64,000 nt of DNA, from the NCBI GenBank assembly GCA_022564195.1, contig JADFLW010000005.1, forward strand, positions 6,808 to 70,807, given 5' to 3'. This document shows positions 1 to 64,000 of this stretch, piece by piece (positions within the stretch are counted from its first letter, which is position 1; each line of letters starts with the position of its first letter). Under the pieces are notes generated by a model, which was not told where the DNA came from, made no database searches, and saw nothing but the letters and a program-made list of their open reading frames with translations. Origin of the DNA: Patescibacteria group bacterium. GTDB taxonomy: Bacteria > Patescibacteriota > Microgenomatia > UBA1400 > Chisholmbacteraceae. Position numbers and translations under genes: made by a program.

Positions 1-300
1 CTCAACCAAATCTTCAAATTCACCAATTGCACAAAGAATTTCGGGAACGAGCGGCTCCAGGTGGGTGTCTTCAACGAGGGCACTAACAAGATCAGAGGCA
101 TCTTGAAATCTCTCCAGCGGAGGCACTTGGGAGTCCGGATGCTCTACCCCCACCAGTCTTCGAAGATCGACAACAAACGTTCTCCACGTAACCGGATCGC
201 CTTTGCTACGGACACCAAAATGCAAACCGTCATACACTCCCTGCAGCTCTTCGTTTAATGGGATGGGGGCGACGGTGGCGCGTGAGCGTTCAGTGGTTGC
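1..300 (-). CDS. hypothetical protein, partial. The gene starts at an ATG ending at position 300 and runs off the window at position 1.
   Basis: The minus-strand frame is open from ATG (MATTERSRATVAPIPLNEELQGVYDG...) through position 1. The ATG overlaps the 3' end of the upstream ORF (ATGGCAACCACTGA). No recognisable family. Confidence 0.4.
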
Positions 301-547
301 CATTTCCACTCTCTTTCTTCTGTCGAAAGGAAGCAACAATCCGTTCAATCACTGTTTCAAAAGGAACCTGCTTCAATCTCTTTTCAAGAAGCGCATGTTG
401 AGCCTGAAGAAATGCAAGAACGCTCTGTTGCTCTACCACAGAAGTGGTTTTAAGACGAGAAATGTACAAAGACTTTTGCCCAGGAGTAAGTAACGGGGAA
501 TTTTTAACAAGCTGAATGACCTCTAAGAGAAGATCGTGCTTGTTCAT
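290..547 (-). CDS. hypothetical small protein
   Basis: The ORF is MNKHDLLLEVIQLVKNSP.... The start is preceded by AAAGGAG with a 7-nt spacer, just 3' of a terminator hairpin. No family recognised. Confidence 0.4.
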   Translation of the reverse strand: MNKHDLLLEVIQLVKNSPLLTPGQKSLYISRLKTTSVVEQQSVLAFLQAQHALLEKRLKQVPFETVIERIVASFRQKKESGNGNH

Positions 548-570
548 AAAAATAACAACCAACTCCTTTC

Positions 571-595
571 AAAAACCCGCAGAGTTTCCTGCGGG
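571..595 (-). terminator. rho-independent terminator after RNR paralog 1
   Basis: On the minus strand the hairpin CCCGCAG-GAAACT-CTGCGGG is followed directly by TTTTT. Confidence 0.55.
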
Positions 596-632
596 CATTA
601 CACCATACGCCTAAAAAAACGCAATGTGTAAC

Positions 633-2900
633 CTATACTTCACATTTGCTGTAGCCACATTGTTGACAAGTCGAGCAGCCCTCGGCAAAATACATGGCGC
701 CCCCACATTCAGGACAAATGACGTCCTGAGTTTCCTCCGTAGGGTTGCCTTCTCTGGCTCGCAACGCCAATGGAACAACCGAAAGCTTGCTCTGAATTTT
801 TACTTCACGCTTTTCAGCTGCTACGGTATTGAGAATCTGTACTGCCTTGCTTTTATCCCGATAGATCGTGATCCCCTTACACCCTGTATCCCGAGCAAGC
901 ATATACGCGCGCTCCACATCCTCGATGGTTGCAGACTCAGGGAAATTAATGGTCTTGGACACCGCGTTGTCCGTGTATTTTTGAAACGCCGCTTGCATCC
1001 GCACATGCCAATCCGGCGGAATATCATGGGCTGTGCGGAAGACCTCTTTGATCCACGAAGGCACACCCTCAACATGGTCAACGCTTCCGGTCTTGGAAAC
1101 CTCATGCAGTACAGCATCAATCTGAGTCCGCTCCCCATCACCAAAAGCCTCATCAAGCGCTTGTTCAAATAAAGTATTCGTATATGTTAGTCCATGCTGA
1201 TCTACCACATTTTTCACATACGCCAAAGCGAAGACAGGCTCGATACCCGAGCTGCAATCGGCAAGCATACTGATCGTCCCTGTCGGAGCAATGGTGGTGA
1301 TCGCAATATTCCGCACCCGTGCCGACTTTCTCCCGCGCCTGCCAAGCACAGGATGACGACGGGCAAAACCACTTTGCTTCCACAACGGAAATCCCCCCTT
1401 TTCTCGCGCCAGCTTCGCACTCTCATCCCAGCCAACCTCTTGAATGAACTTCATCACCCTCGAAGCCAACCGCACCGCTCGCTCGCTATCGTAGCGAATG
1501 CGAAGCTTAAGCAACATATCTGCCCACCCCATCACTCCCAAGCCAATCCTCCGCACCCGATGTGCCATATTCTTAACCTGCGGGATAGGATATTCACTCG
1601 CATCAATTCCATCATCCAAAAATCGCACCGCTAGCCTCATCACCCGCTCAAGCTCCTCCCAATCAACACGCGGTTTCACTTGACCATTGCCGCCTGAAGT
1701 AACGAACCTCGATAAATTCAAAGAGCCCAAATTGCAAACATCAAACGGGTGAAGCGGTTGCTCACCACACACATTGGTCGCCTCAATCGGCCCCAGTGCC
1801 GCCAAAAGTGGGTTGTTGCGATTAATAGCATCCAAATAGATCATCCCTGGATCCCCGGTCTTCCATGCCAAGGCGACGGCCTGATCAAAGATCGTCCGGG
1901 CTCCAATAGTCTGCACCACATCTCCAGTCCGAGGGTTAATTAAATTCCATTCCCGATCGCCCTCCACCGCCTTCATGAACGCATCAGAAGCCCCCAGCGA
2001 AATGTTGAAATTAGCGACCTCCCCTTCTTGCGTTTTACAAGCAATGAATTCAAAAATATCCGGGTGGTCGGCATTGAGGATCCCCATGTTCGCACCACGG
2101 TGCCGACCACCAAGCATCACAATCTCTGTTGCCGCATCAAACGCCTTCATAAACGACACCGGTCCTGATGCAAATCCTCCACCACCAACAATATCGCCCT
2201 TCGGTCGCAAACGCGAAAAGTTGTATCCTGTCCCTCCACCCGATTGGTGAATGAGCGCCGTCCATTTGACCGCATCAAAAATCGCACCCATATCATCCTC
2301 AACTGGCAAAACGAAGCAATTCGCCAAAAGACCTCGTTTCCGCCCGGCACCGCGGAAATAGCAACCGGCCGGAACAAACGAAAAGGTGCCAATCATTTCC
2401 GCAAACCGCCCCTCCCAACCCTTTTTCTTCCGTTTCTCCGAAGATGCCACTGTCCGCGCCACCCGCTCAACCGCTTGCCGGGGCGTCTCAATCACATTCC
2501 CCTGTTCGTCTTTGAGAAGGTAGCGCCGCGCCATGGCTTTCAACGCATTCATCGGCATCCCTAAATCATCCTCAACCCCAATGACCTGCCGCGCTGCTCG
2601 AAGATCTGCCCGCTCTTTCCGATAGAGGATGTAGGCCTTGGCAGTCTGGTAGTACGAAGCGGCCATCAGCACTTGCTCAACGATATCCTGCACCTGCTCA
2701 ACAGTCGGTGTCACCTCACCGTTAGCTTTCTCCAAAATTGACATCACAATATCGGCAAGCCGCTTGGCTTCCTTCATCCCAAACTCACCGGTCGCTTTCC
2801 CAGCCTTGGAAATTACAGTGGTAATGTTCCCAGCATCGAGATCAACAATGCGCCCATCCCGTTTTTTTATTTTTTTGATCACAGAAGTCTTATTTCTCAT
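633..2900 (-). CDS. nrdJ: class II (adenosylcobalamin-dependent) ribonucleotide reductase, paralog 1, with N-terminal ATP cone
   Basis: N-terminal ATP-cone (KRDGRIVDLDAGNITTVISKA). RNR catalytic core (LANCFVL, NVCGEQPL, FDVCNLGSLNL). C-terminal Zn ribbon CPECGG...CSTCQQCGYSKC. Confidence 0.9.
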   Translation of the reverse strand: MRNKTSVIKKIKKRDGRIVDLDAGNITTVISKAGKATGEFGMKEAKRLADIVMSILEKANGEVTPTVEQVQDIVEQVLMAASYYQTAKAYILYRKERADLRAARQVIGVEDDLGMPMNALKAMARRYLLKDEQGNVIETPRQAVERVARTVASSEKRKKKGWEGRFAEMIGTFSFVPAGCYFRGAGRKRGLLANCFVLPVEDDMGAIFDAVKWTALIHQSGGGTGYNFSRLRPKGDIVGGGGFASGPVSFMKAFDAATEIVMLGGRHRGANMGILNADHPDIFEFIACKTQEGEVANFNISLGASDAFMKAVEGDREWNLINPRTGDVVQTIGARTIFDQAVALAWKTGDPGMIYLDAINRNNPLLAALGPIEATNVCGEQPLHPFDVCNLGSLNLSRFVTSGGNGQVKPRVDWEELERVMRLAVRFLDDGIDASEYPIPQVKNMAHRVRRIGLGVMGWADMLLKLRIRYDSERAVRLASRVMKFIQEVGWDESAKLAREKGGFPLWKQSGFARRHPVLGRRGRKSARVRNIAITTIAPTGTISMLADCSSGIEPVFALAYVKNVVDQHGLTYTNTLFEQALDEAFGDGERTQIDAVLHEVSKTGSVDHVEGVPSWIKEVFRTAHDIPPDWHVRMQAAFQKYTDNAVSKTINFPESATIEDVERAYMLARDTGCKGITIYRDKSKAVQILNTVAAEKREVKIQSKLSVVPLALRAREGNPTEETQDVICPECGGAMYFAEGCSTCQQCGYSKCEV

Positions 2901-2923
2901 ATGTATTGGAAATGAATCGTTGA

Positions 2924-3349
2924 CTACCGGTCTTCCTCGCCTCCGGCGAGCGGGTGTCCTCCTCGGTGTTTTGCCTTAATCCGATAGTACGCTCGATCCC
3001 TCTCTTCCAGTGTTTTTTCTTTTGAAAACAGGTGTTCAGGCCACTTCTCTTTGTTCTTAGCAAGTTTTTTCTCGAAAGCCTTAGAGACGTCGATGTTCAT
3101 GCTATCCGCAACCACTAACACCCACCATATAACATCAGCAAGCTCATCGCAAACGGGACCATAGAGTCGTGCTTCGCGCTTCACTTCTGCTCCCGTTTTC
3201 CACTGAAAGTGCTCAAGAAGCTCCGCTGCCTCCAACACCAAAGAAAGCGCCGCATCCTTAGGATTTTCCATGCCCGTCCAGCCTCGCTTCTTCCGAAACT
3301 CCAACACTTTTTGTTTGAGCTCTGAAATTGTTGTCTCCTGATCATTCAT
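2924..3349 (-). CDS. mazG: MazG-like nucleoside triphosphate pyrophosphohydrolase
   Basis: MazG/NTP-PPase motifs EEAAELLEHFQW and DELADVIWWVLVVADSMNIDV. Start chosen at MNDQETT, which has a perfect AGGAGG 7 nt upstream; the ORF extends to 3370. Confidence 0.8.
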   Translation of the reverse strand: MNDQETTISELKQKVLEFRKKRGWTGMENPKDAALSLVLEAAELLEHFQWKTGAEVKREARLYGPVCDELADVIWWVLVVADSMNIDVSKAFEKKLAKNKEKWPEHLFSKEKTLEERDRAYYRIKAKHRGGHPLAGGEEDR

Positions 3350-3384
3350 GAACATACCTCCTAACAACATTAACCGACCTCAGC

Positions 3385-3825
3385 TCAACCAGTGCTTTTA
3401 TAATCCTCAATTATCCTGTTATGATCCGCCGCGAGTCTTGGCAATTTGTCAAAGGAAAACCACTTTGCATCCAAGGCATCATCGCTCGCTCTTAACGCTT
3501 CTTCTGAAACCAAAACCTCGTAAACAATCGTCACCCGCTGAAAGGTGTCCCGCTTCGGGTCAGAATATATTCCCACAAACCGACCAAGCTTTCCAGTGAG
3601 TCCCGTCTCTTCCTCAAGCTCTCGCAGCACCGCCTCACGATCATCTTCATCCCAATCAAGCAAACCGCCAGGCAATGCCCAAAATCCTTTCTGCGGCTCA
3701 TTCCCGCGTTTAATCAACACCACTTTCCCATCACGCACAGCCACCGCATCAACGGCAATATTTCGCAAATATCTATGCCCACAATGCGGACACTTCTCCC
3801 CTCGCGTAAGAATCACTTTGCCCAT
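3385..3825 (-). CDS. NUDIX hydrolase with N-terminal zinc ribbon
   Basis: Nudix box GGLLDWDEDDREAVLRELEEETGL. N-terminal CPHCGH... Confidence 0.85.
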   Translation of the reverse strand: MGKVILTRGEKCPHCGHRYLRNIAVDAVAVRDGKVVLIKRGNEPQKGFWALPGGLLDWDEDDREAVLRELEEETGLTGKLGRFVGIYSDPKRDTFQRVTIVYEVLVSEEALRASDDALDAKWFSFDKLPRLAADHNRIIEDYKSTG

Positions 3826-3932
3826 GGACGATTAAACCGAACAATGACTGTAGCCGCATTCCGTACAAGCCCGCCTGCCAAAGCAAATTGACAAGCAAGT
3901 ACGCGACACAAAACTAAACTTTCGTTCAGACA

Positions 3933-6239
3933 TCACACAGCACAATAAGAGTATGCGCATTGCGGGCAGGTCGCGCATCCTTCCGCGAAGGTCATCGCAC
4001 TTCCACATTCAGGACAGACTCCTTCGAGCGCAGCAATCTTCTTCGTCTCCATTCTCTTGGATGCCGGGTGTTTTTCAGCGACGGTACTTAACACTTGATC
4101 CACCTTGCTCCCATCCCGATAAATCGTGATCCCTTTACATCCCAATCGCCATGCTAATAGATACGCGTCCTTCACATCCTTGCGCTTAGCGCTATGTTTA
4201 AAATTAATGGTCTTCGACACCGAATTATCACAATACTTCTGCCATGCAGCCTGAATTTTGACATGCCACGGCCAATCAACCTCATGGGTTGTCACAAACA
4301 CTTCAGCCATCTTCTTCGGTACACCTTTCAAACCACTGAGGCTCCCCTGCTTCTTAAGATGCGAAAGAATCCCTCGTTTCGTGAGCCCTTGAATTTCTCC
4401 ATTCTTAAGCTTAACATCCAAAACCTCCTCAAACACCGGATCCACGATTGTCATCGTCTTCGTCGCCCGATTCCTGCGATCATCCTCAAAGAACGTCCTC
4501 CGGGCAGTGACCAATGAGAATACTGGTTCAATACCTGCACTGCAGTTGGCAAAAAGGCTGATGGTGCCAGTCGGCGCGATCGTCAGCATCGTCGCATTCC
4601 GGTAGCGCTCTGCCGTACCCGCCCAGTAGCTGATATCAAAATTGGGAAAAACGCCACGCGCTTTTGCAAGCTCCATGGAAGCCGCTTCCGCTTCTCTTTT
4701 GATAAACTTTCCCAAGTGATCTGCCATCGCGACCGCTTCGCGGCTGCCATATGGAATGCCAAGCTTAAAAAGAAGATGGGCAAATCCCATCACCCCCAAA
4801 CCGATCTTGCGATTACCATGGCGCACCACCCGCTCAATTTCAGGAAGAATATAGGTATTCACCTCAATCATGTTATCCAAAAACCGAATCGCCGTGCGTA
4901 CCGTCTCCCCAAGATCATCCCAATCCACTTCCCAGCCAAATAGCCCGTGCGCATCGCGGCCTCGCTTGCCATTCTTCCGTTTGACATGCCTAGACAACAC
5001 GATGCTTGAAAGGTTACAACTCTCGTACGGCAAAAGCGGCTGCTCCCCGCATGGATTGGTGGCATCAAGCTTCCCTAGAGTGGGCGTGGGATTGTCCTGC
5101 TCCACGCGGTCCAAAAATATCATGCCCGGATCCCCGGTCTTGTGCGCCGCGGAAACAATCTCATCAAAAAGCCGACGGGCCTTCACAGTTACCGTGGTCT
5201 CACCGGTGCGCGGGTTCACCAAACGCCAGTCTTTGCCCTTCTCAACCGCTTCCATAAACGCATCCACCGCGCCCACCGAAATGTTGAAGTTCTTGATGTT
5301 CCCATCCTCTTCCTTCACCCGAATAAAATCATAAACATCAGGATGATCGGCATTAAGAATCGCCATGTTCCCACCCCGTCGCTTGGCACCCTGCAAGATC
5401 TTCGACAGAGCCGCCGAATACGCCTGTAAAAAGTCCACCGGTCCACTCGCCGCACCCGGAACGTTCTTCACCTTATCTCTGCACGGCCGGATCTTCGAAA
5501 AATTAAACCCAGTTCCACCGTTGTTTTTGTGAATGAGTGCCGCTTCCCCCAACGTTTTAAAAATGGAAGCAATGCTATCCTCAATCCCTAACACGAAACA
5601 GGCAGAAAGTTGCCCAGTCCCCCCATCATTGCCAGCCTCAAACATCGCCTTTCCGGAACAAACGAATTTCAATTTCACCATCCGCTCAAAAAATTCTCGC
5701 GCCATCCGCTCCACCTCTCCTTCGCTCTCCCAGCCAATCTCGGATTTTGCCATGTGCCGCGCCACCCGCCAAAGAAGCGCGCCCGGTGTCTCAATCACCC
5801 GACCTTGCATGTCGGTACGAAGATAACGCTTTTTGGCGACTTCCAACGAGTGCCCGGCCATCTCCGGCTCACGGATCTTCCACTCCGCTTCATCCGCTGC
5901 CTTTCTCGTGCTGTAGAGAATATAATACTTGGCCGTTGCGAAGTAGCCTGCTTGAGCTATAGCCGGCTCAACAATATTGCGGACTTCATCCACCGTGACC
6001 ATCCGGCGCCGACTAAAACCGTTCTGCAGTTTCGCCATCAGACCCTTGATAACTTTTGCCGCCTCTCGCTTCCCAAACTCTCCCGTGTCAGCTCCGGCGG
6101 CAATAACGCTGCGCTCGATCTTTGCCAGATCAAACGGCTCCTCCCGCCCATCCCGCTTTTTCACACCAAGAGAGCGCCTAGTCAGTTGCTCTCTTATGTC
6201 TTCAATTTGTTTTTTACCAAGAGCCAGGATTCCTTGCAT
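3933..6239 (-). CDS. nrdJ: class II ribonucleotide reductase, paralog 2, with ATP cone
   Basis: ATP cone (KKRDGREEPFDLAKIERSV). Core motifs LSACFVLGIED, NPCGEQPLLPYESCNLSS. C-terminal Zn ribbon CPECGSAMTFAEGCATCPQCAYSYC. Confidence 0.9.
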   Translation of the reverse strand: MQGILALGKKQIEDIREQLTRRSLGVKKRDGREEPFDLAKIERSVIAAGADTGEFGKREAAKVIKGLMAKLQNGFSRRRMVTVDEVRNIVEPAIAQAGYFATAKYYILYSTRKAADEAEWKIREPEMAGHSLEVAKKRYLRTDMQGRVIETPGALLWRVARHMAKSEIGWESEGEVERMAREFFERMVKLKFVCSGKAMFEAGNDGGTGQLSACFVLGIEDSIASIFKTLGEAALIHKNNGGTGFNFSKIRPCRDKVKNVPGAASGPVDFLQAYSAALSKILQGAKRRGGNMAILNADHPDVYDFIRVKEEDGNIKNFNISVGAVDAFMEAVEKGKDWRLVNPRTGETTVTVKARRLFDEIVSAAHKTGDPGMIFLDRVEQDNPTPTLGKLDATNPCGEQPLLPYESCNLSSIVLSRHVKRKNGKRGRDAHGLFGWEVDWDDLGETVRTAIRFLDNMIEVNTYILPEIERVVRHGNRKIGLGVMGFAHLLFKLGIPYGSREAVAMADHLGKFIKREAEAASMELAKARGVFPNFDISYWAGTAERYRNATMLTIAPTGTISLFANCSAGIEPVFSLVTARRTFFEDDRRNRATKTMTIVDPVFEEVLDVKLKNGEIQGLTKRGILSHLKKQGSLSGLKGVPKKMAEVFVTTHEVDWPWHVKIQAAWQKYCDNSVSKTINFKHSAKRKDVKDAYLLAWRLGCKGITIYRDGSKVDQVLSTVAEKHPASKRMETKKIAALEGVCPECGSAMTFAEGCATCPQCAYSYCAV

Positions 6240-6268
6240 ATAAGAGGCGTCCTATAATCACTACACTA

Positions 6269-8254
6269 TCAGGCTACATTGCAATAGCTGTAGGAGCAAT
6301 TCGGGCAGGTTGCACATCCATCCTGAAACACCATCGGCGTTCTGCAGTCCGGACAAATTCCCTCATCTCCGTTCACCACAACATAGCGATGTTCATGGAG
6401 TTCTTGCCGCACCTCACCGTTCACTTCTCCGTCGACAAGCTCGACTACTTCCGATGAGCCTCCAGAAGAAACCTTCCCAAGATTCAACACCTGCTGCGAA
6501 CGGCTTTTATCACGATAGATGGTAATGCCCATACAACCCGTGTCATAAGCCATAAGGTAGGCACGCCGGACATCCTCAACCGTTGCCGTCTCTGGCAAAT
6601 TAATGGTCTTGGAAACCGCGCTATCAAAGTATCGCTGCCATGCTGCCTGCATCTTGACATGCCACTTCCAACGAATATCATGGCTTGTTGCAAAAATTCG
6701 CTGAAGATCATCCGGTACTCCGTCGATATCCTGACAGCTTCCGGTCTGTGCAACCTCACTCAATATCCGTTCTCTACGCTTTCGACTCCTCACCCGGTTG
6801 GCAAGCTGTCGTTTAAACTCAGCGTTGAACTCGGTTAATTCGGTTTTACCGATATCCAAAATATTGCGTCTCGTGAAGCTCAATGCAAAAATCGGCTCGA
6901 TTCCAGAAGAGCAGGAAGCTAAAATACTGATAGTCCCGGTTGGCGCTATGGTCGTAACGGTGCTGTTGCGCATCGCAGGATATTTTTTCTCCCATCGACT
7001 ACCTTCAAAGGCAGAAAACGATCCGCGGGCGCGTCCCATTGCAACCGACGCATCCCGTGCCACGCGGTCTACGAACCGAGCGATCTTCCGCCCAATTGCC
7101 ACCCCTTCTGTTGAGTTGTAGGCAATACCAAGGCGAAACAGCAAATCGGCAAACCCCATCAGCCCCAAACCGATCTTGCGTGTTCTCTTCGACATCTCAT
7201 CAATTTCTGCCAAAGGATATTCACAAACATCAATGACATTATCCAAAAACCGAACCGCCAGCCTCGTTACTTCCTCCAATTTCTTCCAATCAACAAGCAT
7301 TTCAATATCTCTTTTCTCTTTACCCCTATGCTCTTTAGTCTTATTCTCTTTAGTCCTTTGAATAACAAATTTCGCCAAATTAATGGAACCTAAGTTGCAG
7401 CTTTGATAGGGCAGAAGTGGTTGCTCGCCACACGGATTGGTCGCCTCAATCTCTCCCAGGTGGCGGATAGGACAGGCTGCATTCATCCGGTCCAAGAAAA
7501 CCAGACCAGGATCCGCCACCTCCCACGCATATTCACAAATTTGTTCAAAGATCTCCCGTGCCCCAACCCGTCGGACGGTCTTGCCAGTGTGAGGCGCAAC
7601 CAAAGCGTAGGTCCCATCACGACGCAAGGCTTCCATAAAACTATCGGTGATGCCAACGGAAACGTTGAAGTTCCGGAGTCGTGTGCCACTGGCTTTCGCA
7701 ACGATGAACTCACGAATATCCGGATGGTCAACACGCAAGATCCCCATCATCGCCACCCTCCGACTCGACCCCTCGTTAATCACTTGAGCCATATGATCAA
7801 AAAGATCCATGTATGAAACAGGGCCTGAGGCAATCCCGCCCGTGCTCGACACCAAACTTCCCCGAGGCCGAAGACGAGAAAACGCGAAGCCGACACCCCC
7901 CCCTGTCCGCAATACAAGCGCTGCATCATGAAGAGTCTTGAAGATGCTCTCCAAGCCATCATCGATAGGAAGAACAAAACATGCCGAAAGCTGATTCACC
8001 CCATTACGACCCGCATGCATGAGTGTCGGGGAGTTGGGCAAAAATTCAAAACGTATCATCATCCGATAAAAGGCTCTGGCGTCAACCACCACATCCTCAC
8101 CATAGCTTCCACTCGCAGCCGCTATCGCATTGGCAACCCTGCGAAACATCTGCTCAGGAGTTTCAGTGACATTCCCTTTATCATCGCGCTTCAAATAATC
8201 GCGCATCTGAAGGACAGTTTTTGCGTTTTCCGATAGGCCTCTCATTACCAACAT
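6269..8254 (-). CDS. nrdJ: class II ribonucleotide reductase, paralog 3, lacking the ATP cone
   Basis: Core motifs LSACFVLPIDD, NPCGEQPLLPYQSCNLGSINL. C-terminal Zn ribbon CPDCRTPMVFQDGCATCPNCSYSYC. No N-terminal ATP-cone. Confidence 0.85.
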   Translation of the reverse strand: MLVMRGLSENAKTVLQMRDYLKRDDKGNVTETPEQMFRRVANAIAAASGSYGEDVVVDARAFYRMMIRFEFLPNSPTLMHAGRNGVNQLSACFVLPIDDGLESIFKTLHDAALVLRTGGGVGFAFSRLRPRGSLVSSTGGIASGPVSYMDLFDHMAQVINEGSSRRVAMMGILRVDHPDIREFIVAKASGTRLRNFNVSVGITDSFMEALRRDGTYALVAPHTGKTVRRVGAREIFEQICEYAWEVADPGLVFLDRMNAACPIRHLGEIEATNPCGEQPLLPYQSCNLGSINLAKFVIQRTKENKTKEHRGKEKRDIEMLVDWKKLEEVTRLAVRFLDNVIDVCEYPLAEIDEMSKRTRKIGLGLMGFADLLFRLGIAYNSTEGVAIGRKIARFVDRVARDASVAMGRARGSFSAFEGSRWEKKYPAMRNSTVTTIAPTGTISILASCSSGIEPIFALSFTRRNILDIGKTELTEFNAEFKRQLANRVRSRKRRERILSEVAQTGSCQDIDGVPDDLQRIFATSHDIRWKWHVKMQAAWQRYFDSAVSKTINLPETATVEDVRRAYLMAYDTGCMGITIYRDKSRSQQVLNLGKVSSGGSSEVVELVDGEVNGEVRQELHEHRYVVVNGDEGICPDCRTPMVFQDGCATCPNCSYSYCNVA

Positions 8255-8284
8255 CCTCCGAGTTTACCAAGCGAAGCCGCCTTG

Positions 8285-8740
8285 CTATGTGGACTGCTCC
8301 AGCTGTTTAATCTCCCGTTTGAAATCGTCAATATCTTGAAAATCCCGATACACGCTCGCAAACAGCAAATAGCCAACGGGGTCCAACTTGCGTAAACGGG
8401 TGATCACCAACTTCCCAACCTCCCAACTTTTTATTTCTTTATTCTTCCTGCGCCTAATCTTCCGCTCAACATCCTCAATGAGTTTCTCAATCTGCTCGAT
8501 GGATACTGGCCGTTTCCAAGTAGCCTTCATGAGTCCCTTTTTAATTTTCTCTCGATCAAATGGCTCGCGAGTTCCATCTTTCTTAAGAACGACAAGATCA
8601 ATGCCCTCAATCCGCTCGTACGTTGTGAACCGTTTCTCGCACACGTTGCATTCGCGTCGCCGCCTGATGCTTTCTTCATCCTCAGTCAGTCTGCTCTCCA
8701 AAACGCTGCTATCACGCTGCCCGCAATACGGACATTTCAT
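8285..8740 (-). CDS. nrdR: transcriptional repressor NrdR
   Basis: N-terminal Zn ribbon MKCPYCG...CNVCEKRF followed by an ATP-cone. 151 aa. Sits immediately upstream of RNR paralog 3. Confidence 0.9.
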   Translation of the reverse strand: MKCPYCGQRDSSVLESRLTEDEESIRRRRECNVCEKRFTTYERIEGIDLVVLKKDGTREPFDREKIKKGLMKATWKRPVSIEQIEKLIEDVERKIRRRKNKEIKSWEVGKLVITRLRKLDPVGYLLFASVYRDFQDIDDFKREIKQLEQST

Positions 8741-8786
8741 GAACCTACTACTCCTACCGTAAAAAATGTTATGTAAGAATAAAAAA

Positions 8787-8802
8787 ACACTAGATGTAGT
8801 GC
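8787..8802 (-). promoter_or_regulatory. NrdR box (operator) upstream of nrdR
   Basis: ACACTAGATGTAGTGC matches the 16-bp palindromic NrdR-box consensus acaCwAtATaTwGtgt. It lies about 45 nt upstream of the nrdR start, next to SD GGTAGGAG. Confidence 0.55.
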
Positions 8803-9006
8803 TTAAATAAACGCTATGCCACTACCCCTAGGCTGTCAACCATCAATTACTGTATCAAAGGAGATCGTCCAGAGTACAGGGGTCGGATGAGCAAACAGTG
8901 ACGAGTCTCCGTCCACATCCCTTCCTCAATCCCACAAACCACCGCGACCCAATTGAAACATTTTGTACTCAATAAAGATAAAATTACCCATAAAAAAGTG
9001 AAGTCT

Positions 9007-9027
9007 CCCCGGCCTAAGAGGCCGGGG
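9007..9027 (-). terminator. GC-rich hairpin, possible terminator, in the 470-bp non-coding region
   Basis: CCCCGGC-CTAAGAG-GCCGGGG is a perfect 7-bp GC stem. On the minus strand a T6 run lies 9 nt downstream, so the terminator assignment is weak. Confidence 0.3.
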
Positions 9028-9210
9028 CTTCTATCAATTGATAGACTGAAACTCCGTACCGAAAGCCCCAAGAAAACTATCATTCATCCCCGCGTTGAAG
9101 CTCCTCTGCCTAACTTTCCTAAAGCGCAAATCCCCGGAGCGTGGGCTTTCGCAAAGGGGACTAACAGCACGAGGCTTTCTGGTACTGGAGTAAAAAGAAA
9201 TACGGAAATT

Positions 9211-10524
9211 TTAATCAAACGTAACTTCGCAATGTTTGCAAATATCACAAGGCCCAACCATCGTATTCTCAGCGCGACAAACACGACAGGTGCCCGAATG
9301 ATAGGTCCATGACTTCTCACTGCTTCCAAACGATACTCCATCTAATGCAAGAACGGTAAACCCGTCCAAGGAAAACCCAATCGACGCAATCATTCCCGGC
9401 GGGCAACCACCACCCCCGACTCTCTGCGTTTCAAGATCTCCATAGCGATTAAGGAGATGTGCTTGTAGTCGTCCCGCTTCTATTACAACTGAATCCGCCG
9501 CGACACCCCCTTCGAAGCCCCTTAAGTGAAAACTCCTATTAACGTCCCGCCTCCATCGACAATCTTCCGTCAACTGATGAGCAGTGAGAATCTGCCCGCA
9601 CTCCGCAAAGACTTTGACAGCCCGCCGTGCAAAACTGTACGCCAGCTCTAATTCCGAGAGGCCCTTCTGATCCAAGCCCATTGAATGGGTACGCAGTTCC
9701 TCTCGTAAAGCTTCTGCTAAAAATGCAGCCGATTCCCGTAGCTGCGGCTCATAGGATGCAAAAGTTTCGGGAGCGAGACTCGAACCGAAACCAACACCAG
9801 AAACAACAAATCGATCATCGCTGTTGGCAATTTCATCAATCCGCGCAACAACATCATCAGCCGTTTGCATTATTGGGTTGTCCGAAATATCAATAGGACT
9901 TGAAACAAAAAACTCTGGAGTACTCTGCGAATCAGGAGGAGCGGCAACCCACTCAGCGAAACCAGACAGTTGAGCATGACCCTCAAGCGACAGCGCATTC
10001 TTATAAAACATCACACGGACTCGCCTACCTGCTCCTGGATCTCCTTCGACTCGATACACATACGTCAAGCTCACGCCGGTATAACCATCCTCTGCCGGTC
10101 CTGGAGGATAACTAAGAACGAATGTCGAACCATCGGGACAATCAAGGCATCTGCGTCGAAGCTCCCGCATGCCAACAAGCTCTGCGAGTTCTCGCTCGTA
10201 CGGCTTGCCAGCCGCCCTTCTCTTCTTTACTCCATTCAATGTAATGCGAGTGATGTCACCGAACGCTCGATGGTCAGCGGTAGTTAAAATCAGCCGTTCG
10301 TTTTCTCCTTCGCTAAACTCAAACTCAAAACTGCCTCGCCGCAGAACATCTTCTCCAACGGCGGTGGAAAAGTTAGCATAAAGACGTCGCTCAATGCTCT
10401 CTGTTACTCCACCAACGCGCAGGGCGGCATCAAACTCATCACGAAAATCAAAATGGGGATTAGTTACTTCAAGAACATTCATCCCCTCATGAAGATAAAC
10501 ACCTCTGCGTTCTGCTGCAGCCAT
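9211..10524 (-). CDS. hypothetical cytoplasmic protein with C-terminal Cys-rich zinc-ribbon
   Basis: 437 aa with no recognisable domain. C-terminus is CRVCRAENTMVGPCDICKHCEV. Start has GGAGA SD. Preceded by copy A of the duplicated element. Confidence 0.6.
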   Translation of the reverse strand: MAAAERRGVYLHEGMNVLEVTNPHFDFRDEFDAALRVGGVTESIERRLYANFSTAVGEDVLRRGSFEFEFSEGENERLILTTADHRAFGDITRITLNGVKKRRAAGKPYERELAELVGMRELRRRCLDCPDGSTFVLSYPPGPAEDGYTGVSLTYVYRVEGDPGAGRRVRVMFYKNALSLEGHAQLSGFAEWVAAPPDSQSTPEFFVSSPIDISDNPIMQTADDVVARIDEIANSDDRFVVSGVGFGSSLAPETFASYEPQLRESAAFLAEALREELRTHSMGLDQKGLSELELAYSFARRAVKVFAECGQILTAHQLTEDCRWRRDVNRSFHLRGFEGGVAADSVVIEAGRLQAHLLNRYGDLETQRVGGGGCPPGMIASIGFSLDGFTVLALDGVSFGSSEKSWTYHSGTCRVCRAENTMVGPCDICKHCEVTFD

Positions 10525-10556
10525 AAAAAATCTCCTGTACCCGACAGGAGGAATAC

Positions 10557-10580
10557 AAAGAAAACCTTCCCGAAGGAAGG
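10557..10580 (-). terminator. intrinsic terminator-like hairpin at the gene-proximal end of copy A
   Basis: The minus strand reads GGCCTTCCTTCGGGAAGG followed by TTTTCTTTG. The 3' arm of the hairpin contains GGAAGG. Confidence 0.5.
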
Positions 10581-10593
10581 CCTAATCTTAAAC

Positions 10594-10624
10594 TAGACGC
10601 TTAACGCTAGGCGCTAGACGCTAA
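10594..10624 (-). repeat. heptad tandem array TAGACGC-TTAACGC-TAGGCGC-TAGACGC-TAA, array 1 of copy A
   Basis: Four tandem 7-nt units TWRRCGC read on the plus strand. Duplicated at 10689-10719 and in copy B. Confidence 0.7.
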
Positions 10625-10688
10625 TTTATGCTCCTGCTCGGAAGAAAAGTTCCTCAAGCAACGTTCCTGACTCCTTAGTTCCTAACCC

Positions 10689-10719
10689 TAGACGCTTAAC
10701 GCTAGGCGCTAGACGCTAA
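10689..10719 (-). repeat. heptad tandem array, array 2 of copy A
   Basis: The same 31-nt sequence as 10594-10624. Confidence 0.7.
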
Positions 10720-10747
10720 ATTACAGTTGCGGCACAGCCCCAGGTTC

Positions 10748-10779
10748 CTCGCCTTCGCCGGAGCTCCGGCGAAGGCGAG
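10748..10779. repeat. perfect 32-bp palindrome CTCGCCTTCGCCGGAGCTCCGGCGAAGGCGAG
   Basis: The sequence equals its own reverse complement, with 16-bp arms. It lies about 25 nt 3' of the membrane-protein stop codon. It is flanked by a GGTTCC direct repeat. The equivalent segment in copy B is degenerate. Confidence 0.7.
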
Positions 10780-10803
10780 CCACTGGGTTCCGCTGCTACG
10801 AGG

Positions 10804-11391
10804 TCAAATAGTTATCAAACGTACAATGTCTAGTTTTCGTATCGATTGCCGGTTTAAAAAAGTGCGCCATATCTTGCTTCTAACAAACATCCGCAAAAAC
10901 TCCACCACGACAAACCCTGCCGGAACAAACAACAACGTGCTTGCCATCTGCATCCTAAGAAACGGCAACCCGTTGATGTATGACAGCAAAAGTCCCGAAA
11001 AATCTCGAGAATACATTCCCCAACCGTCAAGCAGCCACACCCCAAAGTTCGTCCACGAATAGAAGAACAGCGTTGCGCCCACACCCACGCCCGTCGCCAA
11101 AACCACGCGTTTCGCGCCGCCTGGGTTCCTCCGTCTCCCAAACACACCACTTGCGACCACTGCCGGAATCAGGAATCCGCTCCAGGTGAACAAGAAGATG
11201 TTCGTATTACCAAGAATCGTGTCAGAAAGCACCATCACCAAGAACACCAACCATAACGCCCACCGTCGCCCCAAATAAAAACTTGTTAAAAGCATCACCA
11301 TGGTTACCAACTCCACATTAGGTCCCAAATCAAAAACAACCCGTTCCAAAAAGGCCAACAAAACCAAAGTGATAAAGAAAAGTATTCGCAT
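10804..11391 (-). CDS. polytopic membrane protein, possibly an ECF-transporter S-component-like substrate-capture protein
   Basis: About 195 aa with 5-6 predicted TM helices (MRILFFITLVLLAFL..., LFTWSGFLIPAVVASGVF, ASTLLFVPAGFVVVEFL). Start chosen to give a 4-nt gap after the upstream stop. The ORF is open to 11481. Confidence 0.5.
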   Translation of the reverse strand: MRILFFITLVLLAFLERVVFDLGPNVELVTMVMLLTSFYLGRRWALWLVFLVMVLSDTILGNTNIFLFTWSGFLIPAVVASGVFGRRRNPGGAKRVVLATGVGVGATLFFYSWTNFGVWLLDGWGMYSRDFSGLLLSYINGLPFLRMQMASTLLFVPAGFVVVEFLRMFVRSKIWRTFLNRQSIRKLDIVRLITI

Positions 11392-11395
11392 TAAA

Positions 11396-11815
11396 TTATT
11401 TCGGCTCAATATATCTCCACTCAATGAGATCGCCATCGCGTACAACTTTCTTATCCGCCGCAACATCCCCTGACTCTCCATTCACAATGTAAATCCAGGC
11501 CCGCTCAGCCAAGCTCTCCTTTCCTCCAATTGCCTTCACAAAAATCCCAAAATCATACTGCTGCGAATCAATAGCAAGTCCTTCCTCACGAGCAACATGC
11601 TCCAACGCTCCATACACCGTACTTTCTGCAGGCACCCCAGAATAAGTAGAAATATTCCCGTCGCCAAAATCCAAAACCAGTGTTACACCTTGACGAACCT
11701 GTTCAACGGCAGCAGGAGGTGGAACCTCCATCCCAATCCCAGGCTGTCGACGCAACGCCCGCCACCCACCTCCGACAAGAACAAGAACAAAAAGAGCCAA
11801 AAGAAATTTTTTCAT
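11396..11815 (-). CDS. secreted DUF4430-like (transcobalamin-like beta-grasp) protein, putative cobalamin-binding
   Basis: Signal peptide MKKFLLALFVLVLVGGG. The C-terminal motif WIYIVNGE...WRY is typical of DUF4430. The family link is from memory, not a search. Confidence 0.5.
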   Translation of the reverse strand: MKKFLLALFVLVLVGGGWRALRRQPGIGMEVPPPAAVEQVRQGVTLVLDFGDGNISTYSGVPAESTVYGALEHVAREEGLAIDSQQYDFGIFVKAIGGKESLAERAWIYIVNGESGDVAADKKVVRDGDLIEWRYIEPK

Positions 11816-11816
11816 A

Positions 11817-11839
11817 ATAAAAACCTTCCCGAAGGAAGG
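11817..11839 (-). terminator. terminator-like hairpin of copy B, overlapping the ribosome-binding site of the DUF4430 gene
   Basis: The minus strand reads GGCCTTCCTTCGGGAAGG-TTTTATT-ATG. GGAAGG in the 3' arm sits 7 nt from the start codon. Confidence 0.5.
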
Positions 11840-12050
11840 CCTAATCTTAAACTAGACGCTTAACGCTAGGCGCTAGACGCTAATTTATGCTCCTGCTCGG
11901 AAGAAAAGTTCCTCAAGCAACGTTCCTGACTCCTTAGTTCCTAACCCTAGACGCTTAACGCTAGGCGTTAGACGCTAAATTACAGTTGCGGCACAGCACC
12001 GGATTCCTCACTCCACCGAAGCTCCGGCGAAGACGAGCCACCGGTTTCCG
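11817..12050 (-). repeat. copy B of the ~234-bp duplicated element
   Basis: See copy A. Its terminal hairpin and T-tract abut the ATG of the DUF4430 gene. Confidence 0.75.
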
Positions 12051-12157
12051 CTGCTTAAAGTCCACTTGTCAATGAAATCACGATAACAACACTATCAACA
12101 CGCTGTCAATAGACAGTTCCGTCCTTCGCTTCCTCTAGCTCTCTTCTTACGCTTGCT

Positions 12158-12865
12158 CTATTCCTCCTCTAGCTCTCCCTCAACCCCTTCCATCTCGGTC
12201 TCCTCTTGTCCATTTCCTGCCTCTAGAGCATCTTCAGAATCGCCCACTGCACCCTCATCTTCTTGAACCTGCTCCCCGACCACCTCCACAGCACGTTGGT
12301 ATCCACTCCTACTCTTTTCCAGAGACTCCTCCACGCTTGATTTTGCTTCATCAGGAACCCTGGCTAGAATACCAATGAGCACCTTCTCGTGTTTCCTGGA
12401 AGCACGCACGAATCGCTCATAAAACTCCTGGGTATCCTTACCAGCCTCGGTCGAGCGCTCCGCTTCCCCGACGGCTCGCTCAAGATAGATCTCCGCCTTC
12501 GTAACAGTCGATGAAGCCAAGCCAGCCTTGCCTTTCTCCGCCAGATCCAAAGCGGAAGCTATGCGCTTATCTCCAAAGTGAAGCATCAACTCAGCTCGAG
12601 CCAGGGCATCCCGCGTCAGCCAAAGCTGGATGCGATCACGAATCATCTTCAGAAAATACAACGGGTGATCAGGCAAAATTCCAGGGTACGGCAATGGATA
12701 CTCATCTGCCGCTTCTGCCAAGCGCTCTTCCACCACAACCTCCTGAGACTCCGCTTCGCTTTGAGCGGCAAGGGTAACAAGTGCAGGCCTTGAACGCCAA
12801 ATGGAAACGCCGGCCACAGAAACACCAAACAGGAAGACAAAAAGTACAAGCACGTTTCGCTTCAT
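12158..12865 (-). CDS. secreted or membrane-anchored DUF5667-like protein with an acidic C-terminus
   Basis: N-terminal anchor MKRNVLVLFVFLFGVSVAGV, an alpha-helical region and an acidic tail EETEMEGVEGELEEE. Resembles CPR-type DUF5667 proteins. Confidence 0.5.
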   Translation of the reverse strand: MKRNVLVLFVFLFGVSVAGVSIWRSRPALVTLAAQSEAESQEVVVEERLAEAADEYPLPYPGILPDHPLYFLKMIRDRIQLWLTRDALARAELMLHFGDKRIASALDLAEKGKAGLASSTVTKAEIYLERAVGEAERSTEAGKDTQEFYERFVRASRKHEKVLIGILARVPDEAKSSVEESLEKSRSGYQRAVEVVGEQVQEDEGAVGDSEDALEAGNGQEETEMEGVEGELEEE

Positions 12866-12896
12866 GCTACTCTCACCTCCAATCTGCTCTCTTGGG

Positions 12897-14132
12897 TTAT
12901 TCTCGAACCCCCAAATACTCAACGATCACTCGTGCATAAATCTCAGTTACTTTCCGTAAACTCTCAAGATCCACCCATTCATTCACACCATGATGGCCCT
13001 CGCCATCTGGACCAAACCCACTCACCGTAGGAATATCATGCGTGACCAACATCCATGCATCATTCCATGGTCCCGAACCCTCAATCTTTGGTGCAAACCC
13101 CAAAACCTCCTTTGTGTGTGTAGAAAGAAGCTCCACAATTTCTTCCTTACGATCAATCTCAACTGAAGGAACAAAGAGAAGATCTTCAAACTCATACCGA
13201 AGCCCAGGAATTCCAGCAAGTTTCTCACGGATCCAAATCTTCACCTGTTTATCGCTATTCCCTGGCATGAGACGGACATCACCATAAGCAACGCACTTAT
13301 CCGGTACACTACTGATAGAAACACCTCCAGAGATCTTGGTCGGAAAGGTTAAAACCGGAGATCGTCTTTGAAAAGCTCGCGCTGGCTTAAAGGGGATCTC
13401 AAGATTCTCCAAAGCAATAATCACTCGCGCCATATCAAGAATCGCGTTGCGCCCCATCTCCTTGCGCTCCCAAGCCCGACGCCCAGTATGAATCGCCTCC
13501 CCAAAGACAGTCAGCTTAAACCGGTAACCTCCTCTGGTACCAATCGAGATTGTATCAGTTCCAGGCTCTCCTATAATGGCAACGCGGGCGCGAATACCCT
13601 GCCCAAGCAGATAGCTTGTTCCAAACTCACTGCATCCACCCGGTTCTTCATCTACGGTAAATTCAAGGACGAGCCTTCCATCCAAGGCAACACCCGAATC
13701 CAAAAGCGCTTTCACCGCATAAACATAAGCCGAAAGAGCACCTTTCATATCAGCCGCGCCAACCCCATACAGTTTTCCATCACGCACAGCACCGGAGTGC
13801 GGATCAAGCGTATATCCCTCCCCAGCAGGTGCCGTGTCCATATGACCATTGAGAATCATACTCTTACGAAACCGCCGAGGTCCCCAATAACACACCACAT
13901 TTGGACGCTTCTTCGAAACTCCCAAGCGCCGGGGCGGTAGTCCAAATGAGCGCAATCGTTCATAAATAAGCTCCGAAACACCCAATTCGATCGGCGTCTT
14001 GGGGCTTGACTGCTCGGGGGTATACGGATTTTCGCTGTCTTCGCGCACGAGAGCCGAGGCAAAACTTGTCTGCTCGCTAAAGTTTTTTGAAACGACTGCG
14101 GAAATACGTTGGAAAAGCCGTGAAGAAATCAT
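12897..14132 (-). CDS. M20-family metallopeptidase (ArgE/DapE/CPG2-like)
   Basis: Motifs NGHMDTAP, GVGAADMKG and a TVDEEPGG-like segment are the metal-binding residues of the M20 family. Confidence 0.8.
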   Translation of the reverse strand: MISSRLFQRISAVVSKNFSEQTSFASALVREDSENPYTPEQSSPKTPIELGVSELIYERLRSFGLPPRRLGVSKKRPNVVCYWGPRRFRKSMILNGHMDTAPAGEGYTLDPHSGAVRDGKLYGVGAADMKGALSAYVYAVKALLDSGVALDGRLVLEFTVDEEPGGCSEFGTSYLLGQGIRARVAIIGEPGTDTISIGTRGGYRFKLTVFGEAIHTGRRAWERKEMGRNAILDMARVIIALENLEIPFKPARAFQRRSPVLTFPTKISGGVSISSVPDKCVAYGDVRLMPGNSDKQVKIWIREKLAGIPGLRYEFEDLLFVPSVEIDRKEEIVELLSTHTKEVLGFAPKIEGSGPWNDAWMLVTHDIPTVSGFGPDGEGHHGVNEWVDLESLRKVTEIYARVIVEYLGVRE

Positions 14133-14196
14133 GACGTAATGGTGATTCTACCATCAATAAGAAAAAAATCCAATCCACTAGAGGAAAAAGACAGAA

Positions 14197-14874
14197 TCAG
14201 ATAAATAACCCCGCCGCCATCGCCCAAAACGTATGAGAGAGAATGGGAGCAAAGATATTTCGGGTCCGAAGCATTAAAACCGCATTACCAAAGCCGACGA
14301 GGAAAAACAAGACAAGCTGAATGACAACAAATAAAAGTTGAGTATTCGACTCCACGAAAAGAATCGGGAGATGAAGCAAAGTGAACAAAAGCGAAGCCAG
14401 GCCAACGCTTCCCCACTCATCTTTCAAGACGTGCATAAACCGCAAAAGCATAAACCCAGAAAAAACGATCTGCTCCCAAAACGCGGTGATGAAAGAAAGC
14501 GTAAAGACGCTCAGTAAACGAAGGGGGGCAACGGAAAATCCACTCACGAACGTACCCCCAGAAAAGACAAGAATCCCTAATCGAACGGCGAGGATGTACA
14601 CCGCGCCCAGCGTCAAACCATAATAAAGCGAAAGAGAAAAACCCGTCTTGCGAAACCCAAAAGCCCGCAACACCTCTCTCCATCGTTTACCTTCGCCTGC
14701 AAGAACGGAAAACACTGGAGGCAGAAAGATAAGCGGCTTAAAAAGAAGCTCTTCAATGAAGACGGGAAACCGAAAAAGCAACCGGTAGAGTCCCCACAGA
14801 ATAAAGATCACCACGTAGACCATCAAGGTCCGTCGAAGAATTTCAATTCTTTTTTCTTGAGATGCTTCGCTCAT
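14197..14874 (-). CDS. CPBP-family intramembrane metalloprotease (CAAX protease/Abi)
   Basis: Multi-TM protein. Has an EExxxR-like WEQIVFSGF motif and FTLLHLP, both typical of the CPBP family. Confidence 0.7.
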   Translation of the reverse strand: MSEASQEKRIEILRRTLMVYVVIFILWGLYRLLFRFPVFIEELLFKPLIFLPPVFSVLAGEGKRWREVLRAFGFRKTGFSLSLYYGLTLGAVYILAVRLGILVFSGGTFVSGFSVAPLRLLSVFTLSFITAFWEQIVFSGFMLLRFMHVLKDEWGSVGLASLLFTLLHLPILFVESNTQLLFVVIQLVLFFLVGFGNAVLMLRTRNIFAPILSHTFWAMAAGLFI

Positions 14875-14903
14875 CGGTCTCCCAACAATCGAAAAAAGGC
14901 TTT

Positions 14904-15695
14904 ATGCTAGCGCTTTCGCGCACAACCATTCTACAGGATCTTAAAGAAGCACCAATGCAACAAAAAACCAGAGCGGTTCTAAATTTTCAAGTTGGTGTAT
15001 TGGTGTATGATGGTACAACCAAAGCGCTCCGTCACCAAGAACATATGCCCAAAAACCTCAAATACCGCAACGTCACTGTCTCGGGTCTCCCAACAGCTGG
15101 TTCGTCCACGCTCGGAATGGCGCTTGCGAAAGTATTGGGCTGGGAGTATTTCTCAGGGGGTGATTTCATGCGCCAGTACGCGATCAACAAAGGTCTATTT
15201 GACTCGAGCACCACAGCCCACCACGATGCCACCATTTACAGTGACAAGTTCGATCGGCAGGTCGATTTCGGAATGCGAAAGACACTAAAGTCCAAAAGAG
15301 GAAAAATCTTAGACTCATGGATTTCAAGCTTCATGGCGCAAGGAATTGACGGGACGTTGAAGATCTTAGTCTTCTGCTCTAACGATGCGCTGCGGATCGA
15401 TCGCATTGTCAACAGAGACAACTTGACGGTGGAAGAAGCCAAAATGCATATCTTTGAGAGAGAGAAAAAGAACGTGGAAAAATGGAGCAGGATGTACGCA
15501 AAGCAATGGAAAGAATGGGTGGTGGACACCGGACTAGTGGACGAATCAAAGCCCACCTGGTTTTGGTACCCGAAACTTTTTGACCTTACCATAGACACTT
15601 ACCACAACAGCAAACAAGAAACACTCAAAAAGGCACTGGAAAAGCTCGGCTTCAAAAAAACAATCGATTACCAAGGGATCTTTGCCGCACAATAG
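14904..15695 (+). CDS. cytidylate-kinase-like (AAA_18 / Cytidylate_kin2) protein with a degenerate P-loop
   Basis: VTVSGLPTAGSSTLGMALAKVLGWEYFSGGDFMR aligns with the Cmk N-terminus. The Walker-A Lys-Ser/Thr is replaced (GLPTAGSST). The ORF is open from 14862 and overlaps the CPBP gene. Confidence 0.55.
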   Translation: MLALSRTTILQDLKEAPMQQKTRAVLNFQVGVLVYDGTTKALRHQEHMPKNLKYRNVTVSGLPTAGSSTLGMALAKVLGWEYFSGGDFMRQYAINKGLFDSSTTAHHDATIYSDKFDRQVDFGMRKTLKSKRGKILDSWISSFMAQGIDGTLKILVFCSNDALRIDRIVNRDNLTVEEAKMHIFEREKKNVEKWSRMYAKQWKEWVVDTGLVDESKPTWFWYPKLFDLTIDTYHNSKQETLKKALEKLGFKKTIDYQGIFAAQ

Positions 15696-15810
15696 TCCTG
15701 CGCTGAATCCGAAAAGTTCGAATCGGCTGCTCTTCCCAAAACCAACAATCAACACATCCGCAAAAAATACTGCGCGAAGTTCTCTGCTTTGGCTCACAAC
15801 CAACGGCAAA

Positions 15811-15828
15811 GAACACACCTGGTACAAT
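15811..15828 (+). promoter_or_regulatory. putative extended -10 promoter (TGgTACAAT) 7 nt upstream of the PBP ATG, implying a leaderless transcript
   Basis: CTGGTACAAT ends at 15828 and the ATG is at 15836. No convincing -35. Confidence 0.3.
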
Positions 15829-15835
15829 AAGGAAC

Positions 15836-18241
15836 ATGGCAAAGAAACGCCGCACAAAATCAAAAAAGAAAACAGCCAAAAGCAGCCGCGCTCGACGCGA
15901 TCTTTCTCACTCTCGTCGTGACGCAAAAGGACGTTTCGCTTCAAAATCCAAAAGACAAAAAAACATCCTTCAATTACAGAGCTTCCTAAAAGAATACTGG
16001 TATGTGTTCGCGTCACTCGCCCTCATCGGCAGCGTAAGCTACGTCTTAATTTTCAACGATCTTCCTTCACCCCGCAAACTCCGACAGGACGACGCCTTCT
16101 CTGCCTCCACCAGAATCTTCGATCGCAATGGAAATCTTCTATTTGAAATTTTTGCCGAACGCAACCGCACTCCTGTCTCGTTGAACGAACTCCCGGACTA
16201 CGTGAGCCGTAGCCACATCGCAATTGAGGACAAAAATTTCTTCCAGCACCACGGGTTCGCCACAGAGGGATTGTTAAGAGCAACGTTCAACACGCTCTTT
16301 CGCAGGAAACTGCAAGGCGGGTCAACGATCACCCAACAACTGATAAAAACCGCCCTCCTGACACCGGAGCGCACAATTAGAAGAAAAATCCGCGAGGCAA
16401 TCCTAGCCCTTCTGACAGAACTCATCTACTCCAAAGACCAAATCCTGGAAATGTACTTAAATCACGTCCCGTATGGTGGGACGGCATGGGGAATAGAAGC
16501 CGCAGCCCAAACCTACTTCGAAAAACCTGCCAGCAAACTAACACTGGCTGAAGCGGCGATGCTTGCCGGCCTCCCAGCCGCACCAACGCGTTACTCCCCA
16601 TTTGGCGTCAACCCGGATCTGGCAAAACGACGACAGACACTCGTCCTCTCTCGAATGGTCGAAGACGGCTACATCAGCAAAGAGGAGGCAAGAAACGCCG
16701 AACAAGAAAAACTTCAATTCACAACCCCCACAGTTGACATCAAAGCCCCACACTTTGTGCTGTGGGTCAAAGAACTGCTTGTTGAAAAATACGGAGAACA
16801 TCTCGTCGAACGCGGGGGGCTGAAGGTCACGACAACCCTGGACCTTGAGCTCCAAGAGTACGCCCATGCATCAGTGGCTGCAGAAATTAAAGAGTTAGAA
16901 GGAATGAGAGTCGGGAATGGCGCGGCACTGATCACAAAGCCTAAAACGGGAGAGATCCTGGCAATGGTAGGATCGAAAGACTTCTTCGATTTTGAAATTG
17001 ACGGGCAAGTCAATGTCACCCTTCGCCCACGCCAACCGGGAAGCGCCATCAAACCAATAAACTATGCAACGGCGTTTGAGACCGGCCGCTTAACCCCCGC
17101 TTCTTTGCTTCTGGACATTCCAAGCTGCTTCTTCGTCCCTGGACAGCCATTGTACTGCCCGAGAAATTACGACTACGCCTTTCATGGTCCAGTGCAAGCC
17201 CGCTTCGCCCTAGGAAATTCATACAACATCCCAGCTGTCAAGGTTCTTGCAGTCAACTCCGTAGAAAGTATGATCGCTACAGCCAGCGCCATGGGAATCA
17301 CAGGCTGGAAGAATCCCGATCAATACGGACTCTCTTTAACGCTAGGGGGTGGGGAGGTTCGTATGACAGACATGGCAGTGGCATTTGGCGTGTTTGCAAA
17401 TCAGGGAGTGACAGTCCCGCTCCAACCGATATTAAAAGTGGAAGATCAGCAAAGAAACATTTTAGAGGAGTACAAACCGCACCAGATAGAGGAACGAGTT
17501 GCAAACCTGAATAAAGAAAATACGCTGACACAAAAAGAACAAGAAGACGAGACAGGGCCAAAAAGAGCGCTCTCCCGAGAAACTGCCTACCTCATCTCCC
17601 ATATACTATTAGATAACAATGCACGCACGGCAGCGTTCGGAGCATCGTCTCAGCTTGTGATTCCCGGAAAAGTCGTATCGGTAAAAACCGGAACCAGCAA
17701 TGATCTTCGAGACAACTGGACCATCGGTTTCACGCCCCATGTCTTAGTCTCAACTTGGGTGGGAAATAACGATAACACGCCAATGCACCCCTACCTCGTA
17801 TCCGGCATCACAGGTGCTGCACCAATCTGGCACGAACTCATGGAAAAAGCACTCGAGAACCAAGAACCCGAATGGCCAGAAAAACCAGATGGTATCATCG
17901 GCATGAATGTCTGCACGCTGACAGGTCTCCTTCCCAACCCAGAAAACCCGTGCACCACCAGACATGAATTTTTTATCAAAGGGCTTGCGCCCAAGGGAGT
18001 CGACCAAAGCCGCCGTGGAATCTGGATTAAAAAAGACACGAATCTGCCGCCCGAAGAAGGAGATTTTGAGAACCTAGAACTCAGGGAACATCTCGTAGTC
18101 TCCGACCCCTTCGTCAAAGACTTCTGCCTGGACTGTCCATGGCCACAAGAAATCGACGAAAACGGTCAGCCAACCGGAAAGATCCGCTACCCACAAATAA
18201 CAATCAATCCTGCCTCGACATCGATAGAGGGCGTATTTTAG
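15836..18241 (+). CDS. class A penicillin-binding protein (PBP1A-type transglycosylase/transpeptidase), paralog 1
   Basis: GT51 motifs IAIEDKNFFQHHGF and GGSTITQQLIK. Transpeptidase motifs QPGSAIKP (SxxK), SYN and KTGTS. N-terminal TM helix. Confidence 0.9.
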   Translation: MAKKRRTKSKKKTAKSSRARRDLSHSRRDAKGRFASKSKRQKNILQLQSFLKEYWYVFASLALIGSVSYVLIFNDLPSPRKLRQDDAFSASTRIFDRNGNLLFEIFAERNRTPVSLNELPDYVSRSHIAIEDKNFFQHHGFATEGLLRATFNTLFRRKLQGGSTITQQLIKTALLTPERTIRRKIREAILALLTELIYSKDQILEMYLNHVPYGGTAWGIEAAAQTYFEKPASKLTLAEAAMLAGLPAAPTRYSPFGVNPDLAKRRQTLVLSRMVEDGYISKEEARNAEQEKLQFTTPTVDIKAPHFVLWVKELLVEKYGEHLVERGGLKVTTTLDLELQEYAHASVAAEIKELEGMRVGNGAALITKPKTGEILAMVGSKDFFDFEIDGQVNVTLRPRQPGSAIKPINYATAFETGRLTPASLLLDIPSCFFVPGQPLYCPRNYDYAFHGPVQARFALGNSYNIPAVKVLAVNSVESMIATASAMGITGWKNPDQYGLSLTLGGGEVRMTDMAVAFGVFANQGVTVPLQPILKVEDQQRNILEEYKPHQIEERVANLNKENTLTQKEQEDETGPKRALSRETAYLISHILLDNNARTAAFGASSQLVIPGKVVSVKTGTSNDLRDNWTIGFTPHVLVSTWVGNNDNTPMHPYLVSGITGAAPIWHELMEKALENQEPEWPEKPDGIIGMNVCTLTGLLPNPENPCTTRHEFFIKGLAPKGVDQSRRGIWIKKDTNLPPEEGDFENLELREHLVVSDPFVKDFCLDCPWPQEIDENGQPTGKIRYPQITINPASTSIEGVF

Positions 18242-18283
18242 CTTGGTAATGAGAACATAATGCTATAGTATGAATAACAACCT

Positions 18284-18598
18284 ATGCGCAAGGGCCATCT
18301 CCCCCGCCTCCCCGCTGCCATATTGCTCTTTGGCCAAAAAGCCCTATCAACACAACGCTGCATCGATTTTACGAATGAGCTAGAAAATAGCCTTACGCTT
18401 TTCGAATTAAGCTTCCTAGCAAAGTACTTCTCCCAAATCGTTGCAGTAACTGCTGCCCTGCTTAGCTATCTCCTCTTTACCAAGGCGTATGCAAAACCAA
18501 AACGCTTCCTCGCACTGACGACTCCCCCCGTGGCGTACATCGTAACCCTAAGGCTCTTCGACTACCTGATTAAAGACGTCTTCAGCTACTGCTTCTGA
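18284..18598 (+). CDS. hypothetical small protein (weak)
   Basis: 104-aa ORF with one hydrophobic segment and no family match. It could be non-coding. Confidence 0.2.
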   Translation: MRKGHLPRLPAAILLFGQKALSTQRCIDFTNELENSLTLFELSFLAKYFSQIVAVTAALLSYLLFTKAYAKPKRFLALTTPPVAYIVTLRLFDYLIKDVFSYCF

Positions 18599-18704
18599 AT
18601 TGAAGCTCGCATCCTGCCTAGTGGGACGGATTCTTCTCATCGAGGTTTTCCGCAGCGGGAATGAGCAAACAGGACCGCTCAAGCCCTTCTGCTACAATAA
18701 CGTT

Positions 18705-19979
18705 ATGCCTGCCGAAAACCTGAAAGAGGCAATCGCTCCAGAATCTCCTCAAGAAACTCTTCCATTAGACAATCAGAAGAGCCTACGACAACGAGGGCCC
18801 TTCCTTGTCTTCCCACTGCTGATGACAATTGCAATCATTGCGGTGCTCTATACAAACACAATCTCCACAAACCTTGAATTCATCACTCCTCTGCCTGACG
18901 ATTCTCAAGTCCTCTCCGCTCAAACACCCAGCCCGTCCGAGCCGAAGGAAATCATAGGGTTCCTTCCATTCTGGAATATCAATGAAGAAGAACGTCAACG
19001 CTACCACCTCCTGACCCAAGTCGCCTTTTTCGCACTTGAAATTGATGCCGAAGGAAACATCAAGAAGATAAAGGACGATAACACCGAAGAACCGGGGTGG
19101 ACTACCTACAAAAGCCAAGCTTTCGGGACCATGTACCGCAAAGCCAAAGATTCAGGAGCAAAAGTCGTCTTGACGATTCAGGCATTGGGTCCCGAGGTGA
19201 TCACAAGCGTGTTGAACGATCCCCAAAAAAGGAAAAGAGCAATCCATCAAACACTCGAAATTATTGCGGTCAAAAACCTTGACGGCGTGAACGTCGACTT
19301 TGAGCTTAGCGGCTCACCAGCATACAGAACAAGAAAAAACTTCACGCAATTCATACAAGAGCTAAGAACAGCGCTCACAGCCCAAAACCCCCACCTCACA
19401 TTGAGTGTCGATGTATTTGCGGATGCGGCGGCGAAGGTGCGTTTATGGGAGATTCCGAAAATTGCCAAATTCGCAGATCACATCATCATCATGGCCTACG
19501 ACTTCCATCGCATGTCTTCACAAGTCGCAGGTCCCATCGCCCCAATCCGCGGTGCTCCGAAGCACTGGGAGTACGACATATCAAAGACCCTAACCGATTT
19601 CAGCAAATCCATGCCCTTAGAAAAAATTATTCTCGGCGTACCGTACTATGGCTACGAATGGCAAACCAGCTCAGAGGCAGCCTATGCATCCACGTATCCA
19701 AGATCAGGATCATTAGCAACATATAAACGCGTCCAATCACTCATTGCCCAAAAGCAGACCAAGCTCCACTGGGACGAAGTGGCTCTATCACCAAGGCTGA
19801 CGTACGTTGAAAATGGGAAGACCTACCAAATCTACTATGAAAACGAAACTTCTCTTGGCCTGAAATACGATTTAGTGAACGAAGCCGGTCTAGCTGGAAT
19901 AGCAATCTGGGCACTGGGATATGATGGCGAACATCCGAACCTTTGGAATCTCCTGTCTGAAAAGTTCCCAAAAAATTAA
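18705..19979 (+). CDS. membrane-anchored glycoside hydrolase family 18 (chitinase-like) protein
   Basis: GH18 catalytic motif LDGVNVDFE (DxxDxDxE) and IIMAYDFH. TM helix FLVFPLLMTIAIIAVLY. Start set at ATG MPAENLK. The upstream ORF-track start is a TTG. Confidence 0.75.
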   Translation: MPAENLKEAIAPESPQETLPLDNQKSLRQRGPFLVFPLLMTIAIIAVLYTNTISTNLEFITPLPDDSQVLSAQTPSPSEPKEIIGFLPFWNINEEERQRYHLLTQVAFFALEIDAEGNIKKIKDDNTEEPGWTTYKSQAFGTMYRKAKDSGAKVVLTIQALGPEVITSVLNDPQKRKRAIHQTLEIIAVKNLDGVNVDFELSGSPAYRTRKNFTQFIQELRTALTAQNPHLTLSVDVFADAAAKVRLWEIPKIAKFADHIIIMAYDFHRMSSQVAGPIAPIRGAPKHWEYDISKTLTDFSKSMPLEKIILGVPYYGYEWQTSSEAAYASTYPRSGSLATYKRVQSLIAQKQTKLHWDEVALSPRLTYVENGKTYQIYYENETSLGLKYDLVNEAGLAGIAIWALGYDGEHPNLWNLLSEKFPKN

Positions 19980-20017
19980 AAACACCTCCTCTTTAAGCGA
20001 AAAGCCCTCTCTCCCTA

Positions 20018-20044
20018 TGATCACCGAGCCCTCTGCATTATAAT
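20018..20044 (+). promoter_or_regulatory. putative promoter (TGATCA-15nt-TATAAT) 8 nt upstream of the PBP paralog 2 ATG
   Basis: TATAAT at 20039-20044 and ATG at 20053, so the transcript is leaderless or near-leaderless. Confidence 0.3.
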
Positions 20045-20052
20045 ATGCGCAA

Positions 20053-22539
20053 ATGGCGGGAAATCAATCGGGCTCAAGCCCGCTCCTAAAGCTTAAGAAA
20101 CTCCTCATCATACTAGGTCAGCCACTACTTCATCTCATATTTTTATTCCTCTACGCAGTTGCCGTCACTAGTGCAGTTGCGCTTCGCTCAACAGTTCAAT
20201 CAATTAAATTCATCTTGTTTGGCTTCTCTCAAGCAAACACGAAAACCCAAATACTTTTATCTCTCATTCGCCATTGGCTAAAACGCAAAGCAGGAAAGCT
20301 CACCATCACGCTTCAAGCACCAGCAAGACAAGCGCTCTTTCTTCTAAAACCGAAAATCCGACGAAAACCACTTCCCAAAAAAACGGCCATCCTCCTAACG
20401 ACACTTGCAGCAGCAACTGCAGTGGTATCGGTCGCAGTTTCTCTCCTTGTCAAAGACCTTCCCAACCCTAACAGGCTAATCACTCGCGACCAAATCGTTT
20501 CTACAAAAATCTACGATCGTAATGGGCGCTTGCTGTTTAAAATCTTCAAAAATGAAAACCGCACACTCGTCGATTTGGAAAACATCCCACCACACTTCAT
20601 TGAAGCAACAATCGCAATTGAAGATAAAAATTTCTACAGACACGCAGGCTATTCGTACAGGGGGATACTCCGGGCACTACGCACGACGCTGCTTCGGGGC
20701 CGCACCGAAGGCGGCTCAACCATAACCCAACAACTCGTCAAGAATGCCCTACTCACAAGAGAAAAAACCCTAAAAAGAAAAATGAAAGAAATCCTTCTAG
20801 CAATCCTGGTAGAAACACGGTTCAGCAAAGATGAGATTCTTTCGATGTATTTCAACGAAGTAGCGTATGGCGGAGCAGCGTATGGAACCGAAGAAGCGGC
20901 ACAAATGTACTTTGGTAAACCAGCTGCCCAGCTTAGTCTAGCAGAAGCTGCCCTCATTGCTGGGTTGCCGGCAGCTCCAACCCGCTATTCTCCGTTCGGA
21001 ACGCATCCAGAGCTCGCAAAATTCCGGCAACACGAGGTGCTGCGAAGAATGGTGGAAGACGGATACCTCACGGCTGAACAAGCCGAGCAAACAAAAGCGG
21101 AAAAGTTAACATTCGCTCCCCAAAAAACAGCCATCAAAGCTCCTCATTTCGTAATGTATGTGAAAGAACTGCTCGTTGAAAAATTCGGCGAGCAACTCGT
21201 AGAACAAGGCGGGCTGGAGGTGACAACCTCCCTGGATCTCAACATCCAGAACTTTGCACAGAAAGCCGTCACCGAAGAAGTCGACCGTCTTACCGACATC
21301 AACATAACCAACGGGGCAAGCCTCGTTACCATCCCCGCCACGGGAGAGATTCTGGCGATGGTCGGCTCACGCAACTTCTTCGATTTTGAAAGAGACGGAC
21401 AGGTCAATGTCACGCTCCGTCCACGACAGCCCGGCAGCGCCATCAAACCGGTAAACTACACGGTGGCTTTAGAGAATGGTTTCACTGCAAGCACAATACT
21501 CTCTGATACACCCATCACCTACCGAGTTCCGGGTCAACCTCCCTACTCTCCCCGAAACTACGATGGCACCTTTCATGGAAAACTCACATTGCGTGACGCC
21601 CTCGCAAACTCCTATAACGTCCCCGCCGTCAAAACCCTCTCCGTCTTTGGGGTTGACAAGATGATTGAAAAGGGACAGCTAATGGGAATCTCCACCTGGA
21701 ATGACAGATCCAGGTACGGGCTATCCCTAACGCTAGGGGGTGGAGAGGTAATAATGACAGACCTTGCCTTGGTCTATGGAGTACTTGCCAACCGCGGAGC
21801 CAGAGTGGATCTTCATCCAATCCTTCAAGTGAGTGATTATCGCGGAAGGCTGCTCTACAGATACACCTGTCCGCCAGATGGAAGGCCCGTGAAACCCATG
21901 ATCGCTCAAGCGGCTGCAGAAGAAGAGGCTAGCTGCAACAAAAGGCAAGTGACAAGTCCTGAGGTAACATTCATCCTTACCAACATCCTCTCAGACAACA
22001 ACGCACGCGCCCCTGCCTTCGGCAGACACTCGGTGCTGAACATCCCACCTCATGAAGTAGCAGTCAAAACCGGAACCACACAGAACCTACGAGACAACTG
22101 GACTATTGGATTTACCAAGAACGTACTCGTAGCCACCTGGGTTGGCAACAACGATAATACCCCCATGAGCTATGTTGCCTCAGGAATCACTGGGGCATCG
22201 CCAATCTTCAACACCATAATGAGCGGCCTCCTTGCCAACAAGCCGCCACACCGCTTCGAGCCCCTTGAAACGATAATGCGAGTAGCGATTTGTCCCACGA
22301 CCGGCACGCTCCCTTGCGAATCCTGTCCCGGACGATTCGAGTACTTCGTGCCCGGGACAGAACCAACCAAAGCCTGCATCCCAAAAAGGGCAGGGACAGA
22401 AGAAAACCGTAAAGATTCCACGCCAGAAGCACGGAAAAGGCAAGAAAGAAGAGTGGTTCGACACGAAAGCTTCGATACGATCGTAAATGAAATTCTGTTT
22501 ACTCGCCAAGAGGCATTATCGAGTGAAGATCCACGTTGA
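20053..22539 (+). CDS. class A penicillin-binding protein, paralog 2
   Basis: ATIAIEDKNFYRHAGYS, GGSTITQQLVK, QPGSAIKPVNY, SYN, KTGTT. N-terminal TM helix. Acidic/basic C-terminal tail. Confidence 0.9.
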   Translation: MAGNQSGSSPLLKLKKLLIILGQPLLHLIFLFLYAVAVTSAVALRSTVQSIKFILFGFSQANTKTQILLSLIRHWLKRKAGKLTITLQAPARQALFLLKPKIRRKPLPKKTAILLTTLAAATAVVSVAVSLLVKDLPNPNRLITRDQIVSTKIYDRNGRLLFKIFKNENRTLVDLENIPPHFIEATIAIEDKNFYRHAGYSYRGILRALRTTLLRGRTEGGSTITQQLVKNALLTREKTLKRKMKEILLAILVETRFSKDEILSMYFNEVAYGGAAYGTEEAAQMYFGKPAAQLSLAEAALIAGLPAAPTRYSPFGTHPELAKFRQHEVLRRMVEDGYLTAEQAEQTKAEKLTFAPQKTAIKAPHFVMYVKELLVEKFGEQLVEQGGLEVTTSLDLNIQNFAQKAVTEEVDRLTDINITNGASLVTIPATGEILAMVGSRNFFDFERDGQVNVTLRPRQPGSAIKPVNYTVALENGFTASTILSDTPITYRVPGQPPYSPRNYDGTFHGKLTLRDALANSYNVPAVKTLSVFGVDKMIEKGQLMGISTWNDRSRYGLSLTLGGGEVIMTDLALVYGVLANRGARVDLHPILQVSDYRGRLLYRYTCPPDGRPVKPMIAQAAAEEEASCNKRQVTSPEVTFILTNILSDNNARAPAFGRHSVLNIPPHEVAVKTGTTQNLRDNWTIGFTKNVLVATWVGNNDNTPMSYVASGITGASPIFNTIMSGLLANKPPHRFEPLETIMRVAICPTTGTLPCESCPGRFEYFVPGTEPTKACIPKRAGTEENRKDSTPEARKRQERRVVRHESFDTIVNEILFTRQEALSSEDPR

Positions 22540-22752
22540 GGGACCAAAAAACCAGCGTAGCCAATCAACCATCTGCCTCTGCATCCAGAAGATAAGCGAC
22601 AACCCAACGGTAAGAAGCAGTAAAACGATGATCGCCCGCCTTCCCCCTCCTGAGCCAGATTCCTTCCTCTTCCGCCCCTCACGCTCATCATTCACCTTAC
22701 TCCCGAGAACACCTTTCGGCGGTAAAGCTTCTCTGTCGTGGTATTCAGCCAT
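22516..22752 (-). CDS. hypothetical small membrane protein (weak)
   Basis: MAEYHDREALPPKG...AIIVLLLLTVGLSLIFW has one TM helix. It overlaps the PBP 3' end. No family. Confidence 0.25.
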   Translation of the reverse strand: MAEYHDREALPPKGVLGSKVNDEREGRKRKESGSGGGRRAIIVLLLLTVGLSLIFWMQRQMVDWLRWFFGPSTWIFTR

Positions 22753-22792
22753 AAATACACCGATATTTGTAGACTGGAGGAGCTCACTTGTT

Positions 22793-23494
22793 TCAAGTGA
22801 GCTCGTGAACCCTCTGCAGTATTTTGTCAACAACCGCAGAAACAGTCAAATCAGTGGTATCCAACACCCATGCGTCTTGAACGACATGCAACGGATCCAC
22901 CTTCCTATTGCTGTCTCTCTCGTCCCGCTTCTTCAGATCACCAAGCACCTGTTTGTAGTCAACGTCCTCGCCTCGCTCCAACAATTGTTGATGTCGCCTC
23001 TTGGCCCTCTCCGGCTCTCTTGCAGTGAGAAAGACCTTAAGTTGTGCGTCAGGAAGGACCCTGAACGTCGTATCCCTTCCCTCCATCACGACATTTTTCG
23101 TGCGAGCGATCTCCTGTTGCTTGATAACTAAAGCCTCGCGCACTTCCTTATGCACTGCGACAACCGAAGACCCCTTACTCACTTCTTCACTCAGTATCTC
23201 CCACGACACATCCTTCCCATTAAGTAGCAGTGTCGTCGGTCGCCTGTCCACTTCCCTTCCGACTGGATTGCTCATCCCAATCTGAGCTTCTGATACCAAT
23301 CTCGCCACGGCCTTGGCATCGCTCAAAGGAACCCCAGCATTCATTGCCGCAAGCGCCGCGGCTCGATACATTGCTCCGGTGTACACGTATAGCCAACCCA
23401 GTCGCTCCGCAACCAATCTCGCCACGGTCGACTTCCCAGAACCCACTGGTCCATCAATGGCAATCTGAAAATAGCGCTTCATTGCGTGTCCCAT
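22793..23494 (-). CDS. cmk: cytidylate kinase
   Basis: IAIDGPVGSGKSTVARLVAERLGWLYVYTGAMYR is the canonical Cmk P-loop and substrate-binding N-terminus. Confidence 0.85.
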   Translation of the reverse strand: MGHAMKRYFQIAIDGPVGSGKSTVARLVAERLGWLYVYTGAMYRAAALAAMNAGVPLSDAKAVARLVSEAQIGMSNPVGREVDRRPTTLLLNGKDVSWEILSEEVSKGSSVVAVHKEVREALVIKQQEIARTKNVVMEGRDTTFRVLPDAQLKVFLTAREPERAKRRHQQLLERGEDVDYKQVLGDLKKRDERDSNRKVDPLHVVQDAWVLDTTDLTVSAVVDKILQRVHELT

Positions 23495-23692
23495 TCTTCC
23501 TCAAAAAGAGGAAAGTAGCATTCGCTAAACAAGAAAGATTGTAGGCGGTACGAACTCCTACCGCAAGGATACCCCTATGGGGGTAAGACGCCACAAGACA
23601 CGCTGACATTCTAATTGAAATAAAAAAAACACCACATGCCATAAAACGGGAAGTGGAAAGCAAGATCGAGGACAAAACAGCAAGAGATGGAC

Positions 23693-23875
23693 CTACTTCT
23701 TCCCTTGGACTCCAAACCCTGACAACTTAAAAAGTCCCAGAAGAATGAAAATAATCGGCCAAAAACGCCATGTATCAGGCGGCAATATACCAAGGTTGAC
23801 GAAAAGAATCAGCGTTCCCACGAGGATGAGAAAAACTGGCCAAAAGACTCCGCCTTCATCCATGCTTCCAATCAT
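23693..23875 (-). CDS. small two-TM membrane protein
   Basis: 60 aa with a repeated FWP(V/I)(F/I)(L/F)IL(V/L)G pattern. Confidence 0.4.
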   Translation of the reverse strand: MIGSMDEGGVFWPVFLILVGTLILFVNLGILPPDTWRFWPIIFILLGLFKLSGFGVQGKK

Positions 23876-23905
23876 GAACGTTCACCTCCTTTCAGTGAGC
23901 AGAAC

Positions 23906-24256
23906 TCATGTTGAGCGCTTCCATATCCGCTCATGACGATCGATTTCTTGAGTTAAAAAGTAAGAAAGCACGGTACGAATGAGCACAATCACCCCTAAGT
24001 TCATGAGTTCTTCAAGGGCCGGATTCAGAATGGACTGAATCAAATCAGCGGCAATTAAAAATTCAACAGCAAGAACAATCCGTTGACCAAATTCTACACG
24101 TATGCGCTCAAACTTAACTCGATCTCCTTGTCCCTGAAGATGATGCCACTCCGAAACCATAAGACGCAACACGACCACAATTCCACCCCACACCATCAAA
24201 GCCACGGCTATAACCTCAAAAAAACCCTGAAAACGAACGGAAAGCCCTACAAACAT
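23906..24256 (-). CDS. DUF1622-family membrane protein
   Basis: VEFLIAADLIQSI core and two TM helices. Confidence 0.55.
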   Translation of the reverse strand: MFVGLSVRFQGFFEVIAVALMVWGGIVVVLRLMVSEWHHLQGQGDRVKFERIRVEFGQRIVLAVEFLIAADLIQSILNPALEELMNLGVIVLIRTVLSYFLTQEIDRHERIWKRST

Positions 24257-24693
24257 CGCAGTTTGAAGCTCCGAGGGCTCTTAGCCCTCGGATTCTCCCT
24301 ATCGGTAGCTCCAGGTAAACTCTTCTTCTCTAGCTTCAATCCCGCTCGGTTGCTGCTATCCCTCAGCGGGTTAACAACCCACGGTTTCCCGCAGCGGGAA
24401 TGAAACGACACCTTAAGCGTAGCAAAGCGACAAGAGTCCGTCAATAGACCAGAAGAGTGAAGGCCCCACTAAAAATTTTGTGCTTCGAATTTGATTGCGA
24501 AGCATACCCCAAGCCTCGCCCCGCCGGTATAGCCTTTGGCGACGCAAGGCCGCGCTTGGGGAACCGCTGAGCAATGGGGGTTCCAAGGGGGACTCCCCCT
24601 GGCTCCAACGTTACGTCGGAGGGGGTGTCAAGGAGCAGAGCGACCGCCAAGGGGTTCCACCCCTTAAACGAACGAGCAGTGCGAGAGAGTTTA
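24257..24693 (-). other. 437-bp hairpin-rich non-coding region (candidate structured RNA or leader)
   Basis: No credible ORF. Perfect stems: CCGAGGG-CTCTTAG-CCCTCGG (24266-24286), TTCCCGC-AGC-GGGAA, TGCTTCG...CGAAGCA, GGGGGACTCCCCC, AAGGGG-TTCCA-CCCCTT. Confidence 0.3.
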
Positions 24694-25326
24694 TTAAAGT
24701 TGATACTTGTATTTGATGTCCGCTCTATTTTGGCAAACATCACACCTCTTGGAATCATGCGCCTGCATCTTCCGTTCAAACAAACCAATGACATCCAACG
24801 CTTCTTTGGGTGTTTTGACAATCCGATACACCCGCTCTTCGGTCCCTCGCATTAAAAAATTTCTCGTCAAAGTGCTCATCACCTCATTCCAAAAGTCGCC
24901 AAAAAGAACAAACGGCTTGTGGTGTCCATAATAGAGTCGAGCCAGGACCCAAGCCGCGCCGAACTCACTGATCGTCCCAGTTCCACCACGAAAAATGACA
25001 TAAACATCCGCAACCTCCAAGAGTTTGAACATCCGCTCAACATAATTACCGGTAACGATTTCCCGATCAACGATATTCTGGACATAGCGCCCTTCGAACC
25101 CTGGCGCATCCTTTGGATAAAAGGTTACCGCCAAAGTATTCCCGCCAACGGATTCTGCACCACGAGTTGAAGCTTCCATCACACCAGGCCCCCCACCATT
25201 GACTATGGTAAAGCCCTGTTGAGCAAAAAGTTTGGCGGTATTGTATGCTTGTTTGTAAAGCACACTCTCAGGCTCAGCGTCTGCATAGCCGAAAAACGCC
25301 ACTTTTTGAATAAATCGCCTCTTCAT
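24694..25326 (-). CDS. LOG-family protein (cytokinin riboside 5'-monophosphate phosphoribohydrolase-like, TIGR00730)
   Basis: Motifs VNGGGPGVMEA and FRGGTGTISEF. Start MKRRF has SD GGGAGG 7 nt upstream. Confidence 0.8.
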   Translation of the reverse strand: MKRRFIQKVAFFGYADAEPESVLYKQAYNTAKLFAQQGFTIVNGGGPGVMEASTRGAESVGGNTLAVTFYPKDAPGFEGRYVQNIVDREIVTGNYVERMFKLLEVADVYVIFRGGTGTISEFGAAWVLARLYYGHHKPFVLFGDFWNEVMSTLTRNFLMRGTEERVYRIVKTPKEALDVIGLFERKMQAHDSKRCDVCQNRADIKYKYQL

Positions 25327-25367
25327 GAAACAACCTCCCAAAGCTTCCGAAAATGATCAATGACCAG

Positions 25368-26339
25368 TCAAGAAGCGGTAACCAAATTCTCCGGCTCCTT
25401 TCCCGCCAGTACCGCTAAAATGTTAGACACCGTCATCCGCACCATCTCCTCTCGCGCTTCCACCGTTGCACTGGCAATATGGGGGGTCAACACCACATTG
25501 TCCATCGTTGTAAGCCGCTCATTCACTTGAGGTTCAAACTCAAATACATCCAAGCCCGCCCCAGCAATCTTCCCCGACTCAATCGCCTCCACAAGCGCCA
25601 CTTCATCAACGAGCGCTCCCCGAGCAGTGTTAATTAAGTAGGCTGCCGGCTTCATCTTCGCCAACTGATCCCGCCCAATCAAGTGTCTTGTCTCATTCGT
25701 TAAGGGAACATGAAGTGAAACCACATCAGCACGAGACAACAGCTCATTCAAAGACACGTAGTCTGCCTCAAACTCTTTTTCAAACTCCTCATTTCGATGT
25801 CGAGTATGATACACCAGGCTCATCTCAAACCCACGCCGTGCCCGCTGCGCCACCAATGTACCGATCCTTCCCAGCCCAACAATACCCATCACTTTCCCTT
25901 CAAGTTGCATACCTAAAAACAGGCCTGGTCCCCAAGCCCGATATTTTCCCGCCCGCGTATAAGTGTCCGCCTCAACCACCCGCCTCACCACTGAAAGAAC
26001 GAGCGCCCACGTATGCTCCACCACCGCCTCCGTCAACACACCAGGAGTGTTGGTCACCACAATCCCCCGCCGACTCGCCTCACCAACATCGATATTGTCA
26101 TAACCAACCGCGTAATTCGCGACGACTTGAAGCGTATCTCCAGCAGCCTCAAACACCTCTGAATCAATCTTGTCAGTCAAAAGCGGCAAGATCGCCTCTA
26201 CTCCCCGAACCTTCTCCAACAATATCTCCCGGGGAATCGCTCCGCCATCAGTGCTCTGATACACCTCCACTTCATGAACGCGCTTGAGTGTATCAAGTGC
26301 TGTACCAGGCAACTCCCGTGTCACATACACCTTCGCCAT
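25368..26339 (-). CDS. D-isomer-specific 2-hydroxyacid dehydrogenase (glycerate dehydrogenase / hydroxypyruvate reductase-like)
   Basis: NAD-binding GIVGLGRIGTLVA and a catalytic R/E/H-containing C-terminal domain. Confidence 0.85.
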   Translation of the reverse strand: MAKVYVTRELPGTALDTLKRVHEVEVYQSTDGGAIPREILLEKVRGVEAILPLLTDKIDSEVFEAAGDTLQVVANYAVGYDNIDVGEASRRGIVVTNTPGVLTEAVVEHTWALVLSVVRRVVEADTYTRAGKYRAWGPGLFLGMQLEGKVMGIVGLGRIGTLVAQRARRGFEMSLVYHTRHRNEEFEKEFEADYVSLNELLSRADVVSLHVPLTNETRHLIGRDQLAKMKPAAYLINTARGALVDEVALVEAIESGKIAGAGLDVFEFEPQVNERLTTMDNVVLTPHIASATVEAREEMVRMTVSNILAVLAGKEPENLVTAS

Positions 26340-26342
26340 ACG

Positions 26343-27317
26343 CTACGCCCTCTCCTCAACTTGACATTCCGGACATTCAACCAACCGCTGCTCCAGCGCC
26401 TCTCGCGTCAACAGCCCCTCGCGCGCGCCAATGTGCTCTACCACCGAAGCCGCATTCGCAGAACCCCAGCGCATCGCCTCAGCCACCCCCACCCCAGAAA
26501 TCAGACCCGCCACAAATCCAGTCGAATACGCATCGCCCGCACCGGTCCGCTCCACAAACCTCTTCTCTGGGAATATGCCACAGAACCTCACCACCTCACC
26601 ATCAAACGTCCACGAGCCATCCCTACCATCAGTAACCACCACGATCTTCGGACCCAGCTCTCCCAACCCTCGCAACAACGCTTGGAACTCGCCTTGAGTT
26701 CCTAAAATCTCTTCCGCTTCTTTCTTATTCACCAATACCAGCTCAGCGGCCTGAAGAACAGGGAAAAATACCTCTTTTCCTTCACGAATCTGGTGAGAAC
26801 CCGGCTGAAATGCGAGCTTCGCTCCGCTCTCTCGAATGTATCCGGGAATCTGCTCGTGAAGCTTCTCGTGTCCCTTGCCGATCGAGGTGAAGTACACCCA
26901 ACCGGTTTTCTCGAGATTAGGCAAATCGTAGACTCGACCCTCGTGGTACACCAAAATCGTCCGCTCACCCTGAAAGTTAATCACCGCAGAAAAATTGGAT
27001 CGCTTTCCCTTATCAGTAATCACATAATCGCCGGCCACTCCCTCTTTTGTGAAAACTTCCCGCATCTCCTTCCCGTCCGAGTCATCTCCCAACAATGTAT
27101 ACAGTGCTACTTTCAACCCTAATCGCGCCGAACCAATCGCATTGTTCGCCGCATTCCCCACCGCCGCCAATCGCGTCACCTTCGTCACAGGGATCTTATC
27201 CGCATAATTAATCACCAACTTGCACTCTTTGGGATCGATCTCACAATTCACACTCGCCTCCTCAATCTCCAAAAACACATCAATGGTGCTGTCACCAATC
27301 GAAATAAGATCAAACAT
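26343..27317 (-). CDS. PfkB-family carbohydrate or nucleoside kinase (ribokinase-like)
   Basis: C-terminal PfkB signature DTTGAGDAYSTGFVAGL. N-terminal GG-like sugar-binding region. Confidence 0.8.
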   Translation of the reverse strand: MFDLISIGDSTIDVFLEIEEASVNCEIDPKECKLVINYADKIPVTKVTRLAAVGNAANNAIGSARLGLKVALYTLLGDDSDGKEMREVFTKEGVAGDYVITDKGKRSNFSAVINFQGERTILVYHEGRVYDLPNLEKTGWVYFTSIGKGHEKLHEQIPGYIRESGAKLAFQPGSHQIREGKEVFFPVLQAAELVLVNKKEAEEILGTQGEFQALLRGLGELGPKIVVVTDGRDGSWTFDGEVVRFCGIFPEKRFVERTGAGDAYSTGFVAGLISGVGVAEAMRWGSANAASVVEHIGAREGLLTREALEQRLVECPECQVEERA

Positions 27318-28279
27318 TAGAATAGCTCCTTTGCCGCCGCCACGATGTTCTTGGCTTTCAGGCCAAATTTTTGAAGTAACTCATCAGGCTCTCCGCTCTC
27401 CCCAAATCGATCTCTCACCCCCACCCGCCGCATCGGCACGGGGTGCTGCTCAACCAAAAGTTCTGCGACCGCTCCCCCCAAACCTCCAGTTATCTGGTGT
27501 TCCTCGACCGTCACCACCCGGCCCGTTTTCTTGGCACTCATAAGAATAGTATCCTGATCAATCGGTTTAACCGTGTGACAATCAATCACTTCCCCATCCA
27601 CCTCTTCAGCTGCCATGAGTGCTTCGTAAACCAACGGCCCACAGGCCACAATCGTCACTCGTTTACCCATCCGAAACACCTCGGCTCTCCCAATCTGAAA
27701 TGGCGTCATTTTCGTCGTAAAAACTGGTGTCTTCTCCCGTGCAAAGCGAATGTACGTCGGCTTCCCATTCTCCGCTGCTGCTGCCGTCGCCTTCCTGCTT
27801 TCATGGTAATCACATGGTGCAATCACAATCATATTTGGCAGCGCCCGCATAATTGCTATGTCCTCCAGTATCTGGTGTGTCGCCCCATCGGGCCCCACCG
27901 ACACGCCGGTGTGCGCCCCACCAATGTTCACCGGCCGGTCGTTGTAGCAAATGGTTGTACGAATCTGCTCCCAATTCCTTCCGGGAGAAAAGGCCCCATA
28001 TGAACTGACAAAGGGTATCTTGCCCACCGCCGCCATCCCGCTCGCCACCGTCACCAAATTCTGCTCCGCCACCCCAATCTCTATAAACCGCTCCGGAAAC
28101 TTATCCTTGAACATTTTGGTGCGGGTGCTATCCGTTAAATCCGCACACAACGCCACCACATCTTTATTTTTTTTGCCTGCCTCCACCAACCCCTCACCAT
28201 AACCATTCCGTGTCGGCACTTTCTCAATCTTCTCCGAAAATAGATCTTTGACCAAATGCGCCTTCTTATTAATCATCAC
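27317..28279 (-). CDS. tkt: transketolase, C-terminal (pyrimidine-binding) subunit
   Basis: PTRNGYGEGLVEAGKKNKDVVALCADLTDSTRT matches the second half of a split transketolase. Confidence 0.85.
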   Translation of the reverse strand: MMINKKAHLVKDLFSEKIEKVPTRNGYGEGLVEAGKKNKDVVALCADLTDSTRTKMFKDKFPERFIEIGVAEQNLVTVASGMAAVGKIPFVSSYGAFSPGRNWEQIRTTICYNDRPVNIGGAHTGVSVGPDGATHQILEDIAIMRALPNMIVIAPCDYHESRKATAAAAENGKPTYIRFAREKTPVFTTKMTPFQIGRAEVFRMGKRVTIVACGPLVYEALMAAEEVDGEVIDCHTVKPIDQDTILMSAKKTGRVVTVEEHQITGGLGGAVAELLVEQHPVPMRRVGVRDRFGESGEPDELLQKFGLKAKNIVAAAKELF

Positions 28280-28346
28280 TCACCATTTCTATGTATCCCA
28301 TCTGCCCCTAGAAGGAGCACATTAAAAGGCTCATGGCTTACAAATA

Positions 28347-29204
28347 TTATTCATGCTCCGAAACAATCTTCCCTCCCAGCGTTCGCAAGTTATGAATATC
28401 CTCTAATGCCTGCATCGCCTCTCCTGGTCCCATCGGCGGCTTCCCATGCCAAGCAAAGTCTTTCTCCATAAACTCAACTCCCTTTCCCGGAATCGTGTGA
28501 GCCAGAACCAACGTTGGCTTTTCCGCAATCGCATCTGCCTCATTGACCGCATCAATCACCTGCTCAATATTGTGACCATCAATCTCAATCACGTGCCAAT
28601 TAAACGCCTCGTATTTCTCCTTAAGCGGTTCGAGCGGCATGATATCTTCCGTATTCCCATCAATCTGGATGTTATTCCGATCCATGATTGCCGTGAGGTT
28701 GCTCAAGCGATACTTCCCGGCAAACATCACTCCCTCCCACGTGTTTCCAGCATCCTGCTCGCCGTCGCTCTGCAGCACAAACACCCGATTTTTCTTCTCA
28801 TCCATCCGAAGCGCATAAGCCATCCCCGCCGCTTGACTCGTACCAGAACCCAGCGGCCCACTGGTAGTCTCGAGTCCGGGCAAGGCTGTTCTGTGTGGAT
28901 GCCCCTGCAATCGCGTACCAAGTTTCCTCAGTGTCATCAGCTCCTTGGTCGGAAAAAATCCTGCATGCGCCATCGCGACATATAAAATCGGACAGATGTG
29001 ACCATTCGACAGCACCACATAATCCCTCTCCTCCCACTTGGGGTTCTTAGGATCGTATTTCACCAACCCGCCAAAATACAGCGCCGTAAACACATCCGCC
29101 ATCCCCAGCGGCCCCGCCGAATGTCCACTGCCAGCCTCAACCAGCATCTTGATAAGATCTTCTCGTATAGCGTTGGCTTTATCTTGCAACTCCTCAATAG
29201 TCAT
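28347..29204 (-). CDS. tkt: transketolase, N-terminal (TPP-binding) subunit
   Basis: GSGHSAGPLGMADVFTALYF and GHPHRTALPGLETTSGPLGSG are TPP-binding motifs. Confidence 0.85.
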   Translation of the reverse strand: MTIEELQDKANAIREDLIKMLVEAGSGHSAGPLGMADVFTALYFGGLVKYDPKNPKWEERDYVVLSNGHICPILYVAMAHAGFFPTKELMTLRKLGTRLQGHPHRTALPGLETTSGPLGSGTSQAAGMAYALRMDEKKNRVFVLQSDGEQDAGNTWEGVMFAGKYRLSNLTAIMDRNNIQIDGNTEDIMPLEPLKEKYEAFNWHVIEIDGHNIEQVIDAVNEADAIAEKPTLVLAHTIPGKGVEFMEKDFAWHGKPPMGPGEAMQALEDIHNLRTLGGKIVSEHE

Positions 29205-29262
29205 AAATCTAACCCCACATCAGCATACCCAAAAAACGCAACCCGTGTAAAGCCTCGCTTCT

Positions 29263-29943
29263 TCATGAAACAGCCTCCAAAAGCTCCTCTAGTGCCTTCC
29301 TAATATCTTTACTTTTCCATAAAAAACTTCCCACCGCAAACTCAGAAGCACCTGCAGCCCTACTCAACACAATATGCTTCGGATCTTCGCCTCCATCCAT
29401 CACAATCTCCCCATCAAAACCGGACTGTTTAAGCTTCCTAATTTTTTCTGAAATCATATGATGGAAGTGCTGTCCCGAAAATCCAGCCCGGACACTCATC
29501 AACAATATGCAATCGAGTTTTGAATATAAATTTTTCCTCAACGAAGAGATTGGTGTATATAAATCCAGTGCTAATCCCGCCTGGCAACCAAAATGCTCCG
29601 CTTCTTTAACAAAATCCTCTTGACTCCCCATCCGCTCAACCTGCCCAATCACCCGCACATCCGAAGTTGTCTTGTGAAGCTCAGAGCACTCTAACACATA
29701 ATCCACCGGCTCTTCCGTCATAAAATGAAAATCCAGATTGAGAACGCCAAAATCAATATCCACCAAATCAGAGGGCATCGCCGTCAAGTTATCAGCATAC
29801 TCTCCATCAATCACATCAATCTGCACCCGTGAAATGAGCCCTACACCTTCTGGTGCAGGGCCAAATTTCCTCACTCTTTCAATCTTTTTCTGCACTTCCT
29901 CAACAGATTCCTCCAATATTGCTGGGATAATATGACGCCTCAT
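29263..29943 (-). CDS. rpe: ribulose-phosphate 3-epimerase-like TIM-barrel protein
   Basis: IDVIDGEYADN aligns with the metal-binding motif of Rpe. The gene sits inside the pentose-phosphate cluster. Divergent, so confidence is moderate. Confidence 0.55.
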   Translation of the reverse strand: MRRHIIPAILEESVEEVQKKIERVRKFGPAPEGVGLISRVQIDVIDGEYADNLTAMPSDLVDIDFGVLNLDFHFMTEEPVDYVLECSELHKTTSDVRVIGQVERMGSQEDFVKEAEHFGCQAGLALDLYTPISSLRKNLYSKLDCILLMSVRAGFSGQHFHHMISEKIRKLKQSGFDGEIVMDGGEDPKHIVLSRAAGASEFAVGSFLWKSKDIRKALEELLEAVS

Positions 29944-29992
29944 GATTGCAAAGATTACGCCTCAAGCAACATCACTCCGTAGAGGCTCAAGA

Positions 29993-30442
29993 TTACTGCC
30001 CACGCTCCACCTCATCAATCTTTCCAAGCCTCCTCTTATGTCGCTCCTCTTCAGAAAAAGGGGTCTCCAAAAAAACCTTGACAATACGTTTCGCTACAGC
30101 TTCATCAACAAGGTCTCCACCCAGAGACAATACATTGGCATTGTTCTTTTCTCTGGCCTTCTTCGCCATCTCCTCGTTCAAACAAACTGCTGCCCGAACA
30201 CCTCGAACCTTATTAGCCGCAATCGCTTCACCACTCCCGCTTCTCCCCAGAACAACTCCCAAAGACCCCTTCTCACTGGAAACTCGCCGCGCTACGGGAA
30301 TAATAAAGTCCGGATAGTCGTCACTCGGGTCAAATCTTGTCGCACCCATATCCTCAAATGCATACCCCCATTCCTGAAGCCAGGATTTAATCCGCTCTTT
30401 CAACTCATACCCACCGTGGTCAGAACCAAGATAAACCTTCAT
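29993..30442 (-). CDS. rpiB: ribose-5-phosphate isomerase B
   Basis: MKVYLGSDHGGYELKERI and GVVLGRSGSGEAIAANK are RpiB/LacAB family motifs. Confidence 0.85.
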   Translation of the reverse strand: MKVYLGSDHGGYELKERIKSWLQEWGYAFEDMGATRFDPSDDYPDFIIPVARRVSSEKGSLGVVLGRSGSGEAIAANKVRGVRAAVCLNEEMAKKAREKNNANVLSLGGDLVDEAVAKRIVKVFLETPFSEEERHKRRLGKIDEVERGQ

Positions 30443-30596
30443 TCAGCCAAAATCTAAGCCGCTACTTAAGTAAAGGAGTTCCATAAGCAGTTACAGCAAT
30501 GATACTTAAGTTGAGTCTAGTGAAGTAAGAACACCAAATCAAGAGGGGCAAACCGCGCAAGTTTGCTTGCGAACAACTCTACGGAACAAGTCTGAA

Positions 30597-31679
30597 CTAC
30601 TGATAAAGTTCGGTGTCGGAATGGAAAGCCTTCCAAGCAAACCAAAACAGCCTAGTTGTCACAATTTCATCGCCCGTTGCCAAATTCTCGACAGTCACCG
30701 TGCCCTGATTGTAGGTAATACGCAATCTCACCCCACCCAAGCTATCGCTAATGACCCCATCTGCGTCTGCCTGCAAGACATCCTCTGGATATGCCGTGAA
30801 ACGACCATTGACCTCGACACCAAAAACAACCGCCTTCGGATGAAGTGTTGTATCCACGCCTCCCTCGACAGGAAAGAGCAGCGAAGAGCTCTGCTCGTAA
30901 TCACCGTAGGGGTAGCGGCCGTAATCTCTAGAGAAACCGGTGTTGCGAGACAAGACCGTAGTTTTCGGGTGGAGTCCCCTCCATTCTCCCCAACGCAGAG
31001 TATCCATGGGAATCTGCCTCAAGCGCTTGCCAAAAAGTTCTCCAACTATGGCCTCTCCCGTGATCTGTTGCCAAAGACTTTCAGCTGGCTTTTCATCTGT
31101 TTTCCTATCATACATAATAAGGTCGTTATTATGCAGCTTCCCAGAAATCCCGAACTCCAACACCTGACCATCAACCTTCCGATCAAACGTCAAGGCACTT
31201 CCACACAGCGGACAAAAGGTAATGGCCACTGGATCGCCAGCAACCACATCGTTGACAATCTCGTGCCAATTGAGTATCCGCTGCGGATAGGCACGTTGCT
31301 CGCCCTTATAGTCAAGAGCAAACACCACATCCTCATCCTCAAGCCAGGCACTCGCCTCTTTCGCAGACTCAAACTGAGGATCATCAATCGAGGGGATGCA
31401 ATCCTTAATTGGGCAGCCTTGCATGAGTTGCTTGTAATTCTCGTAGCCCGGAGTGTTTTCATCAAAAGAGAATCCACCCCCTCCAGTCAAAACATCCACA
31501 GCTCTCCCCCCCAGTTCACGTACAGTTTCAGCTGGTCGAAGTGGGTTAAAAAGCCCAATTCTCCAGAAAAAACCCAAGACGAGAAAAACCAAAAGCAAAG
31601 GGATAAACCAACGGTGTCGAAAAGCTCTCTTAAGCGTCTTCGGAACATTCATTGCCCCACCTTTATACACGACCAACAC
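30597..31679 (-). CDS. DUF3179-domain protein, membrane-anchored
   Basis: N-terminal TM helix. The DUF3179-like core is ITFCPLCGSALTFDRKVDGQVLEFGISGKLHNNDLIMYDRKTDEKPAESLWQQITGEA. Confidence 0.6.
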   Translation of the reverse strand: MLVVYKGGAMNVPKTLKRAFRHRWFIPLLLVFLVLGFFWRIGLFNPLRPAETVRELGGRAVDVLTGGGGFSFDENTPGYENYKQLMQGCPIKDCIPSIDDPQFESAKEASAWLEDEDVVFALDYKGEQRAYPQRILNWHEIVNDVVAGDPVAITFCPLCGSALTFDRKVDGQVLEFGISGKLHNNDLIMYDRKTDEKPAESLWQQITGEAIVGELFGKRLRQIPMDTLRWGEWRGLHPKTTVLSRNTGFSRDYGRYPYGDYEQSSSLLFPVEGGVDTTLHPKAVVFGVEVNGRFTAYPEDVLQADADGVISDSLGGVRLRITYNQGTVTVENLATGDEIVTTRLFWFAWKAFHSDTELYQ

Positions 31680-31723
31680 TAAAACATTCTAAATGAAGCG
31701 ACGAATCAGTTCTGTGAGATACA

Positions 31724-32278
31724 TTACTTAATCAATCTAGCCGTTTTCTCTTCAATCTCCTCCGTCGTCTTCGGACCGCTCTTGATCTCCTGCACCACGC
31801 CCTGCTTATCGATAAACACAGCAACAGGCATCCCGATCCCCCCAGCGGCCCGGTAAAGGCTGCCGTCTCCATCTTGAATTAAAAGATACGAAACACCGCG
31901 CTCTCGAGAAAATCGCTCACCAACAGCAACCGACTCTGTATCAGTCCTGTGCACGCCGATCATAACTAAGTCATCGCCATATTGATCCTGGGCTTTCTGC
32001 AGCAGCGGCATCTCCTCAATACAGAACGGGCACCACCCTGCCCAAAAATCCAAGATCACTGCTCGCTCTCCATAAAACTGAGAAACATCAACCTCATCAC
32101 CCTCAAAACTTGTTGCAACCACCTTCGGCGCCGACTCTCCTTTGACAAAACGCCCATCAACCTGAGCCACCGCCGCCTGCTCAGCGCCGCCCGAATCCCC
32201 CTGACGCACCGCGTGGGTACACCCCGCCAAAACCAAAGCAAAAATAACAAGAATGAAAAATCTTTTAAGAGACACCAT
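31724..32278 (-). CDS. TlpA/ResA-like thiol-disulfide oxidoreductase (secreted thioredoxin fold)
   Basis: ILDFWAGWCPFCIEEMP contains the CxxC motif. N-terminal signal peptide. SD GGAGGTG. Confidence 0.8.
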   Translation of the reverse strand: MVSLKRFFILVIFALVLAGCTHAVRQGDSGGAEQAAVAQVDGRFVKGESAPKVVATSFEGDEVDVSQFYGERAVILDFWAGWCPFCIEEMPLLQKAQDQYGDDLVMIGVHRTDTESVAVGERFSRERGVSYLLIQDGDGSLYRAAGGIGMPVAVFIDKQGVVQEIKSGPKTTEEIEEKTARLIK

Positions 32279-32315
32279 TCCTTTTCACCTCCAACTTACC
32301 ATGAAAATACCCCTT

Positions 32316-32334
32316 TCGAACGCTAGACGCGAAC
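32316..32334 (-). repeat. short heptad-motif copy (AACGC-TAGACGC-GAACTTA) between ccdA and the TlpA-like gene
   Basis: Two TAGACGC-like units sit directly 3' of the ccdA stop codon. This is the weakest copy. Confidence 0.35.
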
Positions 32335-33105
32335 TTATCGAATCTCGTATCCGAGACTAAACGCAATCTCGAAAAGCAGCGAATTCAATCGATTATAGGT
32401 CAGCTTATCAGAAATAAATCCAACCGTGTTGTTGAACAGCAAAAACCCGATGATGAAAAGCAGCACTCCCGACACCTTGCTCATCACACCCACGTATCTG
32501 TTGATGGACTTCAAGACACCGGGAACCTGAGCGATAACAAGGGAGATAATCAAGAACGGAATCGAAATCCCCAAAGAATAGACAAACAGCATCGCGGCCC
32601 CTGTAGTGGCGGTTTGGGAGACAGCCGCAAGTGTCAAGATCGCTCCCAGCACCGCCCCCACACATGGAGTCCAGGCCGTTGCAAACACAATCCCAATCAA
32701 GAACGCTCTCCCGTGCCCCAACCGCTCAGCCCATGCCGGAAGACGAAGCTGCTTCCCACTCGCAAGGCTCGGAATCTTCAATATGCCCATGAAATTGAGG
32801 GCAAACAACATCACCAAAATTCCCCCAACACGCGAAATCACCACATCCTGCTGTCGCAAAACCGACCCCAAAGAAGCAGCCGTCGTCCCCAAAATCACAA
32901 ACACCAACGAAAAGCCCAAGATATAAAACAACGAGGTCACCAGAACCTTCCGTCGATGTTGACCAAGTCCCTTCTCTCTCTTCAGTTGATCAATCGACAC
33001 GCCGCTGATGTAACCCACATATGCCGGCAGCAGCGGCACCACACATGGTGCAAAGAACGACACAACCCCACTGCTGAAAGCAACGATCAAATTGAGCTCT
33101 TGCAT
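32335..33105 (-). CDS. ccdA: cytochrome c-type biogenesis / thiol-disulfide transfer membrane protein CcdA (DsbD transmembrane domain)
   Basis: FFAPCVVPLLPAYVGYISG and a second TM Cys (TPCVGAVLGAIL). 6 TM helices. Confidence 0.85.
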   Translation of the reverse strand: MQELNLIVAFSSGVVSFFAPCVVPLLPAYVGYISGVSIDQLKREKGLGQHRRKVLVTSLFYILGFSLVFVILGTTAASLGSVLRQQDVVISRVGGILVMLFALNFMGILKIPSLASGKQLRLPAWAERLGHGRAFLIGIVFATAWTPCVGAVLGAILTLAAVSQTATTGAAMLFVYSLGISIPFLIISLVIAQVPGVLKSINRYVGVMSKVSGVLLFIIGFLLFNNTVGFISDKLTYNRLNSLLFEIAFSLGYEIR

Positions 33106-33108
33106 ACT

Positions 33109-34083
33109 CTAGCTCCCAAAGGTAAACGCATGAACGCGCACCCCTTCGTCAAACTCCATTTCAAGAACATAACGCCCAAATTCCCCCTGCCATATAGGAT
33201 AAAGGTCATCTGTACCAATCGTCAACTCCTCTTGCGCTTTGCCGTCAACCACCACACGAACCTCCCGTTCCATGCTATCAGGAGCGCTCATGACAAGGTT
33301 CACCTCAGAAGCCTTAAAATCGAGCCTCAGTCGAGCGCCCTTCCCCGCAGAGGAAAAGTCTCCGGCAACCTGCCAGTCTCCGAGAAGCTCGACACGATTC
33401 CTCCCTGTCCCAAGATGTCCAGAACCTCGTCCTTTGGTATTCACATAGAGCTCTGGCGTCTGTCCCATCCCAAACCCAACAGAACCCGTCTGTGGCTCTT
33501 GGGTCACTGCCACATCAGCAATACCCAGAAGCTCTTGGATCCGCCGCTCGGTCTCCTCATACGCCCCCTCACCGATACGGTCATAGACGATTTTCCCTTC
33601 CTGATCCACAAGATACTTGTGCGGCCAAAAGTGATTCTTGTATGCCCGCCAAATGACAAAGTCGTTATCCTGGACGACTGGCCAAGCGACGCCGTACTTC
33701 TGCGTCGCCTCCCTGACATTCTCGGTATCCTTCTCAAACTCAAATTCCGGAGAGTGTACCCCAACAATCACAAGCCCGCGGTCCTTATATTTGTTCCACC
33801 AAGCCCGAAGATACGGAAAGGTTCGCTGACAGTTGATACAGCTGTACGTCCAAAAATCAACAAGCACTACCTTTCCGCGAAGATCCTCTATATCCAAAGG
33901 CTCAGAATTGAGCCACGTCCCACCTCCGGAGAATCCGGGGGCAGCCGCAGTACGCAAAACATCCGTCCTGCTTTCGCCAAAGGGAACAAACCTCATCACA
34001 CCTCCTCCTTGATCCCGTAGCCCTCTGTACCAAAGGAAAGAAACAAGAATGACCCCAACCAAGAAAATGCCAAGAATCCTCAT
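33109..34083 (-). CDS. membrane-anchored redoxin/TlpA-family thioredoxin-fold protein with an extra C-terminal domain
   Basis: VVLVDFWTYSCINCQRTFPYL contains CxxC. Followed by an unassigned domain of about 150 aa. Confidence 0.7.
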   Translation of the reverse strand: MRILGIFLVGVILVSFLWYRGLRDQGGGVMRFVPFGESRTDVLRTAAAPGFSGGGTWLNSEPLDIEDLRGKVVLVDFWTYSCINCQRTFPYLRAWWNKYKDRGLVIVGVHSPEFEFEKDTENVREATQKYGVAWPVVQDNDFVIWRAYKNHFWPHKYLVDQEGKIVYDRIGEGAYEETERRIQELLGIADVAVTQEPQTGSVGFGMGQTPELYVNTKGRGSGHLGTGRNRVELLGDWQVAGDFSSAGKGARLRLDFKASEVNLVMSAPDSMEREVRVVVDGKAQEELTIGTDDLYPIWQGEFGRYVLEMEFDEGVRVHAFTFGS

Positions 34084-34143
34084 TTGAAAACCATGTTCAT
34101 GATGTACGGTACAACAGAAAGATTTGAACAGATGTAATCTGAA

Positions 34144-34812
34144 TCACGTCTCTACAGAAAAACGAGAAGGATCAATCAGCAAATGCCTTCCCTCCCGCGT
34201 AATGACTCCCTCCTTTTCAAGAAGACCGAGCATCTTAGTCACGGTCTCTCGAGAAGCGCCGATCATATTCGCCAAATCCTCATGAGTGAAGCGCTTCTCA
34301 ATGCGCAACTGCTTCCCCGTCTTTACTCCGTATTTCCTGGACAGCTGCCTCAGAAGATGCGAGAGTTTATCCCGAACCGAACCAGTTGCAAGCACCGAAA
34401 TCTGCTCCCGAGCCTCAAAAAGCTGCAGCAAAAGTCCTTCGACCACTTGCCGTGCGAGCTTCGGATGAGCAGCAACCATCTCAAACAATCGGTCTTTTGT
34501 TGCGACACAAAGATACGTATCCTCACTTGCTTCAAGAAAAAAGCTTGATTCTTCGCCAAACCCAACTGCAGCAAAAAAACTCATCGGCCCCAATGTGTCG
34601 ATAATAACTTTCCGTCCATCTTCAGTAATGTGATAGACCTCAACCAACCCCCTTTTGATGAAAAAGATTTTGTCTTGATCCTCAGGATCAAACACAATCT
34701 GCATCTTCCCCACTTCTCGTTCATCCAAGAATTGTGCCAGCTTCTGAATCCGCTCAAAGGGGAGACCCTCAAAAAGTGGAAATTGCTTTAAATACCAAAT
34801 CTTCCCCTGCAT
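34144..34812 (-). CDS. Crp/Fnr-family transcriptional regulator
   Basis: N-terminal cNMP-binding fold and C-terminal HTH HEDLANMIGASRETVTKMLGLLEKEGVI. Confidence 0.8.
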   Translation of the reverse strand: MQGKIWYLKQFPLFEGLPFERIQKLAQFLDEREVGKMQIVFDPEDQDKIFFIKRGLVEVYHITEDGRKVIIDTLGPMSFFAAVGFGEESSFFLEASEDTYLCVATKDRLFEMVAAHPKLARQVVEGLLLQLFEAREQISVLATGSVRDKLSHLLRQLSRKYGVKTGKQLRIEKRFTHEDLANMIGASRETVTKMLGLLEKEGVITREGRHLLIDPSRFSVET

Positions 34813-35057
34813 TAGAAAAGCCTCCCTTTAAAGTACCTCACGTATAGTCGCCATACAAGAATGGCAACAACAAACCAAAGGAATAGATGAACAACAAAAT
34901 CAATCGGGGAAAACCTTCGGGGAATAAAATGCAGGAAGCTCACACGACAATAAATCGCCTGAAAAAACCCAGAAGATACACCGGTAGTAAGTAAGGCATA
35001 GCACTTGCTGAAACTGTATGCCGCAAGAATGATGGCAAAAACGATAACGTACTTCAT
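34812..35057 (-). CDS. hypothetical small membrane protein (weak)
   Basis: 81 aa with two hydrophobic helices. No family. Confidence 0.3.
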   Translation of the reverse strand: MKYVIVFAIILAAYSFSKCYALLTTGVSSGFFQAIYCRVSFLHFIPRRFSPIDFVVHLFLWFVVAILVWRLYVRYFKGRLF

Positions 35058-35084
35058 AAAGCAAAATGTGCAGCCAACGAGCGC

Positions 35085-35396
35085 CTAGTCAAAGCCCAAC
35101 TCCGCCCTCACTTCCTCGCTCATCATCTCCTGCGCCCACGGTGGATCGAATGTCAACTCAATCGAAACATCCGTCACCTCCTCGATATCACGAATCGCAT
35201 CACCAACAAGTTGATCCAAAACACCTGCAAGCGGACACCCCGGAGTGGTGAGCGTCATCAGGATATAAACTTTGACTTTTGACTTTTGACTTTTGACTTT
35301 TACTTTATACACAAGCCCTAAATCGACGATATTAACACCCAACTCCGGATCAATCACAGTCTTAAGCTGCGAGTACACTGCTTGCGTATTCACCAT
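35085..35396 (-). CDS. DUF59 / MIP18-family Fe-S assembly protein (SufT-like)
   Basis: LKTVIDPELGVNIVDLGLVY...LTTPGCPLAG...ELTFDPPW. Carries a KVKVKSQKSKVKV low-complexity insert. The ORF is open to 35483. Confidence 0.7.
   Translation of the reverse strand: MVNTQAVYSQLKTVIDPELGVNIVDLGLVYKVKVKSQKSKVKVYILMTLTTPGCPLAGVLDQLVGDAIRDIEEVTDVSIELTFDPPWAQEMMSEEVRAELGFD
35270..35304. repeat. tandem heptamer repeat (TTTTGAC)x4-5 inside the DUF59 gene
   Basis: The plus strand reads TTTGAC TTTTGAC TTTTGAC TTTTGAC TTTTAC. It encodes the KVKSQKSKVKV insert. Confidence 0.65.
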
Positions 35397-35515
35397 ACCC
35401 CGATTATACATAATCATCCAAACCAAACGGGACACATCTCTGCAACAAATGAAAAGCCCCGCAGGTGCGGGGCTTTTTCCCACGTTCTACACAAACGTTT
35501 TGAAAAGGGTGCCGA

Positions 35516-35713
35516 TTAGGACTTCTTCAATACCGGCATTCCCGTCCGCTTTGTCTCCATGACTTCGAACCCACTAGGAACGCTATCAAGCGAACCGCTG
35601 CGGACATCGCGGGCAAAGTAATAAATGGTCTGCCGACGACCATTCTTCAGGGTCACATCCTTACTATGAAGATAATATGTCTGACCCTTAGAATTCTTAA
35701 AGGTAAACGCCAC
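35516..35713 (-). CDS. conserved-looking small hypothetical protein (65 aa)
   Basis: MAFTFKNSKGQTYYLHSKDVTLKNGRRQTIYYFARDV... has a non-random composition. Family not recognised. Confidence 0.4.
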   Translation of the reverse strand: MAFTFKNSKGQTYYLHSKDVTLKNGRRQTIYYFARDVRSGSLDSVPSGFEVMETKRTGMPVLKKS

Positions 35714-36073
35714 TGCTCCTCACCGCCCTCCATGAGCAGGAGATAAGAAGTAATCTCTTCATATGCTCCAGAGAAGTATATCAGGGCACCAGAGAAAATT
35801 GCAAGAGGCAACTCTGGAAACGAAAAAAAATAAAAAAACGAACACCTCAGAAGATGCACGAGACCCCCCATGCAAGAACTGACTCGTGACAAACGGCATG
35901 AAACTGAAAAAGTTAGAAAAGGAAATCCGAGCCGGAACTAAAGCGTATTGGAAGATAAATGCATCAAGGTCAGGGGCGGTAAGCTCGAGCAAAATAACCA
36001 CCACATTGGTGATAATAAGCCCGTAAGTCACAGGGGGGGAACCGATGTGACGGCGCACTGTCTCGAAGAGGAA

Positions 36074-36268
36074 TCACGATCGAAACTCTGCCTCAAGAAG
36101 CAAATACACCGCCCACACCGCTAGAACAATACCAATCAACAACCATTGGGTGCTCGCAAGATAGATGTCCGTCCCCAAAGCCCCAAAAACGGAAAAAACG
36201 ACTGCCGCAAAAGACCCCGCCACCAAGACTTTTGAAACCATTGGCTTATCTTTGTCGCGCAGAAACAT
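36074..36268 (-). CDS. small two-TM membrane protein
   Basis: 64 aa with hydrophobic helices VLVAGSFAAVVFSVFGAL and LLIGIVLAVWAVYLLL. Confidence 0.35.
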   Translation of the reverse strand: MFLRDKDKPMVSKVLVAGSFAAVVFSVFGALGTDIYLASTQWLLIGIVLAVWAVYLLLEAEFRS

Positions 36269-36422
36269 AAACGTTCACCACCTTTCTTAACAGACACCTC
36301 CAATTCAATCACTCTCCCTCCCACCTGTCAATCGACCCAGGCTCCAAAGCCACGATTGAGCCCAATACCGAAAGGCGCTCCCTCGGAGCGCCTCACTACT
36401 CGTCAGTAGGACGATCGATAAA

Positions 36423-36947
36423 TCAAAATCTCCCTTCCAAAATGTGTGTCTCTGGTTTCCCGTCATCAATACGCTCCACAGTAACAACCACTTGCGAGTG
36501 GTCGCGGAGATCCTGATCGGATGAAAACTCCAAAAGGTACCCACCCTTCGATACACGAAGTTTCCCAGTACTAAGAACGGAAAAGTTCTCGTCCCCCTCC
36601 GAACCACGGACCAACCATCCTTCATAGAACGTCCCCGCTTGCAAATCTGGAAGAGCAGCCAAAATCGTGTGGGTGAAGCGTCCATCTTCATGCTTTCTCG
36701 TTGCCAGTCCACTGGCCTCTCCCCCACTCACGTCTCGTAGAGACGTACGTTCAACGTCTTCTGGGATAGTAACGCCCAGCTGAGAAGAGAGCTCGCTAAC
36801 CACATCTTCAATACGAACTCCCTCTCCTTCACCAACCTCACCTTCTTCCTTCTCTTCACCTGAACGAAGAAATAACACAAGCCCCACAATGACTAAAAGA
36901 ACAACGAATGCTCCAAATAAGCGCTGTCTCTGCATCAAACAGCTCAC
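36423..36947 (-). CDS. secreted or membrane-anchored hypothetical protein
   Basis: Signal/anchor LFGAFVVLLVIVGLVLFL followed by an acidic linker and a beta-rich C-terminal domain. No family. Confidence 0.5.
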   Translation of the reverse strand: MSCLMQRQRLFGAFVVLLVIVGLVLFLRSGEEKEEGEVGEGEGVRIEDVVSELSSQLGVTIPEDVERTSLRDVSGGEASGLATRKHEDGRFTHTILAALPDLQAGTFYEGWLVRGSEGDENFSVLSTGKLRVSKGGYLLEFSSDQDLRDHSQVVVTVERIDDGKPETHILEGRF

Positions 36948-37292
36948 CCCCCTCCAAAAGAAAATCCGCCGTCAAGGCAGGATCCTGGACAAGTATAGCA
37001 CAGGCTTCAAGAAAAAAACCAGCTCTCAACCAAAGAATACACCAACGCTCTCGAACCGACCGAATCAGCGATTTAATTAACTAAACTTCTCATTGATTCT
37101 CGTAAAGGGTTGACAAAGGAAACATCTACTGTTACGTTTAAGGCATCAATGTATCAGACTGCCAAGTCCTCCAAATCAACAGGAACTTCAATACAATCTT
37201 TCAAAACACCGATTCTTCTAAAGCCTCTCGATGCAACCTACATAAGAAAACTTTTCATATCCGCAGTAATCATCACCGCGTTGCTGCTCGCC

Positions 37293-37334
37293 AAAAAAGC
37301 CGGCGCATAAGCCCTTCTGAGTAACAAAAGGGCT
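37293..37334 (-). terminator. terminator-like hairpin 3' of the ferredoxin gene
   Basis: AGCCCTT-CTGAGTAACAA-AAGGGCT. On the minus strand GCGCCGGC then T6 follow. Confidence 0.4.
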
Positions 37335-37365
37335 CCGATTTCTCGGAACCCTATCTCCCAGATTC

Positions 37366-37396
37366 TAAACGCTAGCCGCTATACGCTAAACGCTAA
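37366..37396 (-). repeat. heptad tandem array TAAACGC-TAGCCGC-TATACGC-TAAACGC-TAA immediately 3' of the ferredoxin stop codon
   Basis: Four tandem TANNCGC units. Same orientation and periodicity as the arrays in the duplicated element. Abuts the minus-strand TGA at 37399-37401. Confidence 0.55.
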
Positions 37397-37398
37397 TT

Positions 37399-37668
37399 TC
37401 ACTTAGGCCAAATTTGCTCTCCCGTCTCATCATCAGTCACGATGATAGCCGCCGTCGGGCAGCTCTGTGCCGCCAAGAGCAAATCCTCATCGCTGTCCAG
37501 CTTCTGCGCAAGAACAATCGCCTTGTTCTCGTCATCGAGTTTAAACGTAAGAGGTGCAATCGCGACACAACTAGCAGCACCTATACATTTATCACGAATC
37601 ACCTTAACGGTATATCGCCCCTTTCCAGTATTTTGGCCCGCTCCCGTCTGCATTTGATCGTCTGCCAC
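37399..37668 (-). CDS. single-cluster [4Fe-4S]/[3Fe-4S] ferredoxin
   Basis: CIGAASC...CP and SCPTAAI Cys motifs. 89 aa. Confidence 0.8.
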   Translation of the reverse strand: MADDQMQTGAGQNTGKGRYTVKVIRDKCIGAASCVAIAPLTFKLDDENKAIVLAQKLDSDEDLLLAAQSCPTAAIIVTDDETGEQIWPK

Positions 37669-37738
37669 AGCACCTCCTTATAGCCACAAAACCAGTCTAA
37701 ACCATCTAAAGATAGGTTGTAAAGGATGAAAAATGACG

Positions 37739-38464
37739 TTAAAAAAACTTCTCCGTATGAATATGTTCACGCGAGACGTTCTTTTTCGTGAGAAACTTCG
37801 TCATATCATCAATCATCTGCCCATTCCCACAAAGGTACGCACCAACTTTTGAAAAATCCGTATGGTGCGCAGCCACACAATGCGAAACATACCCGCTGCA
37901 GAGCGGCCACTGTCGCGGCGGGCGGGAGAGTACCAAGTCAAAATGGAAATTGGGAAAAACTTGCGCCAACTGCCGAAAGTCCCCTTCCCAAAAAAGATCT
38001 TCCACATACCGCAAACCCCAATGAAGATGGATTTCTCGTTTGTCCCTCTTCGTCTGAAGAAGATCCAAGAGTTGACTTCGAATCGGCGAAATACCACTGC
38101 CGGTAGCAACAAATAAGAGCTTTTGTTCCTGACGACCAATGTCACTGGTAGGATCAGCGACCGCAAAATGTCCAGCAGGTCCCATGAACTCCACCTTATC
38201 TCCAGGCGCCAATGAGGCGAGAAACAACGACCCATCACCCCCTGGAGAAATATCCACAAGGGTCTCAACAGAATGGTTCTGAGCCGGAGGTGAAGAAATG
38301 GAGTAATTCCTGCGCTCCTCCATCCCCGGAACCTTCATGATGAGATACTGGCCGGCCTGAAACTCAATTCTCGGTGGATGAATGAGTTCAAAATCAACAT
38401 ACTGGAACTTGCTAGCCAGAAGCTGATGCTCCCGAACCTTCACTTGAAAAGTGTCCAAAGCCAT
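37739..38464 (-). CDS. FNR-like FAD/NAD(P)-binding oxidoreductase (ferredoxin reductase-type)
   Basis: RRNYSISS (RxYS FAD-binding) and LFVATGSGISP (NAD(P)-binding GxGxxP). Confidence 0.75.
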   Translation of the reverse strand: MALDTFQVKVREHQLLASKFQYVDFELIHPPRIEFQAGQYLIMKVPGMEERRNYSISSPPAQNHSVETLVDISPGGDGSLFLASLAPGDKVEFMGPAGHFAVADPTSDIGRQEQKLLFVATGSGISPIRSQLLDLLQTKRDKREIHLHWGLRYVEDLFWEGDFRQLAQVFPNFHFDLVLSRPPRQWPLCSGYVSHCVAAHHTDFSKVGAYLCGNGQMIDDMTKFLTKKNVSREHIHTEKFF

Positions 38465-38532
38465 AACGTACCTATTCTAAAGAAAACACTCCGAAATTCC
38501 AAGAAATAGAAACGGAAACCACAGGCCACAAG

Positions 38533-39150
38533 CTATTGACCATCAGCCAACTCCACAGGCCCTTCTCGTAAAATCTTAAACGGCTCCTTGGTGGTGTCAA
38601 CGACCGTCGAAGGCATAAACTTCCCAGCTTCAGAAGGGGAAGCTCCAGCACCCCCCACCGAAGGCCTGATAACGTAGTCCACAACATCTAAGAGTCTTCG
38701 ATCAATCATCTCAAACCGCCGTGGAGCACCAGCGCCCGCATAGTTTGCCGATCCCGCCACAATGCCCGCACCCAATCTATTCAAAATTGCCAAGGTGAGT
38801 TCATGATCGGGAGCACGCAGCCCAACGGTATTCCTACCACCACGCACAATCTCCGGAACCATGCCCTTGAGCGCCCGAACAACAATTGTTAGCCCACCAG
38901 GCCAATGTTGCTTAGCAAGTACCGCTGCTGCTCGAGTAAATTTTCCAAGCTCCGCAGCCATCGCTAAGCCACTGACTAACACCGCTGTGGGCTTGTCAAG
39001 ACGGCGGCCCTTGATTGCATACAACCGGGAAAGCCCATCCAAGCGGGTAACCACGGCGCCAACGCCCCATACCGTGTCCGTCGGAAAGAGAACAACTCCT
39101 CCTTCACGAAGTGCCCCTACTGCTTCTTTAACTGCTTGTGATTCAACCAT
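38533..39150 (-). CDS. tsaC: L-threonylcarbamoyladenylate synthase (TsaC/YrdC/Sua5 family)
   Basis: GGVVLFPTDTVWGVGA and the YrdC fold motifs. The ORF is open to 39213 but would overlap sufU. Confidence 0.8.
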   Translation of the reverse strand: MVESQAVKEAVGALREGGVVLFPTDTVWGVGAVVTRLDGLSRLYAIKGRRLDKPTAVLVSGLAMAAELGKFTRAAAVLAKQHWPGGLTIVVRALKGMVPEIVRGGRNTVGLRAPDHELTLAILNRLGAGIVAGSANYAGAGAPRRFEMIDRRLLDVVDYVIRPSVGGAGASPSEAGKFMPSTVVDTTKEPFKILREGPVELADGQ

Positions 39151-39155
39151 AAACA

Positions 39156-39524
39156 CTACTTCGCTACCTCGCCCAAAGCGCGCTTCAGCGCCCGCAACGG
39201 CAACATAACACATTTCATCCGCATCGAAGAAACGTCAACGCCCAGCAAATCGAGCATGAACCCTTCATCCAATCGCAACGCCTCTTCCACCCTCTTATCC
39301 TTTAGCTCCACGGTAAGCATGCTGGTCGCCGCAATGGAAAGCGCGCATCCCACACCTTTGAAGCGAACCTCAGCAATGGTTAAATCTCTCAACCTGAGCT
39401 GCAGCTCAATAAGATCGCCACAACTCGCATTGGCCTCACGAGCCTTGGTGCTCACAACTGCTAGCTCTCCAAAATTTTGCGGATGCTTGTAGTGCTCCAA
39501 AATCTCTTCCCTATAAAGATCCAT
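39156..39524 (-). CDS. sufU: SufU/IscU-like Fe-S cluster scaffold / sulfur-transfer protein
   Basis: NASCGDLIEL, GVGCALS and a C-terminal Cys are the three conserved Cys of NifU-N-like scaffolds. Confidence 0.8.
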   Translation of the reverse strand: MDLYREEILEHYKHPQNFGELAVVSTKAREANASCGDLIELQLRLRDLTIAEVRFKGVGCALSIAATSMLTVELKDKRVEEALRLDEGFMLDLLGVDVSSMRMKCVMLPLRALKRALGEVAK

Positions 39525-39529
39525 AGAAA

Positions 39530-40831
39530 CTAACGAAAAACCTTCCGTACCTTTTTAACTCCCTCAACCAATGCATCAATTTCCTCCTCAGTGTTATAAA
39601 GATAGAAGCTGGCTCTCACCGTTGCCGCCGTTCCAAGTCTTTTTGTAAGCGGCATCGCACAATGATGGCCGCTGCGAACCGCAATCCCAAACGAGTCCAA
39701 AACTTGCGCTGCATCATGCGCATGAACTCCAACAACGTTGAAGGTAACAATGCCCACTCGTTCCTCCACATTTCGCAGACCATAAAATTCAATGATCCCC
39801 TCCTCCTCAAGCTCCTCAATCAAAGGCATGGCGTAAGAGGTAAGCTGCTTCTCATGATCACGAATCGTTGCCATGCCAATTGAGCGAAGGTAATCGACAG
39901 CCGCACCCATCCCGATCATTCCGGCCATATTCGGCGTACCGGCCTCAAACTTCCACGGCAACCTATTCCATACCGTTTCCGAAAGCTCAACCTCCGAAAT
40001 CATATCTCCACCAAAAAGAAATGGCGGCATGCGTTCCAACAGATCTCTCCTGCCCCACAAGATCCCAATCCCTGAAGGGCCCAACATCTTATGTCCTGAG
40101 AAAACAAGAAAATCGGCTCCAAGGTTCGCGACATCAACTGGCATATGCGGCACCGACTGCGAACCATCAACCAAAATGATCGCGTTTGGAGCTCTTTTAC
40201 GTACGAGAGAGACAATTTCATGGGTAGGCGAAATCGTCCCCAACACATTGGAAACCTGCGTCACTGCCACAAGCTTCACCCGCTTATCCAAAAGCGCCTC
40301 AAGCGATCCAACCACTACCTCCTTTTCCTTCTTCGCTCCACGATCCACCAGGCTACCAGCCTCAGACAGAACTAGCCTCCCCTCACGAGAGACATCCACA
40401 ACTTTCAAGGAAGCTCTCTTTTTCTTGGCAAGCTGCTGCCAGCCAACCAGGTTGGAGTGATGCTCCAAAAAGGTGATTACCACCCCATCACCACGACGAA
40501 TGTGCTCTTCACCCCATGAGTAAAGAACCAAATTCACCGCCTCTGTCGCATTGCGAACGAAAATGATTTCCTCCTGATTGGAAGCCCCAATGAACGCAGC
40601 AACTTTGCCCCGAGCTTCTTCAACCATATCCGTCGCCTCCGCAGCAAGCGTATGGACCCCACGGTGAACATTGGAGTTATGCCGCTCGTAATAGTCGACA
40701 ATCGCAGAAATAACCTGTTGCGGTTTCTGCGTGGTCGCAGCATTATCCAAATAGACCAACGGCTTTCCATGTATTGCTCTTGACAAAATTGGAAAATCCT
40801 TTCGGATTTTCCCAACATCGAGTTTCTTCAT
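39530..40831 (-). CDS. sufS: cysteine desulfurase SufS (class V aminotransferase)
   Basis: PLP-Lys region SGHKMLGPSGIGILWG. HHSNLV. C-terminal catalytic Cys region HHCAMPL. Confidence 0.9.
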   Translation of the reverse strand: MKKLDVGKIRKDFPILSRAIHGKPLVYLDNAATTQKPQQVISAIVDYYERHNSNVHRGVHTLAAEATDMVEEARGKVAAFIGASNQEEIIFVRNATEAVNLVLYSWGEEHIRRGDGVVITFLEHHSNLVGWQQLAKKKRASLKVVDVSREGRLVLSEAGSLVDRGAKKEKEVVVGSLEALLDKRVKLVAVTQVSNVLGTISPTHEIVSLVRKRAPNAIILVDGSQSVPHMPVDVANLGADFLVFSGHKMLGPSGIGILWGRRDLLERMPPFLFGGDMISEVELSETVWNRLPWKFEAGTPNMAGMIGMGAAVDYLRSIGMATIRDHEKQLTSYAMPLIEELEEEGIIEFYGLRNVEERVGIVTFNVVGVHAHDAAQVLDSFGIAVRSGHHCAMPLTKRLGTAATVRASFYLYNTEEEIDALVEGVKKVRKVFR

Positions 40832-40837
40832 AGTCTA

Positions 40838-41377
40838 CTAGGGGCGGATTCGCGCACGAACTGCGTCCAAAAACCCATCGACAATCATCTCTTCAGCAAC
40901 AGCCCGCGAAAGCCCCCGACTCATCAAATAGAAAATCTGTTCCTCGTCAATTTTTCCGACGGTCGCGGCGTGTGAGGCCCGCACATCATCCGCCTCAATC
41001 TCAAGATTCGGGATTGCATCTGCACGAGCCGCATCTGAGAGAAGAAGGATATTCTCAGCTAAAAACGTATTAGTCTTCTGCGCCCTCTTGAGTATTCTAA
41101 TCATGCCGGACAAAACCACCTTCGCTCGATCCCTGGCAACCGCTCGCACGAGCGTATTGGCAGTTGTATCCGGAGCCTTATGGACTATAGTGATCTCGAC
41201 ATTGACCACATCATCCCCACGAGCAACCAAGGCCCCAAGAATCTCCGCTCGTGCTCCTGGACCAACAAGCTCAACCAGGTATTCACCCGAACCGTCAATT
41301 ACGATTTGCTTCTCCTCATCTCTCCGAATGGTATACTTCTGCTTCTTCATAAGTATCACGAGCGGGGAGGTCAACAA
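40838..41377 (-). CDS. sufD: short SufD-like Fe-S assembly protein (about 179 aa, beta-helix core only)
   Basis: C-terminal GKIDEEQIFYLMSRGLSRAVAEEMIVDGF parallels the SufB C-terminus. Much shorter than a typical SufD. Confidence 0.55.
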   Translation of the reverse strand: MLTSPLVILMKKQKYTIRRDEEKQIVIDGSGEYLVELVGPGARAEILGALVARGDDVVNVEITIVHKAPDTTANTLVRAVARDRAKVVLSGMIRILKRAQKTNTFLAENILLLSDAARADAIPNLEIEADDVRASHAATVGKIDEEQIFYLMSRGLSRAVAEEMIVDGFLDAVRARIRP

Positions 41378-41498
41378 ATTTGCGCAAGGAGCCCAGACCA
41401 GGCTGCCAGCCTGGCAAGCCCTACAAGTACTGCAGGCTCCCCGATGACAATCGTTGGCGACTGAGCAAATTTCGGTTGACCAACCTCAGCTCGCCCCC

Positions 41499-42929
41499 TC
41501 ACCCAACACTCCCCTCCATCTCCAGATCAATCAGTCGGTTCATTTCCACCGCATACTCCAAAGGCAGCTTCTTAATAAGCGGCTCAACAAATCCGGAAAC
41601 AATCATCTTGCTCGCCTCCTCCTCATTCAAACCCCGACTCATAAGGTAGAACAGTTGTTCCTCGCCGATTTTTGAAACCGTCGCCTCATGCTCAAACACC
41701 ACATCACTGCATAAAATCCGATTCGTCGGATAGGTATCGCTCCGGCTCTCGGGGTCCAAAAGCAACGCGTCACAAACGACTTTACTTTTCGCTCCACGGG
41801 CGTTGGGTCCAATCGATACCAAGCCACGATAACTGGTCCGTCCTCCGTCGTGACTTATGGATTTGCTAATAATCGTACTCGTGGTATGTGGCGCTAAATG
41901 TATCGCCTTGCTTCCCGTATCCTGATGCTGTCCTGATCCCGCCATCGCCATCGACAGCGTCTCCCCGCGCGCACCTCGACCAGCCAGGATAAACGACGGA
42001 TACTTCATGGTAAGCCTGCTTCCCATGTTGAAGTCGGTCCAAATCATCTCTCCCTCCTCATCTACCCAAGTCCGTTTCGTCACCAAGTTATAGACGGTCT
42101 TGTACCAGTTCTGCACCGTGGTGTACTGCACCCGAGCCCCTTTCTTGACAAAGATTTCTACCACGGCTACGTGCAGCGAATTACTCGAATACGCGGGAGC
42201 GGTACAACCCTCCACGTAGTGCATGCTACTGCCCTCATCAGCAATAATCAAAGTCCGCTCAAACTGACCCGCGTTCGGAGCGTTAATCCGAAAATACGCC
42301 TGAAGCGGCAATTTCACCTCCACCCCAGGAGGAATATACACAAAGCTCCCTCCACTCCACACCGCGCTGTTTAACGCCGCAAACTTATTATCTCCAGGAG
42401 GGATCAGTTTCCCAAAATATTCTCGGACTAAATCAGGATATTCCTGCAATCCCTCATCCATTCCCAAAAACACCACTCCCTGTTTCTTAAACACCTCCTT
42501 CAGCGACCCATAGACGATTTCTGAATCGTACTGGGCCTTAACTCCAGCCAATGACTTCCGCTCGGCCTCCGGAATCCCCAACCGATCAAAGGTGTCTTTG
42601 ATGTCAGCGGGCACATCCTCCCAACGCCTCTCCTGCTTCTCGGTCGGCCGTAAGTAATAGTAAATGCTATCGAAGTCAATCTCACCCAAATTCCCGCCCC
42701 AGGTGGGTGTCGGCTTGCTCTCAAAAATTGCCAGTGCTTTGAGACGAAACTCACGCATCCACGTCGGCTCAGATTTATAACCTGAGATTTGCTCCACCAC
42801 CCGCGCCGATAGTCCCGGACGGCTCTTAAACACATAGTCACGAGTGGGCTTGGCAAAACCATATTTATACGTATCGCCGATCTGTTTCGGATCAGGCTTC
42901 GAAATCTTAATCGGGGCAAATCTACTCAT
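41499..42929 (-). CDS. sufB: Fe-S cluster assembly protein SufB
   Basis: FEHEATVSKIGEEQLFYLMSRGLNEEEASKMIVSGF and a full-length (476 aa) beta-helix. Confidence 0.9.
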   Translation of the reverse strand: MSRFAPIKISKPDPKQIGDTYKYGFAKPTRDYVFKSRPGLSARVVEQISGYKSEPTWMREFRLKALAIFESKPTPTWGGNLGEIDFDSIYYYLRPTEKQERRWEDVPADIKDTFDRLGIPEAERKSLAGVKAQYDSEIVYGSLKEVFKKQGVVFLGMDEGLQEYPDLVREYFGKLIPPGDNKFAALNSAVWSGGSFVYIPPGVEVKLPLQAYFRINAPNAGQFERTLIIADEGSSMHYVEGCTAPAYSSNSLHVAVVEIFVKKGARVQYTTVQNWYKTVYNLVTKRTWVDEEGEMIWTDFNMGSRLTMKYPSFILAGRGARGETLSMAMAGSGQHQDTGSKAIHLAPHTTSTIISKSISHDGGRTSYRGLVSIGPNARGAKSKVVCDALLLDPESRSDTYPTNRILCSDVVFEHEATVSKIGEEQLFYLMSRGLNEEEASKMIVSGFVEPLIKKLPLEYAVEMNRLIDLEMEGSVG

Positions 42930-43743
42930 AGCCTCTATATCCTTTCTTCTCGAGCTCCCGAGCTAACTCTCTTCCTCCGCTCCTGACAATCCTCCCCTTG
43001 ATCATCACGTGTACAAAGTCTGGTTTAATAAATCGAAGTATACGCTGATAATGGGTGATGAGTATGACGCCCATGTTTTTGTGTTCACGAACCACTTCAT
43101 TCACCCCGGAGGCAACGATCTTCAACGCATCAATGTCCAGCCCGCTATCCGTCTCGTCCAAAATCGCATACTTCGGCCTCAGCGTTGCCATTTGCAGAAT
43201 CTCCATGCGTTTCTTTTCTCCTCCACTGAACCCCTCATTGAGCGACCGCTTCAAAAGCTCCGCGGCCACCCCAAGCTTGTCAGCTTCCTGAATAAGCTTC
43301 TTACGAAACTCCAAAACACTGAGCCCCTGCGAAGCTTTACGCAAAGTGGGGCTCATCTCGGTTTTTTTTACCCCGTTATTCCCTCCTCGGCGGGATTTTA
43401 CGGGACCGTTCAAAGCCTCGGAGGCCTTACGAAGAAAGTTCTGCACACTCACTCCTTCGACAACAACCGGATATTGAAACGCTAAAAACAACCCCGCCTT
43501 CGCCCGCTGATCCGGCGTCTTATCAAGCAAGCTTTTCCCATCCAACTTCACCTCAAGCTTCTTACGTTGTTTGTTGGCTACTTTGTAGCCAGGGTGCCCC
43601 ATCAGCGCATAGGCAAGGGTCGATTTCCCGCTCCCATTCGGACCCATGATCGCATGCACCTCTCCTGGCCGCACCACAAGATCAACCCCCTTCAAAATGG
43701 CCTTTCCCGCGACAGTGACATGAAGATTCTTGATAGTTAACAT
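42922..43743 (-). CDS. sufC: Fe-S cluster assembly ATPase SufC
   Basis: Walker A GPNGSGKST, ABC signature FSGGEKKR, Walker B ILDETDSGLD. Confidence 0.9.
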   Translation of the reverse strand: MLTIKNLHVTVAGKAILKGVDLVVRPGEVHAIMGPNGSGKSTLAYALMGHPGYKVANKQRKKLEVKLDGKSLLDKTPDQRAKAGLFLAFQYPVVVEGVSVQNFLRKASEALNGPVKSRRGGNNGVKKTEMSPTLRKASQGLSVLEFRKKLIQEADKLGVAAELLKRSLNEGFSGGEKKRMEILQMATLRPKYAILDETDSGLDIDALKIVASGVNEVVREHKNMGVILITHYQRILRFIKPDFVHVMIKGRIVRSGGRELARELEKKGYRGYE

Positions 43744-43750
43744 ATTGTTT

Positions 43751-43806
43751 CTACGCCCTAAACCCTAGACGCTTGTCCTGAGCGAAGTCGAAGGGCTAGA
43801 CGCTAA
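43751..43806 (-). repeat. heptad array (CTACGCC-CTAAACC-CTAGACGC...CTAGACGC-TAAATTC) split by a 23-nt GC-rich insert, between the exonuclease stop and the sufC start
   Basis: TAGACGC units flank the insert TTGTCCTGAGCGAAGTCGAAGGG. The array abuts the minus-strand TGA at 43809-43811. The sufC ATG is 8 nt beyond it. Confidence 0.5.
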
Positions 43807-43808
43807 AT

Positions 43809-44402
43809 TCATACCCCTAATGACATTTGTACTCTAGCCTCATCATCTTTATAGGAAAAATCAACGGGAACCGTAATCACCCGATTCCACTTATTGATAA
43901 ATTTCAAATGCTTGTGCTTCTTACCATAATCATATACATCACGGGTAATCCGAACATCATCAAGGCAGTATTGTGCCAGCTCATCAAGTTTTCCTTGTTC
44001 ATAGTAGGTGAGCGCATCAAGACCAGAACCGGACTTCTGTGTTCCGAGCGTCTCTTTCGCAATCGCATCCAAGCTCACCCGATGTCCTGTATTCCCCTTC
44101 ACTTCTTCCAAAATGTCCAAAACCGGAAATGAGGAAAGATCACCTTGGTAGTAGGCAGAAAGCACTGGAAAATCAAATCCAATAATGTTGAATCCGACAA
44201 TCCGATCCGCCTGCTCCAAAATCGGCCAAAGATCAGCAAGCTCGTCCTCAAAAAACCCCAAGAACTCGCCCCTTTCGCGATTGCTGTCAGAAACATTTCT
44301 CCGACAAATCCCAACGAAGCTTACGCCCAATTTCCCGGGATCGTACACGCCCGTCTCGGCAAACGCCTTTTTTGTCTCAACATCCAGAATAACTTCTCGC
44401 AT
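43809..44402 (-). CDS. DEDD-family 3'-5' exonuclease (DnaQ/RNase T-like)
   Basis: Exo I ILDVETKK, Exo II IVGFNIIGFDFPVL, Exo III YCLDDVRITRDVY. Confidence 0.75.
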   Translation of the reverse strand: MREVILDVETKKAFAETGVYDPGKLGVSFVGICRRNVSDSNRERGEFLGFFEDELADLWPILEQADRIVGFNIIGFDFPVLSAYYQGDLSSFPVLDILEEVKGNTGHRVSLDAIAKETLGTQKSGSGLDALTYYEQGKLDELAQYCLDDVRITRDVYDYGKKHKHLKFINKWNRVITVPVDFSYKDDEARVQMSLGV

Positions 44403-44411
44403 GCCTCCCCC

Positions 44412-44816
44412 TCACTCCTGGCTGCTTGAAATAAGATCAGCAAGCGTAAACTGCTTCACCGTTTCCACAAGAGGAACCGCCATCTTCTCTATCAAATCCT
44501 TCTCGCAGTACGGTTCGCACGTACACTCTTCGCGCGGGCAAGCAACGGGAGCCACAGGCCCTTCCAAAGCCTCAAGCACATCTCCGACACTGATCGCCGA
44601 AGGATCGCGTGTCAAAAAATAGCCTCCACCAGCGCCTTCTTTGCTTCCTAAAATCCCTGTCTCGACTAGCTGCGGAGCAATTTGTGAAAGATACTTATAG
44701 GGCATCTTCTGGGTTTCGGCGATCGCCTTCAGTGAGACGACTGTTCCAACACCCTCCTGGGAAAGGGCGGCAAGAAGTAACAATCCGTAATCTGCTTTCT
44801 TCGAAATTCTGAGCAT
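44412..44816 (-). CDS. Rrf2-family transcriptional regulator (IscR-like) with a Cys cluster
   Basis: N-terminal wHTH KADYGLLLLAALS...LKAIAE and a Cys cluster CPREECTCEPYC. Confidence 0.8.
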   Translation of the reverse strand: MLRISKKADYGLLLLAALSQEGVGTVVSLKAIAETQKMPYKYLSQIAPQLVETGILGSKEGAGGGYFLTRDPSAISVGDVLEALEGPVAPVACPREECTCEPYCEKDLIEKMAVPLVETVKQFTLADLISSSQE

Positions 44817-44822
44817 GAGTAA

Positions 44823-44852
44823 TTAACTCCTACACAATCACTAGGAGTTTAA
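44823..44852 (-). promoter_or_regulatory. inverted repeat TTAACTCCTA-N9-TAGGAGTTTAA immediately 5' of the Rrf2 gene (candidate operator / SD-sequestering hairpin)
   Basis: 10-bp arms. The repeat contains the GGAG Shine-Dalgarno 11 nt upstream of the ATG. Confidence 0.4.
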
Positions 44853-44929
44853 CACGAAGCCACCTGATCGTCAACGAGCTTACTTAAAGCGAGACTCGCG
44901 TTTCCCAAACCCGACTCTATGCACGAGGA

Positions 44930-45142
44930 TTACGAAGCGGTATATCCCAACTCCCCGATGGTTTTTATGATCTCTTCCTTAGTTACCTTGTCAGCATCAA
45001 ACTCAATGGTCCCCTTCTTTCCTTCGTAATCCACTTCTGCGGAGTTCACTCCCTCCATTTGCGTAGTCAGCATCTGTATGCCTATTGCACAAGCCCCGCA
45101 ATGCATCCCCTCTATGTGTAAATCAAGTTTTACCATGTTCAC
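44930..45142 (-). CDS. copZ: copper chaperone CopZ (heavy-metal-associated domain)
   Basis: GMHCGACAIGI contains the MxCxxC motif. 70 aa. Confidence 0.8.
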   Translation of the reverse strand: MNMVKLDLHIEGMHCGACAIGIQMLTTQMEGVNSAEVDYEGKKGTIEFDADKVTKEEIIKTIGELGYTAS

Positions 45143-45187
45143 TCACCTCCAGACCATGAAAACTTGGCCTTTGTTCATACTATACCA

Positions 45188-47707
45188 TTATTGAGCATTA
45201 GTCTGCCCACCTGCCGGCGTGGGCACCTGTGCTTCGGCGCTCAGCCGCTCCATAGGCGGTACATACCGCCTCAAAAGCATTGAGTTCAACACAACAGAAA
45301 TTGAGCTAAATGCCATGGCAAATCCCGCAATCTCCGGCCGCAGGGTTGCTTGAGAAAAGTTGAAAAAGATCTGCCCCGCACCACCGAAGTTCTCGGCTAT
45401 GTTTACCACCCAAGCAGCGGGCACCCCAAAAGAGCTCTGAGTAACCAAAAGGTGCATCCCACCAGCGATTGGAATTGCAAGGACGTTGTAGACAAACGCC
45501 CAGAAAAGATTCTGCCACACCTTTTTAATGGTCTTTCCAGAAAGCTGGATGGCGGAAGCGACATCGCGTAAATCGTCTTTGACTAAAATGATCTCGCCCG
45601 TTTCAATGGCAACATCGGTTCCTGAGCCAATGGCAATACCGATATCGGCCTGGGCCAGAGCCGGTGAGTCATTAATACCGTCTCCCACCATGGCCACCGA
45701 CTTACCTTCCTCCTGCAGCTTTTTAATCTCTTGAGCCTTCTCTTGGGGCAAAACTTGAGCCAGTGCCCGATCAATACCAACTTGACGCGCAATTGCTTGT
45801 GCTGTTTTCGGATTATCACCGGTAATCATAATAATCTCTTTCCCCATCCTTTTGAGCTCGGCTATGGCTTCCTTGGCATAAGGCTTCAATGTGTCGGCCA
45901 AGGCGATGACTGCGACTAATGTATTATCGACGGCTGCATAGACAACGGTTTTAGCCTCGTTTTGAAGCTTTTCTGTCAGCTCGTCTTGCTCTTTGATAGA
46001 AATTCCCAAAGAATCCATATAGCCTGTGTTCCCGACCACTACTTCGCGCCCCTCAACCTTGCCATAAACTCCCTGTCCCGCTTCAGCTTTAAAGTCGTGA
46101 ACTTCAGGCAAGGTCTTAAATTGTGACTCTCCTTTCTCAACAATAGCCCGGGCCAGTGGGTGCTCAGATCCTACCTCTACTGCTGCCAAAAGCTTTAAGG
46201 TTTCCTTCTCACCAAGATCTCCAACTTTGACGAAATCCGTAACAACCGGCTTACCGATGGTTAAGGTGCCGGTCTTATCAAACACGATAACTTCTGTTTT
46301 GTATGCTTTCTCCAGCGCTTCTCCCCCCTTGAGGATAATGCCGAATTTTGTCGCGCGGCCAATCCCGACCATCAGGGCCATGGGTGTTGCAAGGCCCATG
46401 GCGCAGGGGCAGGAGATAACCAAAACCGCTATCATCCGTAAAAGCCCTGCGCGAAACGGCAGAGCTGCGACGAAAAACCAACCGACAAATACGATGACAG
46501 AAAGCACCACCACAGATGGCACGAAGGACTCACTGATCTTGTCTACCACATTTTGTATCGGGGCGCGTGATGCCTGCGCCTCCTCTACCATCCGGATGAT
46601 TTGATAAAGCAAAGTATTTTTACCAACTTTGGTGGCCTTGAATTTGATCAAGCCCTCTTGGTTGACGGTTGCACCGATCACCTCATCCCCTACAGTTTTT
46701 TTCACTGGAAATGATTCTCCAGTCACCACCTTCTCATCGATATGCGACGTGCCCTCTAAAATAATGCCATCGACTGGGAACTTCCCTCCTGGCCTCACCA
46801 CAACCGTCTCTCCAGCTTGAATCTGGTCAATGGGAACCGTCACCTCTTTGCCGTCGCGCAGAACATGAGCCTCTTTAGCCTCAAGTTTCAAAAGCTCCTT
46901 GATAGCCGTCGATGCCCGTCCCTTAGCCCTTGCCTCAAAGAAGCGCCCTAAAAGTATGAAAAACAAAAGCGCCGCGGATGATTCCCAGAACGGATGATCA
47001 ATGTTAAAGAAGAGAAATCCAATAGCACTGTAGAAATAGGCGGCAGATGTGCCGAGTGCCACCAAAACGTCCATGTTTGCAGAGCCAACACGGATGGCAG
47101 TATACGAATTTCGGTAAAACTGCCAGGCGATCACAAATTGGATGGGCGTGGAAAGAACCCAGTAGAAATAATTAAGATCAATGCGAAGCGGTGGGTTCGC
47201 AACATCAACAAAGGAGCCGATCAAAAACTTCAACGGTTGAGCAACCACCCAGAAAAAATAATTGGTGATAAATGACCCATACGCGAAAAAACCGCTTCCG
47301 GAAAGGCTCGGGGTTGCGATATTAAGAAAACTAAAAAACTCATGCACATGCGTCACGTTAAACATGTGGATGAGCATGTAGTAGAGAATGATAGGAGACG
47401 CCAAGACCAATGCGGCAATAACCCTGCGTCTTGCTTCTTCAATTTTGCGCGCCTCTCTAACCTCTTCTTCCTCAGGGCTCGTCGCCCCTGCCTCATCGGG
47501 CCGGATCATATCATAGCCGAGCTTATTAATGAGCTCATCAATTTTTTCAAGGGAGATTTTTTCCTCGTCGAATTCAACTGCCGTCTTCTCCGATCCATAA
47601 TTTGTTTTTATAGAAGTGACCCCTTCCTCTCTCCCAACTAGCTTATCAATCAGCGTCGAGCACGACCCACAATGCATTCCTTTAATCTTAAGCACCAGTT
47701 TAGTCAT
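45188..47707 (-). CDS. copA: copper-translocating P1B-type ATPase CopA
   Basis: N-terminal [11 protein letters not shown], membrane CPC (ISCPCAMGL), [17 protein letters not shown]. Confidence 0.9.
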
Positions 47708-47713
47708 ACGATG

Positions 47714-48151
47714 TTATTCCGTCTCTGATATAAGACTCCGCACGTGTATCCTGCCTATCATATCGAAGTGTGTCCGTTCCACCCCATCGACGACTCCTTG
47801 ACCGCAGGGGACAGAGCAAAAAAATGGGAACTCGCCCTCTTGCGTTACAACAAACTCCACTATAATCGTCTCGTTCGCCGGCATTCGCTGGGCGATCCCA
47901 AACGCATCAATAGCCAGGCCGTGGTCGTAATCGTCTTCATTGATTAATGTAAGAATAATCTTATCTCCCCTGATGGCCTCAATCTCCTCTGGTTCAAATA
48001 TCCACTGGTTTTTTTTGGCAACTACAGTGATCTCACGCACTTCACCAGTGACCTCAGGCTGTAATTCTTCTGGCAACAAATAAGTGCGATAGGCAATACC
48101 GCCAATCAGAATCAATGCAATAATGCCACCAATAATAAAATACTTATTCAT
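47714..48151 (-). CDS. membrane-anchored cupredoxin-like copper-binding protein (CuA/COX2-like motif)
   Basis: N-terminal TM helix. FFCSVPCGQGVVDGVERTHFDM fits the C-x3-C-G-...-H-x2-M pattern. Confidence 0.6.
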   Translation of the reverse strand: MNKYFIIGGIIALILIGGIAYRTYLLPEELQPEVTGEVREITVVAKKNQWIFEPEEIEAIRGDKIILTLINEDDYDHGLAIDAFGIAQRMPANETIIVEFVVTQEGEFPFFCSVPCGQGVVDGVERTHFDMIGRIHVRSLISETE

Positions 48152-50360
48152 GAGAAGCTGGCGCTTTTACTTGTAAATACCTATGCACTCCCCAACTTAA
48201 TGCTCCCATCAAAATCAACGAAATGATTAAAAGCCCCCACCACTGGGCAGATTTTGAAACGGCTCTTCCTCCACTTTCTTCAACCTGAATCCAGAAACCG
48301 GCCGTCAAGGCCTCATCCTCCGGAAGATCAATGCCCTCCGGCCTGAATTGGGCAAACGCCTTATAGAGTCCTATCTCTGGAAATGCAACATGGAATGAGA
48401 GTCCTTCATGATCCTCATCCGCCTGGTCGTCATCGTGGACATCATCTCCATTAGCATAAACCACTGGAATAAAAACCCTCCCTTCAGGACTTGCCCCTCG
48501 AAGTCCCGCTGAGCGGGACGAAGTGGGGTGAGTGTGTATCAGCGTCTCTAGGTCGCCCTTTATAATGACAAGGTGCATATCTGCTCCCAGAAACGGCTCT
48601 AACTCCGCTATTCCACCAGTCGCCGTGCTTACTCTGAATACGAGATCAGCTTCCCGCCCTTGCACGATCGGCTCGTCGTGTTCAAAAGCGATCTGATAAT
48701 TGCCAATCTCGTTGTTTCCTACAACCAGATTTTTGCCAAACGTTCTCGCCTCGGAGGTTTTTGTGTCTCCCTCCCCCTTGATAGAAACTTCAGGGTGACC
48801 AAAGGTATACGTCTTCCCAGCCCGCCTTACATCTGTCCAGAGCTTGTATAACCCGGGTTGTTCAAATTGATGTTCAACCGACCAGAGTCCCGCTGAGCCA
48901 GTTGCCTCTTTGGGATGAATATGCAAAAACTCCTCTAAATCGTCGCGCGCGCCAACAACGTGCATCAACTTCTCGTGCTCAATCTCAAGATCCGTCACAG
49001 GCTTATTGCCAGGCTTTTCATTGACAAAAAAATCAATCCGAGTAACAGCACTAGTTGACGCTGGAACAGGGGAGAAATTGAGATTTACGACCAAACCCTC
49101 ACGGACATTCAGCTCTTCAAGAACTCCGGCTCCTCCATGCTCATGCTCGCCTTCACCCTCATCATGTGCGTGTCCATCCGCCTCCTCGTGCTCATCTTGA
49201 GGTTCAGGAACCGCACCAGCTTCCTGTCCTAAATGGACGTTCGTTCCAGTTGCAAAGGTCCACCCAGTAGACACTCCGACAAAACTAAAAATGACGGCAA
49301 ACATCGCGAGCAGCGTTAAGATCGTCTTTCTTCCCGGCTTTTGTTTAATAATGTATGCAATGATCGTCAAATCAATCAGTGCTAGCATGAACCCATTTCC
49401 GTATTTGACAAAATCAGGCAGACCAATAAGTCTGTGTTCATGCTTGAGGACGATCTCGCCGAATTGTTCACCGCCAACACTGACGACAAACTGCTCCCAT
49501 TGACTATGAATACCAGAAGCAATAAACCAATCGTGACCGAATAAGCCGAAGGTTAAGATGAAGGCACCAATAACAATCAGCATCCAGCCCGTGTAATTCT
49601 CAATCGCATCTTTTCTCTTTGCAATACCCCCCGTGGCATTGACTCCCAATATTCCCAAGATTGCAAGGAAGATGAGGGGAACTGCCCGACCTGCGCCGTG
49701 GACAAATCCCAAAAACCAGCCATTGAAGAGATCGCCGACGCTCGCAATGTACCCAAGGAGCACATAGAATGCGGGGTTGGGACACCCGACCCCGGCGTTA
49801 CCGAGAAAAAGGCCCAAAAGAAAAGTTTTTACATAGTCTCCCCGCCTTTGAATAAAAGCAGGGAAATTCCCGCTGTAGCTTGGCAGTCTGAACTTCAACA
49901 GGCGAATTTCTGATAAGCCAAAAATAAACGCCGCCGCCCCACCCACCATAAGCATCATCTGTGTTGCTGCAGTCAAACCCAAAATCTTTCCAATTGCTGC
50001 GATAAATACTCCGTAGAAACTCAAGGTAAGGGTCAACCCAAGCCCAAAGAACAAAGCCATAAGGAATCCTTTTTTAGGATCCTTCCCCATTGCCATCGGA
50101 ACAATGACAAAAGCCATCGGCAGGGTGCAGGGGAGAAATATCATCGAAAGACCCGCTGCAAAAGCGAGAGTCAAGCCTACCGTCTGCTCCGGAGTAGTGG
50201 CCAACCAAAAAAGACCGACAACAAAAATCAAGAAAAGGACAAAACCAAGCGTTGCAAGGCGGACCTTAACTTTGCGGGCGCCTACTAGATCTTTACTAGC
50301 CGGAGCGTCTTTAGGCGGTTCCACTTGCTGATGTATCGGCTTCGCTAACTGTTCATGCAT
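48144..50360 (-). CDS. DsbD_2 / CcdA-like (PF13386) membrane domain fused to a His-rich linker and two tandem periplasmic His-motif domains; putative copper handling
   Basis: TM Cys motifs FLPCTLPM and GVGCPNPAF. His-rich HEEADGHAHDEGEGEHEHGG. Two repeats carry HIHPKE and HTHPTS. Confidence 0.6.
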   Translation of the reverse strand: MHEQLAKPIHQQVEPPKDAPASKDLVGARKVKVRLATLGFVLFLIFVVGLFWLATTPEQTVGLTLAFAAGLSMIFLPCTLPMAFVIVPMAMGKDPKKGFLMALFFGLGLTLTLSFYGVFIAAIGKILGLTAATQMMLMVGGAAAFIFGLSEIRLLKFRLPSYSGNFPAFIQRRGDYVKTFLLGLFLGNAGVGCPNPAFYVLLGYIASVGDLFNGWFLGFVHGAGRAVPLIFLAILGILGVNATGGIAKRKDAIENYTGWMLIVIGAFILTFGLFGHDWFIASGIHSQWEQFVVSVGGEQFGEIVLKHEHRLIGLPDFVKYGNGFMLALIDLTIIAYIIKQKPGRKTILTLLAMFAVIFSFVGVSTGWTFATGTNVHLGQEAGAVPEPQDEHEEADGHAHDEGEGEHEHGGAGVLEELNVREGLVVNLNFSPVPASTSAVTRIDFFVNEKPGNKPVTDLEIEHEKLMHVVGARDDLEEFLHIHPKEATGSAGLWSVEHQFEQPGLYKLWTDVRRAGKTYTFGHPEVSIKGEGDTKTSEARTFGKNLVVGNNEIGNYQIAFEHDEPIVQGREADLVFRVSTATGGIAELEPFLGADMHLVIIKGDLETLIHTHPTSSRSAGLRGASPEGRVFIPVVYANGDDVHDDDQADEDHEGLSFHVAFPEIGLYKAFAQFRPEGIDLPEDEALTAGFWIQVEESGGRAVSKSAQWWGLLIISLILMGALSWGVHRYLQVKAPASHE

Positions 50361-50574
50361 ACGTTAATTCACGCTCTCTACCCACCACTTTCGTGTTGGG
50401 ATACGATATAGAGATAAACGTTTCAAGGAGATAGTGGCAGGAGAGGACTGGTTAAACATTGACAGGCGACACATCCTTTTCTGGGTATTTTAAGTGTATC
50501 ACAGTCCGGTCTAATCTTGTCAAGAAGTCTGAACAGCCACAGCCAACTGATGTCATAAGTTGCCTTCAGCGGAA

Positions 50575-50865
50575 CTACGTTCCTCCCGTCGAAAGCTCCT
50601 GTAATTTCTCCACGAACTTCTTGCGATCAAACCCTCCGGTGGCCCAAAGCTCATCATTGAGAATGATTCCCGGAGAGGCAAGAATCATGTACTTCATTGC
50701 CAGCTGCTGACCTTCAGGGGTCGACACATCAGATTTGCGAAACTTCACATTGGGCCAATCGTTTTCAATAGAATGCCAAAACTCCTCAAACGCCTTACAG
50801 ATCTGGCACCCGGGAGCAGTGACCTCTTGAAGGGTAACTTCCTTCTTGGTCCCACCATCCGCCAT
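50575..50865 (-). CDS. thioredoxin-fold protein with CQIC active site
   Basis: APGCQICKAFEEFW contains CxxC. About 96 aa. Confidence 0.55.
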   Translation of the reverse strand: MADGGTKKEVTLQEVTAPGCQICKAFEEFWHSIENDWPNVKFRKSDVSTPEGQQLAMKYMILASPGIILNDELWATGGFDRKKFVEKLQELSTGGT

Positions 50866-50902
50866 AATATGTACAGTATAGAACAAATTTCAGACGAATA
50901 TT

Positions 50903-51859
50903 TTATGGAAGCGAAACACGCATTCCCGAAACCGCGATCAATCCATCTGAAACCAAACTTCCCACCAGCTTGTCAAACCTATCTCTATCCGATAACCCAT
51001 ACTTTCTCCCCATTAGTGTGCGTAATTGATTCTTAGGAACGGACTGCTGTCTGACAACATCCACAATCCTCCCCCGAAAATACCGATCCGTCTCTTTAAA
51101 TTTTATCCTTCTCAGTTTACGAGTTTTAACCTTTACGCTGTGGTTTTGCGTTTTGAGATTTGAACTTTGAGTTTGTAACTGATACCACTTGCACATCTCC
51201 CTCAACGGACACTGCTCACACTTCGGATTCTTGGCTGTACACACCAGCGCCCCAAAATCCATCATCGCCTGATTCCACACATCACCTTTTCCCTTTGGAA
51301 CCACCGCATCCGCAAGTTCAAGCAGCTCTTTCTCTCTAAAGCCATTAAATTCTCGCAAAGAACTCACACCTAGAAAAACCCGCAGAAGTACCCTCTTGGT
51401 ATTCGTCTCCAAAACCCCCACATCCTCTCCGTATGCAAAGGTCCGGATCGCCCGTGCCGTGTACCGCCCAACACCGGGAAGCTTCATCAACTCATCATCG
51501 GTCCGAGGAAATGTATCACCAAACTCCGAAGTTATTTTCTTCGCGGCTTCATGCAAATACACCGCCCTCCGGTTATATCCCAATCCCGCCCAAGCTTTAA
51601 TCACAGAAGCCAGTCTCGCCCTCGCCAGAGAACCAACCGTCGGCCAGCGCCGAATCCACGTTTTATAGTAGGGAAGCACCCGATCCACTTGCGTCTGCTG
51701 CAGCATCACCTCAGAAACCAACACCCGATATGGATCGCGCCCCCACTTCGTCTTCCCTCTTCTCCATGGCAACATCCGCCCATGTGTGCGATACCACTCA
51801 AGAATCTTCTTCTGAAAATGTTTAGTCGAGGATTTGGACAACTTGGAGGAGGCCCGCAT
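50903..51859 (-). CDS. mutY: A/G-specific adenine DNA glycosylase MutY-like (HhH-GPD with [4Fe-4S])
   Basis: VSEVMLQQTQV, HhH LPGVGRYTA, and the cluster C-x6-C-x2-C-x5-C (CTAKNPKCEQCPLREMC). Confidence 0.75.
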   Translation of the reverse strand: MRASSKLSKSSTKHFQKKILEWYRTHGRMLPWRRGKTKWGRDPYRVLVSEVMLQQTQVDRVLPYYKTWIRRWPTVGSLARARLASVIKAWAGLGYNRRAVYLHEAAKKITSEFGDTFPRTDDELMKLPGVGRYTARAIRTFAYGEDVGVLETNTKRVLLRVFLGVSSLREFNGFREKELLELADAVVPKGKGDVWNQAMMDFGALVCTAKNPKCEQCPLREMCKWYQLQTQSSNLKTQNHSVKVKTRKLRRIKFKETDRYFRGRIVDVVRQQSVPKNQLRTLMGRKYGLSDRDRFDKLVGSLVSDGLIAVSGMRVSLP

Positions 51860-51895
51860 ACTGAGGAGTATAGCCGAAATCAGTGGTGGACTTCA

Positions 51896-52618
51896 TCAAG
51901 CCACTGAATTCGCTGGCTTGATGATTTTGCGGCCTTCGGAGGAAACAACCACTGGAGCAATAGGATAGGAATTGAGCTGCAAAGCCATGGTAACGTCTTG
52001 AGCTCCTCTCTGCAGAGTATCCCGAAACAAAACAGCAGTTGGACATTCGGCAATGCGCTCGCGCATTTCATCAAAGTTGAATGGGATGTTCTCCAACGCT
52101 GATTGGATTGCTTGTGCACACAACTCGTCCTCTACCCCCTTCGTGCCGAGTCGCCCCAGAGGGATCAAGGTAACAATTCCATGTTCATGCCCTTGAATGT
52201 ACTCCACAACGGCGCCCATGTTAACAAAAGAAGCAAGAATGATATCCCAAGCCTTTCCGGCCTCTAAAATCGCCCGCGATGTATTATTTGAGCGAAAGAC
52301 AACTCTTTTTCCGGAAAAATCTTTGTCATAGACCTCTGAAGGCGAATTGTTGTAGTCAAACACATCATGAACGCGTCCACCCTCGATCTCGCCAACTGAC
52401 ATGTAGCCCTGTGATTTATACTTCTCCGCATCCTCGACGGTCCGTACTGGAATAACTTCGGTCGCCCCTTGATGAAACAAAATTGGAATTGTGGTGCATG
52501 ATCGAAGAACATCAACAATAACAACAAGCCCCTTTGCTTCCCTGGAACATTCAACTAAACTGCAAATTGTAATATTCATGAGCCTCCGGACACCTAGAGT
52601 CGTAAGCCTACAACTCAA
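51896..52618 (-). CDS. comB: 2-phosphosulfolactate phosphatase (ComB) family protein
   Basis: VIVDVLRSCTTI...GEIEGG...FDYNNSP matches the ComB family pattern. Confidence 0.6.
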   Translation of the reverse strand: MSCRLTTLGVRRLMNITICSLVECSREAKGLVVIVDVLRSCTTIPILFHQGATEVIPVRTVEDAEKYKSQGYMSVGEIEGGRVHDVFDYNNSPSEVYDKDFSGKRVVFRSNNTSRAILEAGKAWDIILASFVNMGAVVEYIQGHEHGIVTLIPLGRLGTKGVEDELCAQAIQSALENIPFNFDEMRERIAECPTAVLFRDTLQRGAQDVTMALQLNSYPIAPVVVSSEGRKIIKPANSVA

Positions 52619-53365
52619 TTATAAAGCATCTTCTTCTATTCTTCTCAGCCCCTCCAAACTCTCTTCACAAAAATCCAAGGGAATAGCGTCAAATTGATAT
52701 TTTCTCTTTTCATACACTTCCACACTCTCCGACATCACACAGTCTTCGCTATCAACATGCTCAAGACCAAGAAGATGGCCGAACTCGTGCTTGAGCGTTG
52801 ACTGCTCAATGAGAGAACGAACATTTGCCTTTTGAGATAACTCATAGATCCGATCCTTGAAAATGAAAATCTCATTTGCGGTCAATGACAAACCAGTGTT
52901 AGACGAAGCGTCAAGTGAGCTCGAAATATAGACAATGTGAAGATAACTTCTGCTCTCTCCGGAAACACGACTCCGCGTACTTCGCGCGAGCGAACGCAGC
53001 GCTTTGTCTGGAAGCCCTTCAATATCGAGAATCTCTCCTTGCTCAGTGACGACAACCTCTACGTCTTTACGCAAAGTCTCCAAAACCAGATTTGCAATCC
53101 ACTCTTCTATGCGCTCATCTGGGTTCCTACCAACTTGATAGTCAATCTCCACAAGAACGGTGTCCTTCTCAGGAGAAAAATATTCAAATCGCCCGTCTCC
53201 CGGCCTATTCAAAAAAAACAAGGACCTCGCGACCGACGATTGAAGAAATAAAGGCCGATACTGTTGATTAACCGAATTCGAAGGATCGGCAAGCCGAAAG
53301 CTGCGCAACAAAAAAACGTACGCCAAAGCAACGATGACAAAAAGCAGGGTAAATATCTTCGACAT
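52619..53365 (-). CDS. membrane-anchored zinc metalloprotease with an archaemetzincin-like extended motif
   Basis: HEFGHLLGLEHVDSEDCVM is HExxHxxGxxH followed by C-x-M. N-terminal signal anchor. Confidence 0.55.
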   Translation of the reverse strand: MSKIFTLLFVIVALAYVFLLRSFRLADPSNSVNQQYRPLFLQSSVARSLFFLNRPGDGRFEYFSPEKDTVLVEIDYQVGRNPDERIEEWIANLVLETLRKDVEVVVTEQGEILDIEGLPDKALRSLARSTRSRVSGESRSYLHIVYISSSLDASSNTGLSLTANEIFIFKDRIYELSQKANVRSLIEQSTLKHEFGHLLGLEHVDSEDCVMSESVEVYEKRKYQFDAIPLDFCEESLEGLRRIEEDAL

Positions 53366-53386
53366 GGCCCAAGCTTCCCATACCCC

Positions 53387-54388
53387 TCAGTCCCTTAGTC
53401 TTCCAGAACGCCCCGCAGAAACGAGCTGCGCCCTTCGGTAAAACTCCTCTTGTGCCGCCGCCACATTGACCTGCTCCCCACCCCAGGTCTTAAGCGCCTC
53501 GCCTTGCAGCGCCCGCCCAAAGGAATAGGAAAGCTCCCACGGCTGTTTACCGATCGAATTTAACGCATTCAAATTGACTGTCGCATCCTCGGGAGTCAAT
53601 CCCCCAGACAGAAACATAATCCCCGGCACCGCAGAAGGCACCGTCGTGCGGAACGTACGTATCGTCGCCCTCGCCACCACCTCAGGACTCACCTGCTGCG
53701 CCGCCGCCAAACCAGAAGCCACCATACTCGGCTTCAAAAGCATTCCCCCCAACAGCACGCGATATTTCTTAAGTTCCGCAAACACCGCCTTGAGCGTCTG
53801 TGCTGTCGCGTGCTCGTGCCGCGTAATCGTGTGCTTCCCCTCCATCAACACCTCCGGCTCCACAATCGGAACCAAACCCGCCTCCTGCGACAGGGCCGCA
53901 AATCGGGCCAGAGCATGCGCATTCGCATCAATGCACGCTTGCGTGGGAATCCCTCTTCCAACGGTAATCACCGCCCGCCACTTCGTGAAGCCCACCCCGA
54001 GTTTGACGTACTCCTCAAGCCTCTCTCGCAACCCGTCCAACCCCTCTGTCACTTTTTCTTGAGGAAAGCCCACCAATGGGTGGACACCCTTATCCACTTT
54101 AATCCCCGGAATGATCCCTCTAAGCCGTAAAAGTTTCGGAAATGGCGTCCCACTCTTCGCCTTCTGGCGAATCGTCTCATCAAATAAAATCACACCACTG
54201 ATGAATTCCCCGATGCCTTTCGTGGCAAACAAAAGCTCCCGCCAATCTCTACGATTCCGCTGGGTCGATGGGACATTGATGCTGTCAAGCCGCTTTTTGA
54301 TCGTTCCACTGCTCTCATCAGCCGCCAAAATCCCCTTGCCTGGGGCTACCAATTTTTTTGCGACAGAAACAAGCTTGGTTCTATTCAT
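53387..54388 (-). CDS. fba: class I fructose-bisphosphate aldolase
   Basis: GKGILAADESSGT and a Schiff-base Lys region typical of class I FBA. Confidence 0.85.
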   Translation of the reverse strand: MNRTKLVSVAKKLVAPGKGILAADESSGTIKKRLDSINVPSTQRNRRDWRELLFATKGIGEFISGVILFDETIRQKAKSGTPFPKLLRLRGIIPGIKVDKGVHPLVGFPQEKVTEGLDGLRERLEEYVKLGVGFTKWRAVITVGRGIPTQACIDANAHALARFAALSQEAGLVPIVEPEVLMEGKHTITRHEHATAQTLKAVFAELKKYRVLLGGMLLKPSMVASGLAAAQQVSPEVVARATIRTFRTTVPSAVPGIMFLSGGLTPEDATVNLNALNSIGKQPWELSYSFGRALQGEALKTWGGEQVNVAAAQEEFYRRAQLVSAGRSGRLRD

Positions 54389-54399
54389 TGAAGCGGTCT

Positions 54400-55368
54400 T
54401 TATAGTCTAAACTCTATCTCTTTTTTGTCAAATACGTGAGTTGTATCCAAAAAGCGAATTTTTCCAGTTTGGGTACTCATTAATAGGCTGTGAGTTCTGG
54501 CACCTCCTCCGAAAAATCTGACGCCACGAAGTACGTCGCCGTTGGTAACGCCTGTTGCACAAAAAATAATTGTTTTTCCGCTAGCCAAATCGCCATCCTT
54601 ATAAATTTTTTTGGGGTCGCCACCCATTTTTTTTAATCTCTTTACCTCATCAGCATTTTTTGGCCAAAACCGTGCTTGCATCTCTCCTTTTATTATTCTT
54701 ATTGCAGCTGCAGTCATAACCCCCTCAGGTGCTGCCCCAATTCCCATAACAGCATGCACTCCTGTACCTCTTGCGGCAACTGCAACTCCGGGCATAAGGT
54801 CGCCGTCCGGGACGAATTTGACTCTAGCTCCTGCCTTTCTTATCCCTTCAACCAGCTCTTCGTTTCTTTCGCGGTCCAGTACTACGACTACCAGATCCCG
54901 TATGTCTCTTTCTAAAGACTCTGCAATAGCTTTGAGATTCTCTGCTGGCGGTGCGTCTAAGTGAACCTTGCCTGCTGCCTCAGGACCTACGACCAATTTC
55001 TCCATATACATGTCTGGCGCGTGGAAAAGCCCACCGCGTTCAGATGCGGCAAGTACCGAAATTGCTCTGGGGCCAAGAGTCGCGGTTGCGTTCGTATTCT
55101 CCAGAGGGTCGACTGCGATATCGACTGCCCGTCCTTCACCGGTTCCCAACTTTTCGCCGATATAAAGCATCGGTGCTTTGTCACGCTCGCCCTCCCCGAT
55201 CACCACTTTGCCTTTAAAATCGACGCCGCTGAAGAATTTGCGCATTGCGCGTACTGAAGCCCTGTCGGCAACTTTCTTATCACCAAAGCCTGCAGCACGG
55301 GCTGCAGCTATTGCCCCGACTTCTGTGGCGTGGCTTAACTGAAGCGCTAAAGAATACTCCATAGGCAA
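54400..55368 (-). CDS. glpX: class II fructose-1,6-bisphosphatase GlpX
   Basis: ATEVGAIAAARAAGFGDKKVADRASVRAM and VVIGEGERDKAPMLYIGEKLGTG match GlpX. Confidence 0.85.
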   Translation of the reverse strand: MPMEYSLALQLSHATEVGAIAAARAAGFGDKKVADRASVRAMRKFFSGVDFKGKVVIGEGERDKAPMLYIGEKLGTGEGRAVDIAVDPLENTNATATLGPRAISVLAASERGGLFHAPDMYMEKLVVGPEAAGKVHLDAPPAENLKAIAESLERDIRDLVVVVLDRERNEELVEGIRKAGARVKFVPDGDLMPGVAVAARGTGVHAVMGIGAAPEGVMTAAAIRIIKGEMQARFWPKNADEVKRLKKMGGDPKKIYKDGDLASGKTIIFCATGVTNGDVLRGVRFFGGGARTHSLLMSTQTGKIRFLDTTHVFDKKEIEFRL

Positions 55369-55702
55369 ATATTAACATAAATAAATTAACCCCTGACGTT
55401 ATTCTGATTTTCTGATAATCTGATTTTCAGAATTGTATGCAGTTCACTACGATTATCCGTCAACGAGGCCAGTTAACCATTCCACACCCAATAAGAGATA
55501 ATTATAGCTGGTTAAAACCGGGGTCTGTAGTTTTGATTTCAACAGAAGGACCTCGTAAAATTACTATTACCCCCTATCGCCCAAGAGAGACCACAACTAG
55601 CAAGTAAAAATCAAAGGAGTAAAAGTTGTTGCCTTAAAAGATTACAAGTAGATTCTAGGGGGTTTTGAAGAACGAAAAAGAGAAAGAAAAGTGTAGAAGC
55701 TA

Positions 55703-56134
55703 TTATTCTTTAGAAAGCTCTCGGTCAATATCAGAAAGCTCCGCGTCGATTCCCTCAAACGAGGTCGCTTGAAGATCAGCCTCAATATCCGCAATCTCAT
55801 CGGAATCGGATGTCTGTTCGTACTGAGCCGTGAGGGCATCTTCTTCAACTGGAGTTGGAGTTGGCACCACCACCTCCTCACGTTCTGCCTGTCTAGTCTG
55901 TCGAGCTCGCCCCCCTGAAATAATGCCCGCAACAACCGCGCCAAGAGCCAGCACCAATATAACAATCGCAATAAGCGCCATCCTCTTCCTAGGTGTCTCT
56001 TGTGGTTCGGGTGGCGCCTGATCTTTCTCTGCGGCTGGCGGACTCTCTTGACCTTGCGGCTGACTCTCAGTCCCGCTCGATTCCGCAGGCTTCTGCTCTT
56101 GCTTTTCTTCTGGCTTTGCTTCTTCCTCTACCAT
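55703..56134 (-). CDS. acidic low-complexity membrane-anchored hypothetical protein
   Basis: PE/Q-rich N-terminus, one TM helix LIAIVILVLALGAVVAGII, acidic C-terminus. Confidence 0.4.
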   Translation of the reverse strand: MVEEEAKPEEKQEQKPAESSGTESQPQGQESPPAAEKDQAPPEPQETPRKRMALIAIVILVLALGAVVAGIISGGRARQTRQAEREEVVVPTPTPVEEDALTAQYEQTSDSDEIADIEADLQATSFEGIDAELSDIDRELSKE

Positions 56135-56145
56135 ACAACCTCCTT

Positions 56146-56817
56146 CTACTCAGCAGTCGAAGAGGGGGTGGCTTCTCCCACCCCCGTCTGTGGTCCCTTC
56201 ATCTGCCGAATGATCTCCACAAACTGCTTATGAATGTCTTTAAGCATATCCCGAGTCTCGAGCACGGTATCACGAACAATCCCAAATGCTGCCTTTGGAT
56301 CATCAGACGCCAACACCTCTTCAACCTTCGCCTCCAATCCATCCAACAAGCCTTCGGCCACACTCAAATCATCTCGAACGTCGGCCAAATCCTCACGCAA
56401 GCCAGAAACATCAATCTCTCGTGCTTCCATCTTGTCAAGACGCGATTCAATCCGATCCGCAATCCGCCCCAGCCTGACAGTGGCGGCCTCAAAGCGCCGG
56501 AGCATCCGTTTAAAAAACCTACGAATCAGTACCTTCCTATGCTCCGCAACCCGTCTGCGGATTTCGGCCACACGCGTCGCAATCTTCTCTCTGCGAAGCT
56601 CGACTCGATCCTGAATCGCATCACGACGCTGCTCGATTCGCTGCCGAACCGCCTCTCTCCGTTCCTCTGCCCGCTGTCGCACATCGGTTGCTCTATCAAC
56701 CACATCCGACACATCCGAATCACTATCAAGAGTCACGTGGGAACTAGCATAAACGCTACCAATACTCAGAGAGAAAACGAGAAGCATCACAGCGAGCAAG
56801 AACCGCATACGTTTCAT
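56146..56817 (-). CDS. secreted coiled-coil hypothetical protein (DUF5667-like)
   Basis: Signal MKRMRFLLAVMLLVFSLSIGSVYA, then R/E-rich heptad-like helices. Confidence 0.45.
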   Translation of the reverse strand: MKRMRFLLAVMLLVFSLSIGSVYASSHVTLDSDSDVSDVVDRATDVRQRAEERREAVRQRIEQRRDAIQDRVELRREKIATRVAEIRRRVAEHRKVLIRRFFKRMLRRFEAATVRLGRIADRIESRLDKMEAREIDVSGLREDLADVRDDLSVAEGLLDGLEAKVEEVLASDDPKAAFGIVRDTVLETRDMLKDIHKQFVEIIRQMKGPQTGVGEATPSSTAE

Positions 56818-56900
56818 ACTACTCACGACATCAAAGAATGTCAACCCAGATGAATATGAAAAAAAAATGAAGCAATAAACCAGTGGAACAATGCTGTCTT

Positions 56901-57233
56901 CTACTTCCCCACCACCCTCTTCGCCTGCCCTGAGCTTGTCGAACGGGTCCGTTCTTCAACTTTGTCTACCTTCTCTAAGACCCTCGCCAGCACCATCTCG
57001 ATAAGCCCAGCGTCCTTTGGGGCTTTCTTGCGCTTGACAATTTCATTGACAGTCTCAAGTTCCGCATCAACCAAAAGCTGCCGCAGCAAATTGCGCTTCA
57101 GCCGCAGAAGCTCCGACGGAAGCATCCGGGGAACAAGCCTTTTCCAACGCTTCTTCTCCTCAGAAGCAAGACCAGCAATCTCTACCAACTGCTCAACTTC
57201 CTCACGCTGTTTGTACAATCTCGAAACTGCCAT
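56901..57233 (-). CDS. hypothetical protein
   Basis: 110 aa, helical and charged. No family. Confidence 0.35.
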   Translation of the reverse strand: MAVSRLYKQREEVEQLVEIAGLASEEKKRWKRLVPRMLPSELLRLKRNLLRQLLVDAELETVNEIVKRKKAPKDAGLIEMVLARVLEKVDKVEERTRSTSSGQAKRVVGK

Positions 57234-57267
57234 AGAGTCTTCCTCTCAATGCTCCTTTATGCCCCTC

Positions 57268-59001
57268 CTAGCCCTGACTTGGCTCTTTCATCCCCTCCTT
57301 GGCTGCGCTTTTCAGCTCATTCCAAGTTTCCATGATGAGCATCCACCAAAAAAACCGCATAAAGGTTCTCTTTCTCTCCACGCTCAAACCCTTCTCCATC
57401 GATGCTTGAGCCGCCCTATTAAACGCCGCTCGCAACTCAGGAAGTTTGAGATCTTCTGGAGAATCTTCCTTATATCCATGAGACCGTAGCTCTTTCCTGA
57501 GCCGCCGATAAAACACTTTACGCATCTTGCTGGCCTTTCCGCTATCCTTCACATCCTTAGAAAAAACCTCTTCTGCAAATTCCTGAAGACCCTTCTTTCC
57601 CTCTGCCAGCCCGTCCAGATCTTGCTCCATCTCCTCAGGAGTCTTCTCAATCTGCCGAAGCCATCCTTGAACCTCTTTATCTTCAAGCGTCGCTTCCCAG
57701 TCTCTTCCTTTCTCTGGGGCTTCCGCCGCCCTATATGCTTCAGTCCCAGCTTCCGTCGTCGCGGTCCTCTCTGCTTCCTCTTTTGACTTTCCTGCATCCC
57801 TTAATTCTTGAACACGAGATTTACTGACTTCCACTTCTTCCGTGGGCACCCTTCCTAGTTCAACCCCTCGAGCTGCTTTCTTCTCTGCCCGCTCAGCGAC
57901 TTTCCGAGGCTCCACTCCGAAAATCTCCCTGAGCAGCTCTTCTTGCTCAGGACTAAACTCGCCAGCCTCCAACCGATCAACCAACCCACGGAGCTTTCCA
58001 ACCAGCTCATCACTCTCATCCAAGGCCTCCAGTTCTTCTTGAGGCAACTCTGCTTCCTCCTCTTTCGCCCGCTCCCCGGCCTCCTCCGGTGTCTCCTCTG
58101 CAGCAGCTTCAGCCTCAATGCCCTCTTTCTCCATCCGTTGTGTAACATCCCTTTCAACTTCCCCACGCTCCTCTTCGACCTTCACTGCCATAAGGATGAC
58201 AGGATCTGCTTCTTCTCGCTCCATTCGCAATCGCGCCTGCGAATACATTGTGGTCGGCCGAAGCTCAGAGAATCCCAACCACCTCCAGGCATCTTCAAGG
58301 CCGTTAGCAACCATCCTGCGCAAGGTCTGCTCTGGAGCGTCTCTTCCGACCGCCTCAATCACTCGCTCCTGAAGACTCTTTCTCCCAGATTTGACAGAGT
58401 CAAAGTAGTCGATCAGGCGATTGGTCTCCCGACGCCGATCAAGCAAATTCCGTACTTCTCTAGCCTTCTTATCCCCAACTTCAGTACCTAACTTTGAAAT
58501 CTCCGGCTCCAAAGCCCTCCTCGCCTCCATATAGTCCGCATAGCCCCTAGGGCGCTCCATTCTATCTACAAGCACCCTGATGCTTCCGGGAAGCTTCTCC
58601 GAATTCCGCTGAAGGAGAAATCCCATCCCATACATTCGCGCTTCCATATCGCCAGGAGTGTTCTTCTCACGACCGACGCCCTCGGAGAGAGTATCGATTT
58701 GGAGCTTGATCTGATCTGCATCATTCCTATCAGGGTTCTGAAGAATCTTCGCGTGAAGCTCCTCTGCATCAGCCAACAAAAGTTCATCTGCCCGATCCAC
58801 ATGCTTCCAATCAACACGAAAGGCCTCACCCGTCTCTCTTTTTGCCGTTCGAGGAGACACCTCTTCCTCACGCTCCACCTCCACTCGCATCCGCTCTCGT
58901 GCTTTGAAAAGCTTCTCACTGGCAGCAGACCCTTTTCTCTCTGGCTTTGGTTGTGTCTCAGTTTGATCTTCATCCATAAAAGTATGAGCCGATTTTACCA
59001 T
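57268..59001 (-). CDS. large acidic coiled-coil hypothetical protein
   Basis: 577 aa, E/K/R-rich. No recognisable catalytic motifs. Confidence 0.5.
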   Translation of the reverse strand: MVKSAHTFMDEDQTETQPKPERKGSAASEKLFKARERMRVEVEREEEVSPRTAKRETGEAFRVDWKHVDRADELLLADAEELHAKILQNPDRNDADQIKLQIDTLSEGVGREKNTPGDMEARMYGMGFLLQRNSEKLPGSIRVLVDRMERPRGYADYMEARRALEPEISKLGTEVGDKKAREVRNLLDRRRETNRLIDYFDSVKSGRKSLQERVIEAVGRDAPEQTLRRMVANGLEDAWRWLGFSELRPTTMYSQARLRMEREEADPVILMAVKVEEERGEVERDVTQRMEKEGIEAEAAAEETPEEAGERAKEEEAELPQEELEALDESDELVGKLRGLVDRLEAGEFSPEQEELLREIFGVEPRKVAERAEKKAARGVELGRVPTEEVEVSKSRVQELRDAGKSKEEAERTATTEAGTEAYRAAEAPEKGRDWEATLEDKEVQGWLRQIEKTPEEMEQDLDGLAEGKKGLQEFAEEVFSKDVKDSGKASKMRKVFYRRLRKELRSHGYKEDSPEDLKLPELRAAFNRAAQASMEKGLSVERKRTFMRFFWWMLIMETWNELKSAAKEGMKEPSQG

Positions 59002-59057
59002 CCCTAGAAGGCAAGATCAAACAGCCACCCCTGAACAATCAATGCTAAAATACCCAT

Positions 59058-59753
59058 ATGACACTCCCGGTGTTGGAAAAAATCTTTGGCCGCGCAGAAA
59101 CCCACCCTGCTCGAGCATTAGAAAAGCGTTTAGAGAAATTGCTCCGCGACATCCAAAAGCCAAAAATCGCCCACCCCTCCAAGTTCTGGATCGCCAAAGA
59201 GGTCCAGAAGGCATCCGCACCAAGGCTCTTAACCATCCCCTTTGAAAAAGAAAGGGAGTTCGCGGTCGTCTGGGCACAGAACCGAGTGCCGTACGGCCTC
59301 ATGCTCTTCGCCCAAAGCCAATACCCAACCGTCGACTATGACCTCTGGGCCTACACCCGAGTAAAACACCGCGGCCACAACATCGCCAAACTCACCTTGG
59401 CAGAAGGTACCCGCCAACTTGCGCTCGAAAGAAGAGATGTTGTGTTAACTGCGGAAATCCTCATTGAAAACGAGCGAATCCGCCAAAGTGCAGTCCGCTG
59501 GCTCAAGGTTCTTGGCTTCATCGCTTCAGAAGGCCAAGAAGAAACCACCTACAAGCGCCTCTTCATGGCCGCCTATACAAGAGAGCTACTCCAGAAAGCA
59601 TTACTTGCCCTTCCCACTGAGTTTCAAAAACCGGAGAAAAAAACGCCGCCTATGCCACCCGACATTCTCGCTCAGTTTACAAGCAAACTGACGAACAGCT
59701 TCGACGAGGGAGGTTCCGATCTCCTCGAGAGAAGAAGAACTTCAGTGAGATGA
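59058..59753 (+). CDS. hypothetical protein, divergently transcribed from the preceding gene
   Basis: 231 aa with no family. 56-nt divergent spacer. Confidence 0.45.
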   Translation: MTLPVLEKIFGRAETHPARALEKRLEKLLRDIQKPKIAHPSKFWIAKEVQKASAPRLLTIPFEKEREFAVVWAQNRVPYGLMLFAQSQYPTVDYDLWAYTRVKHRGHNIAKLTLAEGTRQLALERRDVVLTAEILIENERIRQSAVRWLKVLGFIASEGQEETTYKRLFMAAYTRELLQKALLALPTEFQKPEKKTPPMPPDILAQFTSKLTNSFDEGGSDLLERRRTSVR

Positions 59754-59761
59754 ATCAAGAA

Positions 59762-60823
59762 TCATGAATAGACTTCGGCATGCTCCTGCAGCGTTTGCCC
59801 AAACAGACCCACCTCTGGATCGAGGCTCATCACTTGCCGCATCCCTGCCACAAATCCCCGATCACGCATCTCTTCCCTTCGACCTTCGTCTTCTCGTCCT
59901 TCCTCTAGAAGATACTTAATACGGTCCAAATACCCCTTACCAAGCAATGCAACAGGCCGATACGGCTTGACAAGCGTTTCACCAAGAATCCAAGAGAGAT
60001 TGTCGACCTTATCAATCAAATACTGGTAGTCTCCAGCAACCCTCCTTTCACGACCCTCGATATAGACATTCCGAAGCAGCCGATTATCCACCTCATCCCC
60101 TACCTCGAAAAGGCCTTTTCGGTCAGACGCCCGTGCGAAAGCCAATGCCCCACTCATCTGAGAATATTTGAGGGTGATATTGCCGCCAACCTCCATCTCC
60201 CGCCTCATTGCATGGCGCTTGGCAGCATAAAGGTTCTGCATGGTAATCAGCTTGTTATCCCTCTCCAGAGAATCCTTTCCGAGACTGGCTTTCGCCAACC
60301 ACAGGATCATCAAGAGTTTTACTTCAAGCTTCACCGACTCAGGATCCAAACCAACCTCCGAAAGCTTAGCCATTGTTTCCTGCTGAAGGGACAAACGCTC
60401 TTCATCAGAGATGCTTGAAAGCTCACGTTCTTGAAAGAAGTGAATAAGGTATCGAGTGCGCTCTAAAACTGCATCAACTTGCCTCTGTTCTACCTTCTCT
60501 TGACCCTCCAGGATGTAACCCGCCTGCCGAATGGCACTCTCAACACTCTCAACCTGCACAATCTCACGACTCCTCACGTCTTTAGTCTTCAAACCTCTCC
60601 TCATCTGAACCCTATCCGGCTGTCGTCTCCTCGATAGTGAAGTGAACTCCCCTGAGCGAGCTGTCCCCCTCCCTACTTCTCTCCAACGTTTAAACAAGAT
60701 AGTCCCATCATCATCAACCCGCGCCGCACTCCCAAAGAGCGGTTCAGCCCGCGCAAAACGCTCCAGTTTCTCAAGCGCAGCTTCGCTCCGGCGATCAACA
60801 AAATACTTCTCTCTTCTGGTCAT
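59762..60823 (-). CDS. hypothetical protein
   Basis: 353 aa with no family recognised. Confidence 0.5.
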   Translation of the reverse strand: MTRREKYFVDRRSEAALEKLERFARAEPLFGSAARVDDDGTILFKRWREVGRGTARSGEFTSLSRRRQPDRVQMRRGLKTKDVRSREIVQVESVESAIRQAGYILEGQEKVEQRQVDAVLERTRYLIHFFQERELSSISDEERLSLQQETMAKLSEVGLDPESVKLEVKLLMILWLAKASLGKDSLERDNKLITMQNLYAAKRHAMRREMEVGGNITLKYSQMSGALAFARASDRKGLFEVGDEVDNRLLRNVYIEGRERRVAGDYQYLIDKVDNLSWILGETLVKPYRPVALLGKGYLDRIKYLLEEGREDEGRREEMRDRGFVAGMRQVMSLDPEVGLFGQTLQEHAEVYS

Positions 60824-60918
60824 TGCGTCCCAATTGTACCATCAAGACGAAGCCAGAACGAAAAGGAGGCTCGTGCAAAGCCTCCTTAGAAAATGATCTG
60901 TCCAAAAACCATGCAACA

Positions 60919-61368
60919 CTACAAATCCCCGCAAGATGTAAACACGGCGATCTCCTCTGCCGATTTGTGGACGTTAACCGCAAGAGGTTTTCCCGACTCT
61001 AGTGTTTCCATATCGATATCCAAGGTTGTCTCAGATGCGCCATCAACGACATTCGTAAGCGGATAGACGACCGAGCCAATCCCTGGACAGCTCCCATCAT
61101 GGATATGCGCCGGTTGAGGCACAGCGCTCGCCGGACCTTCCAACGCCAGCATCACCATGACTTTTCCGTCAACCTCTTCGATCGTCGCCGTTCCGCTTTG
61201 ACCAGAGTCATTCACCTCCGAAAGCTCGACAACCATCTTCTCCAACATCGCTCCATCTTCGGGAGCCGTAGTTGTCGTTGTCGTCCCTGGACTGGCTGCA
61301 TGTAAGCATCCCGCGAGAACAAGCGCCGCACCGACAACAAAGAGAAATTTCTTTCCTAATGGAATCAT
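60919..61368 (-). CDS. CHRD-domain lipoprotein
   Basis: Lipobox LVLAGC. T-rich linker. The AHIHDGSC and VNVHKSAEE pattern resembles CHRD. The ORF is open to 61494 but would overlap the Ldt gene. Confidence 0.5.
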   Translation of the reverse strand: MIPLGKKFLFVVGAALVLAGCLHAASPGTTTTTTAPEDGAMLEKMVVELSEVNDSGQSGTATIEEVDGKVMVMLALEGPASAVPQPAHIHDGSCPGIGSVVYPLTNVVDGASETTLDIDMETLESGKPLAVNVHKSAEEIAVFTSCGDL

Positions 61369-61414
61369 TATTTCCACCTCCTTCCTGTTTACCCCGTCCG
61401 CCGGGGTCAACCGG

Positions 61415-62059
61415 CTAACTTGCCGGTTCTTTCCCGTAAATAACAACTGGCGTTTCCAAGCTTTCTGTCCAGTGAAAAAGCAGCCCCGCATCATCCGGCC
61501 GCAGATTCACACATCCATGACTCATCGTATTCCCGAAGTTGTTGTGCCAATAGGCCCCATGGATGCCATAGCCGCGCCACTTGGGCACCTGGTCATTGAA
61601 GAAATACATGATGTAGGGGACGTTCGGCAGGTAGTAATAGGTCCCTAAATCTTTTGATCCGCCTTCCATCTTGGAGGATCTAAGCTTAATCCAGATTCGA
61701 AACTCGCCGGTTGGGGTCGGCCACCACGGCTTGCCTGAAGAGATGACAAAGTCATACACCTTCCGATCCCCCTCAAACGCATAGATCCGCTGCCGGGCCA
61801 AATCAATCTCAATTCTCTTCGCAGCATCTGTTGTGCCGAGAACTGCTCCCGCAAGTTCTCCGTCTTCCGAGGGCGGAGGCACCGGAATGCGCCGATCCTC
61901 AAAAAACGCCAGCCTCTCCGAAGGATCGTATTCCCCAGAGAGCGCCGTCGGATCAAGCCGGTTCTGACAAGAAAGCTCCTGCGGTCTCCGAGCTCCGACA
62001 ACCAACCAGGTCGTCAGAATAAAAACGCCAACAAACAGCAACTCGCGCCAATGTTTCAT
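61415..62059 (-). CDS. L,D-transpeptidase (YkuD domain)
   Basis: Catalytic GYGIHGAYWHNNFGNTMSHGCVNL is the H...SHGC motif. Signal/anchor at the N-terminus. Confidence 0.8.
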   Translation of the reverse strand: MKHWRELLFVGVFILTTWLVVGARRPQELSCQNRLDPTALSGEYDPSERLAFFEDRRIPVPPPSEDGELAGAVLGTTDAAKRIEIDLARQRIYAFEGDRKVYDFVISSGKPWWPTPTGEFRIWIKLRSSKMEGGSKDLGTYYYLPNVPYIMYFFNDQVPKWRGYGIHGAYWHNNFGNTMSHGCVNLRPDDAGLLFHWTESLETPVVIYGKEPAS

Positions 62060-62167
62060 GAGTGTAAGTGTATCATGGACAACCGAAGCGTACTCCCCTG
62101 ACCTCTATCGCTCCTCCATCGATGCTTCCACTCTCTCCATTAAGGATGAAGGAGAACTTGTTTTAGA

Positions 62168-62800
62168 CTACAATCTCTCCATTAGGTATTCGTCAAAATA
62201 GATATCCACAACAGGTGCTTTGTAGTCTTCTTTGTGTCGCTTCACAACTTTAAAGTCGCTGCCAAAGAGCGCAAGGATATCTTTTTCAGAAAAGTACCAA
62301 ATTTTCCAGCTACCTACTAATTGGTCGATAAAATAATCTTTCTTGCGATTCGGAGTACGCTTTGAAAAACATCTAAGAAAAAAGAGACTGCTAGTTTGTG
62401 TATGTTTGGCGATTTCTCCAGCATATGTCTGCTGCTTTTTTCTGGCGATACCGTGTAAGTTGGCAAAATCCAGAACAAAATCAAACTTGCGGTTTTTTAA
62501 AAATGATAAGTCCGTAGCGTCTTTGGCATAAAAATCAATCTCAACTCGTGCTTGTTTAGCAAGACTGCGAGCGTGTTTGACGGCTGTCTGGGAAATATCT
62601 ACCGCGACAACTTTACATCCCTTTTCTGCTAAATAAGCTGCTTTTTCTCCAGTACCACACCCCAACTCAAGTGTAGTACCGACAGGAATGGTACCGTTAT
62701 CGACAAGTTGATAAAACCAAGTGGCGGAAGCAGTCCTCCAAGGTATCCTCCCCAGAGGAACATCTTTATAGATTCTCTCCCAAACATTCTTATGAACCAC
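62168..62800 (-). CDS. class I SAM-dependent methyltransferase
   Basis: Motif I LELGCGTGEKAAYLAEKGCKVVAVDIS. Confidence 0.75.
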   Translation of the reverse strand: MVHKNVWERIYKDVPLGRIPWRTASATWFYQLVDNGTIPVGTTLELGCGTGEKAAYLAEKGCKVVAVDISQTAVKHARSLAKQARVEIDFYAKDATDLSFLKNRKFDFVLDFANLHGIARKKQQTYAGEIAKHTQTSSLFFLRCFSKRTPNRKKDYFIDQLVGSWKIWYFSEKDILALFGSDFKVVKRHKEDYKAPVVDIYFDEYLMERL

Positions 62801-63019
62801 AACCCAAGTATATCAGGTTCCAGCGTCCACTTGGGGTATTGAAAATTTGAGATTGCAAACCCTGAGTTAGTGGTTCGACTTCGCTCACCACCATGACCGA
62901 ATGGTCGAAGGGCTGAAAATGTGTGGCTCGCTAAGTGGAATAACTTACGAACTACGAGGCTAGTTGAGAATACGTAATGAGGAGTGCTAAAATATCGCGA
63001 GAAGACATTGGAGGCCTCA

Positions 63020-63757
63020 ATGTTATTTTTTCTAGATCCCAAAAAGCTGATTGGGAGAGCGTTCATCAAATTTGCCGCAAAGCTTTCCTATAAATCAAGT
63101 GTTTTACAAAACTCAAAAGTCTGGTTTGGCAAGCAATTTATTTTGGCATGTATCTATGGCGGCGAAGCAGAATTTCTTAAAAAAAGTGGTAAGGAGCCAG
63201 CGACTATTTTATTTCGCCCAGCATCAGAAGTCGAAAACCTGGAGCTCTGGGAATGCAGTCCTAGTGTCAAAAATTGCGACAAAACCAAGAATTACAACAA
63301 AAGCAAAGCTAAATTAAAAAAACTTCTAGGGGGCTCTATCTATGCATTTATCACAAACAATTTTGATAAACATACTTATTATATTGTCAAAGGGAAGCTT
63401 AAGGGGATACCTATCCATTCAACAAGTGTTGTAAGCAAACTGCACAAAGATAGTACTAAGAAAATAAACAAGGATCTCAAAAAGGAGAAAGACTTTTTCC
63501 GATGGAGTAACAGCAAGGGCTCTAAATTCTGGATCTCATTTTTGCTCATAGCAGAAGGTAAAAATATGCTCACGGCTGTCTACACATTCAAAAATTTCTG
63601 GAACTTCCCATCACTAAAAAACATCCCTTACCATTACCACAAAGAGCATCCCGTACCAAAGTTTAAAAAGGGAAAAACCTACAAAGCAATGTACATGCCG
63701 GTAGACAAAGAAGGCTGGATACCATTTATGTCGGAAGTGAAGTGGAAAGAGGACTGA
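63020..63757 (+). CDS. lysine-rich hypothetical protein in an AT-rich segment
   Basis: The ORF is open from 62984. High K content and low GC relative to the rest of the window. Confidence 0.4.
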   Translation: MLFFLDPKKLIGRAFIKFAAKLSYKSSVLQNSKVWFGKQFILACIYGGEAEFLKKSGKEPATILFRPASEVENLELWECSPSVKNCDKTKNYNKSKAKLKKLLGGSIYAFITNNFDKHTYYIVKGKLKGIPIHSTSVVSKLHKDSTKKINKDLKKEKDFFRWSNSKGSKFWISFLLIAEGKNMLTAVYTFKNFWNFPSLKNIPYHYHKEHPVPKFKKGKTYKAMYMPVDKEGWIPFMSEVKWKED

Positions 63758-63835
63758 AAGTCCTGAGTAAGCCGAAGGATTGAGATGTCGCCTTACAAAG
63801 CTCAAGAATTTTACGACTATATTAAATTCGGCTAA

Positions 63836-64000
63836 TGAAAAGGCTCATATTTGTCTACAATGCTAACTCTGGCCTGTTTAATGCAATCGCCGACACAGCC
63901 CACAAAACTCTCTCCCCTGAAACCTACCAATGCAATCTCTGCCGCCTCACCTACGGCTTGATTTCAGAAAAAAAGGAATGGGCAGAGTTTATAAAAAGCT
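63836..64000 (+). CDS. hypothetical CxxC-containing protein, 5' partial (runs off the window)
   Basis: MKRLIFVYNANSGLFNAIADTAHKTLSPETYQCNLCRLTYGLISEKKEWAEFIKS is open to the window end. Confidence 0.4.

Follow-up and report, generated by a model that had tools for sequence, protein, structure and literature searches.

The window, a 64,000-nucleotide stretch of DNA, comes from a Chisholmbacteria-like bacterium of the Microgenomates (Patescibacteria/CPR). On its minus strand it carries a block of six genes, whose order, positions and lengths agree with those given in an earlier sequence-only reading. The first gene, nrdR (8285-8740), encodes a repressor with a Zn-ribbon and an ATP-cone (TIGR00244, PF22811 and PF03477; 191.6 bits against the NCBIfam model TIGR00244, for a cut-off of 124.65). 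It is followed by the NrdJ genes RNR3 (6269-8254; array position A, family A1) and RNR2 (3933-6239; position B, family B), by genes encoding a Nudix hydrolase (3385-3825) and a MazG-like all-alpha NTP pyrophosphatase resembling DCTPP1/RS21-C6 (2924-3370), and by a third NrdJ gene, RNR1 (633-2900; position C, a derived subtype of family C). The intergenic gaps along the block measure 30, 29, 107, 14 and 23 bp. RNR3 may start at 8245 rather than at 8254, since public protein P0241 is 658 aa long.

The three NrdJ proteins score 681.5, 628.5 and 684.6 bits against TIGR02504 (NrdJ_Z; cut-off 399.95) and fall below the monomeric RTPR model TIGR02505 (64-79 bits for a cut-off of 340). An ATP-cone is detected by Pfam in RNR1 (6.6e-22) and RNR2 (1.3e-16), and none was found in RNR3 with Pfam or NCBIfam models. 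On alignment, all three proteins keep the equivalents of T. maritima C322 (the thiyl-radical cysteine), C134 and C333 (the redox cysteine pair) and N320 and E324 (which hold the ribose), as well as a C-terminal tail of six cysteines (C-x2-C-x9-C-x2-C-x2-C-x4-C), which bears out what the earlier reading had said of their catalytic residues and C-terminal cysteine motif. The catalytic set is also complete in the 24 NrdJs of an eight-genome table and in nearly all of the ~350 family members. Judged by these features, RNR1, RNR2 and RNR3 are dimeric NrdJ-type class II RNRs.

A predicted promoter (8811-8839, minus strand) precedes nrdR, with a -35 element TTGACA (8839-8834), a 17-nt spacer and a -10-like element TAGCGT (8816-8811); the layout TTGAC(A)...TAGCTT/TAACTT is also found 5' of nrdR in four related loci (L001, L004, L005 and L006). 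Two putative NrdR boxes lie on the same strand, exactly 32 bp apart from start to start: box 1 (core GCCTAGGGGTAGTG, 8820-8833) between the -35 and -10 elements, and box 2 (core CACTACATCTAGTG, 8788-8801) immediately 3' of the -10. Box 2 is the sole match to CACTAnnnnTAGTG in the 64-kb window when at most one mismatch is allowed, and positions 1-9300 hold no NrdR-box-like site besides this pair with up to two mismatches. Furthermore, a pair at exactly 32 bp occurs in 18 of 34 related loci, against one of 6800 shuffles. The predicted boxes overlap the -35/-10 region and fit the two-box layout, with 16-bp boxes and a 15-16-bp linker, given in the available text of PMC13584703. At the other end, an intrinsic-terminator-like hairpin (571-596, minus strand; a 9-bp GC-rich stem, then UUUUU) lies ~37 nt past the RNR1 stop codon and likely marks the end of the operon; its predicted fold (-15.5 kcal/mol, z = -3.9) was equalled in stability by none of 200 shuffles. 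As predicted from these elements, the block from nrdR to RNR1 is a single unit with one two-NrdR-box promoter and one terminator.

Age and conservation of the triple array

The three NrdJs are 42.4-42.9% identical to one another in protein sequence. In the comparison that includes T. maritima NrdJ, they share 43-45% identity among themselves and 39-44% with the T. maritima enzyme, and are thus as distant from the latter as from each other. Their genes share only short patches of 70-77% DNA similarity, and a search for long DNA repeats among the three found none. Moreover, each has one-to-one orthologs in other genomes (66-79% identity in L001). The view that they are old paralogs and not recent duplicates is therefore upheld.

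An assembly artefact or a recent tandem duplication might nevertheless be suspected, because two public contigs share 3988 as their terminal base and another becomes divergent upstream of 2883. Positions 3988-15481 and 1-2883 of the window are reproduced in other public assemblies with 99.6-99.9% identity, and the NUDIX-MazG junction (2884-3987) comes, for this organism, from a single assembly. However, the contig breaks flank only the NUDIX-MazG insert, and this insert varies from relative to relative. A protein identity of about 42-43%, with only short patches of similar DNA and no long repeats, points to old copies rather than to a collapsed or duplicated repeat, and many independent genomes and samples share this gene order. 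For the triple array, divergence and independent genomes refute both an artefact (the collapsed repeat that the sequence-only reading had named as fatal to its view) and a recent duplication, whose probability is close to nil.

Conservation in relatives, which the same reading had wished to see checked, is nearly universal. All nine related contexts examined (L001, L003, L005, L006, L008, L009, L010, L013 and one further place) carry nrdR and three tandem NrdJ genes, and the full gene order of the block recurs in L001 (70% identical), L015, L017, L018 and L021. A census of 41 family-B loci found an NrdJ gene upstream of family B in 29 of 30 cases and downstream in 21 of 22, with a complete A-B-C array in 17 of the 18 fully visible metagenome loci; a single NrdJ was present in 14 of the 17 control loci taken from other taxa. 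The NrdJ genes cluster by array position and not by genome (bootstrap 100% each for B, C and A1). Family B occurs in every array examined; A1 or A2 occupies position A, and C or C2 occupies position C, depending on the lineage, and two loci (L020 and L038) have two NrdJ genes only. On this comparative evidence, the three-NrdJ array is ancestral and conserved throughout the lineage. The arrangement is unusual among bacteria generally, as had been proposed, but is the norm in its own lineage.

Accessory genes of the array

The Nudix protein matches PF00293 (2.2e-23, 83.2 bits for a cut-off of 21.1) and has an intact Nudix box (G-LLDWD-E-DDREAVL-RE-L-E-EE-T-G-L, for the pattern G-x5-E-x7-R-E-U-x-E-E-x-G-U); of the solved structures, the most similar are generic MutT/ADPR-pyrophosphatase-like proteins. 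PF12643 recognises the MazG-like protein (7.1e-11, 42.6 bits for a cut-off of 27), whose hits among solved structures are 4qgp (5.8e-16), DCTPP1 (6sqw, 1.2e-11), dimeric dUTPases (1e-4), 2a3q and 4dk4. A Nudix gene also lies between B and C in all five loci that share the gene order of the block (L001, L015, L017, L018 and L021), whereas both hydrolases are missing from three close relatives (L040, L041 and L063) and are therefore not essential to the array. By this distribution, the Nudix-MazG pair is an evolutionarily labile insert, best read as optional accessories. The proposal of a dedicated dNTP-supply and sanitation module is supported, as six genes do appear to share one NrdR-box promoter and one terminator and the MazG protein is DCTPP1/dUTPase-like, with the correction that the hydrolases do not belong permanently to the array.

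Outside the operon, positions 10804-11815 (minus strand) encode a DUF4430 protein, with a signal peptide and a transcobalamin-type domain, and a DUF6580 membrane protein, both assigned by Pfam. In transcobalamin-type binders the C-terminal domain is DUF4430 (PMC4350170), and the two proteins are a candidate operon-associated pair for B12 capture and uptake. Both genes are again found next to NrdJ arrays in L005, L008, L037 and L085. Furthermore, genes for cob(I)alamin adenosyltransferases of the CobA/BtuR or PduO type lie 3' of the array in most loci, which lends indirect support to adenosylcobalamin as the radical generator of the reductases. The adenosyltransferase and the candidate B12-capture genes accompany the array, and this suggests a strong dependence on imported B12. 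Patescibacteria are symbiotic and biosynthetically poor, and this dependence would be relevant to understanding, and perhaps cultivating, them.

Divergence of substrate and effector sites

In dimeric NrdJ, the specificity site lies at the dimer interface (D141, K158 and R171) and loop 2 (Q203 and R207) connects it to the active site (PMC4728125; the roles of these residues and of S91 are taken from its Table 4 and text). All three paralogs retain D141 and R171. In RNR3, RNR2 and RNR1, respectively, position 158 is R, K and Q, position 203 is E, Q and L, and position 207 is R, R and H, so that RNR2 alone has a fully canonical effector site and loop 2 (K158, R171, Q203 and R207). Loop 2 reads NEGSSRRVA in RNR3, LQGAKRRGG in RNR2 and MLGGRHRGA in RNR1, which also carries N-V-C-G-E. 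The phosphate loops are P-N-S-P (FLPNSPTL), C-S-G-K and P-A-G-C in the same order. These phosphate-loop and loop-2 motifs are conserved inside each family and different between families. Eight of the nine columns that discriminate the three families lie within T. maritima residues 139-202, the segment of the dimer interface and specificity site (P = 1.7e-6, or P = 3.9e-5 among equally conserved columns).

The available text of Schell et al. 2021 (PMC8365446) gives P-N-S-P as the experimentally validated NDP motif and P-[A/S/G]-G-R as the apical loop of NTP-reducing NrdJs, with P-S-M-R and P-Q-G-S-P as tested variants. The NDP-clade loop is found in RNR3, in 12 of 12 members of its own cluster and in 104 of the 120 sequences of its hit set (non-CPR outgroups included), and is absent from RNR1 and RNR2. 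The loops of the latter two keep the pocket-opening glycine and lack the arginine of the NTP-type pattern; P-A-G-R is present in 74 of 119 more distant members of family C. Without this arginine, RNR1 and RNR2 can be called "like" NTP-type enzymes by descent at most, and they are not proven NTP reductases. Neither C-[AS]-G-K nor P-A-G-C appears in the motif catalogue of the available text of PMC8365446 (PNSP, P[ASG]GR, PSMR and PQGSP), and no match was found in the accessible part of its supplement; any phosphate specificity assigned to RNR1 and RNR2 is therefore extrapolated. RNR1 lacks both basic residues expected at the substrate phosphates, the apical arginine and R207, and this loss could mean an altered substrate or a lower activity.

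Globally, the suggestion that the paralogs may differ in allosteric control or in NDP/NTP form agrees with their predicted features, as only RNR1 and RNR2 have ATP-cones and Gly-containing variants of the NTP-like loop (by comparison with the motifs available from PMC8365446) and only RNR3 has P-N-S-P. However, many related arrays have NTP-like loops in all three enzymes (PNGR-CAGK-PAGR), and an NDP/NTP split cannot therefore be the general reason for three enzymes.

Proposed division of labour and comparison with known systems

To our knowledge, RNR is the sole de novo path to DNA precursors. In the textbook case, one allosterically controlled enzyme supplies all four dNTPs. Here, the sequence and comparative data make it fairly probable that the NrdR-autoregulated operon nrdR-nrdJ(A)-nrdJ(B)-nudix-mazG-nrdJ(C) encodes three competent, non-redundant AdoCbl RNRs that divide the job. 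RNR3 (P-N-S-P, S91 and R207, without ATP-cone) would be an NDP reductase without dATP shut-off. RNR2 (C-S-G-K, K158/R171/Q203/R207, ATP-cone) and RNR1 (P-A-G-C, Q158/L203/H207, ATP-cone) would be of NTP-type descent and would bind substrate phosphates and allosteric effector differently. The three enzymes would thus differ in the substrate forms and/or bases that they handle and in their feedback. NrdR, reading the ATP/dATP ratio, would switch them together. Any dCTP/dUTP or damaged dNTPs arising from the reductases would be hydrolysed by the DCTPP1-like MazG protein and perhaps also by the Nudix protein, which would either feed dCMP/dUMP into thymidylate synthesis or clean the pool. A nearby Maf, the cobalamin adenosyltransferase and the candidate B12 uptake pair may supply and protect the system.

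Several RNRs are common in bacteria, and 1108 genomes have more than one NrdJ in the counts available from PMC8365446; as all three enzymes are intact and of the same dimeric class II type, they might be isozymes that provide dosage or robustness (tolerance to temperature, oxidant or cobamide type) with undivided substrates. This seems unlikely, because one shared promoter makes differential expression of the three unavailable, the array is almost always kept despite small genomes (contigs of ~0.8-1.3 Mb were seen, including the 1.27-Mb CP065002.1), and the differing residues are conserved inside families and sit in specificity-determining regions. The three paralogs could also be subunits of one machine, forming mixed dimers or higher oligomers with cross-talking effector and active sites: five of the nine discriminating columns are hydrophobic and lie on the two interface helices (V139, I143, V150, V193 and I198), as expected of interface re-packing, the genes are tightly spaced in a fixed order behind a single promoter, and in S. 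nassauensis NrdJd it is the C-terminal domain that drives the formation of higher oligomers and electron transfer between subunits (PMC5704485). Such a heteromer is nevertheless quite improbable, since the interface changes would equally suit the prevention of cross-dimerisation, every paralog has a complete catalytic set, the effector-site D141 and R171 and its own redox tail, and the A1/A2 and C/C2 swaps and the two-NrdJ loci L020 and L038 are awkward for obligate partners.

The RNR1 subtype (P-A-G-C, L203, H207, Q158 and N-V-C-G-E) might, alternatively, stand outside canonical reduction and act on another substrate or mainly as a regulatory or sensor subunit. It has lost the apical arginine, the loop-2 Arg207, Gln203 and the effector-phosphate Lys158 (PMC4728125), and this change accompanies a P-N-S-P enzyme at position A in six of six fully visible arrays of this kind. 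Nonetheless, it keeps the catalytic Cys/Asn/Cys/Glu/Cys, the ATP-cone and the six-cysteine tail, and its rate of evolution does not exceed that of the other two (identity to L001: 71% for RNR1, 70% and 69% for the others). Arg208 and a new arginine three residues past the loop (PAGCYFR) may compensate for the losses. Such a role is therefore decidedly improbable, and so is either substrate that it might imply, another phosphorylation state or a modified nucleotide.

The division of work among three competent reductases is thus the preferred reading. A broader conjecture, rather speculative at this stage, is that in Microgenomates the steering of "one enzyme, four substrates" has been partly hard-wired into three paralogs, through substrate subsets each with its own effector response or through defined mixed oligomers, and that the RNR1 subtype might use a non-canonical substrate. 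A lineage with very small genomes that almost always keeps three NrdJs in fixed order under one NrdR operator provides a clean natural experiment, with family-specific changes at the specificity site, loop 2 and phosphate loop in three proteins directly comparable by expression; it also adds phosphate-loop motifs beyond the tested catalogue.

In the available text of Schell et al. 2021 (PMC8365446), NrdJs that occur together mostly have different NDP/NTP motifs, 760 of 1108 multi-NrdJ genomes mix both types of loop, and the advantage of several NrdJs per genome "remains elusive". The mixture of loops in one genome is shared with the present array, but that work, in this text, gives a genome-level count without operon structure, three-gene array or lineage assignment. 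T. maritima NrdJd (PDB 1XJE/1XJK) shares with the three paralogs TIGR02504, the catalytic residues, the effector-site D141 and R171 and the position of loop 2, and with RNR3 (396 bits to 1xjk) also the P-N-S-P NDP loop. However, T. maritima has one enzyme, whereas three, 39-44% identical to it, are found here in one operon, two with an ATP-cone, two with non-canonical phosphate loops and all with a six-cysteine tail. This tail has nearly the same spacing as the C-terminal array of S. nassauensis NrdJd (C920/923/933/936/939/945; Loderer et al. 2017, PMC5704485), for which Zn binding and electron shuttling were proposed, with four Zn ligands in two CxxC pairs and a redox pair; in that single enzyme the array ends a ~230-residue domain, whereas here each of the three paralogs has it at the end of a short tail. 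With DCTPP1/RS21-C6 and the dimeric dUTPases, the MazG-like protein shares an alignment of ~100 residues and the acidic E-x-x-E ... E-x-x-D metal motifs, but it is short, bacterial and located inside an RNR operon. Finally, the NrdR regulons of E. coli, Streptomyces and Pseudomonas share with this operon an NrdR with Zn-ribbon and ATP-cone and, in the available texts of PMC13584703 and PMC9110341, two partially palindromic, promoter-overlapping boxes with a 15-16-bp linker and an nrdR gene that is frequently under its own control and linked to nrd genes. In these model organisms, however, NrdR controls RNRs of different classes from separate promoters, whereas here one operator would govern nrdR and three class II paralogs.

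A probable single operon for nrdR and three nrdJ genes

The sequence-only reading had described six genes on the minus strand between 633 and 8740, and all of them were found in the order and with the lengths claimed, closely packed as open reading frames. These are nrdR (8285–8740; TIGR00244 of NCBIfam above cut-off), RNR3 (661 aa, 6269–8254), RNR2 (768 aa, 3933–6239), a gene for a 146-aa Nudix protein with an intact Nudix box (3385–3825), a gene for a 148-aa MazG-like protein resembling DCTPP1/RS21-C6 (2924–3370) and RNR1 (755 aa, 633–2900). From nrdR to RNR1, the successive gaps are 30, 29, 107, 14 and 23 bp. RNR3, RNR2 and RNR1, which occupy positions A, B and C of the array, score 628–685 bits against the adenosylcobalamin NrdJ model TIGR02504 (cut-off 400) and fall well short of the threshold for monomeric RTPR enzymes (both NCBIfam models). 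As had been proposed, RNR1 and RNR2 carry an ATP-cone and RNR3 has none (Pfam/NCBIfam).

The sequence 5' of nrdR displays, on the minus strand, a -35 hexamer TTGACA (8839–8834), a first, palindromic NrdR box GCCTAGGGGTAGTG (8833–8820) followed by GCA, a -10 hexamer TAGCGT (8816–8811) and, nine bases further, a second NrdR box CACTACATCTAGTG (8801–8788) located 32 bp after box 1, which itself lies between the two hexamers. A matching layout precedes nrdR in four related loci (L001, L004, L005 and L006). At least one NrdR box is present in 34/34 related loci, and the exact 32-bp pair in 18 of the 34, an arrangement that shuffling reproduced once in 6800 controls. The island holds no internal promoter or NrdR box; window 1–9300 is free of further box-like sites. 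A generic scan for sigma-70 promoters and terminators returned counts close to the shuffle expectation and brought no information. About 37 nt past the RNR1 stop, the minus strand carries a terminator-like hairpin (571–596; 9-bp GC-rich stem followed by UUUUU; -15.5 kcal/mol, z = -3.9). Because of the box-pair promoter, the lack of other boxes, the small gaps and this hairpin, the six genes most likely constitute one NrdR-autoregulated operon.

Directly upstream of the nrdR promoter lies a 437-aa ORF with a C-terminal CxxC...CxxC (9211–10524, minus strand), devoid of any Pfam or NCBIfam match. ORFs in the same slot encode 437 aa in L001, 383 in L003, 369 in L006 and 436 in L009, and blastp detects no similarity between the window ORF and that of L001; this position looks like a fast-evolving slot. 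The 470-bp spacer between this ORF and nrdR includes a GC-rich hairpin, AGCCCCGGCC...GGCCGGGGAG, with a T-run (9006–9030, minus strand), which is probably a terminator shielding the nrdR promoter from upstream transcription.

Catalytic residues and specificity sites of the three reductases

Residues were numbered after Thermotoga maritima NrdJ, with a reference rebuilt from the alignment (residues 16–100 and 122–450) and roles taken from Table 4 of PMC4728125. C134, N320, C322, E324 and C333 are present in RNR1, RNR2 and RNR3, in all 24 NrdJs tabulated from eight genomes and in almost every one of about 350 family members, and the three proteins share a C-terminal tail C-x2-C-x9-C-x2-C-x2-C-x4-C. 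The alignment thus bears out the earlier statement that all three keep the catalytic residues and the cysteine tail, no catalytic residue being missing from any of them. Furthermore, their orthologs in L001, a Candidatus Chisholmbacteria MAG and the nearest genome that bears a name, are 71%, 70% and 69% identical, and this likeness in identity argues that no paralog is under relaxed constraint. A pseudogene or decayed copy is therefore ruled out by complete catalytic residues and similar ortholog identity, and all three enzymes look catalytically competent. Some members of the RNR2 family (e.g. P0041, P0043, P0045 and P0070; 1000–1250 aa) harbour intein/Hint domains (PF14528, PF14890), one intein being located exactly at the N-P-C-G-E radical site.

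The earlier suggestion that the paralogs may differ in allosteric control or substrate form agrees with differences in their ATP-cones, loops and effector residues. By loop grafting, Schell et al. (PMC8365446) established that the phosphate loop P-N-S-P specifies NDP and P-[A/S]-G-R NTP, these two motifs together covering >97% of NrdJs. RNR3 carries P-N-S-P, RNR2 C-S-G-K and RNR1 P-A-G-C. In the family of RNR2 (family B), C-[AS]-G-K is found in 74/87 members, and the more distant members of the RNR1 family display the canonical P-A-G-R in 74 cases out of 119. Two array haplotypes recur, PNSP-CSGK-PAGC (the window, L001, L006, L040/41 and L063) and PNGR-CAGK-PAGR (L003, L009, L018, L024, L029 and L081). 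As many arrays have three NTP-like loops, the possession of three copies cannot in general be accounted for by an NDP versus NTP split.

Loop 2 (residues 202–210) reads KQGSRRRGA in T. maritima, NEGSSRRVA in RNR3, LQGAKRRGG in RNR2 and MLGGRHRGA in RNR1. The CDP contact Q203 is E, Q and L in RNR3, RNR2 and RNR1, respectively; in the same order, the substrate-phosphate contact R207 is R, R and H, and the effector-phosphate ligand K158 is R, K and Q. D141 and R171 are unchanged in all three. An unbiased scan retained columns at least 75% conserved within each family and carrying three different residues between families. Nine of 414 columns qualified, eight of which (V139, I143, V150, K158, V193, N195, I198 and K202) lie in residues 139–202, i.e. 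the four-helix-bundle dimer-interface helices that form the specificity site plus the first loop-2 residue (P = 1.7e-6, or 3.9e-5 with equally conserved columns only).

Conservation, age and integrity of the array

An NCBI protein under the annotation 'Patescibacteria group bacterium' is identical to RNR2, and the window derives from a Patescibacteria (CPR) genome; looking up the exact RNR2 sequence gave no match. The three paralogs represent separate large families found among Microgenomates (Woese-, Beckwith-, Pace- and Chisholmbacteria; 52–78% identity), and the same contigs reappear in the match lists of all three. Whether the arrangement is conserved in relatives had been raised as a check, and the answer is positive: in 9/9 further genomic contexts, including the 1.27-Mb Woesebacteria record CP065002.1, three NrdJ genes in tandem follow nrdR within the same syntenic block. 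In L001, all six genes recur in unchanged order, each with a single ortholog (66–79% identity). A scan of a genome collection gave only two loci, and the census therefore relied on metagenome contigs: 80 loci anchored on the middle gene, 41 of which are true family-B loci, all phylogenetically non-independent. An NrdJ gene lies directly upstream of the family-B gene in 29 of the 30 loci with visible flanks (L018 and L031 being counted from gene lists, as the overlap threshold alone gave 27) and downstream in 21/22. Of the 18 loci whose two flanks are both visible, 17 have the complete A-B-C array; L020 has two NrdJ genes. The arrangement, initially described as unusual, is so when compared with other taxa, where control loci in the same scan have a single NrdJ in 14/17 cases, but it is the rule within this lineage. 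In L044 (metagenome contig Ga0210006_1000757), four consecutive NrdJ-like genes, classed as out, B, C and C2, are accompanied by a gene for a PduO adenosyltransferase and two for Nudix proteins on the other strand.

In a neighbour-joining tree (p-distance-derived distances, 200 bootstraps, without broad outgroup), NrdJ genes group by array position and not by genome, with bootstrap values of 100% for B, 100% for C, and 100% and 92% for A1 and A2, the two families found at position A. This clustering indicates that the array is older than the split of these lineages and was not homogenised; it rules out recent duplication or gene conversion and upholds the earlier view of old paralogs. A1, the family of RNR3, joins non-CPR NDP-type enzymes weakly (46%). 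At position A, some arrays carry A1, like the window, and others A2, which constitutes an in-situ swap of paralog family at a fixed operon position; Woesebacteria have a divergent family, C2, at position C. A2 enzymes (L003, L009, L018 and other loci) have a P-N-G-R phosphate loop, their second redox cysteine lies within an N-C-C motif, and the Woesebacteria position-A NrdJ carries a TSCPD domain.

The paralogs are 42.4–42.9% identical, i.e. moderately similar as first reported, and their DNA likeness is limited to short patches at 70–77%. Together with public assemblies that match window 3988–15481, 3988–10656 and 1–2883 at 99.6–99.9%, this rules out the assembly artefact or collapsed repeat that had been envisaged. 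Two of the public contigs (L011 and L012) terminate at base 3988, and a third (L014) agrees with the window only to base 2883 and is different beyond. The segment carrying the Nudix and MazG genes (2884–3987) may vary between strains, as it does between related genera, because RNR2 and RNR1 orthologs are directly adjacent in L040, L041 and L063 (76–84% identity), which lack this pair. Between B and C, the pair is found in the window, L001, L015, L017, L018 and L021 and MazG alone in L003, L009 and L050; many other loci have neither.

That the island came from a phage or mobile element is not supported, since the array lies within a conserved chromosomal block in every genome compared (PBPs, Rce1-like, M20 peptidase, DUF5667 ... 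DUF8128). The remainder of the window encodes ordinary small-genome housekeeping functions (PBPs, Cmk, pentose-phosphate enzymes, Suf system, thiol-redox proteins). No tRNA gene was found in the 64 kb, nor any cobalamin riboswitch or other known RNA at Rfam gathering thresholds. Most genes are on the minus strand, and plus-strand GC skew is uniformly and strongly negative (-0.05 to -0.35 in 2-kb windows), with no switch inside the 64 kb.

In most genomes, Maf and a cob(I)alamin adenosyltransferase (CobA/BtuR or PduO type) are encoded downstream of the array; in the window organism, they lie past the window start, as seen in L014. The only RNRs of this organism visible in the window need B12. 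A DUF4430 protein with a signal peptide and a DUF6580 membrane protein, neither of which has an NCBIfam name, are encoded at 10804–11815 (minus strand). This pair also adjoins NrdJ arrays in L005, L008, L037 and L085; L013 and the P0291 locus encode a fusion of DUF4430 with DUF5667. DUF4430 being the C-terminal domain of transcobalamin-type binders (PMC4350170), the two proteins are a candidate pair for B12 capture and uptake. A direct repeat of about 237 nt (10561–10797 and 11820–12055; 98% identity over 190 nt and 87% over a further 45 nt) flanks the pair, which is missing from the same position in L001. For these two reasons, the pair looks like a cassette inserted, or junction-duplicated, between the DUF5667 gene and the 437-aa ORF.

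Proposed function and comparison with known systems

The best-supported reading, which we consider probable, is that NrdR switches one operon of three non-redundant AdoCbl reductases, ATP and dATP acting through NrdR to control them jointly. The enzymes would be sub-functionalised in four respects, namely phosphate-loop chemistry, effector binding, loop-2 read-out and the dATP-sensing ATP-cone; plain redundancy of three isozymes is, by comparison, unlikely. RNR3 would be the NDP reductase of this genome, and RNR2 would descend from NTP-type enzymes, its specificity apparatus being canonical in other respects; that the three paralogs instead build one hetero-oligomeric enzyme seems quite unlikely. 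RNR1 would be the most derived of the three, and a non-canonical role for it is distinctly improbable.

The MazG-like protein is closest to the archaeal pyrophosphatase 4qgp (5.8e-16), and matches DCTPP1/RS21-C6 at about 1e-11 versus 1e-4 for dimeric dUTPases; the nearest solved relatives of the Nudix protein are generic MutT/ADPR-pyrophosphatase-like proteins. The DCTPP1-like enzyme might feed thymidylate synthesis by cleaving dCTP and dUTP to the monophosphates, or might rid the cell of unwanted dNTPs. The dNTP-supply and sanitation module postulated from the sequence fits with this enzyme type and with six genes bounded by a single box-pair promoter and a terminator.

The searchable literature, which includes few subscription journals, yielded no description of a conserved Microgenomates nrdR-nrdJ-nrdJ-nrdJ operon, of the position-specific NrdJ families of this array, of C-[AS]-G-K and P-A-G-C phosphate loops, or of the clustering of paralog-specific residues at the specificity site. 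All components are known families, and genomes with several NrdJs of differing predicted phosphate specificity have already been counted (PMC8365446); the array makes the question of why several class II RNRs are kept directly testable. The two-box spacing of the window agrees with the published NrdR operator, given in PMC13584703 as two 16-bp boxes with a 15–16-bp linker. Likewise, the tail of RNR1, RNR2 and RNR3 has essentially the cysteine pattern of the six-cysteine array of Stackebrandtia nassauensis NrdJd, which is reported to bind zinc and relay electrons (PMC5704485).

Follow-up and report, generated by a model that had tools for sequence, protein, structure and literature searches.

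The two near-identical direct repeats of the window (the whole 64,000-nt stretch of Patescibacteria DNA that was analysed) are divergent members of a known riboswitch class, the cobalamin (vitamin B12) riboswitches. We consider it likely, at a probability of about 85%, that each repeat, read on the minus strand, constitutes a complete and functional cobalamin riboswitch of the repressing type. Computation places both repeats in the family and yields their helices, the complementarity between their parts and their gene context, and on this basis we infer that they bind the ligand and repress, and that a kissing loop forms between two of their loops.

Both repeats are cobalamin riboswitches

When the whole window was scanned with Rfam at gathering thresholds nothing was returned, and RF00174, the cobalamin riboswitch family (clan CL00101, gathering threshold 31.5 bits), surfaced only under E-value thresholds. 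Its matches fall just below the gathering threshold: copy B is matched at full length (11899–12073, 28.9 bits, E 5.5e-5) and copy A in part (10663–10791, model positions 47–167, 22.8 bits, E 0.003). RF00174 is the best and sole credible family for both copies and gave the only matches with E < 0.1 in the whole window, with one overlapping clan match of lower score suppressed beside it. Four homologous loci with a 7-nt L4 loop pass the threshold (L131, 37.6 bits; L125, 39.1; L130, 42.6; L128, 43.9), and their core, L5/L13 and terminator are like those of the window copies. The low scores of the window copies can be attributed to a 31–32-nt hairpin within the L4 T-loop and to an unusual P6 extension. 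The riboswitch of another relative, L124, went unreported by Rfam even at E ≤ 1. The original prediction had recognised no known RNA family, and this is overturned, since the sub-threshold matches together with the passing relatives in effect assign RF00174. The same matches support its more general reading as a riboswitch-like element or cis-acting leader, and its guess at a corrinoid ligand agrees with the family found.

The aptamer of each copy consists of P1, J-GAA, P4 with the L4 T-loop, P5 with L5 = UGCCG, P6 (CUG/CAG) and the B12 box AGUCAGGAAC, and carries two lineage-specific decorations, a 31–32-nt hairpin in L4 and a P6 extension made from a 7-nt tandem repeat. In both copies the J3/4 GAA, the GCCGCAACUGU block (P5–L5–P6) and the B12 box AGYCAGGA align to RF00174, and these cobalamin core elements are invariant or nearly so across 18 family members; the GCUGUGCCGCAACUGUAA core is invariant in 14/14 sequences, and 2 of 18 have one substitution each. 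The minimum-free-energy fold of copy B recovers P1, P4, P5 and P6 (z = −3.8), and the fold of copy A has z = −5.5. Contigs were also scanned with GCCGCAACTGT...CAGGAAC, a generic pattern whose listed matches span many phyla and sometimes lie in coding sequence; among the matches listed, those with a B12 box are cobalamin riboswitches, and L005, L014, L042, L074 and L089 were added as members. One hit of the metagenome scan, L129, was rejected as a chance match in a GC-rich open reading frame (ORF). Literature searches on Patescibacteria B12 riboswitches returned nothing.

Organization of the locus

The layout described in the original prediction was largely borne out, and most of its elements could be renamed as riboswitch parts. 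A repeat search found the copies as direct repeats in two blocks, 10561–10750 against 11820–12009 (190 nt, 98%) and 10753–10797 against 12011–12055 (45 nt, 87%), both pairs being spaced by 1258–1259 nt. In a global alignment, 178 consecutive columns hold one mismatch, located in array 1 of copy B, and a 5′ block of 59 columns holds 11 differences (81% identity). Upstream of AGCAGCGG, 5′ of P1, similarity between the copies is not significant (local score 13, shuffle mean 14.3). As predicted, the repeats flank a two-gene cassette, and by the ORF coordinates each is followed directly by the start codon of a minus-strand gene. The repeat search also recovered the perfect 32-nt palindrome of copy A, and the tandem repeat finder TRF the heptad arrays (period 7, 4.4 copies each); the window contains the 31-nt array sequence exactly four times, where chance would give 0. 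The run of five GGA motifs lies within about 55 nt, the hairpins with U-tracts appear as terminator-like matches at 10583–10562 and 11842–11821, and the U-tract of copy B does run into the AUG (GGUUUUUAUUAUG). The palindrome is the L4 insert, the GGA run is the B12 box with P1 and P13, and the heptad arrays are two copies of one hairpin.

A promoter scan gave a single match near either copy, upstream of copy B, and the transcription start predicted from it, near 12073, coincides with the start of the Rfam match. By eye, TTGACA is found at the equivalent position in the relatives L001–L003. In the region upstream of copy A, no promoter-like site passed the scan.

Table 1. Coordinates of the riboswitch parts and neighbouring genes in the window
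Feature	Position	Strand	Description
Copy B complete leader	11816..12073	−	Aptamer, P13/L13, linker hairpin, terminator; 3′ end is the DUF4430 AUG
Promoter-like site, copy B	12080..12109	−	TTGACA-18-TATCGT, TG upstream; 10/12 matches
Copy B L4 T-loop hairpin insert	12007..12037	−	31 nt; UGG^...^GAAU; insertion in Rfam alignment; −16.9 kcal/mol
Copy B core GCUGUGCCGCAACUGUAA	11980..11997	−	P5, L5 = UGCCG, P6 5′ strand
Copy B P6 extension	11933..11979	−	47 nt; stem UUUAG/CUAAG and heptad-array hairpin 1
Copy B B12 box GAGUCAGGAAC and P1 3′ strand CGUUGCUUGAGG	11911..11932	−	P1 5′ strand 12049–12060
Copy B P13 hairpin	11890..11903	−	CUUC-CGAGCA-GGAG; predicted: L13 pairs with L5, whole segment is antiterminator strand
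Copy B linker hairpin (heptad array 2)	11849..11886	−	Same 31 nt as array 1; apex of antiterminator
Copy B intrinsic terminator T1	11816..11842	−	AGGCCUUCC-UUCG-GGAAGGUUU and U-tract
Cassette under copy B	10804..11815	−	DUF4430 11396–11815 (N-terminal hydrophobic anchor), DUF6580 membrane protein 10804–11391; Pfam
Copy A complete leader	10525..10803	−	P1 abuts DUF6580 stop codon; 3′ end is the AUG of the 437-aa gene
Copy A P1	3′ strand 10652–10663; 5′ strand 10791–10803	−	Rfam alignment and fold
Copy A P4	10783–10787 / 10739–10743	−	Rfam alignment and fold
Copy A L4 T-loop insert	10748..10779	−	Perfect 32-nt palindrome; −31.1 kcal/mol
Copy A core	10721–10738	−	Rfam alignment and fold
Copy A P6 extension with array 1	10674–10720	−	Rfam alignment and fold
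Copy A B12 box	10663–10673	−	Rfam alignment and fold
Copy A P13/L13	10631–10644	−	Followed by array 2 linker hairpin 10590–10627
Copy A terminator T1	10557–10583	−	Terminator-like scan match
Copy A H2, second terminator-like hairpin	10525–10552	−	UCCUCCUGU-CGGG-UACAGGAGA and U6
437-aa protein X gene, under copy A	9211..10524	−	C-terminal CxxC...CxxC
Hairpin 3′ of 437-aa gene	9007–9027	−	CCCCGGCC-UCUUA-GGCCGGGG

Hairpins inserted in the aptamer periphery

The canonical L4 T-loop is the 7-nt UGNNAAU, which docks on P6/L6. In the window copies its flanking bases are retained (UGG...GAAY) and the loop is interrupted by the hairpin of 31–32 nt. In those relatives that carry no insert the loop has its usual 7 nt, and what is missing from the close relative L131 is exactly the segment that forms the palindrome of copy A. 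Insertions of 32–64 nt occupy the same L4 position in L001–L003, and L124 has an L4 insertion that is placed differently. The L4 T-loop is reported to be highly conserved and to direct global folding (PMC6158498), and its interruption in the window copies could impair function. Three consecutive UAGCGNN heptad units are absent from all fetched loci, among which looser UAGCG repeats occur only in the linkers of L124 and L002. Long-range pairing of array 1 with array 2 was considered as a regulatory state and rejected, as the predicted folds leave each array as a hairpin of its own and comparative support is absent.

Comparative support for the helices

The core alignment of 18 sequences was assembled by hand from excised segments, with the P4 5′ strand chosen partly by complementarity, and for that reason its pair counts lean somewhat towards structure: 96.8% of cells pair, compared with 35–47% when partners are slid, and 16 of 25 pairs show changes on both sides, a number reached by 0 of 500 shuffles. 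These both-side changes are spread over P1 (5/6), P4 (5/5), P13 (4/4), P6 (1) and the kissing loop (1). The window copies themselves differ by two fully compensated pairs in P4 (CCCAG/CUGGG vs ACCGG/CCGGU), and although their outer P1 5′ strands fall beyond the repeat (CCUCGU vs CUUUA), each of these pairs with the 3′ strand, which is identical in the two copies.

L5 and L13 are complementary in 18/18 sequences, with a C-G to G.U double change in L132; since the bases are almost invariant, covariation of the kissing loop rests on one G.U and one U.G change. CGAGCA lies 21–57 nt past the B12 box in 15/15 fetched loci that have L5 UGCCG in CUGUGCCGCAACUGU context (L074 with CGAGCG), where about 4% per locus would be expected to show the two together by chance; the loci named are L001–L003, L005, L014, L042, L074, L089, L124–L128 and L130.

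A proposed switching model for the expression platform

In the model that we propose, B12 binding would bring L5 UGCCG into a kissing interaction of 5 bp with L13 CG(A)GCA, leaving one bulged A, and would thereby lock P13, so that the terminator would form, ending transcription and/or masking the ribosome site. In the absence of B12, P13 would open and free the 13 nt UUCCGA[GC]AGGAG, which could form 11 bp with the 5′ arm of the terminator, its loop and the first bases of the 3′ arm (UUCCUUCGGGA), giving an antiterminator with the linker hairpin as its cap. Folding calculations show the antiterminator as the minimum-free-energy fold of nascent RNA cut at ...UUCGGGA (−24.6 kcal/mol) and as the free minimum-energy fold in L125 and L130, and the terminator returns when P13 is forced. 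At full length, folding of the window copies favours the terminator state (−31.2 kcal/mol) over the antiterminator (−25.5 kcal/mol), and switching would therefore have to be kinetic.

In copy B the GGAAGG of the T1 3′ arm is likely the Shine–Dalgarno sequence of the DUF4430 gene. Copy A has, beyond T1, a second terminator-like hairpin (H2) whose 3′ arm holds the AGGAG Shine–Dalgarno sequence of the 437-aa gene, and L003 has the same T1 and H2 layout. Copy B, with its promoter, would shut off the DUF4430 gene and its S-component-like DUF6580 partner, and copy A would shut off the uncharacterised Zn-ribbon protein. Since each copy would gate its own downstream gene or genes and two genes lie between them, control by copies B and A would be serial.

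The controlled genes and their B12 context

In transcobalamins, DUF4430 forms the C-terminal domain (PMC4350170), and together with DUF6580 it makes up a putative B12 capture and uptake pair. The predicted model of the DUF6580 protein (pLDDT 89.7) has the fold of an ECF S-component, with its best TM-scores to BtuM (0.61/0.66 to 8c7p) and Foldseek probabilities of 0.9–1.0 to RibU, ThiT and 4huq_S. The family profile has a single PDB sequence match, CbrT 6FNP, which falls short of significance (E 3.4); a Pfam scan revealed no ECF module in the window ORFs that it covered, and literature searches on DUF6580 returned nothing. Elsewhere, the DUF4430–DUF6580 pairs of L132 and L134 have above-threshold B12 riboswitches upstream, and the riboswitch subclass of the window copies occurs 5′ of DUF4430 in L005 and of cobalamin adenosyltransferase in L014. 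Three class II B12-dependent ribonucleotide reductases (RNRs) adjoin the locus; the neighbouring NrdR/class II RNR operon seems to be served by a promoter of its own and probably escapes control by copies A and B.

The 437-aa protein X matched no Pfam or NCBIfam family, and its AlphaFold model was poor (pLDDT 55, 5 sequences) and gave no credible Foldseek hit against the PDB (best E 0.02, TM 0.13). By BLASTP its similarity to the positional analogues in L124, L126 and L134 is not significant, and hhalign was weak against the L126 analogue (E 0.003, probability 9.5%) and negative against that of L124, so homology is not claimed.

The practical value of these results lies mostly in annotation. 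Curated covariance models miss Patescibacteria B12 riboswitches with inserted peripheral hairpins, and as a result the B12 regulons of these reduced, auxotrophic bacteria are under-called. The locus also ties DUF4430, DUF6580, DUF5667 and an orphan Zn-ribbon family (about 80 clusters) to B12 physiology, four poorly characterised families that sit beside B12-dependent ribonucleotide reductases.

Relation to characterised systems

Existing understanding of how cobalamin riboswitches function is unchanged by this locus, which offers a natural example of a hairpin inserted in an otherwise conserved L4 T-loop and of an expression platform in which the entire P13 hairpin is complementary to the terminator. 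The window copies share with RF00174 the J-GAA, P4/L4, P5/L5, P6 CUG/CAG, the B12 box and a B12-related gene context, but J6/3 is shorter by one base (CAGGAAC vs CAGGAGAC), L5 is UGCCG rather than the consensus UCCCG, and a single hairpin of heptad repeats makes up the P6 extension. The regulatory logic resembles that of the repressing corrinoid riboswitch of Priestia megaterium metE, for which a kissing-loop/P13/antiterminator model was tested by mutation (PMC10327014): there an L5–L13 kissing loop stabilises P13, as it is predicted to do here. The two differ in that both strands and the loop of P13 are complementary to the terminator here (11 bp), and in that the window P13 has only 4 bp and the terminator 3′ arm is also the Shine–Dalgarno sequence. 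A bulged nucleotide, as in the window L13, is also carried by L13 in the kissing loop of env8HyCbl (PMC10327014), a likeness to class II. In RF01689 (AdoCbl-II), the CPR loci L132 and L134 score above threshold and have the same L5/L13 motifs with the same cassette downstream, but that family is compact, without a P6 extension and with a J1/3 T-loop, whereas the window copies carry a P6 extension and match RF00174 best.

Tandem architectures, as far as they are described in PMC9600662 citing Sudarsan et al. 2006, likewise place two riboswitches within one transcription unit; the window copies, like those of L134, are two genes apart and not adjacent in one leader. For the transporter, ECF-CbrT (PDB 6FNP, PMC5997447) and BtuM (PMC6072759) are comparable to the six-helix S-component fold of the DUF6580 model, and differ in that a DUF4430 partner is absent from the characterised systems.

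Alternative explanations and the origin of the two copies

Cobalamin riboswitches could also work otherwise, as activating switches, for which a corrinoid precedent exists (PMC10327014), or purely in translation by hiding the Shine–Dalgarno sequence, in which case the U-tract hairpin would have no terminator role. The double role of the terminator 3′ arm, the copy B AUG within 8 nt and the thermodynamic preference for the unconstrained terminator state would suit such mechanisms, but we regard them as very unlikely: in the activating design P13 and the terminator 5′ arm share sequence (PMC10327014), whereas here, in line with the repressing design, the P13 3′ side has a sequence complementary to it; B12-uptake genes are classic repressed targets, and a hairpin followed by 5–8 U fits the intrinsic-terminator pattern in all close relatives. 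The density of GGA motifs had also suggested an RNA that sequesters a CsrA/RsmA-like protein. This proposal can practically be dismissed, since each GGA is a riboswitch part (B12 box CAGGAA, P1 3′ GAGGAA, P13 3′ CAGGAG, P6 base), predicted folds put the motifs in helices and junctions and none in hairpin loops, only 2/5 are conserved in relatives, and the Rfam match to CrcZ, on the opposite strand, scores 12.6 bits where the threshold is 95.

The near-identity of the 3′ 178 nt points to a recent duplication or gene conversion, and the older 5′ parts seem to have diverged through compensatory changes. Only one copy might work as a riboswitch, the other being redundant or decaying, whether as a recent segmental duplicate or as a by-product of gene conversion or of the insertion of the cassette. 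Copy A would be the likelier redundant one, because transcripts reaching it have already passed copy B; it is the weaker, partial Rfam match, its P1 abuts the DUF6580 stop codon with no promoter-like scan match upstream, and the near-identity leaves little time for selection. We judge this improbable nonetheless, given that the diverged 5′ part keeps its structure (compensation in two P4 pairs, and transitions in the L4 hairpin that maintain G.U pairing), the independent P1 5′ strands both pair and all invariant core positions are intact in both copies. Moreover, a riboswitch lies directly 5′ of the X-like gene in all relatives, L134 and L131 share the two-riboswitch layout, and the 3′ end of the DUF6580 gene contains a weak promoter-like TAGACA-16-TATTTG, with TAGCCA-16-TATATT as its equivalent in L131 (by eye). 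That the repeats are primarily recombination or mobility structures around the cassette, instead of regulatory RNAs, is highly unlikely. In the close relatives L001–L003 and L124 this locus does lack the cassette and has one riboswitch, the cassette is found in unrelated neighbourhoods, and the L131 contig starts and ends with the same 23 nt; but both repeats form complete riboswitches whose divergence preserves structure, neither a transposase or integrase nor an inverted terminal repeat or target-site duplication was found between or beside them, and L125 and L128 have the cassette at the same locus with one riboswitch, which fits ordinary operon evolution. Recombination is compatible with two repressing cobalamin riboswitches as an account of their origin, not as a replacement for them.

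A broader proposal, to which we would give only a small chance as a whole, is that the copies represent a CPR-specific structural subclass and that, as a pair, they serve as portable homology arms for the cassette. Such a subclass would combine an interrupted L4 T-loop with a heptad hairpin, the same 31 nt serving in the P6 extension and as the antiterminator cap; the usual peripheral docking would be replaced, and folding or corrinoid selectivity possibly changed. As homology arms, the copies would offer a route by which homologous recombination could bring the DUF4430–DUF6580 cassette into a B12-regulated locus or remove it from there.

Two near-identical direct repeats are divergent cobalamin riboswitches

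The original prediction described two near-identical GGA-rich elements, here copies A and B, that bracket a two-gene cassette and were not recognised as any known RNA family. Repeat search and alignment bear out the description of the sequence: two direct repeat pairs, of 190 nt at 98% and 45 nt at 87% identity, were recovered, and aligning the copies globally as RNA (minus strand) gave 59 columns with 11 differences followed by 178 columns with 1 mismatch; upstream of these the copies are no more alike than shuffled sequence (local score 13; shuffle mean 14.3). The palindrome of copy A is perfect over 32 nt, four period-7 arrays were found, with a 31-nt unit occurring 4 times against a chance expectation of 0, and the GC hairpins and U-tracts are terminator-like by scan. 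The repeats flank the DUF4430 gene and the DUF6580 membrane gene, a start codon lies directly 3′ of each repeat, and the stop codon of DUF6580 is where copy A begins.

The lack of a known family did not survive. No tRNA, tmRNA or other Rfam family was found at gathering threshold anywhere in the 64-kb window. With E-value thresholds, copy B gave a full-length match to RF00174, the cobalamin riboswitch, at 28.9 bits (E 5.5e-5), and copy A matched the same family at 22.8 bits (E 0.003), both below its cut-off of 31.5 bits. The Rfam alignment contains the canonical blocks GGAA-P4-GUG...AAUCC-P4′, GCUG-GCCGCAACUGUAA and GAGUCAGGA-AC, and minimum-free-energy folds of both copies recover helices P1, P4, P5 and P6 and the downstream hairpins, with z-scores of -3.8 and -5.5. 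The two repeats are divergent cobalamin riboswitches rather than a new class of RNA, and their decorations and serial two-switch layout are minor variations. The long stem and the run of five GGA motifs singled out earlier are both present, while their identity changes: the stem is a 31–32-nt insertion within loop L4, the copy A palindrome being exactly the segment that the close relative L131 lacks (UGG^GAAU), and the five GGAs map to the B12 box, the 3′ strands of P1 and P13, and the base of P6. The P6 extension is array 1, and array 2 is a linker hairpin capping the antiterminator.

Related leaders with a normal 7-nt L4 pass the Rfam threshold (39.1, 42.6 and 43.9 bits in L125, L130 and L128), so we place the window copies in a lineage of genuine cobalamin riboswitches and attribute their sub-threshold scores to the insertions. 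L131 (DUF6580 identity 92%), whose copy-A equivalent has neither the 32-nt palindrome nor the heptad array, scores 37.6 bits against RF00174, and the leader of L124, more decorated still, is unreported by Rfam even at E <= 1.

Coordinates of the features (window positions unless a relative's contig is named)
Feature	Location	Strand	Remark
Direct repeat, 190 nt	10561-10750 / 11820-12009		copies A / B
Direct repeat, 45 nt	10753-10797 / 12011-12055		copies A / B
Palindrome, 32 nt	10748-10779		copy A
31-nt heptad-repeat hairpin	10593-10623 / 10688-10718		copy A; twice per riboswitch, 95 nt apart
31-nt heptad-repeat hairpin	11852-11882 / 11947-11977		copy B; twice per riboswitch, 95 nt apart
Three class II (adenosylcobalamin-dependent) RNR paralogues in a row	633-2900, 3933-6239, 6269-8254	minus	behind NrdR
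NrdR	8285-8740		
NrdR-box-like palindrome CACTACATCTAGTG	8788-8801		upstream of NrdR; by eye
TTGACA	about 8834-8839		upstream of NrdR; by eye
Strong GC hairpin CCCCGGCC-UCUUA-GGCCGGGG	9007-9027	minus	in 470-nt gap between X and nrdR
Two small ORFs	8847-9083, 9084-9341		X–nrdR gap
X	9211-10524	minus	
DUF6580	10804-11391		
DUF5667	12158-12922		upstream of copy B
Two PBP1-type genes	15836-18241, 20053-22539		
DUF5667::DUF4430 fusion	L125 1856-2698	minus	single protein
DUF5667::DUF4430 fusion	L128 9545-10435	plus	single protein
AdoCbl-II riboswitches	L134 3476-3550 and 4570-4641		both above threshold; either side of DUF4430-DUF6580
Group I introns	L133 6409-6629; L134 5636-5822		56.7 and 67.8 bits

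Covariation across relatives

We excised fixed-length core segments (inner 6 bp of P1, J-GAA, P4/L4, P5-L5-P6, B12 box and P13/L13) from 14 and later 18 sequences. In the 18-sequence alignment, 96.8% of the cells of the named structure pair, compared with 35–47% when the 3′ partners are slid by 1–3 columns, and 16 of 25 pairs show changes on both sides, counts that lean somewhat towards the structure since the alignment was hand-assembled and the P4 5′ strand picked at offset 0 or 1 by complementarity. None of 500 shuffles reached any of the measures. The both-side changes fall in P1 (5/6), P4 (5/5), P13 (4/4) and once in P6, where U-A becomes C-G in L134. The differences between the window copies are independent support for the structure: P4 is CCCAG/CUGGG in copy A and ACCGG/CCGGU in copy B, with two compensated pairs, and the outer P1 5′ strands, which lie outside the repeat and differ (CCUCG(U)AGC in copy A, CUUUAAGC in copy B), each pair with a 3′ strand that the two copies have in common, GCUUGAGG.

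A predicted kinetic terminator switch

All members carry YUCC-CGAGCA-GGAG, the P13 motif, 21–57 nt 3′ of the B12 box, followed by a variable linker and then ACCUUCC-loop-GGAAGG-U(5-8). In the published model for the P. megaterium metE riboswitch, loop L5 (consensus UCCCG) kisses loop L13, and this kissing loop stabilises P13 (PMC10327014). L5 of the window copies is UGCCG and L13 is CG(A)GCA, giving five complementary pairs and a single bulged A; env8 has been described with the same feature (PMC10327014). L5-L13 complementarity is found in 18/18 sequences; L132 combines UGCGG with CUAGCA, a C-G to G.U replacement with both sides changed, and L074 has a U.G pair.

The P13 segment as a whole, UUCCGA[GC]AGGAG, has 11-bp complementarity to UUCCUUCGGGA, which covers the terminator 5′ arm, loop and start of the 3′ arm. 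Folding of the window sequence puts the terminator state at -31.2 kcal/mol versus -25.5 for the antiterminator state, while nascent RNA ending ...UUCGGGA folds at its minimum free energy into the antiterminator (-24.6); for L125 and L130, the lowest-energy fold without constraints is the antiterminator, and the terminator returns once P13 is forced. Because of these folds, we read both copies as predicted kinetic, repressing transcriptional switches. The terminator 3′ arm (GGAAGG) would also hide the ribosome site. In copy A, another terminator-like hairpin (H2) contains the AGGAG Shine-Dalgarno of X, the 437-aa protein gene 3′ of this copy; L003 has such a second hairpin too, and the P13 segment is also complementary to H2.

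Genes behind the two riboswitches

Vertebrate transcobalamins carry DUF4430 as their C-terminal domain (PMC4350170). The AlphaFold model of DUF6580 (pLDDT 89.7, from 46 sequences) has an ECF S-component fold, matching 4huq_S, RibU and ThiT at Foldseek probabilities of 0.9–1.0, with its highest TM-scores to the solitary B12 transporter BtuM (8c7p, 0.61/0.66). The only PDB sequence match of the family profile, CbrT of ECF-CbrT (6FNP), has an E of 3.4 and is not significant alone. One family member (P0071) also has a Pfam ECF_trnsprt match; the last ~28 residues of the window protein extend beyond the Pfam match, and its ORF reaches P1 of copy A.

For X itself, neither Pfam nor NCBIfam gave a domain and no fold matched (predicted structure pLDDT 55); the protein carries a C-terminal CxxC...CxxC. 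It belongs to an orphan family of 5 clusters at 90% identity, only four of them from elsewhere among 5.8 billion proteins; a profile search of 1.84 billion proteins gave about 82 at 50% identity, and none of 10 clusters tested had a Pfam domain. Genes that occupy this position in L124, L126, L128 and L134 resemble X in a Zn-ribbon-like C-terminus alone.

Downstream of X lies NrdR, then the three RNRs, all above the TIGR02504 cut-off; L001 has the same three-RNR arrangement. The two small ORFs in the intervening gap had no family matches. The GC hairpin there has a U-run ~14 nt past it and was unflagged by the terminator scan. Given this hairpin and the TTGACA and NrdR-box-like palindrome upstream of NrdR, the three B12-dependent RNRs are probably not under copy A control, which would resolve the seeming paradox of an enzyme that needs B12 being repressed by it.

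Relatives and the origin of the pair

The window comes from a Patescibacteria MAG. In L001–L004, the contigs of the other X clusters, the order is DUF5667 - leader - X - NrdR - class II RNRs and the DUF4430/DUF6580 pair is absent; the L001–L003 leaders give sub-threshold RF00174 matches with the same L4 insertion as the window copies (the L004 contig starts 54 nt upstream of X, so leaders were compared in L001–L003). One metagenome scan with the core, B12 box and CCGAGCAGGA added L124, L125/L126, L127/L128 and L130. L124 (M20 peptidase - DUF5667 - leader - 437-aa protein - NrdR - RNR) has the window's synteny without the cassette. L125 and L128 read DUF5667::DUF4430 fusion - DUF6580 - leader - X-like gene. 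The L126 contig, which has the same leader as L125, runs on into NrdR and RNR. The fusions tie the window's DUF5667 gene to this B12-related module.

Other CPR genomes also have the DUF4430-DUF6580 pair, and in L132 and L134 it is preceded by above-threshold AdoCbl-II riboswitches (38.8 and 45.9 bits). L134, from a distant CPR genome (GCA_043821545.1), has a second (37.6 bits) directly 3′ of DUF6580 and 5′ of the gene for a 300-aa Zn-ribbon protein, a serial layout like the window's although its copies are not near-identical. The riboswitch subclass of the window copies also occurs 5′ of DUF4430 in L005 and of a cobalamin adenosyltransferase in L014. Group I introns above the Rfam threshold lie a few kb from the cassette in L133 and L134.

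As for the origin of the pair, either the riboswitch was duplicated when the cassette inserted, or the X riboswitch was copied to the front of DUF4430; in both cases gene conversion of the 3′ 178 nt would have followed. Only copy B has a scan-passing promoter. In the 1260-nt L131 contig, positions 1-23 and 1238-1260 are the same 23 nt of riboswitch linker, GGTAAAGCTTACGCTGAGCGTCG, which suggests that L131 also has two copies, the repeats breaking the assembly, though the contig is possibly a circular form instead.

Within each copy, arrays 1 and 2 are identical over 31 nt (copy A) or differ by one base (copy B), and their flanks are alike (UAAUUUAG versus UAAAUUAG; GGUUAGG versus GAUUAGG), suggesting that some 45–50 nt were duplicated internally. 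Since L131 and L124 have a CCCCGC...GCGGGG hairpin in P6 instead of the array, and the UAGCG repeats of L124 and L002 are confined to the linker, it appears that P6 recently acquired a copy of the linker hairpin in the window lineage.

Elsewhere, the window holds two PBP1-type transglycosylase/transpeptidase genes, a GH18 gene, a split transketolase and pentose-phosphate genes.

Follow-up and report, generated by a model that had tools for sequence, protein, structure and literature searches.

This locus raises the question of what is represented by a 7-nt unit that recurs head to tail at several places in a single stretch of bacterial DNA: a signal read in the transcript or on the DNA, a safeguard of translation, a miniature mobile element, or a simple repeat that is copied between sites and tolerated there. 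The stretch analysed, referred to below as the window, is 64 kb of a Patescibacteria group bacterium (candidate phyla radiation), and all array coordinates are given in plus-strand numbering. A first-pass annotation, made from the letters alone, had described a family of heptad repeats carried twice by each copy of a duplicated element and found again at three other loci, and had considered several RNA-level roles for it.

Heptad arrays in the window

Read on the minus strand, which is the transcribed strand, the unit is TAGCGNN, present four times and closed by a TAG to give 31 nt. The two arrays of the duplicated element, A and B, are identical over 32 nt (T-TAGCGTC-TAGCGCC-TAGCGTT-AAGCGTC-TAG on the minus strand) and present four UAG triplets and one AAG triplet at 7-nt spacing; UAG falls in all three reading frames over the repeat, as had been pointed out before. 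The copies are as follows.

10593..10624, minus strand: array A, copy 1, in the linker from riboswitch aptamer to terminator
10688..10719, minus strand: array B, copy 1, in a peripheral part of the aptamer that varies, with CAACUGUAA on one side and the B12 box on the other
11852..11883, minus strand: array A, copy 2, found by pattern search and Tandem Repeats Finder
11947..11978, minus strand: array B, copy 2, with one unit TAACG, not TAGCG
37365..37396, minus strand: single array T-TAGCGTT-TAGCGTA-TAGCGGC-TAGCGTT-TAG, with four perfect cores and the spacers TT, TA, GC and TT
43751..43808, minus strand: split copy, consisting of ATTTAGCGTCTAGC, a 20-nt unrelated interior and AAGCGTCTAGGGTTTAGGGCGTAG
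32316..32334, minus strand: possible solo remnant GCGTCTAGCG, indistinguishable from chance

Six of these copies are clear, and four of the six lie inside two cobalamin riboswitches, which are described below. Our analysis confirmed that the arrays are real and non-random. A relaxed pattern (three units of TARNNGC, one mismatch allowed) matched eight times in the window, always on the plus strand, against 0.01 matches expected from shuffled sequence. Tandem Repeats Finder reported a period of 7 with 4.4-4.6 copies at 10593, 10688, 11852 and 37365, and together with the pattern search it recovered the 31-nt array twice in each copy of the duplicated element, exactly where it had first been placed. 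When the minus and plus strands were scored for TAGCG at period 7, 17 scoring windows were found on the former and none on the latter. The pentamer CGCTA occurs 57 times on the plus strand, against 17 occurrences of TAGCG, and its short-range spacings are 7, 14 and 21 nt only. Within the arrays the 5-nt core is fixed and the two positions NN vary, with one core mismatch in 40 positions for the two array types together.

The polarity of the copies is indeed uniform, as originally claimed: TAGCG lies on the minus strand in all of them, and the flanking genes have this same strand as their sense strand. The minus strand is also the G-rich strand, and the GC skew keeps one sign throughout the window. 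Because GC skew, and hence replication polarity, is just as uniform, the polarity of the arrays is not assignable to transcription. On the plus strand the skew runs from -0.13 to -0.30 over all 64 kb, including the region from 15 to 23 kb in which the genes are on the plus strand. No more array copies were present in a further 7.3 kb beyond the start of the window.

Two of the clear copies lie outside the riboswitches. The 37365 array comes after a ferredoxin gene, beginning 2 nt past its TGA stop, and is itself followed by a hairpin that resembles an intrinsic terminator:

37329..37352, minus strand: intrinsic-terminator-like hairpin, separated by 12 nt from the 37365 array upstream of it, with 10 pairs (six of them G-C) and the tail TTTGTT

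The split copy occupies the 65-nt spacer from an RNase H-like gene to sufC, in an operon made up of Rrf2, RNase H-like, sufCBD, sufS and nifU genes. It has two exact 14-mers, GCTAGACGCTAAAT and AACCCTAGACGCTT, in common with array B and its flanks, where 0.04 and 0.00 would be expected; its interior, which differs from array B, is 20 nt long. Judged by these two 14-mers, the 43751-43808 locus is a genuine relative of array B. At both the 37365 and the 43751 loci, the first TAG stands in frame two codons past the TGA (TGA AAT TAG and TGA ATT TAG). The two-unit version at 32316-32334, between DsbD-like and redoxin genes, has only the 8-mer CTAGACGC in common with the arrays. This 8-mer has 10 matches, all on the plus strand, against 0.97 expected, and since about one occurrence is expected, the extra match at 32316 is compatible with chance.

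Two of the three further loci originally assigned to the family are therefore retained here, the array at 37366 and, through its shared 14-mers, the split copy at 43751, and the 32316 site is left near chance. The accompanying statement that every copy lies in a spacer between minus-strand genes holds for the 3' UTR copy and the operon-spacer copy and had to be amended for the four that lie in riboswitch leaders. The suggestion of a miniature dispersed repeat family is supported by the identity of arrays A and B over 32 nt and by the exact termini that the 43751 copy has in common with array B.

The duplicated element and its cobalamin riboswitch core

The element that carries arrays A and B is duplicated over 190 nt at 98% identity and a further 45 nt at 87%, with 1259 nt from start to start. 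In minus orientation it opens with a long hairpin, which is followed by array B; array A comes 64 nt further on, and another 12 nt separate it from a hairpin that is rich in G+C and accompanied by a U run, behind which stand a ribosome-binding site and an ATG. Both copies resemble cobalamin riboswitches:

10561..10797, minus strand: cobalamin riboswitch copy 1, aptamer match 10663-10791, terminator-like hairpin and T run 10562-10583
11820..12073, minus strand: cobalamin riboswitch copy 2, aptamer match 11899-12073, terminator-like hairpin 11821-11842

In a permissive Rfam search (cmscan), copy 1 matched RF00174 with 22.8 bits (E = 0.003) and copy 2 with 28.9 bits over the full length of the model (E = 5e-5). 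The gathering score of RF00174 is 31.5, so that both copies lie just under it, and it is because they score below this threshold that a default Rfam search of the window comes back empty; in gathering mode there was no match in the window, in the orthologous leaders or in the 20 hairpin loci treated in the next section. The duplicated element contains a B12 box-like AGUCAGGAAC, and in an alignment of five leaders the aptamer core (GGAA..GUG, GCCGCAACUGU, AGYCAGGA) and the terminator are invariant. Copy 2 precedes DUF4430-DUF6580 genes, which we take to be a B12 uptake-like operon, DUF4430 being the transcobalamin-like C-terminal domain. Copy 1 precedes the gene of a 437-aa protein (9211-10524, minus strand), followed by nrdR and nrdJ; NrdR and two NrdJ proteins, the latter adenosylcobalamin-dependent ribonucleotide reductases, exceed their NCBIfam cut-offs. 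Set against RF00174, the element falls short of the gathering threshold and has the conserved core, the context of B12 genes and an expression platform, and this combination shows it to have the make-up of a diverged cobalamin riboswitch, present twice, an identity that had escaped the first-pass annotation. With RF00174 it has in common the core, the B12 box-like motif, the position upstream of B12-related genes and the terminator; it differs in that a peripheral stem and the linker of the expression platform are built from a heptad array.

The window thus contains two diverged Patescibacteria cobalamin riboswitches that are missed at the Rfam threshold, one of them ahead of the 437-aa protein. 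Orthologous leaders in three relatives (L125, L126 and L127) were likewise missed by RF00174 in gathering mode. Patescibacteria variants of the cobalamin riboswitch appear to be under-represented in the Rfam model.

The 437-aa protein has a Cys-rich C-terminus and is without a Pfam or NCBIfam match. Only four distant homologues were found, each behind the same leader. Homologues with the same leader core are 51-62% identical to the protein, and their leaders have in common the core GGAAnCnnGUG, GCUGUGCCGCAACUGU, AGYCAGGAAC and CCGAGCAGGA as well as the same terminator. Three of the homologous genes are located as follows.

L125, 1848-3239: gene of a 437-aa protein homologue
L126, 2317-3660: gene of a 437-aa protein homologue
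L127, 981-2294: gene of a 437-aa protein homologue

We regard the 437-aa protein as a candidate new B12-related protein. Downstream of its gene lie the NrdR gene (8285-8740) and three tandem class II (NrdJ-like) paralogues (633-2900, 3933-6239 and 6269-8254), and the relative L125 has the same triple NrdJ-like arrangement.

The alignment of the five leaders also shows where the repeats sit, since the arrays coincide exactly with its two length-variable segments. Array B is placed by the cmscan alignment in the variable peripheral stems of the aptamer, 100 nt upstream of the terminator, and in the orthologues its position is taken by hairpins that are 25-50 nt long and unrelated to it. Array A is flanked by the conserved CCGAGCAGGAG on one side and by the terminator on the other, with 12 nt left between its end and the terminator stem; at its position the remnants TTAGCGTTT...CTAGCGTCTAA are kept only in L126, a 60% relative. 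In this way a riboswitch that looks functional contains a simple heptad repeat in its peripheral stem as well as in its expression platform, which provides a concrete case of riboswitch variable regions remodelled by repeat turnover. If anything is new here, it is that a simple repeat has remodelled a riboswitch, together with the riboswitch-controlled 437-aa protein.

Folding predictions gave a mixed picture. Array A with its flanks is predicted to form a hairpin of -16.2 kcal/mol (z = -3.3), and array B with the following UAGGGUUAGGAACUAAGG one of -18.1 kcal/mol (z = -2.2 to -2.6), in both cases by means of the CUAG palindrome and G.U pairs; these z-scores are modest, and the antisense strand gives similar values. 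The 43751 copy is predicted to form a 12-bp stem with four G.U pairs (-18.5 kcal/mol, z = -1.2). The predicted fold of the 37365 array is no better than that of shuffles (z = 0.4), and for this reason a hairpin is not common to all arrays. The three array substitutions all fall at unpaired bases or convert G.U to A-U in the predicted hairpins: the strain SNP at 10601 (array A) is at a predicted unpaired base, that at 10707 (array B) is in a predicted bulge, and the TAACG change in copy 2 of array B would turn a G.U into an A-U pair with the energy unchanged.

Strains, relatives and heptad arrays elsewhere

Five strain-level contigs (99.8-99.9% identity) have the same number of units at every array. 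This comparison, which involves few contigs of low divergence, shows no change in copy number and therefore indicates that slippage is not going on at present. Of the SNPs in contig L121, two of 18 fall in arrays, and of those in contig L128 none of 39, which is no significant excess overall; the 37365 array is unchanged in L128.

At greater distances the arrays are absent. The first-pass annotation had looked to conservation in related genomes as a check on its proposal, and none was seen: orthologous leaders and spacers of relatives at 51-81% protein identity, in which synteny is kept, hold no TAGCG arrays, and neither does the remainder of their 2-20-kb loci. The same applies to the three relatives with an orthologous riboswitch and to the relatives of the suf locus (73-81% identity of the RNase H-like protein), which have no TAGCG array within 11-20 kb; synteny from Rrf2 to ferredoxin is kept where the contig reaches (L249 and L251). 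Since the arrays are absent in relatives and unchanged in near-identical strains, they are likely to be young, species-specific and currently stable. The suf-operon spacers of L249 and L250 hold instead a CCAATAA-like tandem repeat that has a period of 8 and contains TAA:

L249, 6573-6601, 8975-9020 and 12123-12228: CCAATAA-like repeats
L250, 10601-10640: CCAATAA-like repeat

The spacers concerned include the one that matches the spacer with the split TAGCG copy of the window. The same suf spacers have been colonised by different lineage-specific repeats, the carriers of CCAATAA, L249 and L250, being at 75-81% protein identity.

Arrays of the same kind occur far beyond these relatives. When one genome was taken for each species and searched for three perfect TAGCG units, at least 120 loci from dozens of phyla were found; among the genome loci listed are perfect arrays of considerable length as well as inverted arrays that converge and would give long hairpins. 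In these same loci (0.83 Mb), no other tandem period comes near 7 in frequency, with 319 arrays of this period among those listed, and 170 of the 319 are without TAGCG. In four-unit scans of viral contigs, TAGCG gave 42 loci, and five control cores matched to it in composition gave 70 (TGACG), 17 (GATCG), 19 (TACGG), 76 (TAGGC) and 64 (AGTCG), each set having perfect as well as interrupted arrays. These counts show that the TAGCG core is not special. The idea of TAGCG as a motif recognised across bacteria was rejected as a product of ascertainment, the same loci holding heptads of other units and the control cores being comparably frequent. None of the metagenome and genome loci examined matches the window at the DNA level. 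In several of the loci, intergenic runs of several different heptad arrays were observed (L014 300-565, L030 80-410, L037 60-275, L073, L078 and L093), and such arrays are often inverted pairs, for instance GGGCGTG/CACGCCC in L031 and GAATCAT/TGATTCA in L106.

A stricter scan of metagenomes again returned at least 120 loci and, among the matches listed, a coherent family of hairpins of about 70 nt. Their form is (TAGCGKN)4TAG, a T-rich loop and CTA(NMCGCTA)4, with 6-bp helices split by mismatched positions, and they fill short spacers between co-directional genes in L134, L156, L205, L223, L241 and about 20 other metagenome loci. The family has no Rfam match, and an all-against-all BLAST of the ORFs that adjoin metagenome arrays found no recurring gene family. 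In other lineages the arm of four units plus TAG occurs singly or as an inverted doublet. Selection at the RNA level on these hairpin-type relatives was considered and rejected, since the comparison of sense with antisense energies, made for 25 hairpins flanked by co-directional genes, came out at 13 versus 12 (Wilcoxon p = 0.85).

Origin and possible roles of the arrays

Among the readings in which the arrays are a signal, the likeliest is that of RNA sites at which an oligomeric HutP- or TRAP-type regulator would recognise UAG at 7-nt spacing and modulate nearby terminators or the riboswitch fold. The HutP site in the hut leader of Bacillus subtilis consists of UAG triplets 4 nt apart, in two clusters, in a leader with a terminator. 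The UAG-N4 spacing of the arrays is that of HutP sites, and arrays A and B have the three or more UAG triplets separated by 4 nt that such a site needs; there are two arrays per riboswitch leader, array A and the 37365 array each end 12 nt before a terminator, all arrays have sense polarity, and the core is constant where the 2-nt spacer varies. Against this, the clusters have five units rather than three and lie 64 nt apart, and whereas a HutP-type site overlaps or abuts the terminator, array A stops 12 nt before it, array B is 100 nt upstream and neither overlaps the terminator stem. One unit per array is AAG instead of UAG, SNPs between near-identical strains fall in core positions, array B is predicted to be paired within an aptamer stem, and elsewhere arrays built on other cores occur just as often. 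The phylum is unrelated, the window ORFs scanned contain no member of the HutP, TRAP or any other family of RNA-binding regulators, and HutP (PF09021) had no match there or among the called genes of L121, L128 and L533. Orthologous riboswitches and spacers of relatives, finally, are without arrays, and these comparative data make the protein-site reading unlikely. We would rate a HutP- or TRAP-type site as unlikely overall, and as quite improbable the more specific idea, drawn by analogy, that (UAGCGNN)4UAG represents the sites of an undescribed Patescibacteria oligomeric RNA-binding regulator that would occupy two places on a cobalamin riboswitch as well as positions beside terminators and couple B12, Fe-S and redox genes. 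If the arrays were protein sites, they would make up a layer of regulation that is new for a phylum with hardly any known regulators, and such a regulator would add control by a protein to that by the riboswitch.

A miniature mobile element of the REP/REPIN or MITE type, with a transposase encoded elsewhere in the genome, would explain the identical 32-nt copies and the exact termini in common with a distant locus. REP/BIME and REPIN sequences are short, dispersed, hairpin-forming intergenic repeats of operons and 3' UTRs that occur as singlets and inverted doublets, and the arms in other lineages, single or in the inverted doublets that make up the spacer-filling hairpins of about 70 nt, are reminiscent of them. 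Such doublets were seen only in those other lineages and not in the window, however, and the arm is a direct heptad array rather than a palindrome. The window copies are not flanked by terminal inverted repeats or target-site duplications, no window ORF scanned has a transposase or RAYT domain, and no gene family recurs beside metagenomic arrays, all of which makes a mobile element unlikely. It is also conceivable, and in our view very unlikely, that the arrays serve, in double-stranded DNA, as the operators of a ribbon-helix-helix repressor able to polymerise along heptads of 7 bp, in the manner of omega of inc18 plasmids. Heptad direct repeats are the known architecture of omega operators, and the near-equal sense and antisense energies of the hairpin-type relatives (13 versus 12) leave nothing there that demands a role at the RNA level; the arrays of the window, on the other hand, lie in a leader, an aptamer stem, a 3' UTR and an operon-internal spacer and not at recognisable promoters, they are not conserved in relatives, and no ribbon-helix-helix gene or domain was found in the window ORFs scanned. 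The suggestion of the first-pass annotation that the arrays are multi-frame translational stops, which would catch read-through or frameshifted ribosomes at gene ends, draws on the UAG in all three frames and on the two loci at which an in-frame UAG, the first of the array, stands two codons past the UGA. This suggestion fared poorly and now seems very unlikely: the four riboswitch arrays do not follow the end of an ORF, a second in-frame stop within 3 codons occurs in 17% of cases against 12-24% out of frame (59 window ORFs), stop codon use is balanced (TGA 22, TAG 19, TAA 18), long ORFs are intact under the standard code, and relatives with the same genes are without arrays.

The best explanation, which we judge about as probable as not, is that the arrays are a young, species-specific, interrupted heptanucleotide repeat that has been copied among untranslated spacers and is tolerated in RNA or serves there as hairpin-forming filler. 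The arrays would arise by replication slippage, and whole blocks of 31-32 nt may then be copied between sites by recombination, gene conversion or some other copying step. They would persist only in untranslated parts of transcripts, because arrays in sense orientation stop translation in every frame. The CUAG palindrome and G.U pairs may allow units to pair among themselves or with flanks of the UAGGG type, and the arrays would for that reason be tolerated as hairpin-forming filler and not act as a sequence-specific signal. Several features speak against this explanation. The 37365 array shows no fold beyond that of shuffles, the hairpin z-scores are modest and much the same for the antisense strand, and unit numbers do not change among the strains. 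The core is kept while NN varies, which looks like selection on a recognised motif, and a directional RNA function would fit the single polarity of the six arrays and the two arrays that lie 12 nt upstream of terminator hairpins.

As to kind, the arrays belong to a known class, the prokaryotic heptanucleotide repeats. The STRR repeats of heterocystous cyanobacteria are dispersed intergenic tandem heptamers of unknown function and are usually perfect; they differ from the window arrays in unit and phylum, the latter being interrupted. Among the longer simple repeats of prokaryotes, those with heptanucleotide units are the commonest, and they are put down to polymerase slippage (Mrazek et al. 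2007, as summarised in PMC4679880; PMC4692102). The statement in the first-pass annotation that a 7-bp period is unusual, if taken as a generality, runs counter to this literature and to the dominance of heptads in the loci listed. Like the window arrays, heptanucleotide simple sequence repeats consist of head-to-tail 7-nt units; they are overwhelmingly intergenic, may have many different units per genome and are distributed by lineage (PMC4679880; PMC4692102). The window arrays have the tandem 7-nt units of this class and, like it, do not depend on one unit sequence, but they are short (4.4 units), interrupted and block-copied, and the instability of copy number that marks the class is not seen among the strains.

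A described parallel is TAACTGA, a dispersed stop-containing heptamer of Beggiatoaceae and cyanobacteria whose function is unknown (PMC4679880). These repeats, found in marine Beggiatoaceae, cyanobacteria and Bacteroidetes, comprise 2-6 intergenic heptamers with a patchy taxonomy and, like the window arrays, are mostly oriented as the neighbouring gene (PMC4679880). TAACTGA sets lie mostly just upstream of start codons (PMC4679880), whereas here only the 43751 copy is so placed and the other copies are in riboswitch leaders or a 3' UTR; the unit, TAGCGNN, is also a different one. One more heptad array in the window lies within a coding region: a near-perfect array of four to five AGTCAAA units (35271-35306, minus strand) inside the FeS_assembly_P/DUF59 ORF at 35085-35483 encodes ...VYKVKVKSQKSKVKVYIL..., and slippage in this array could shift the reading frame.
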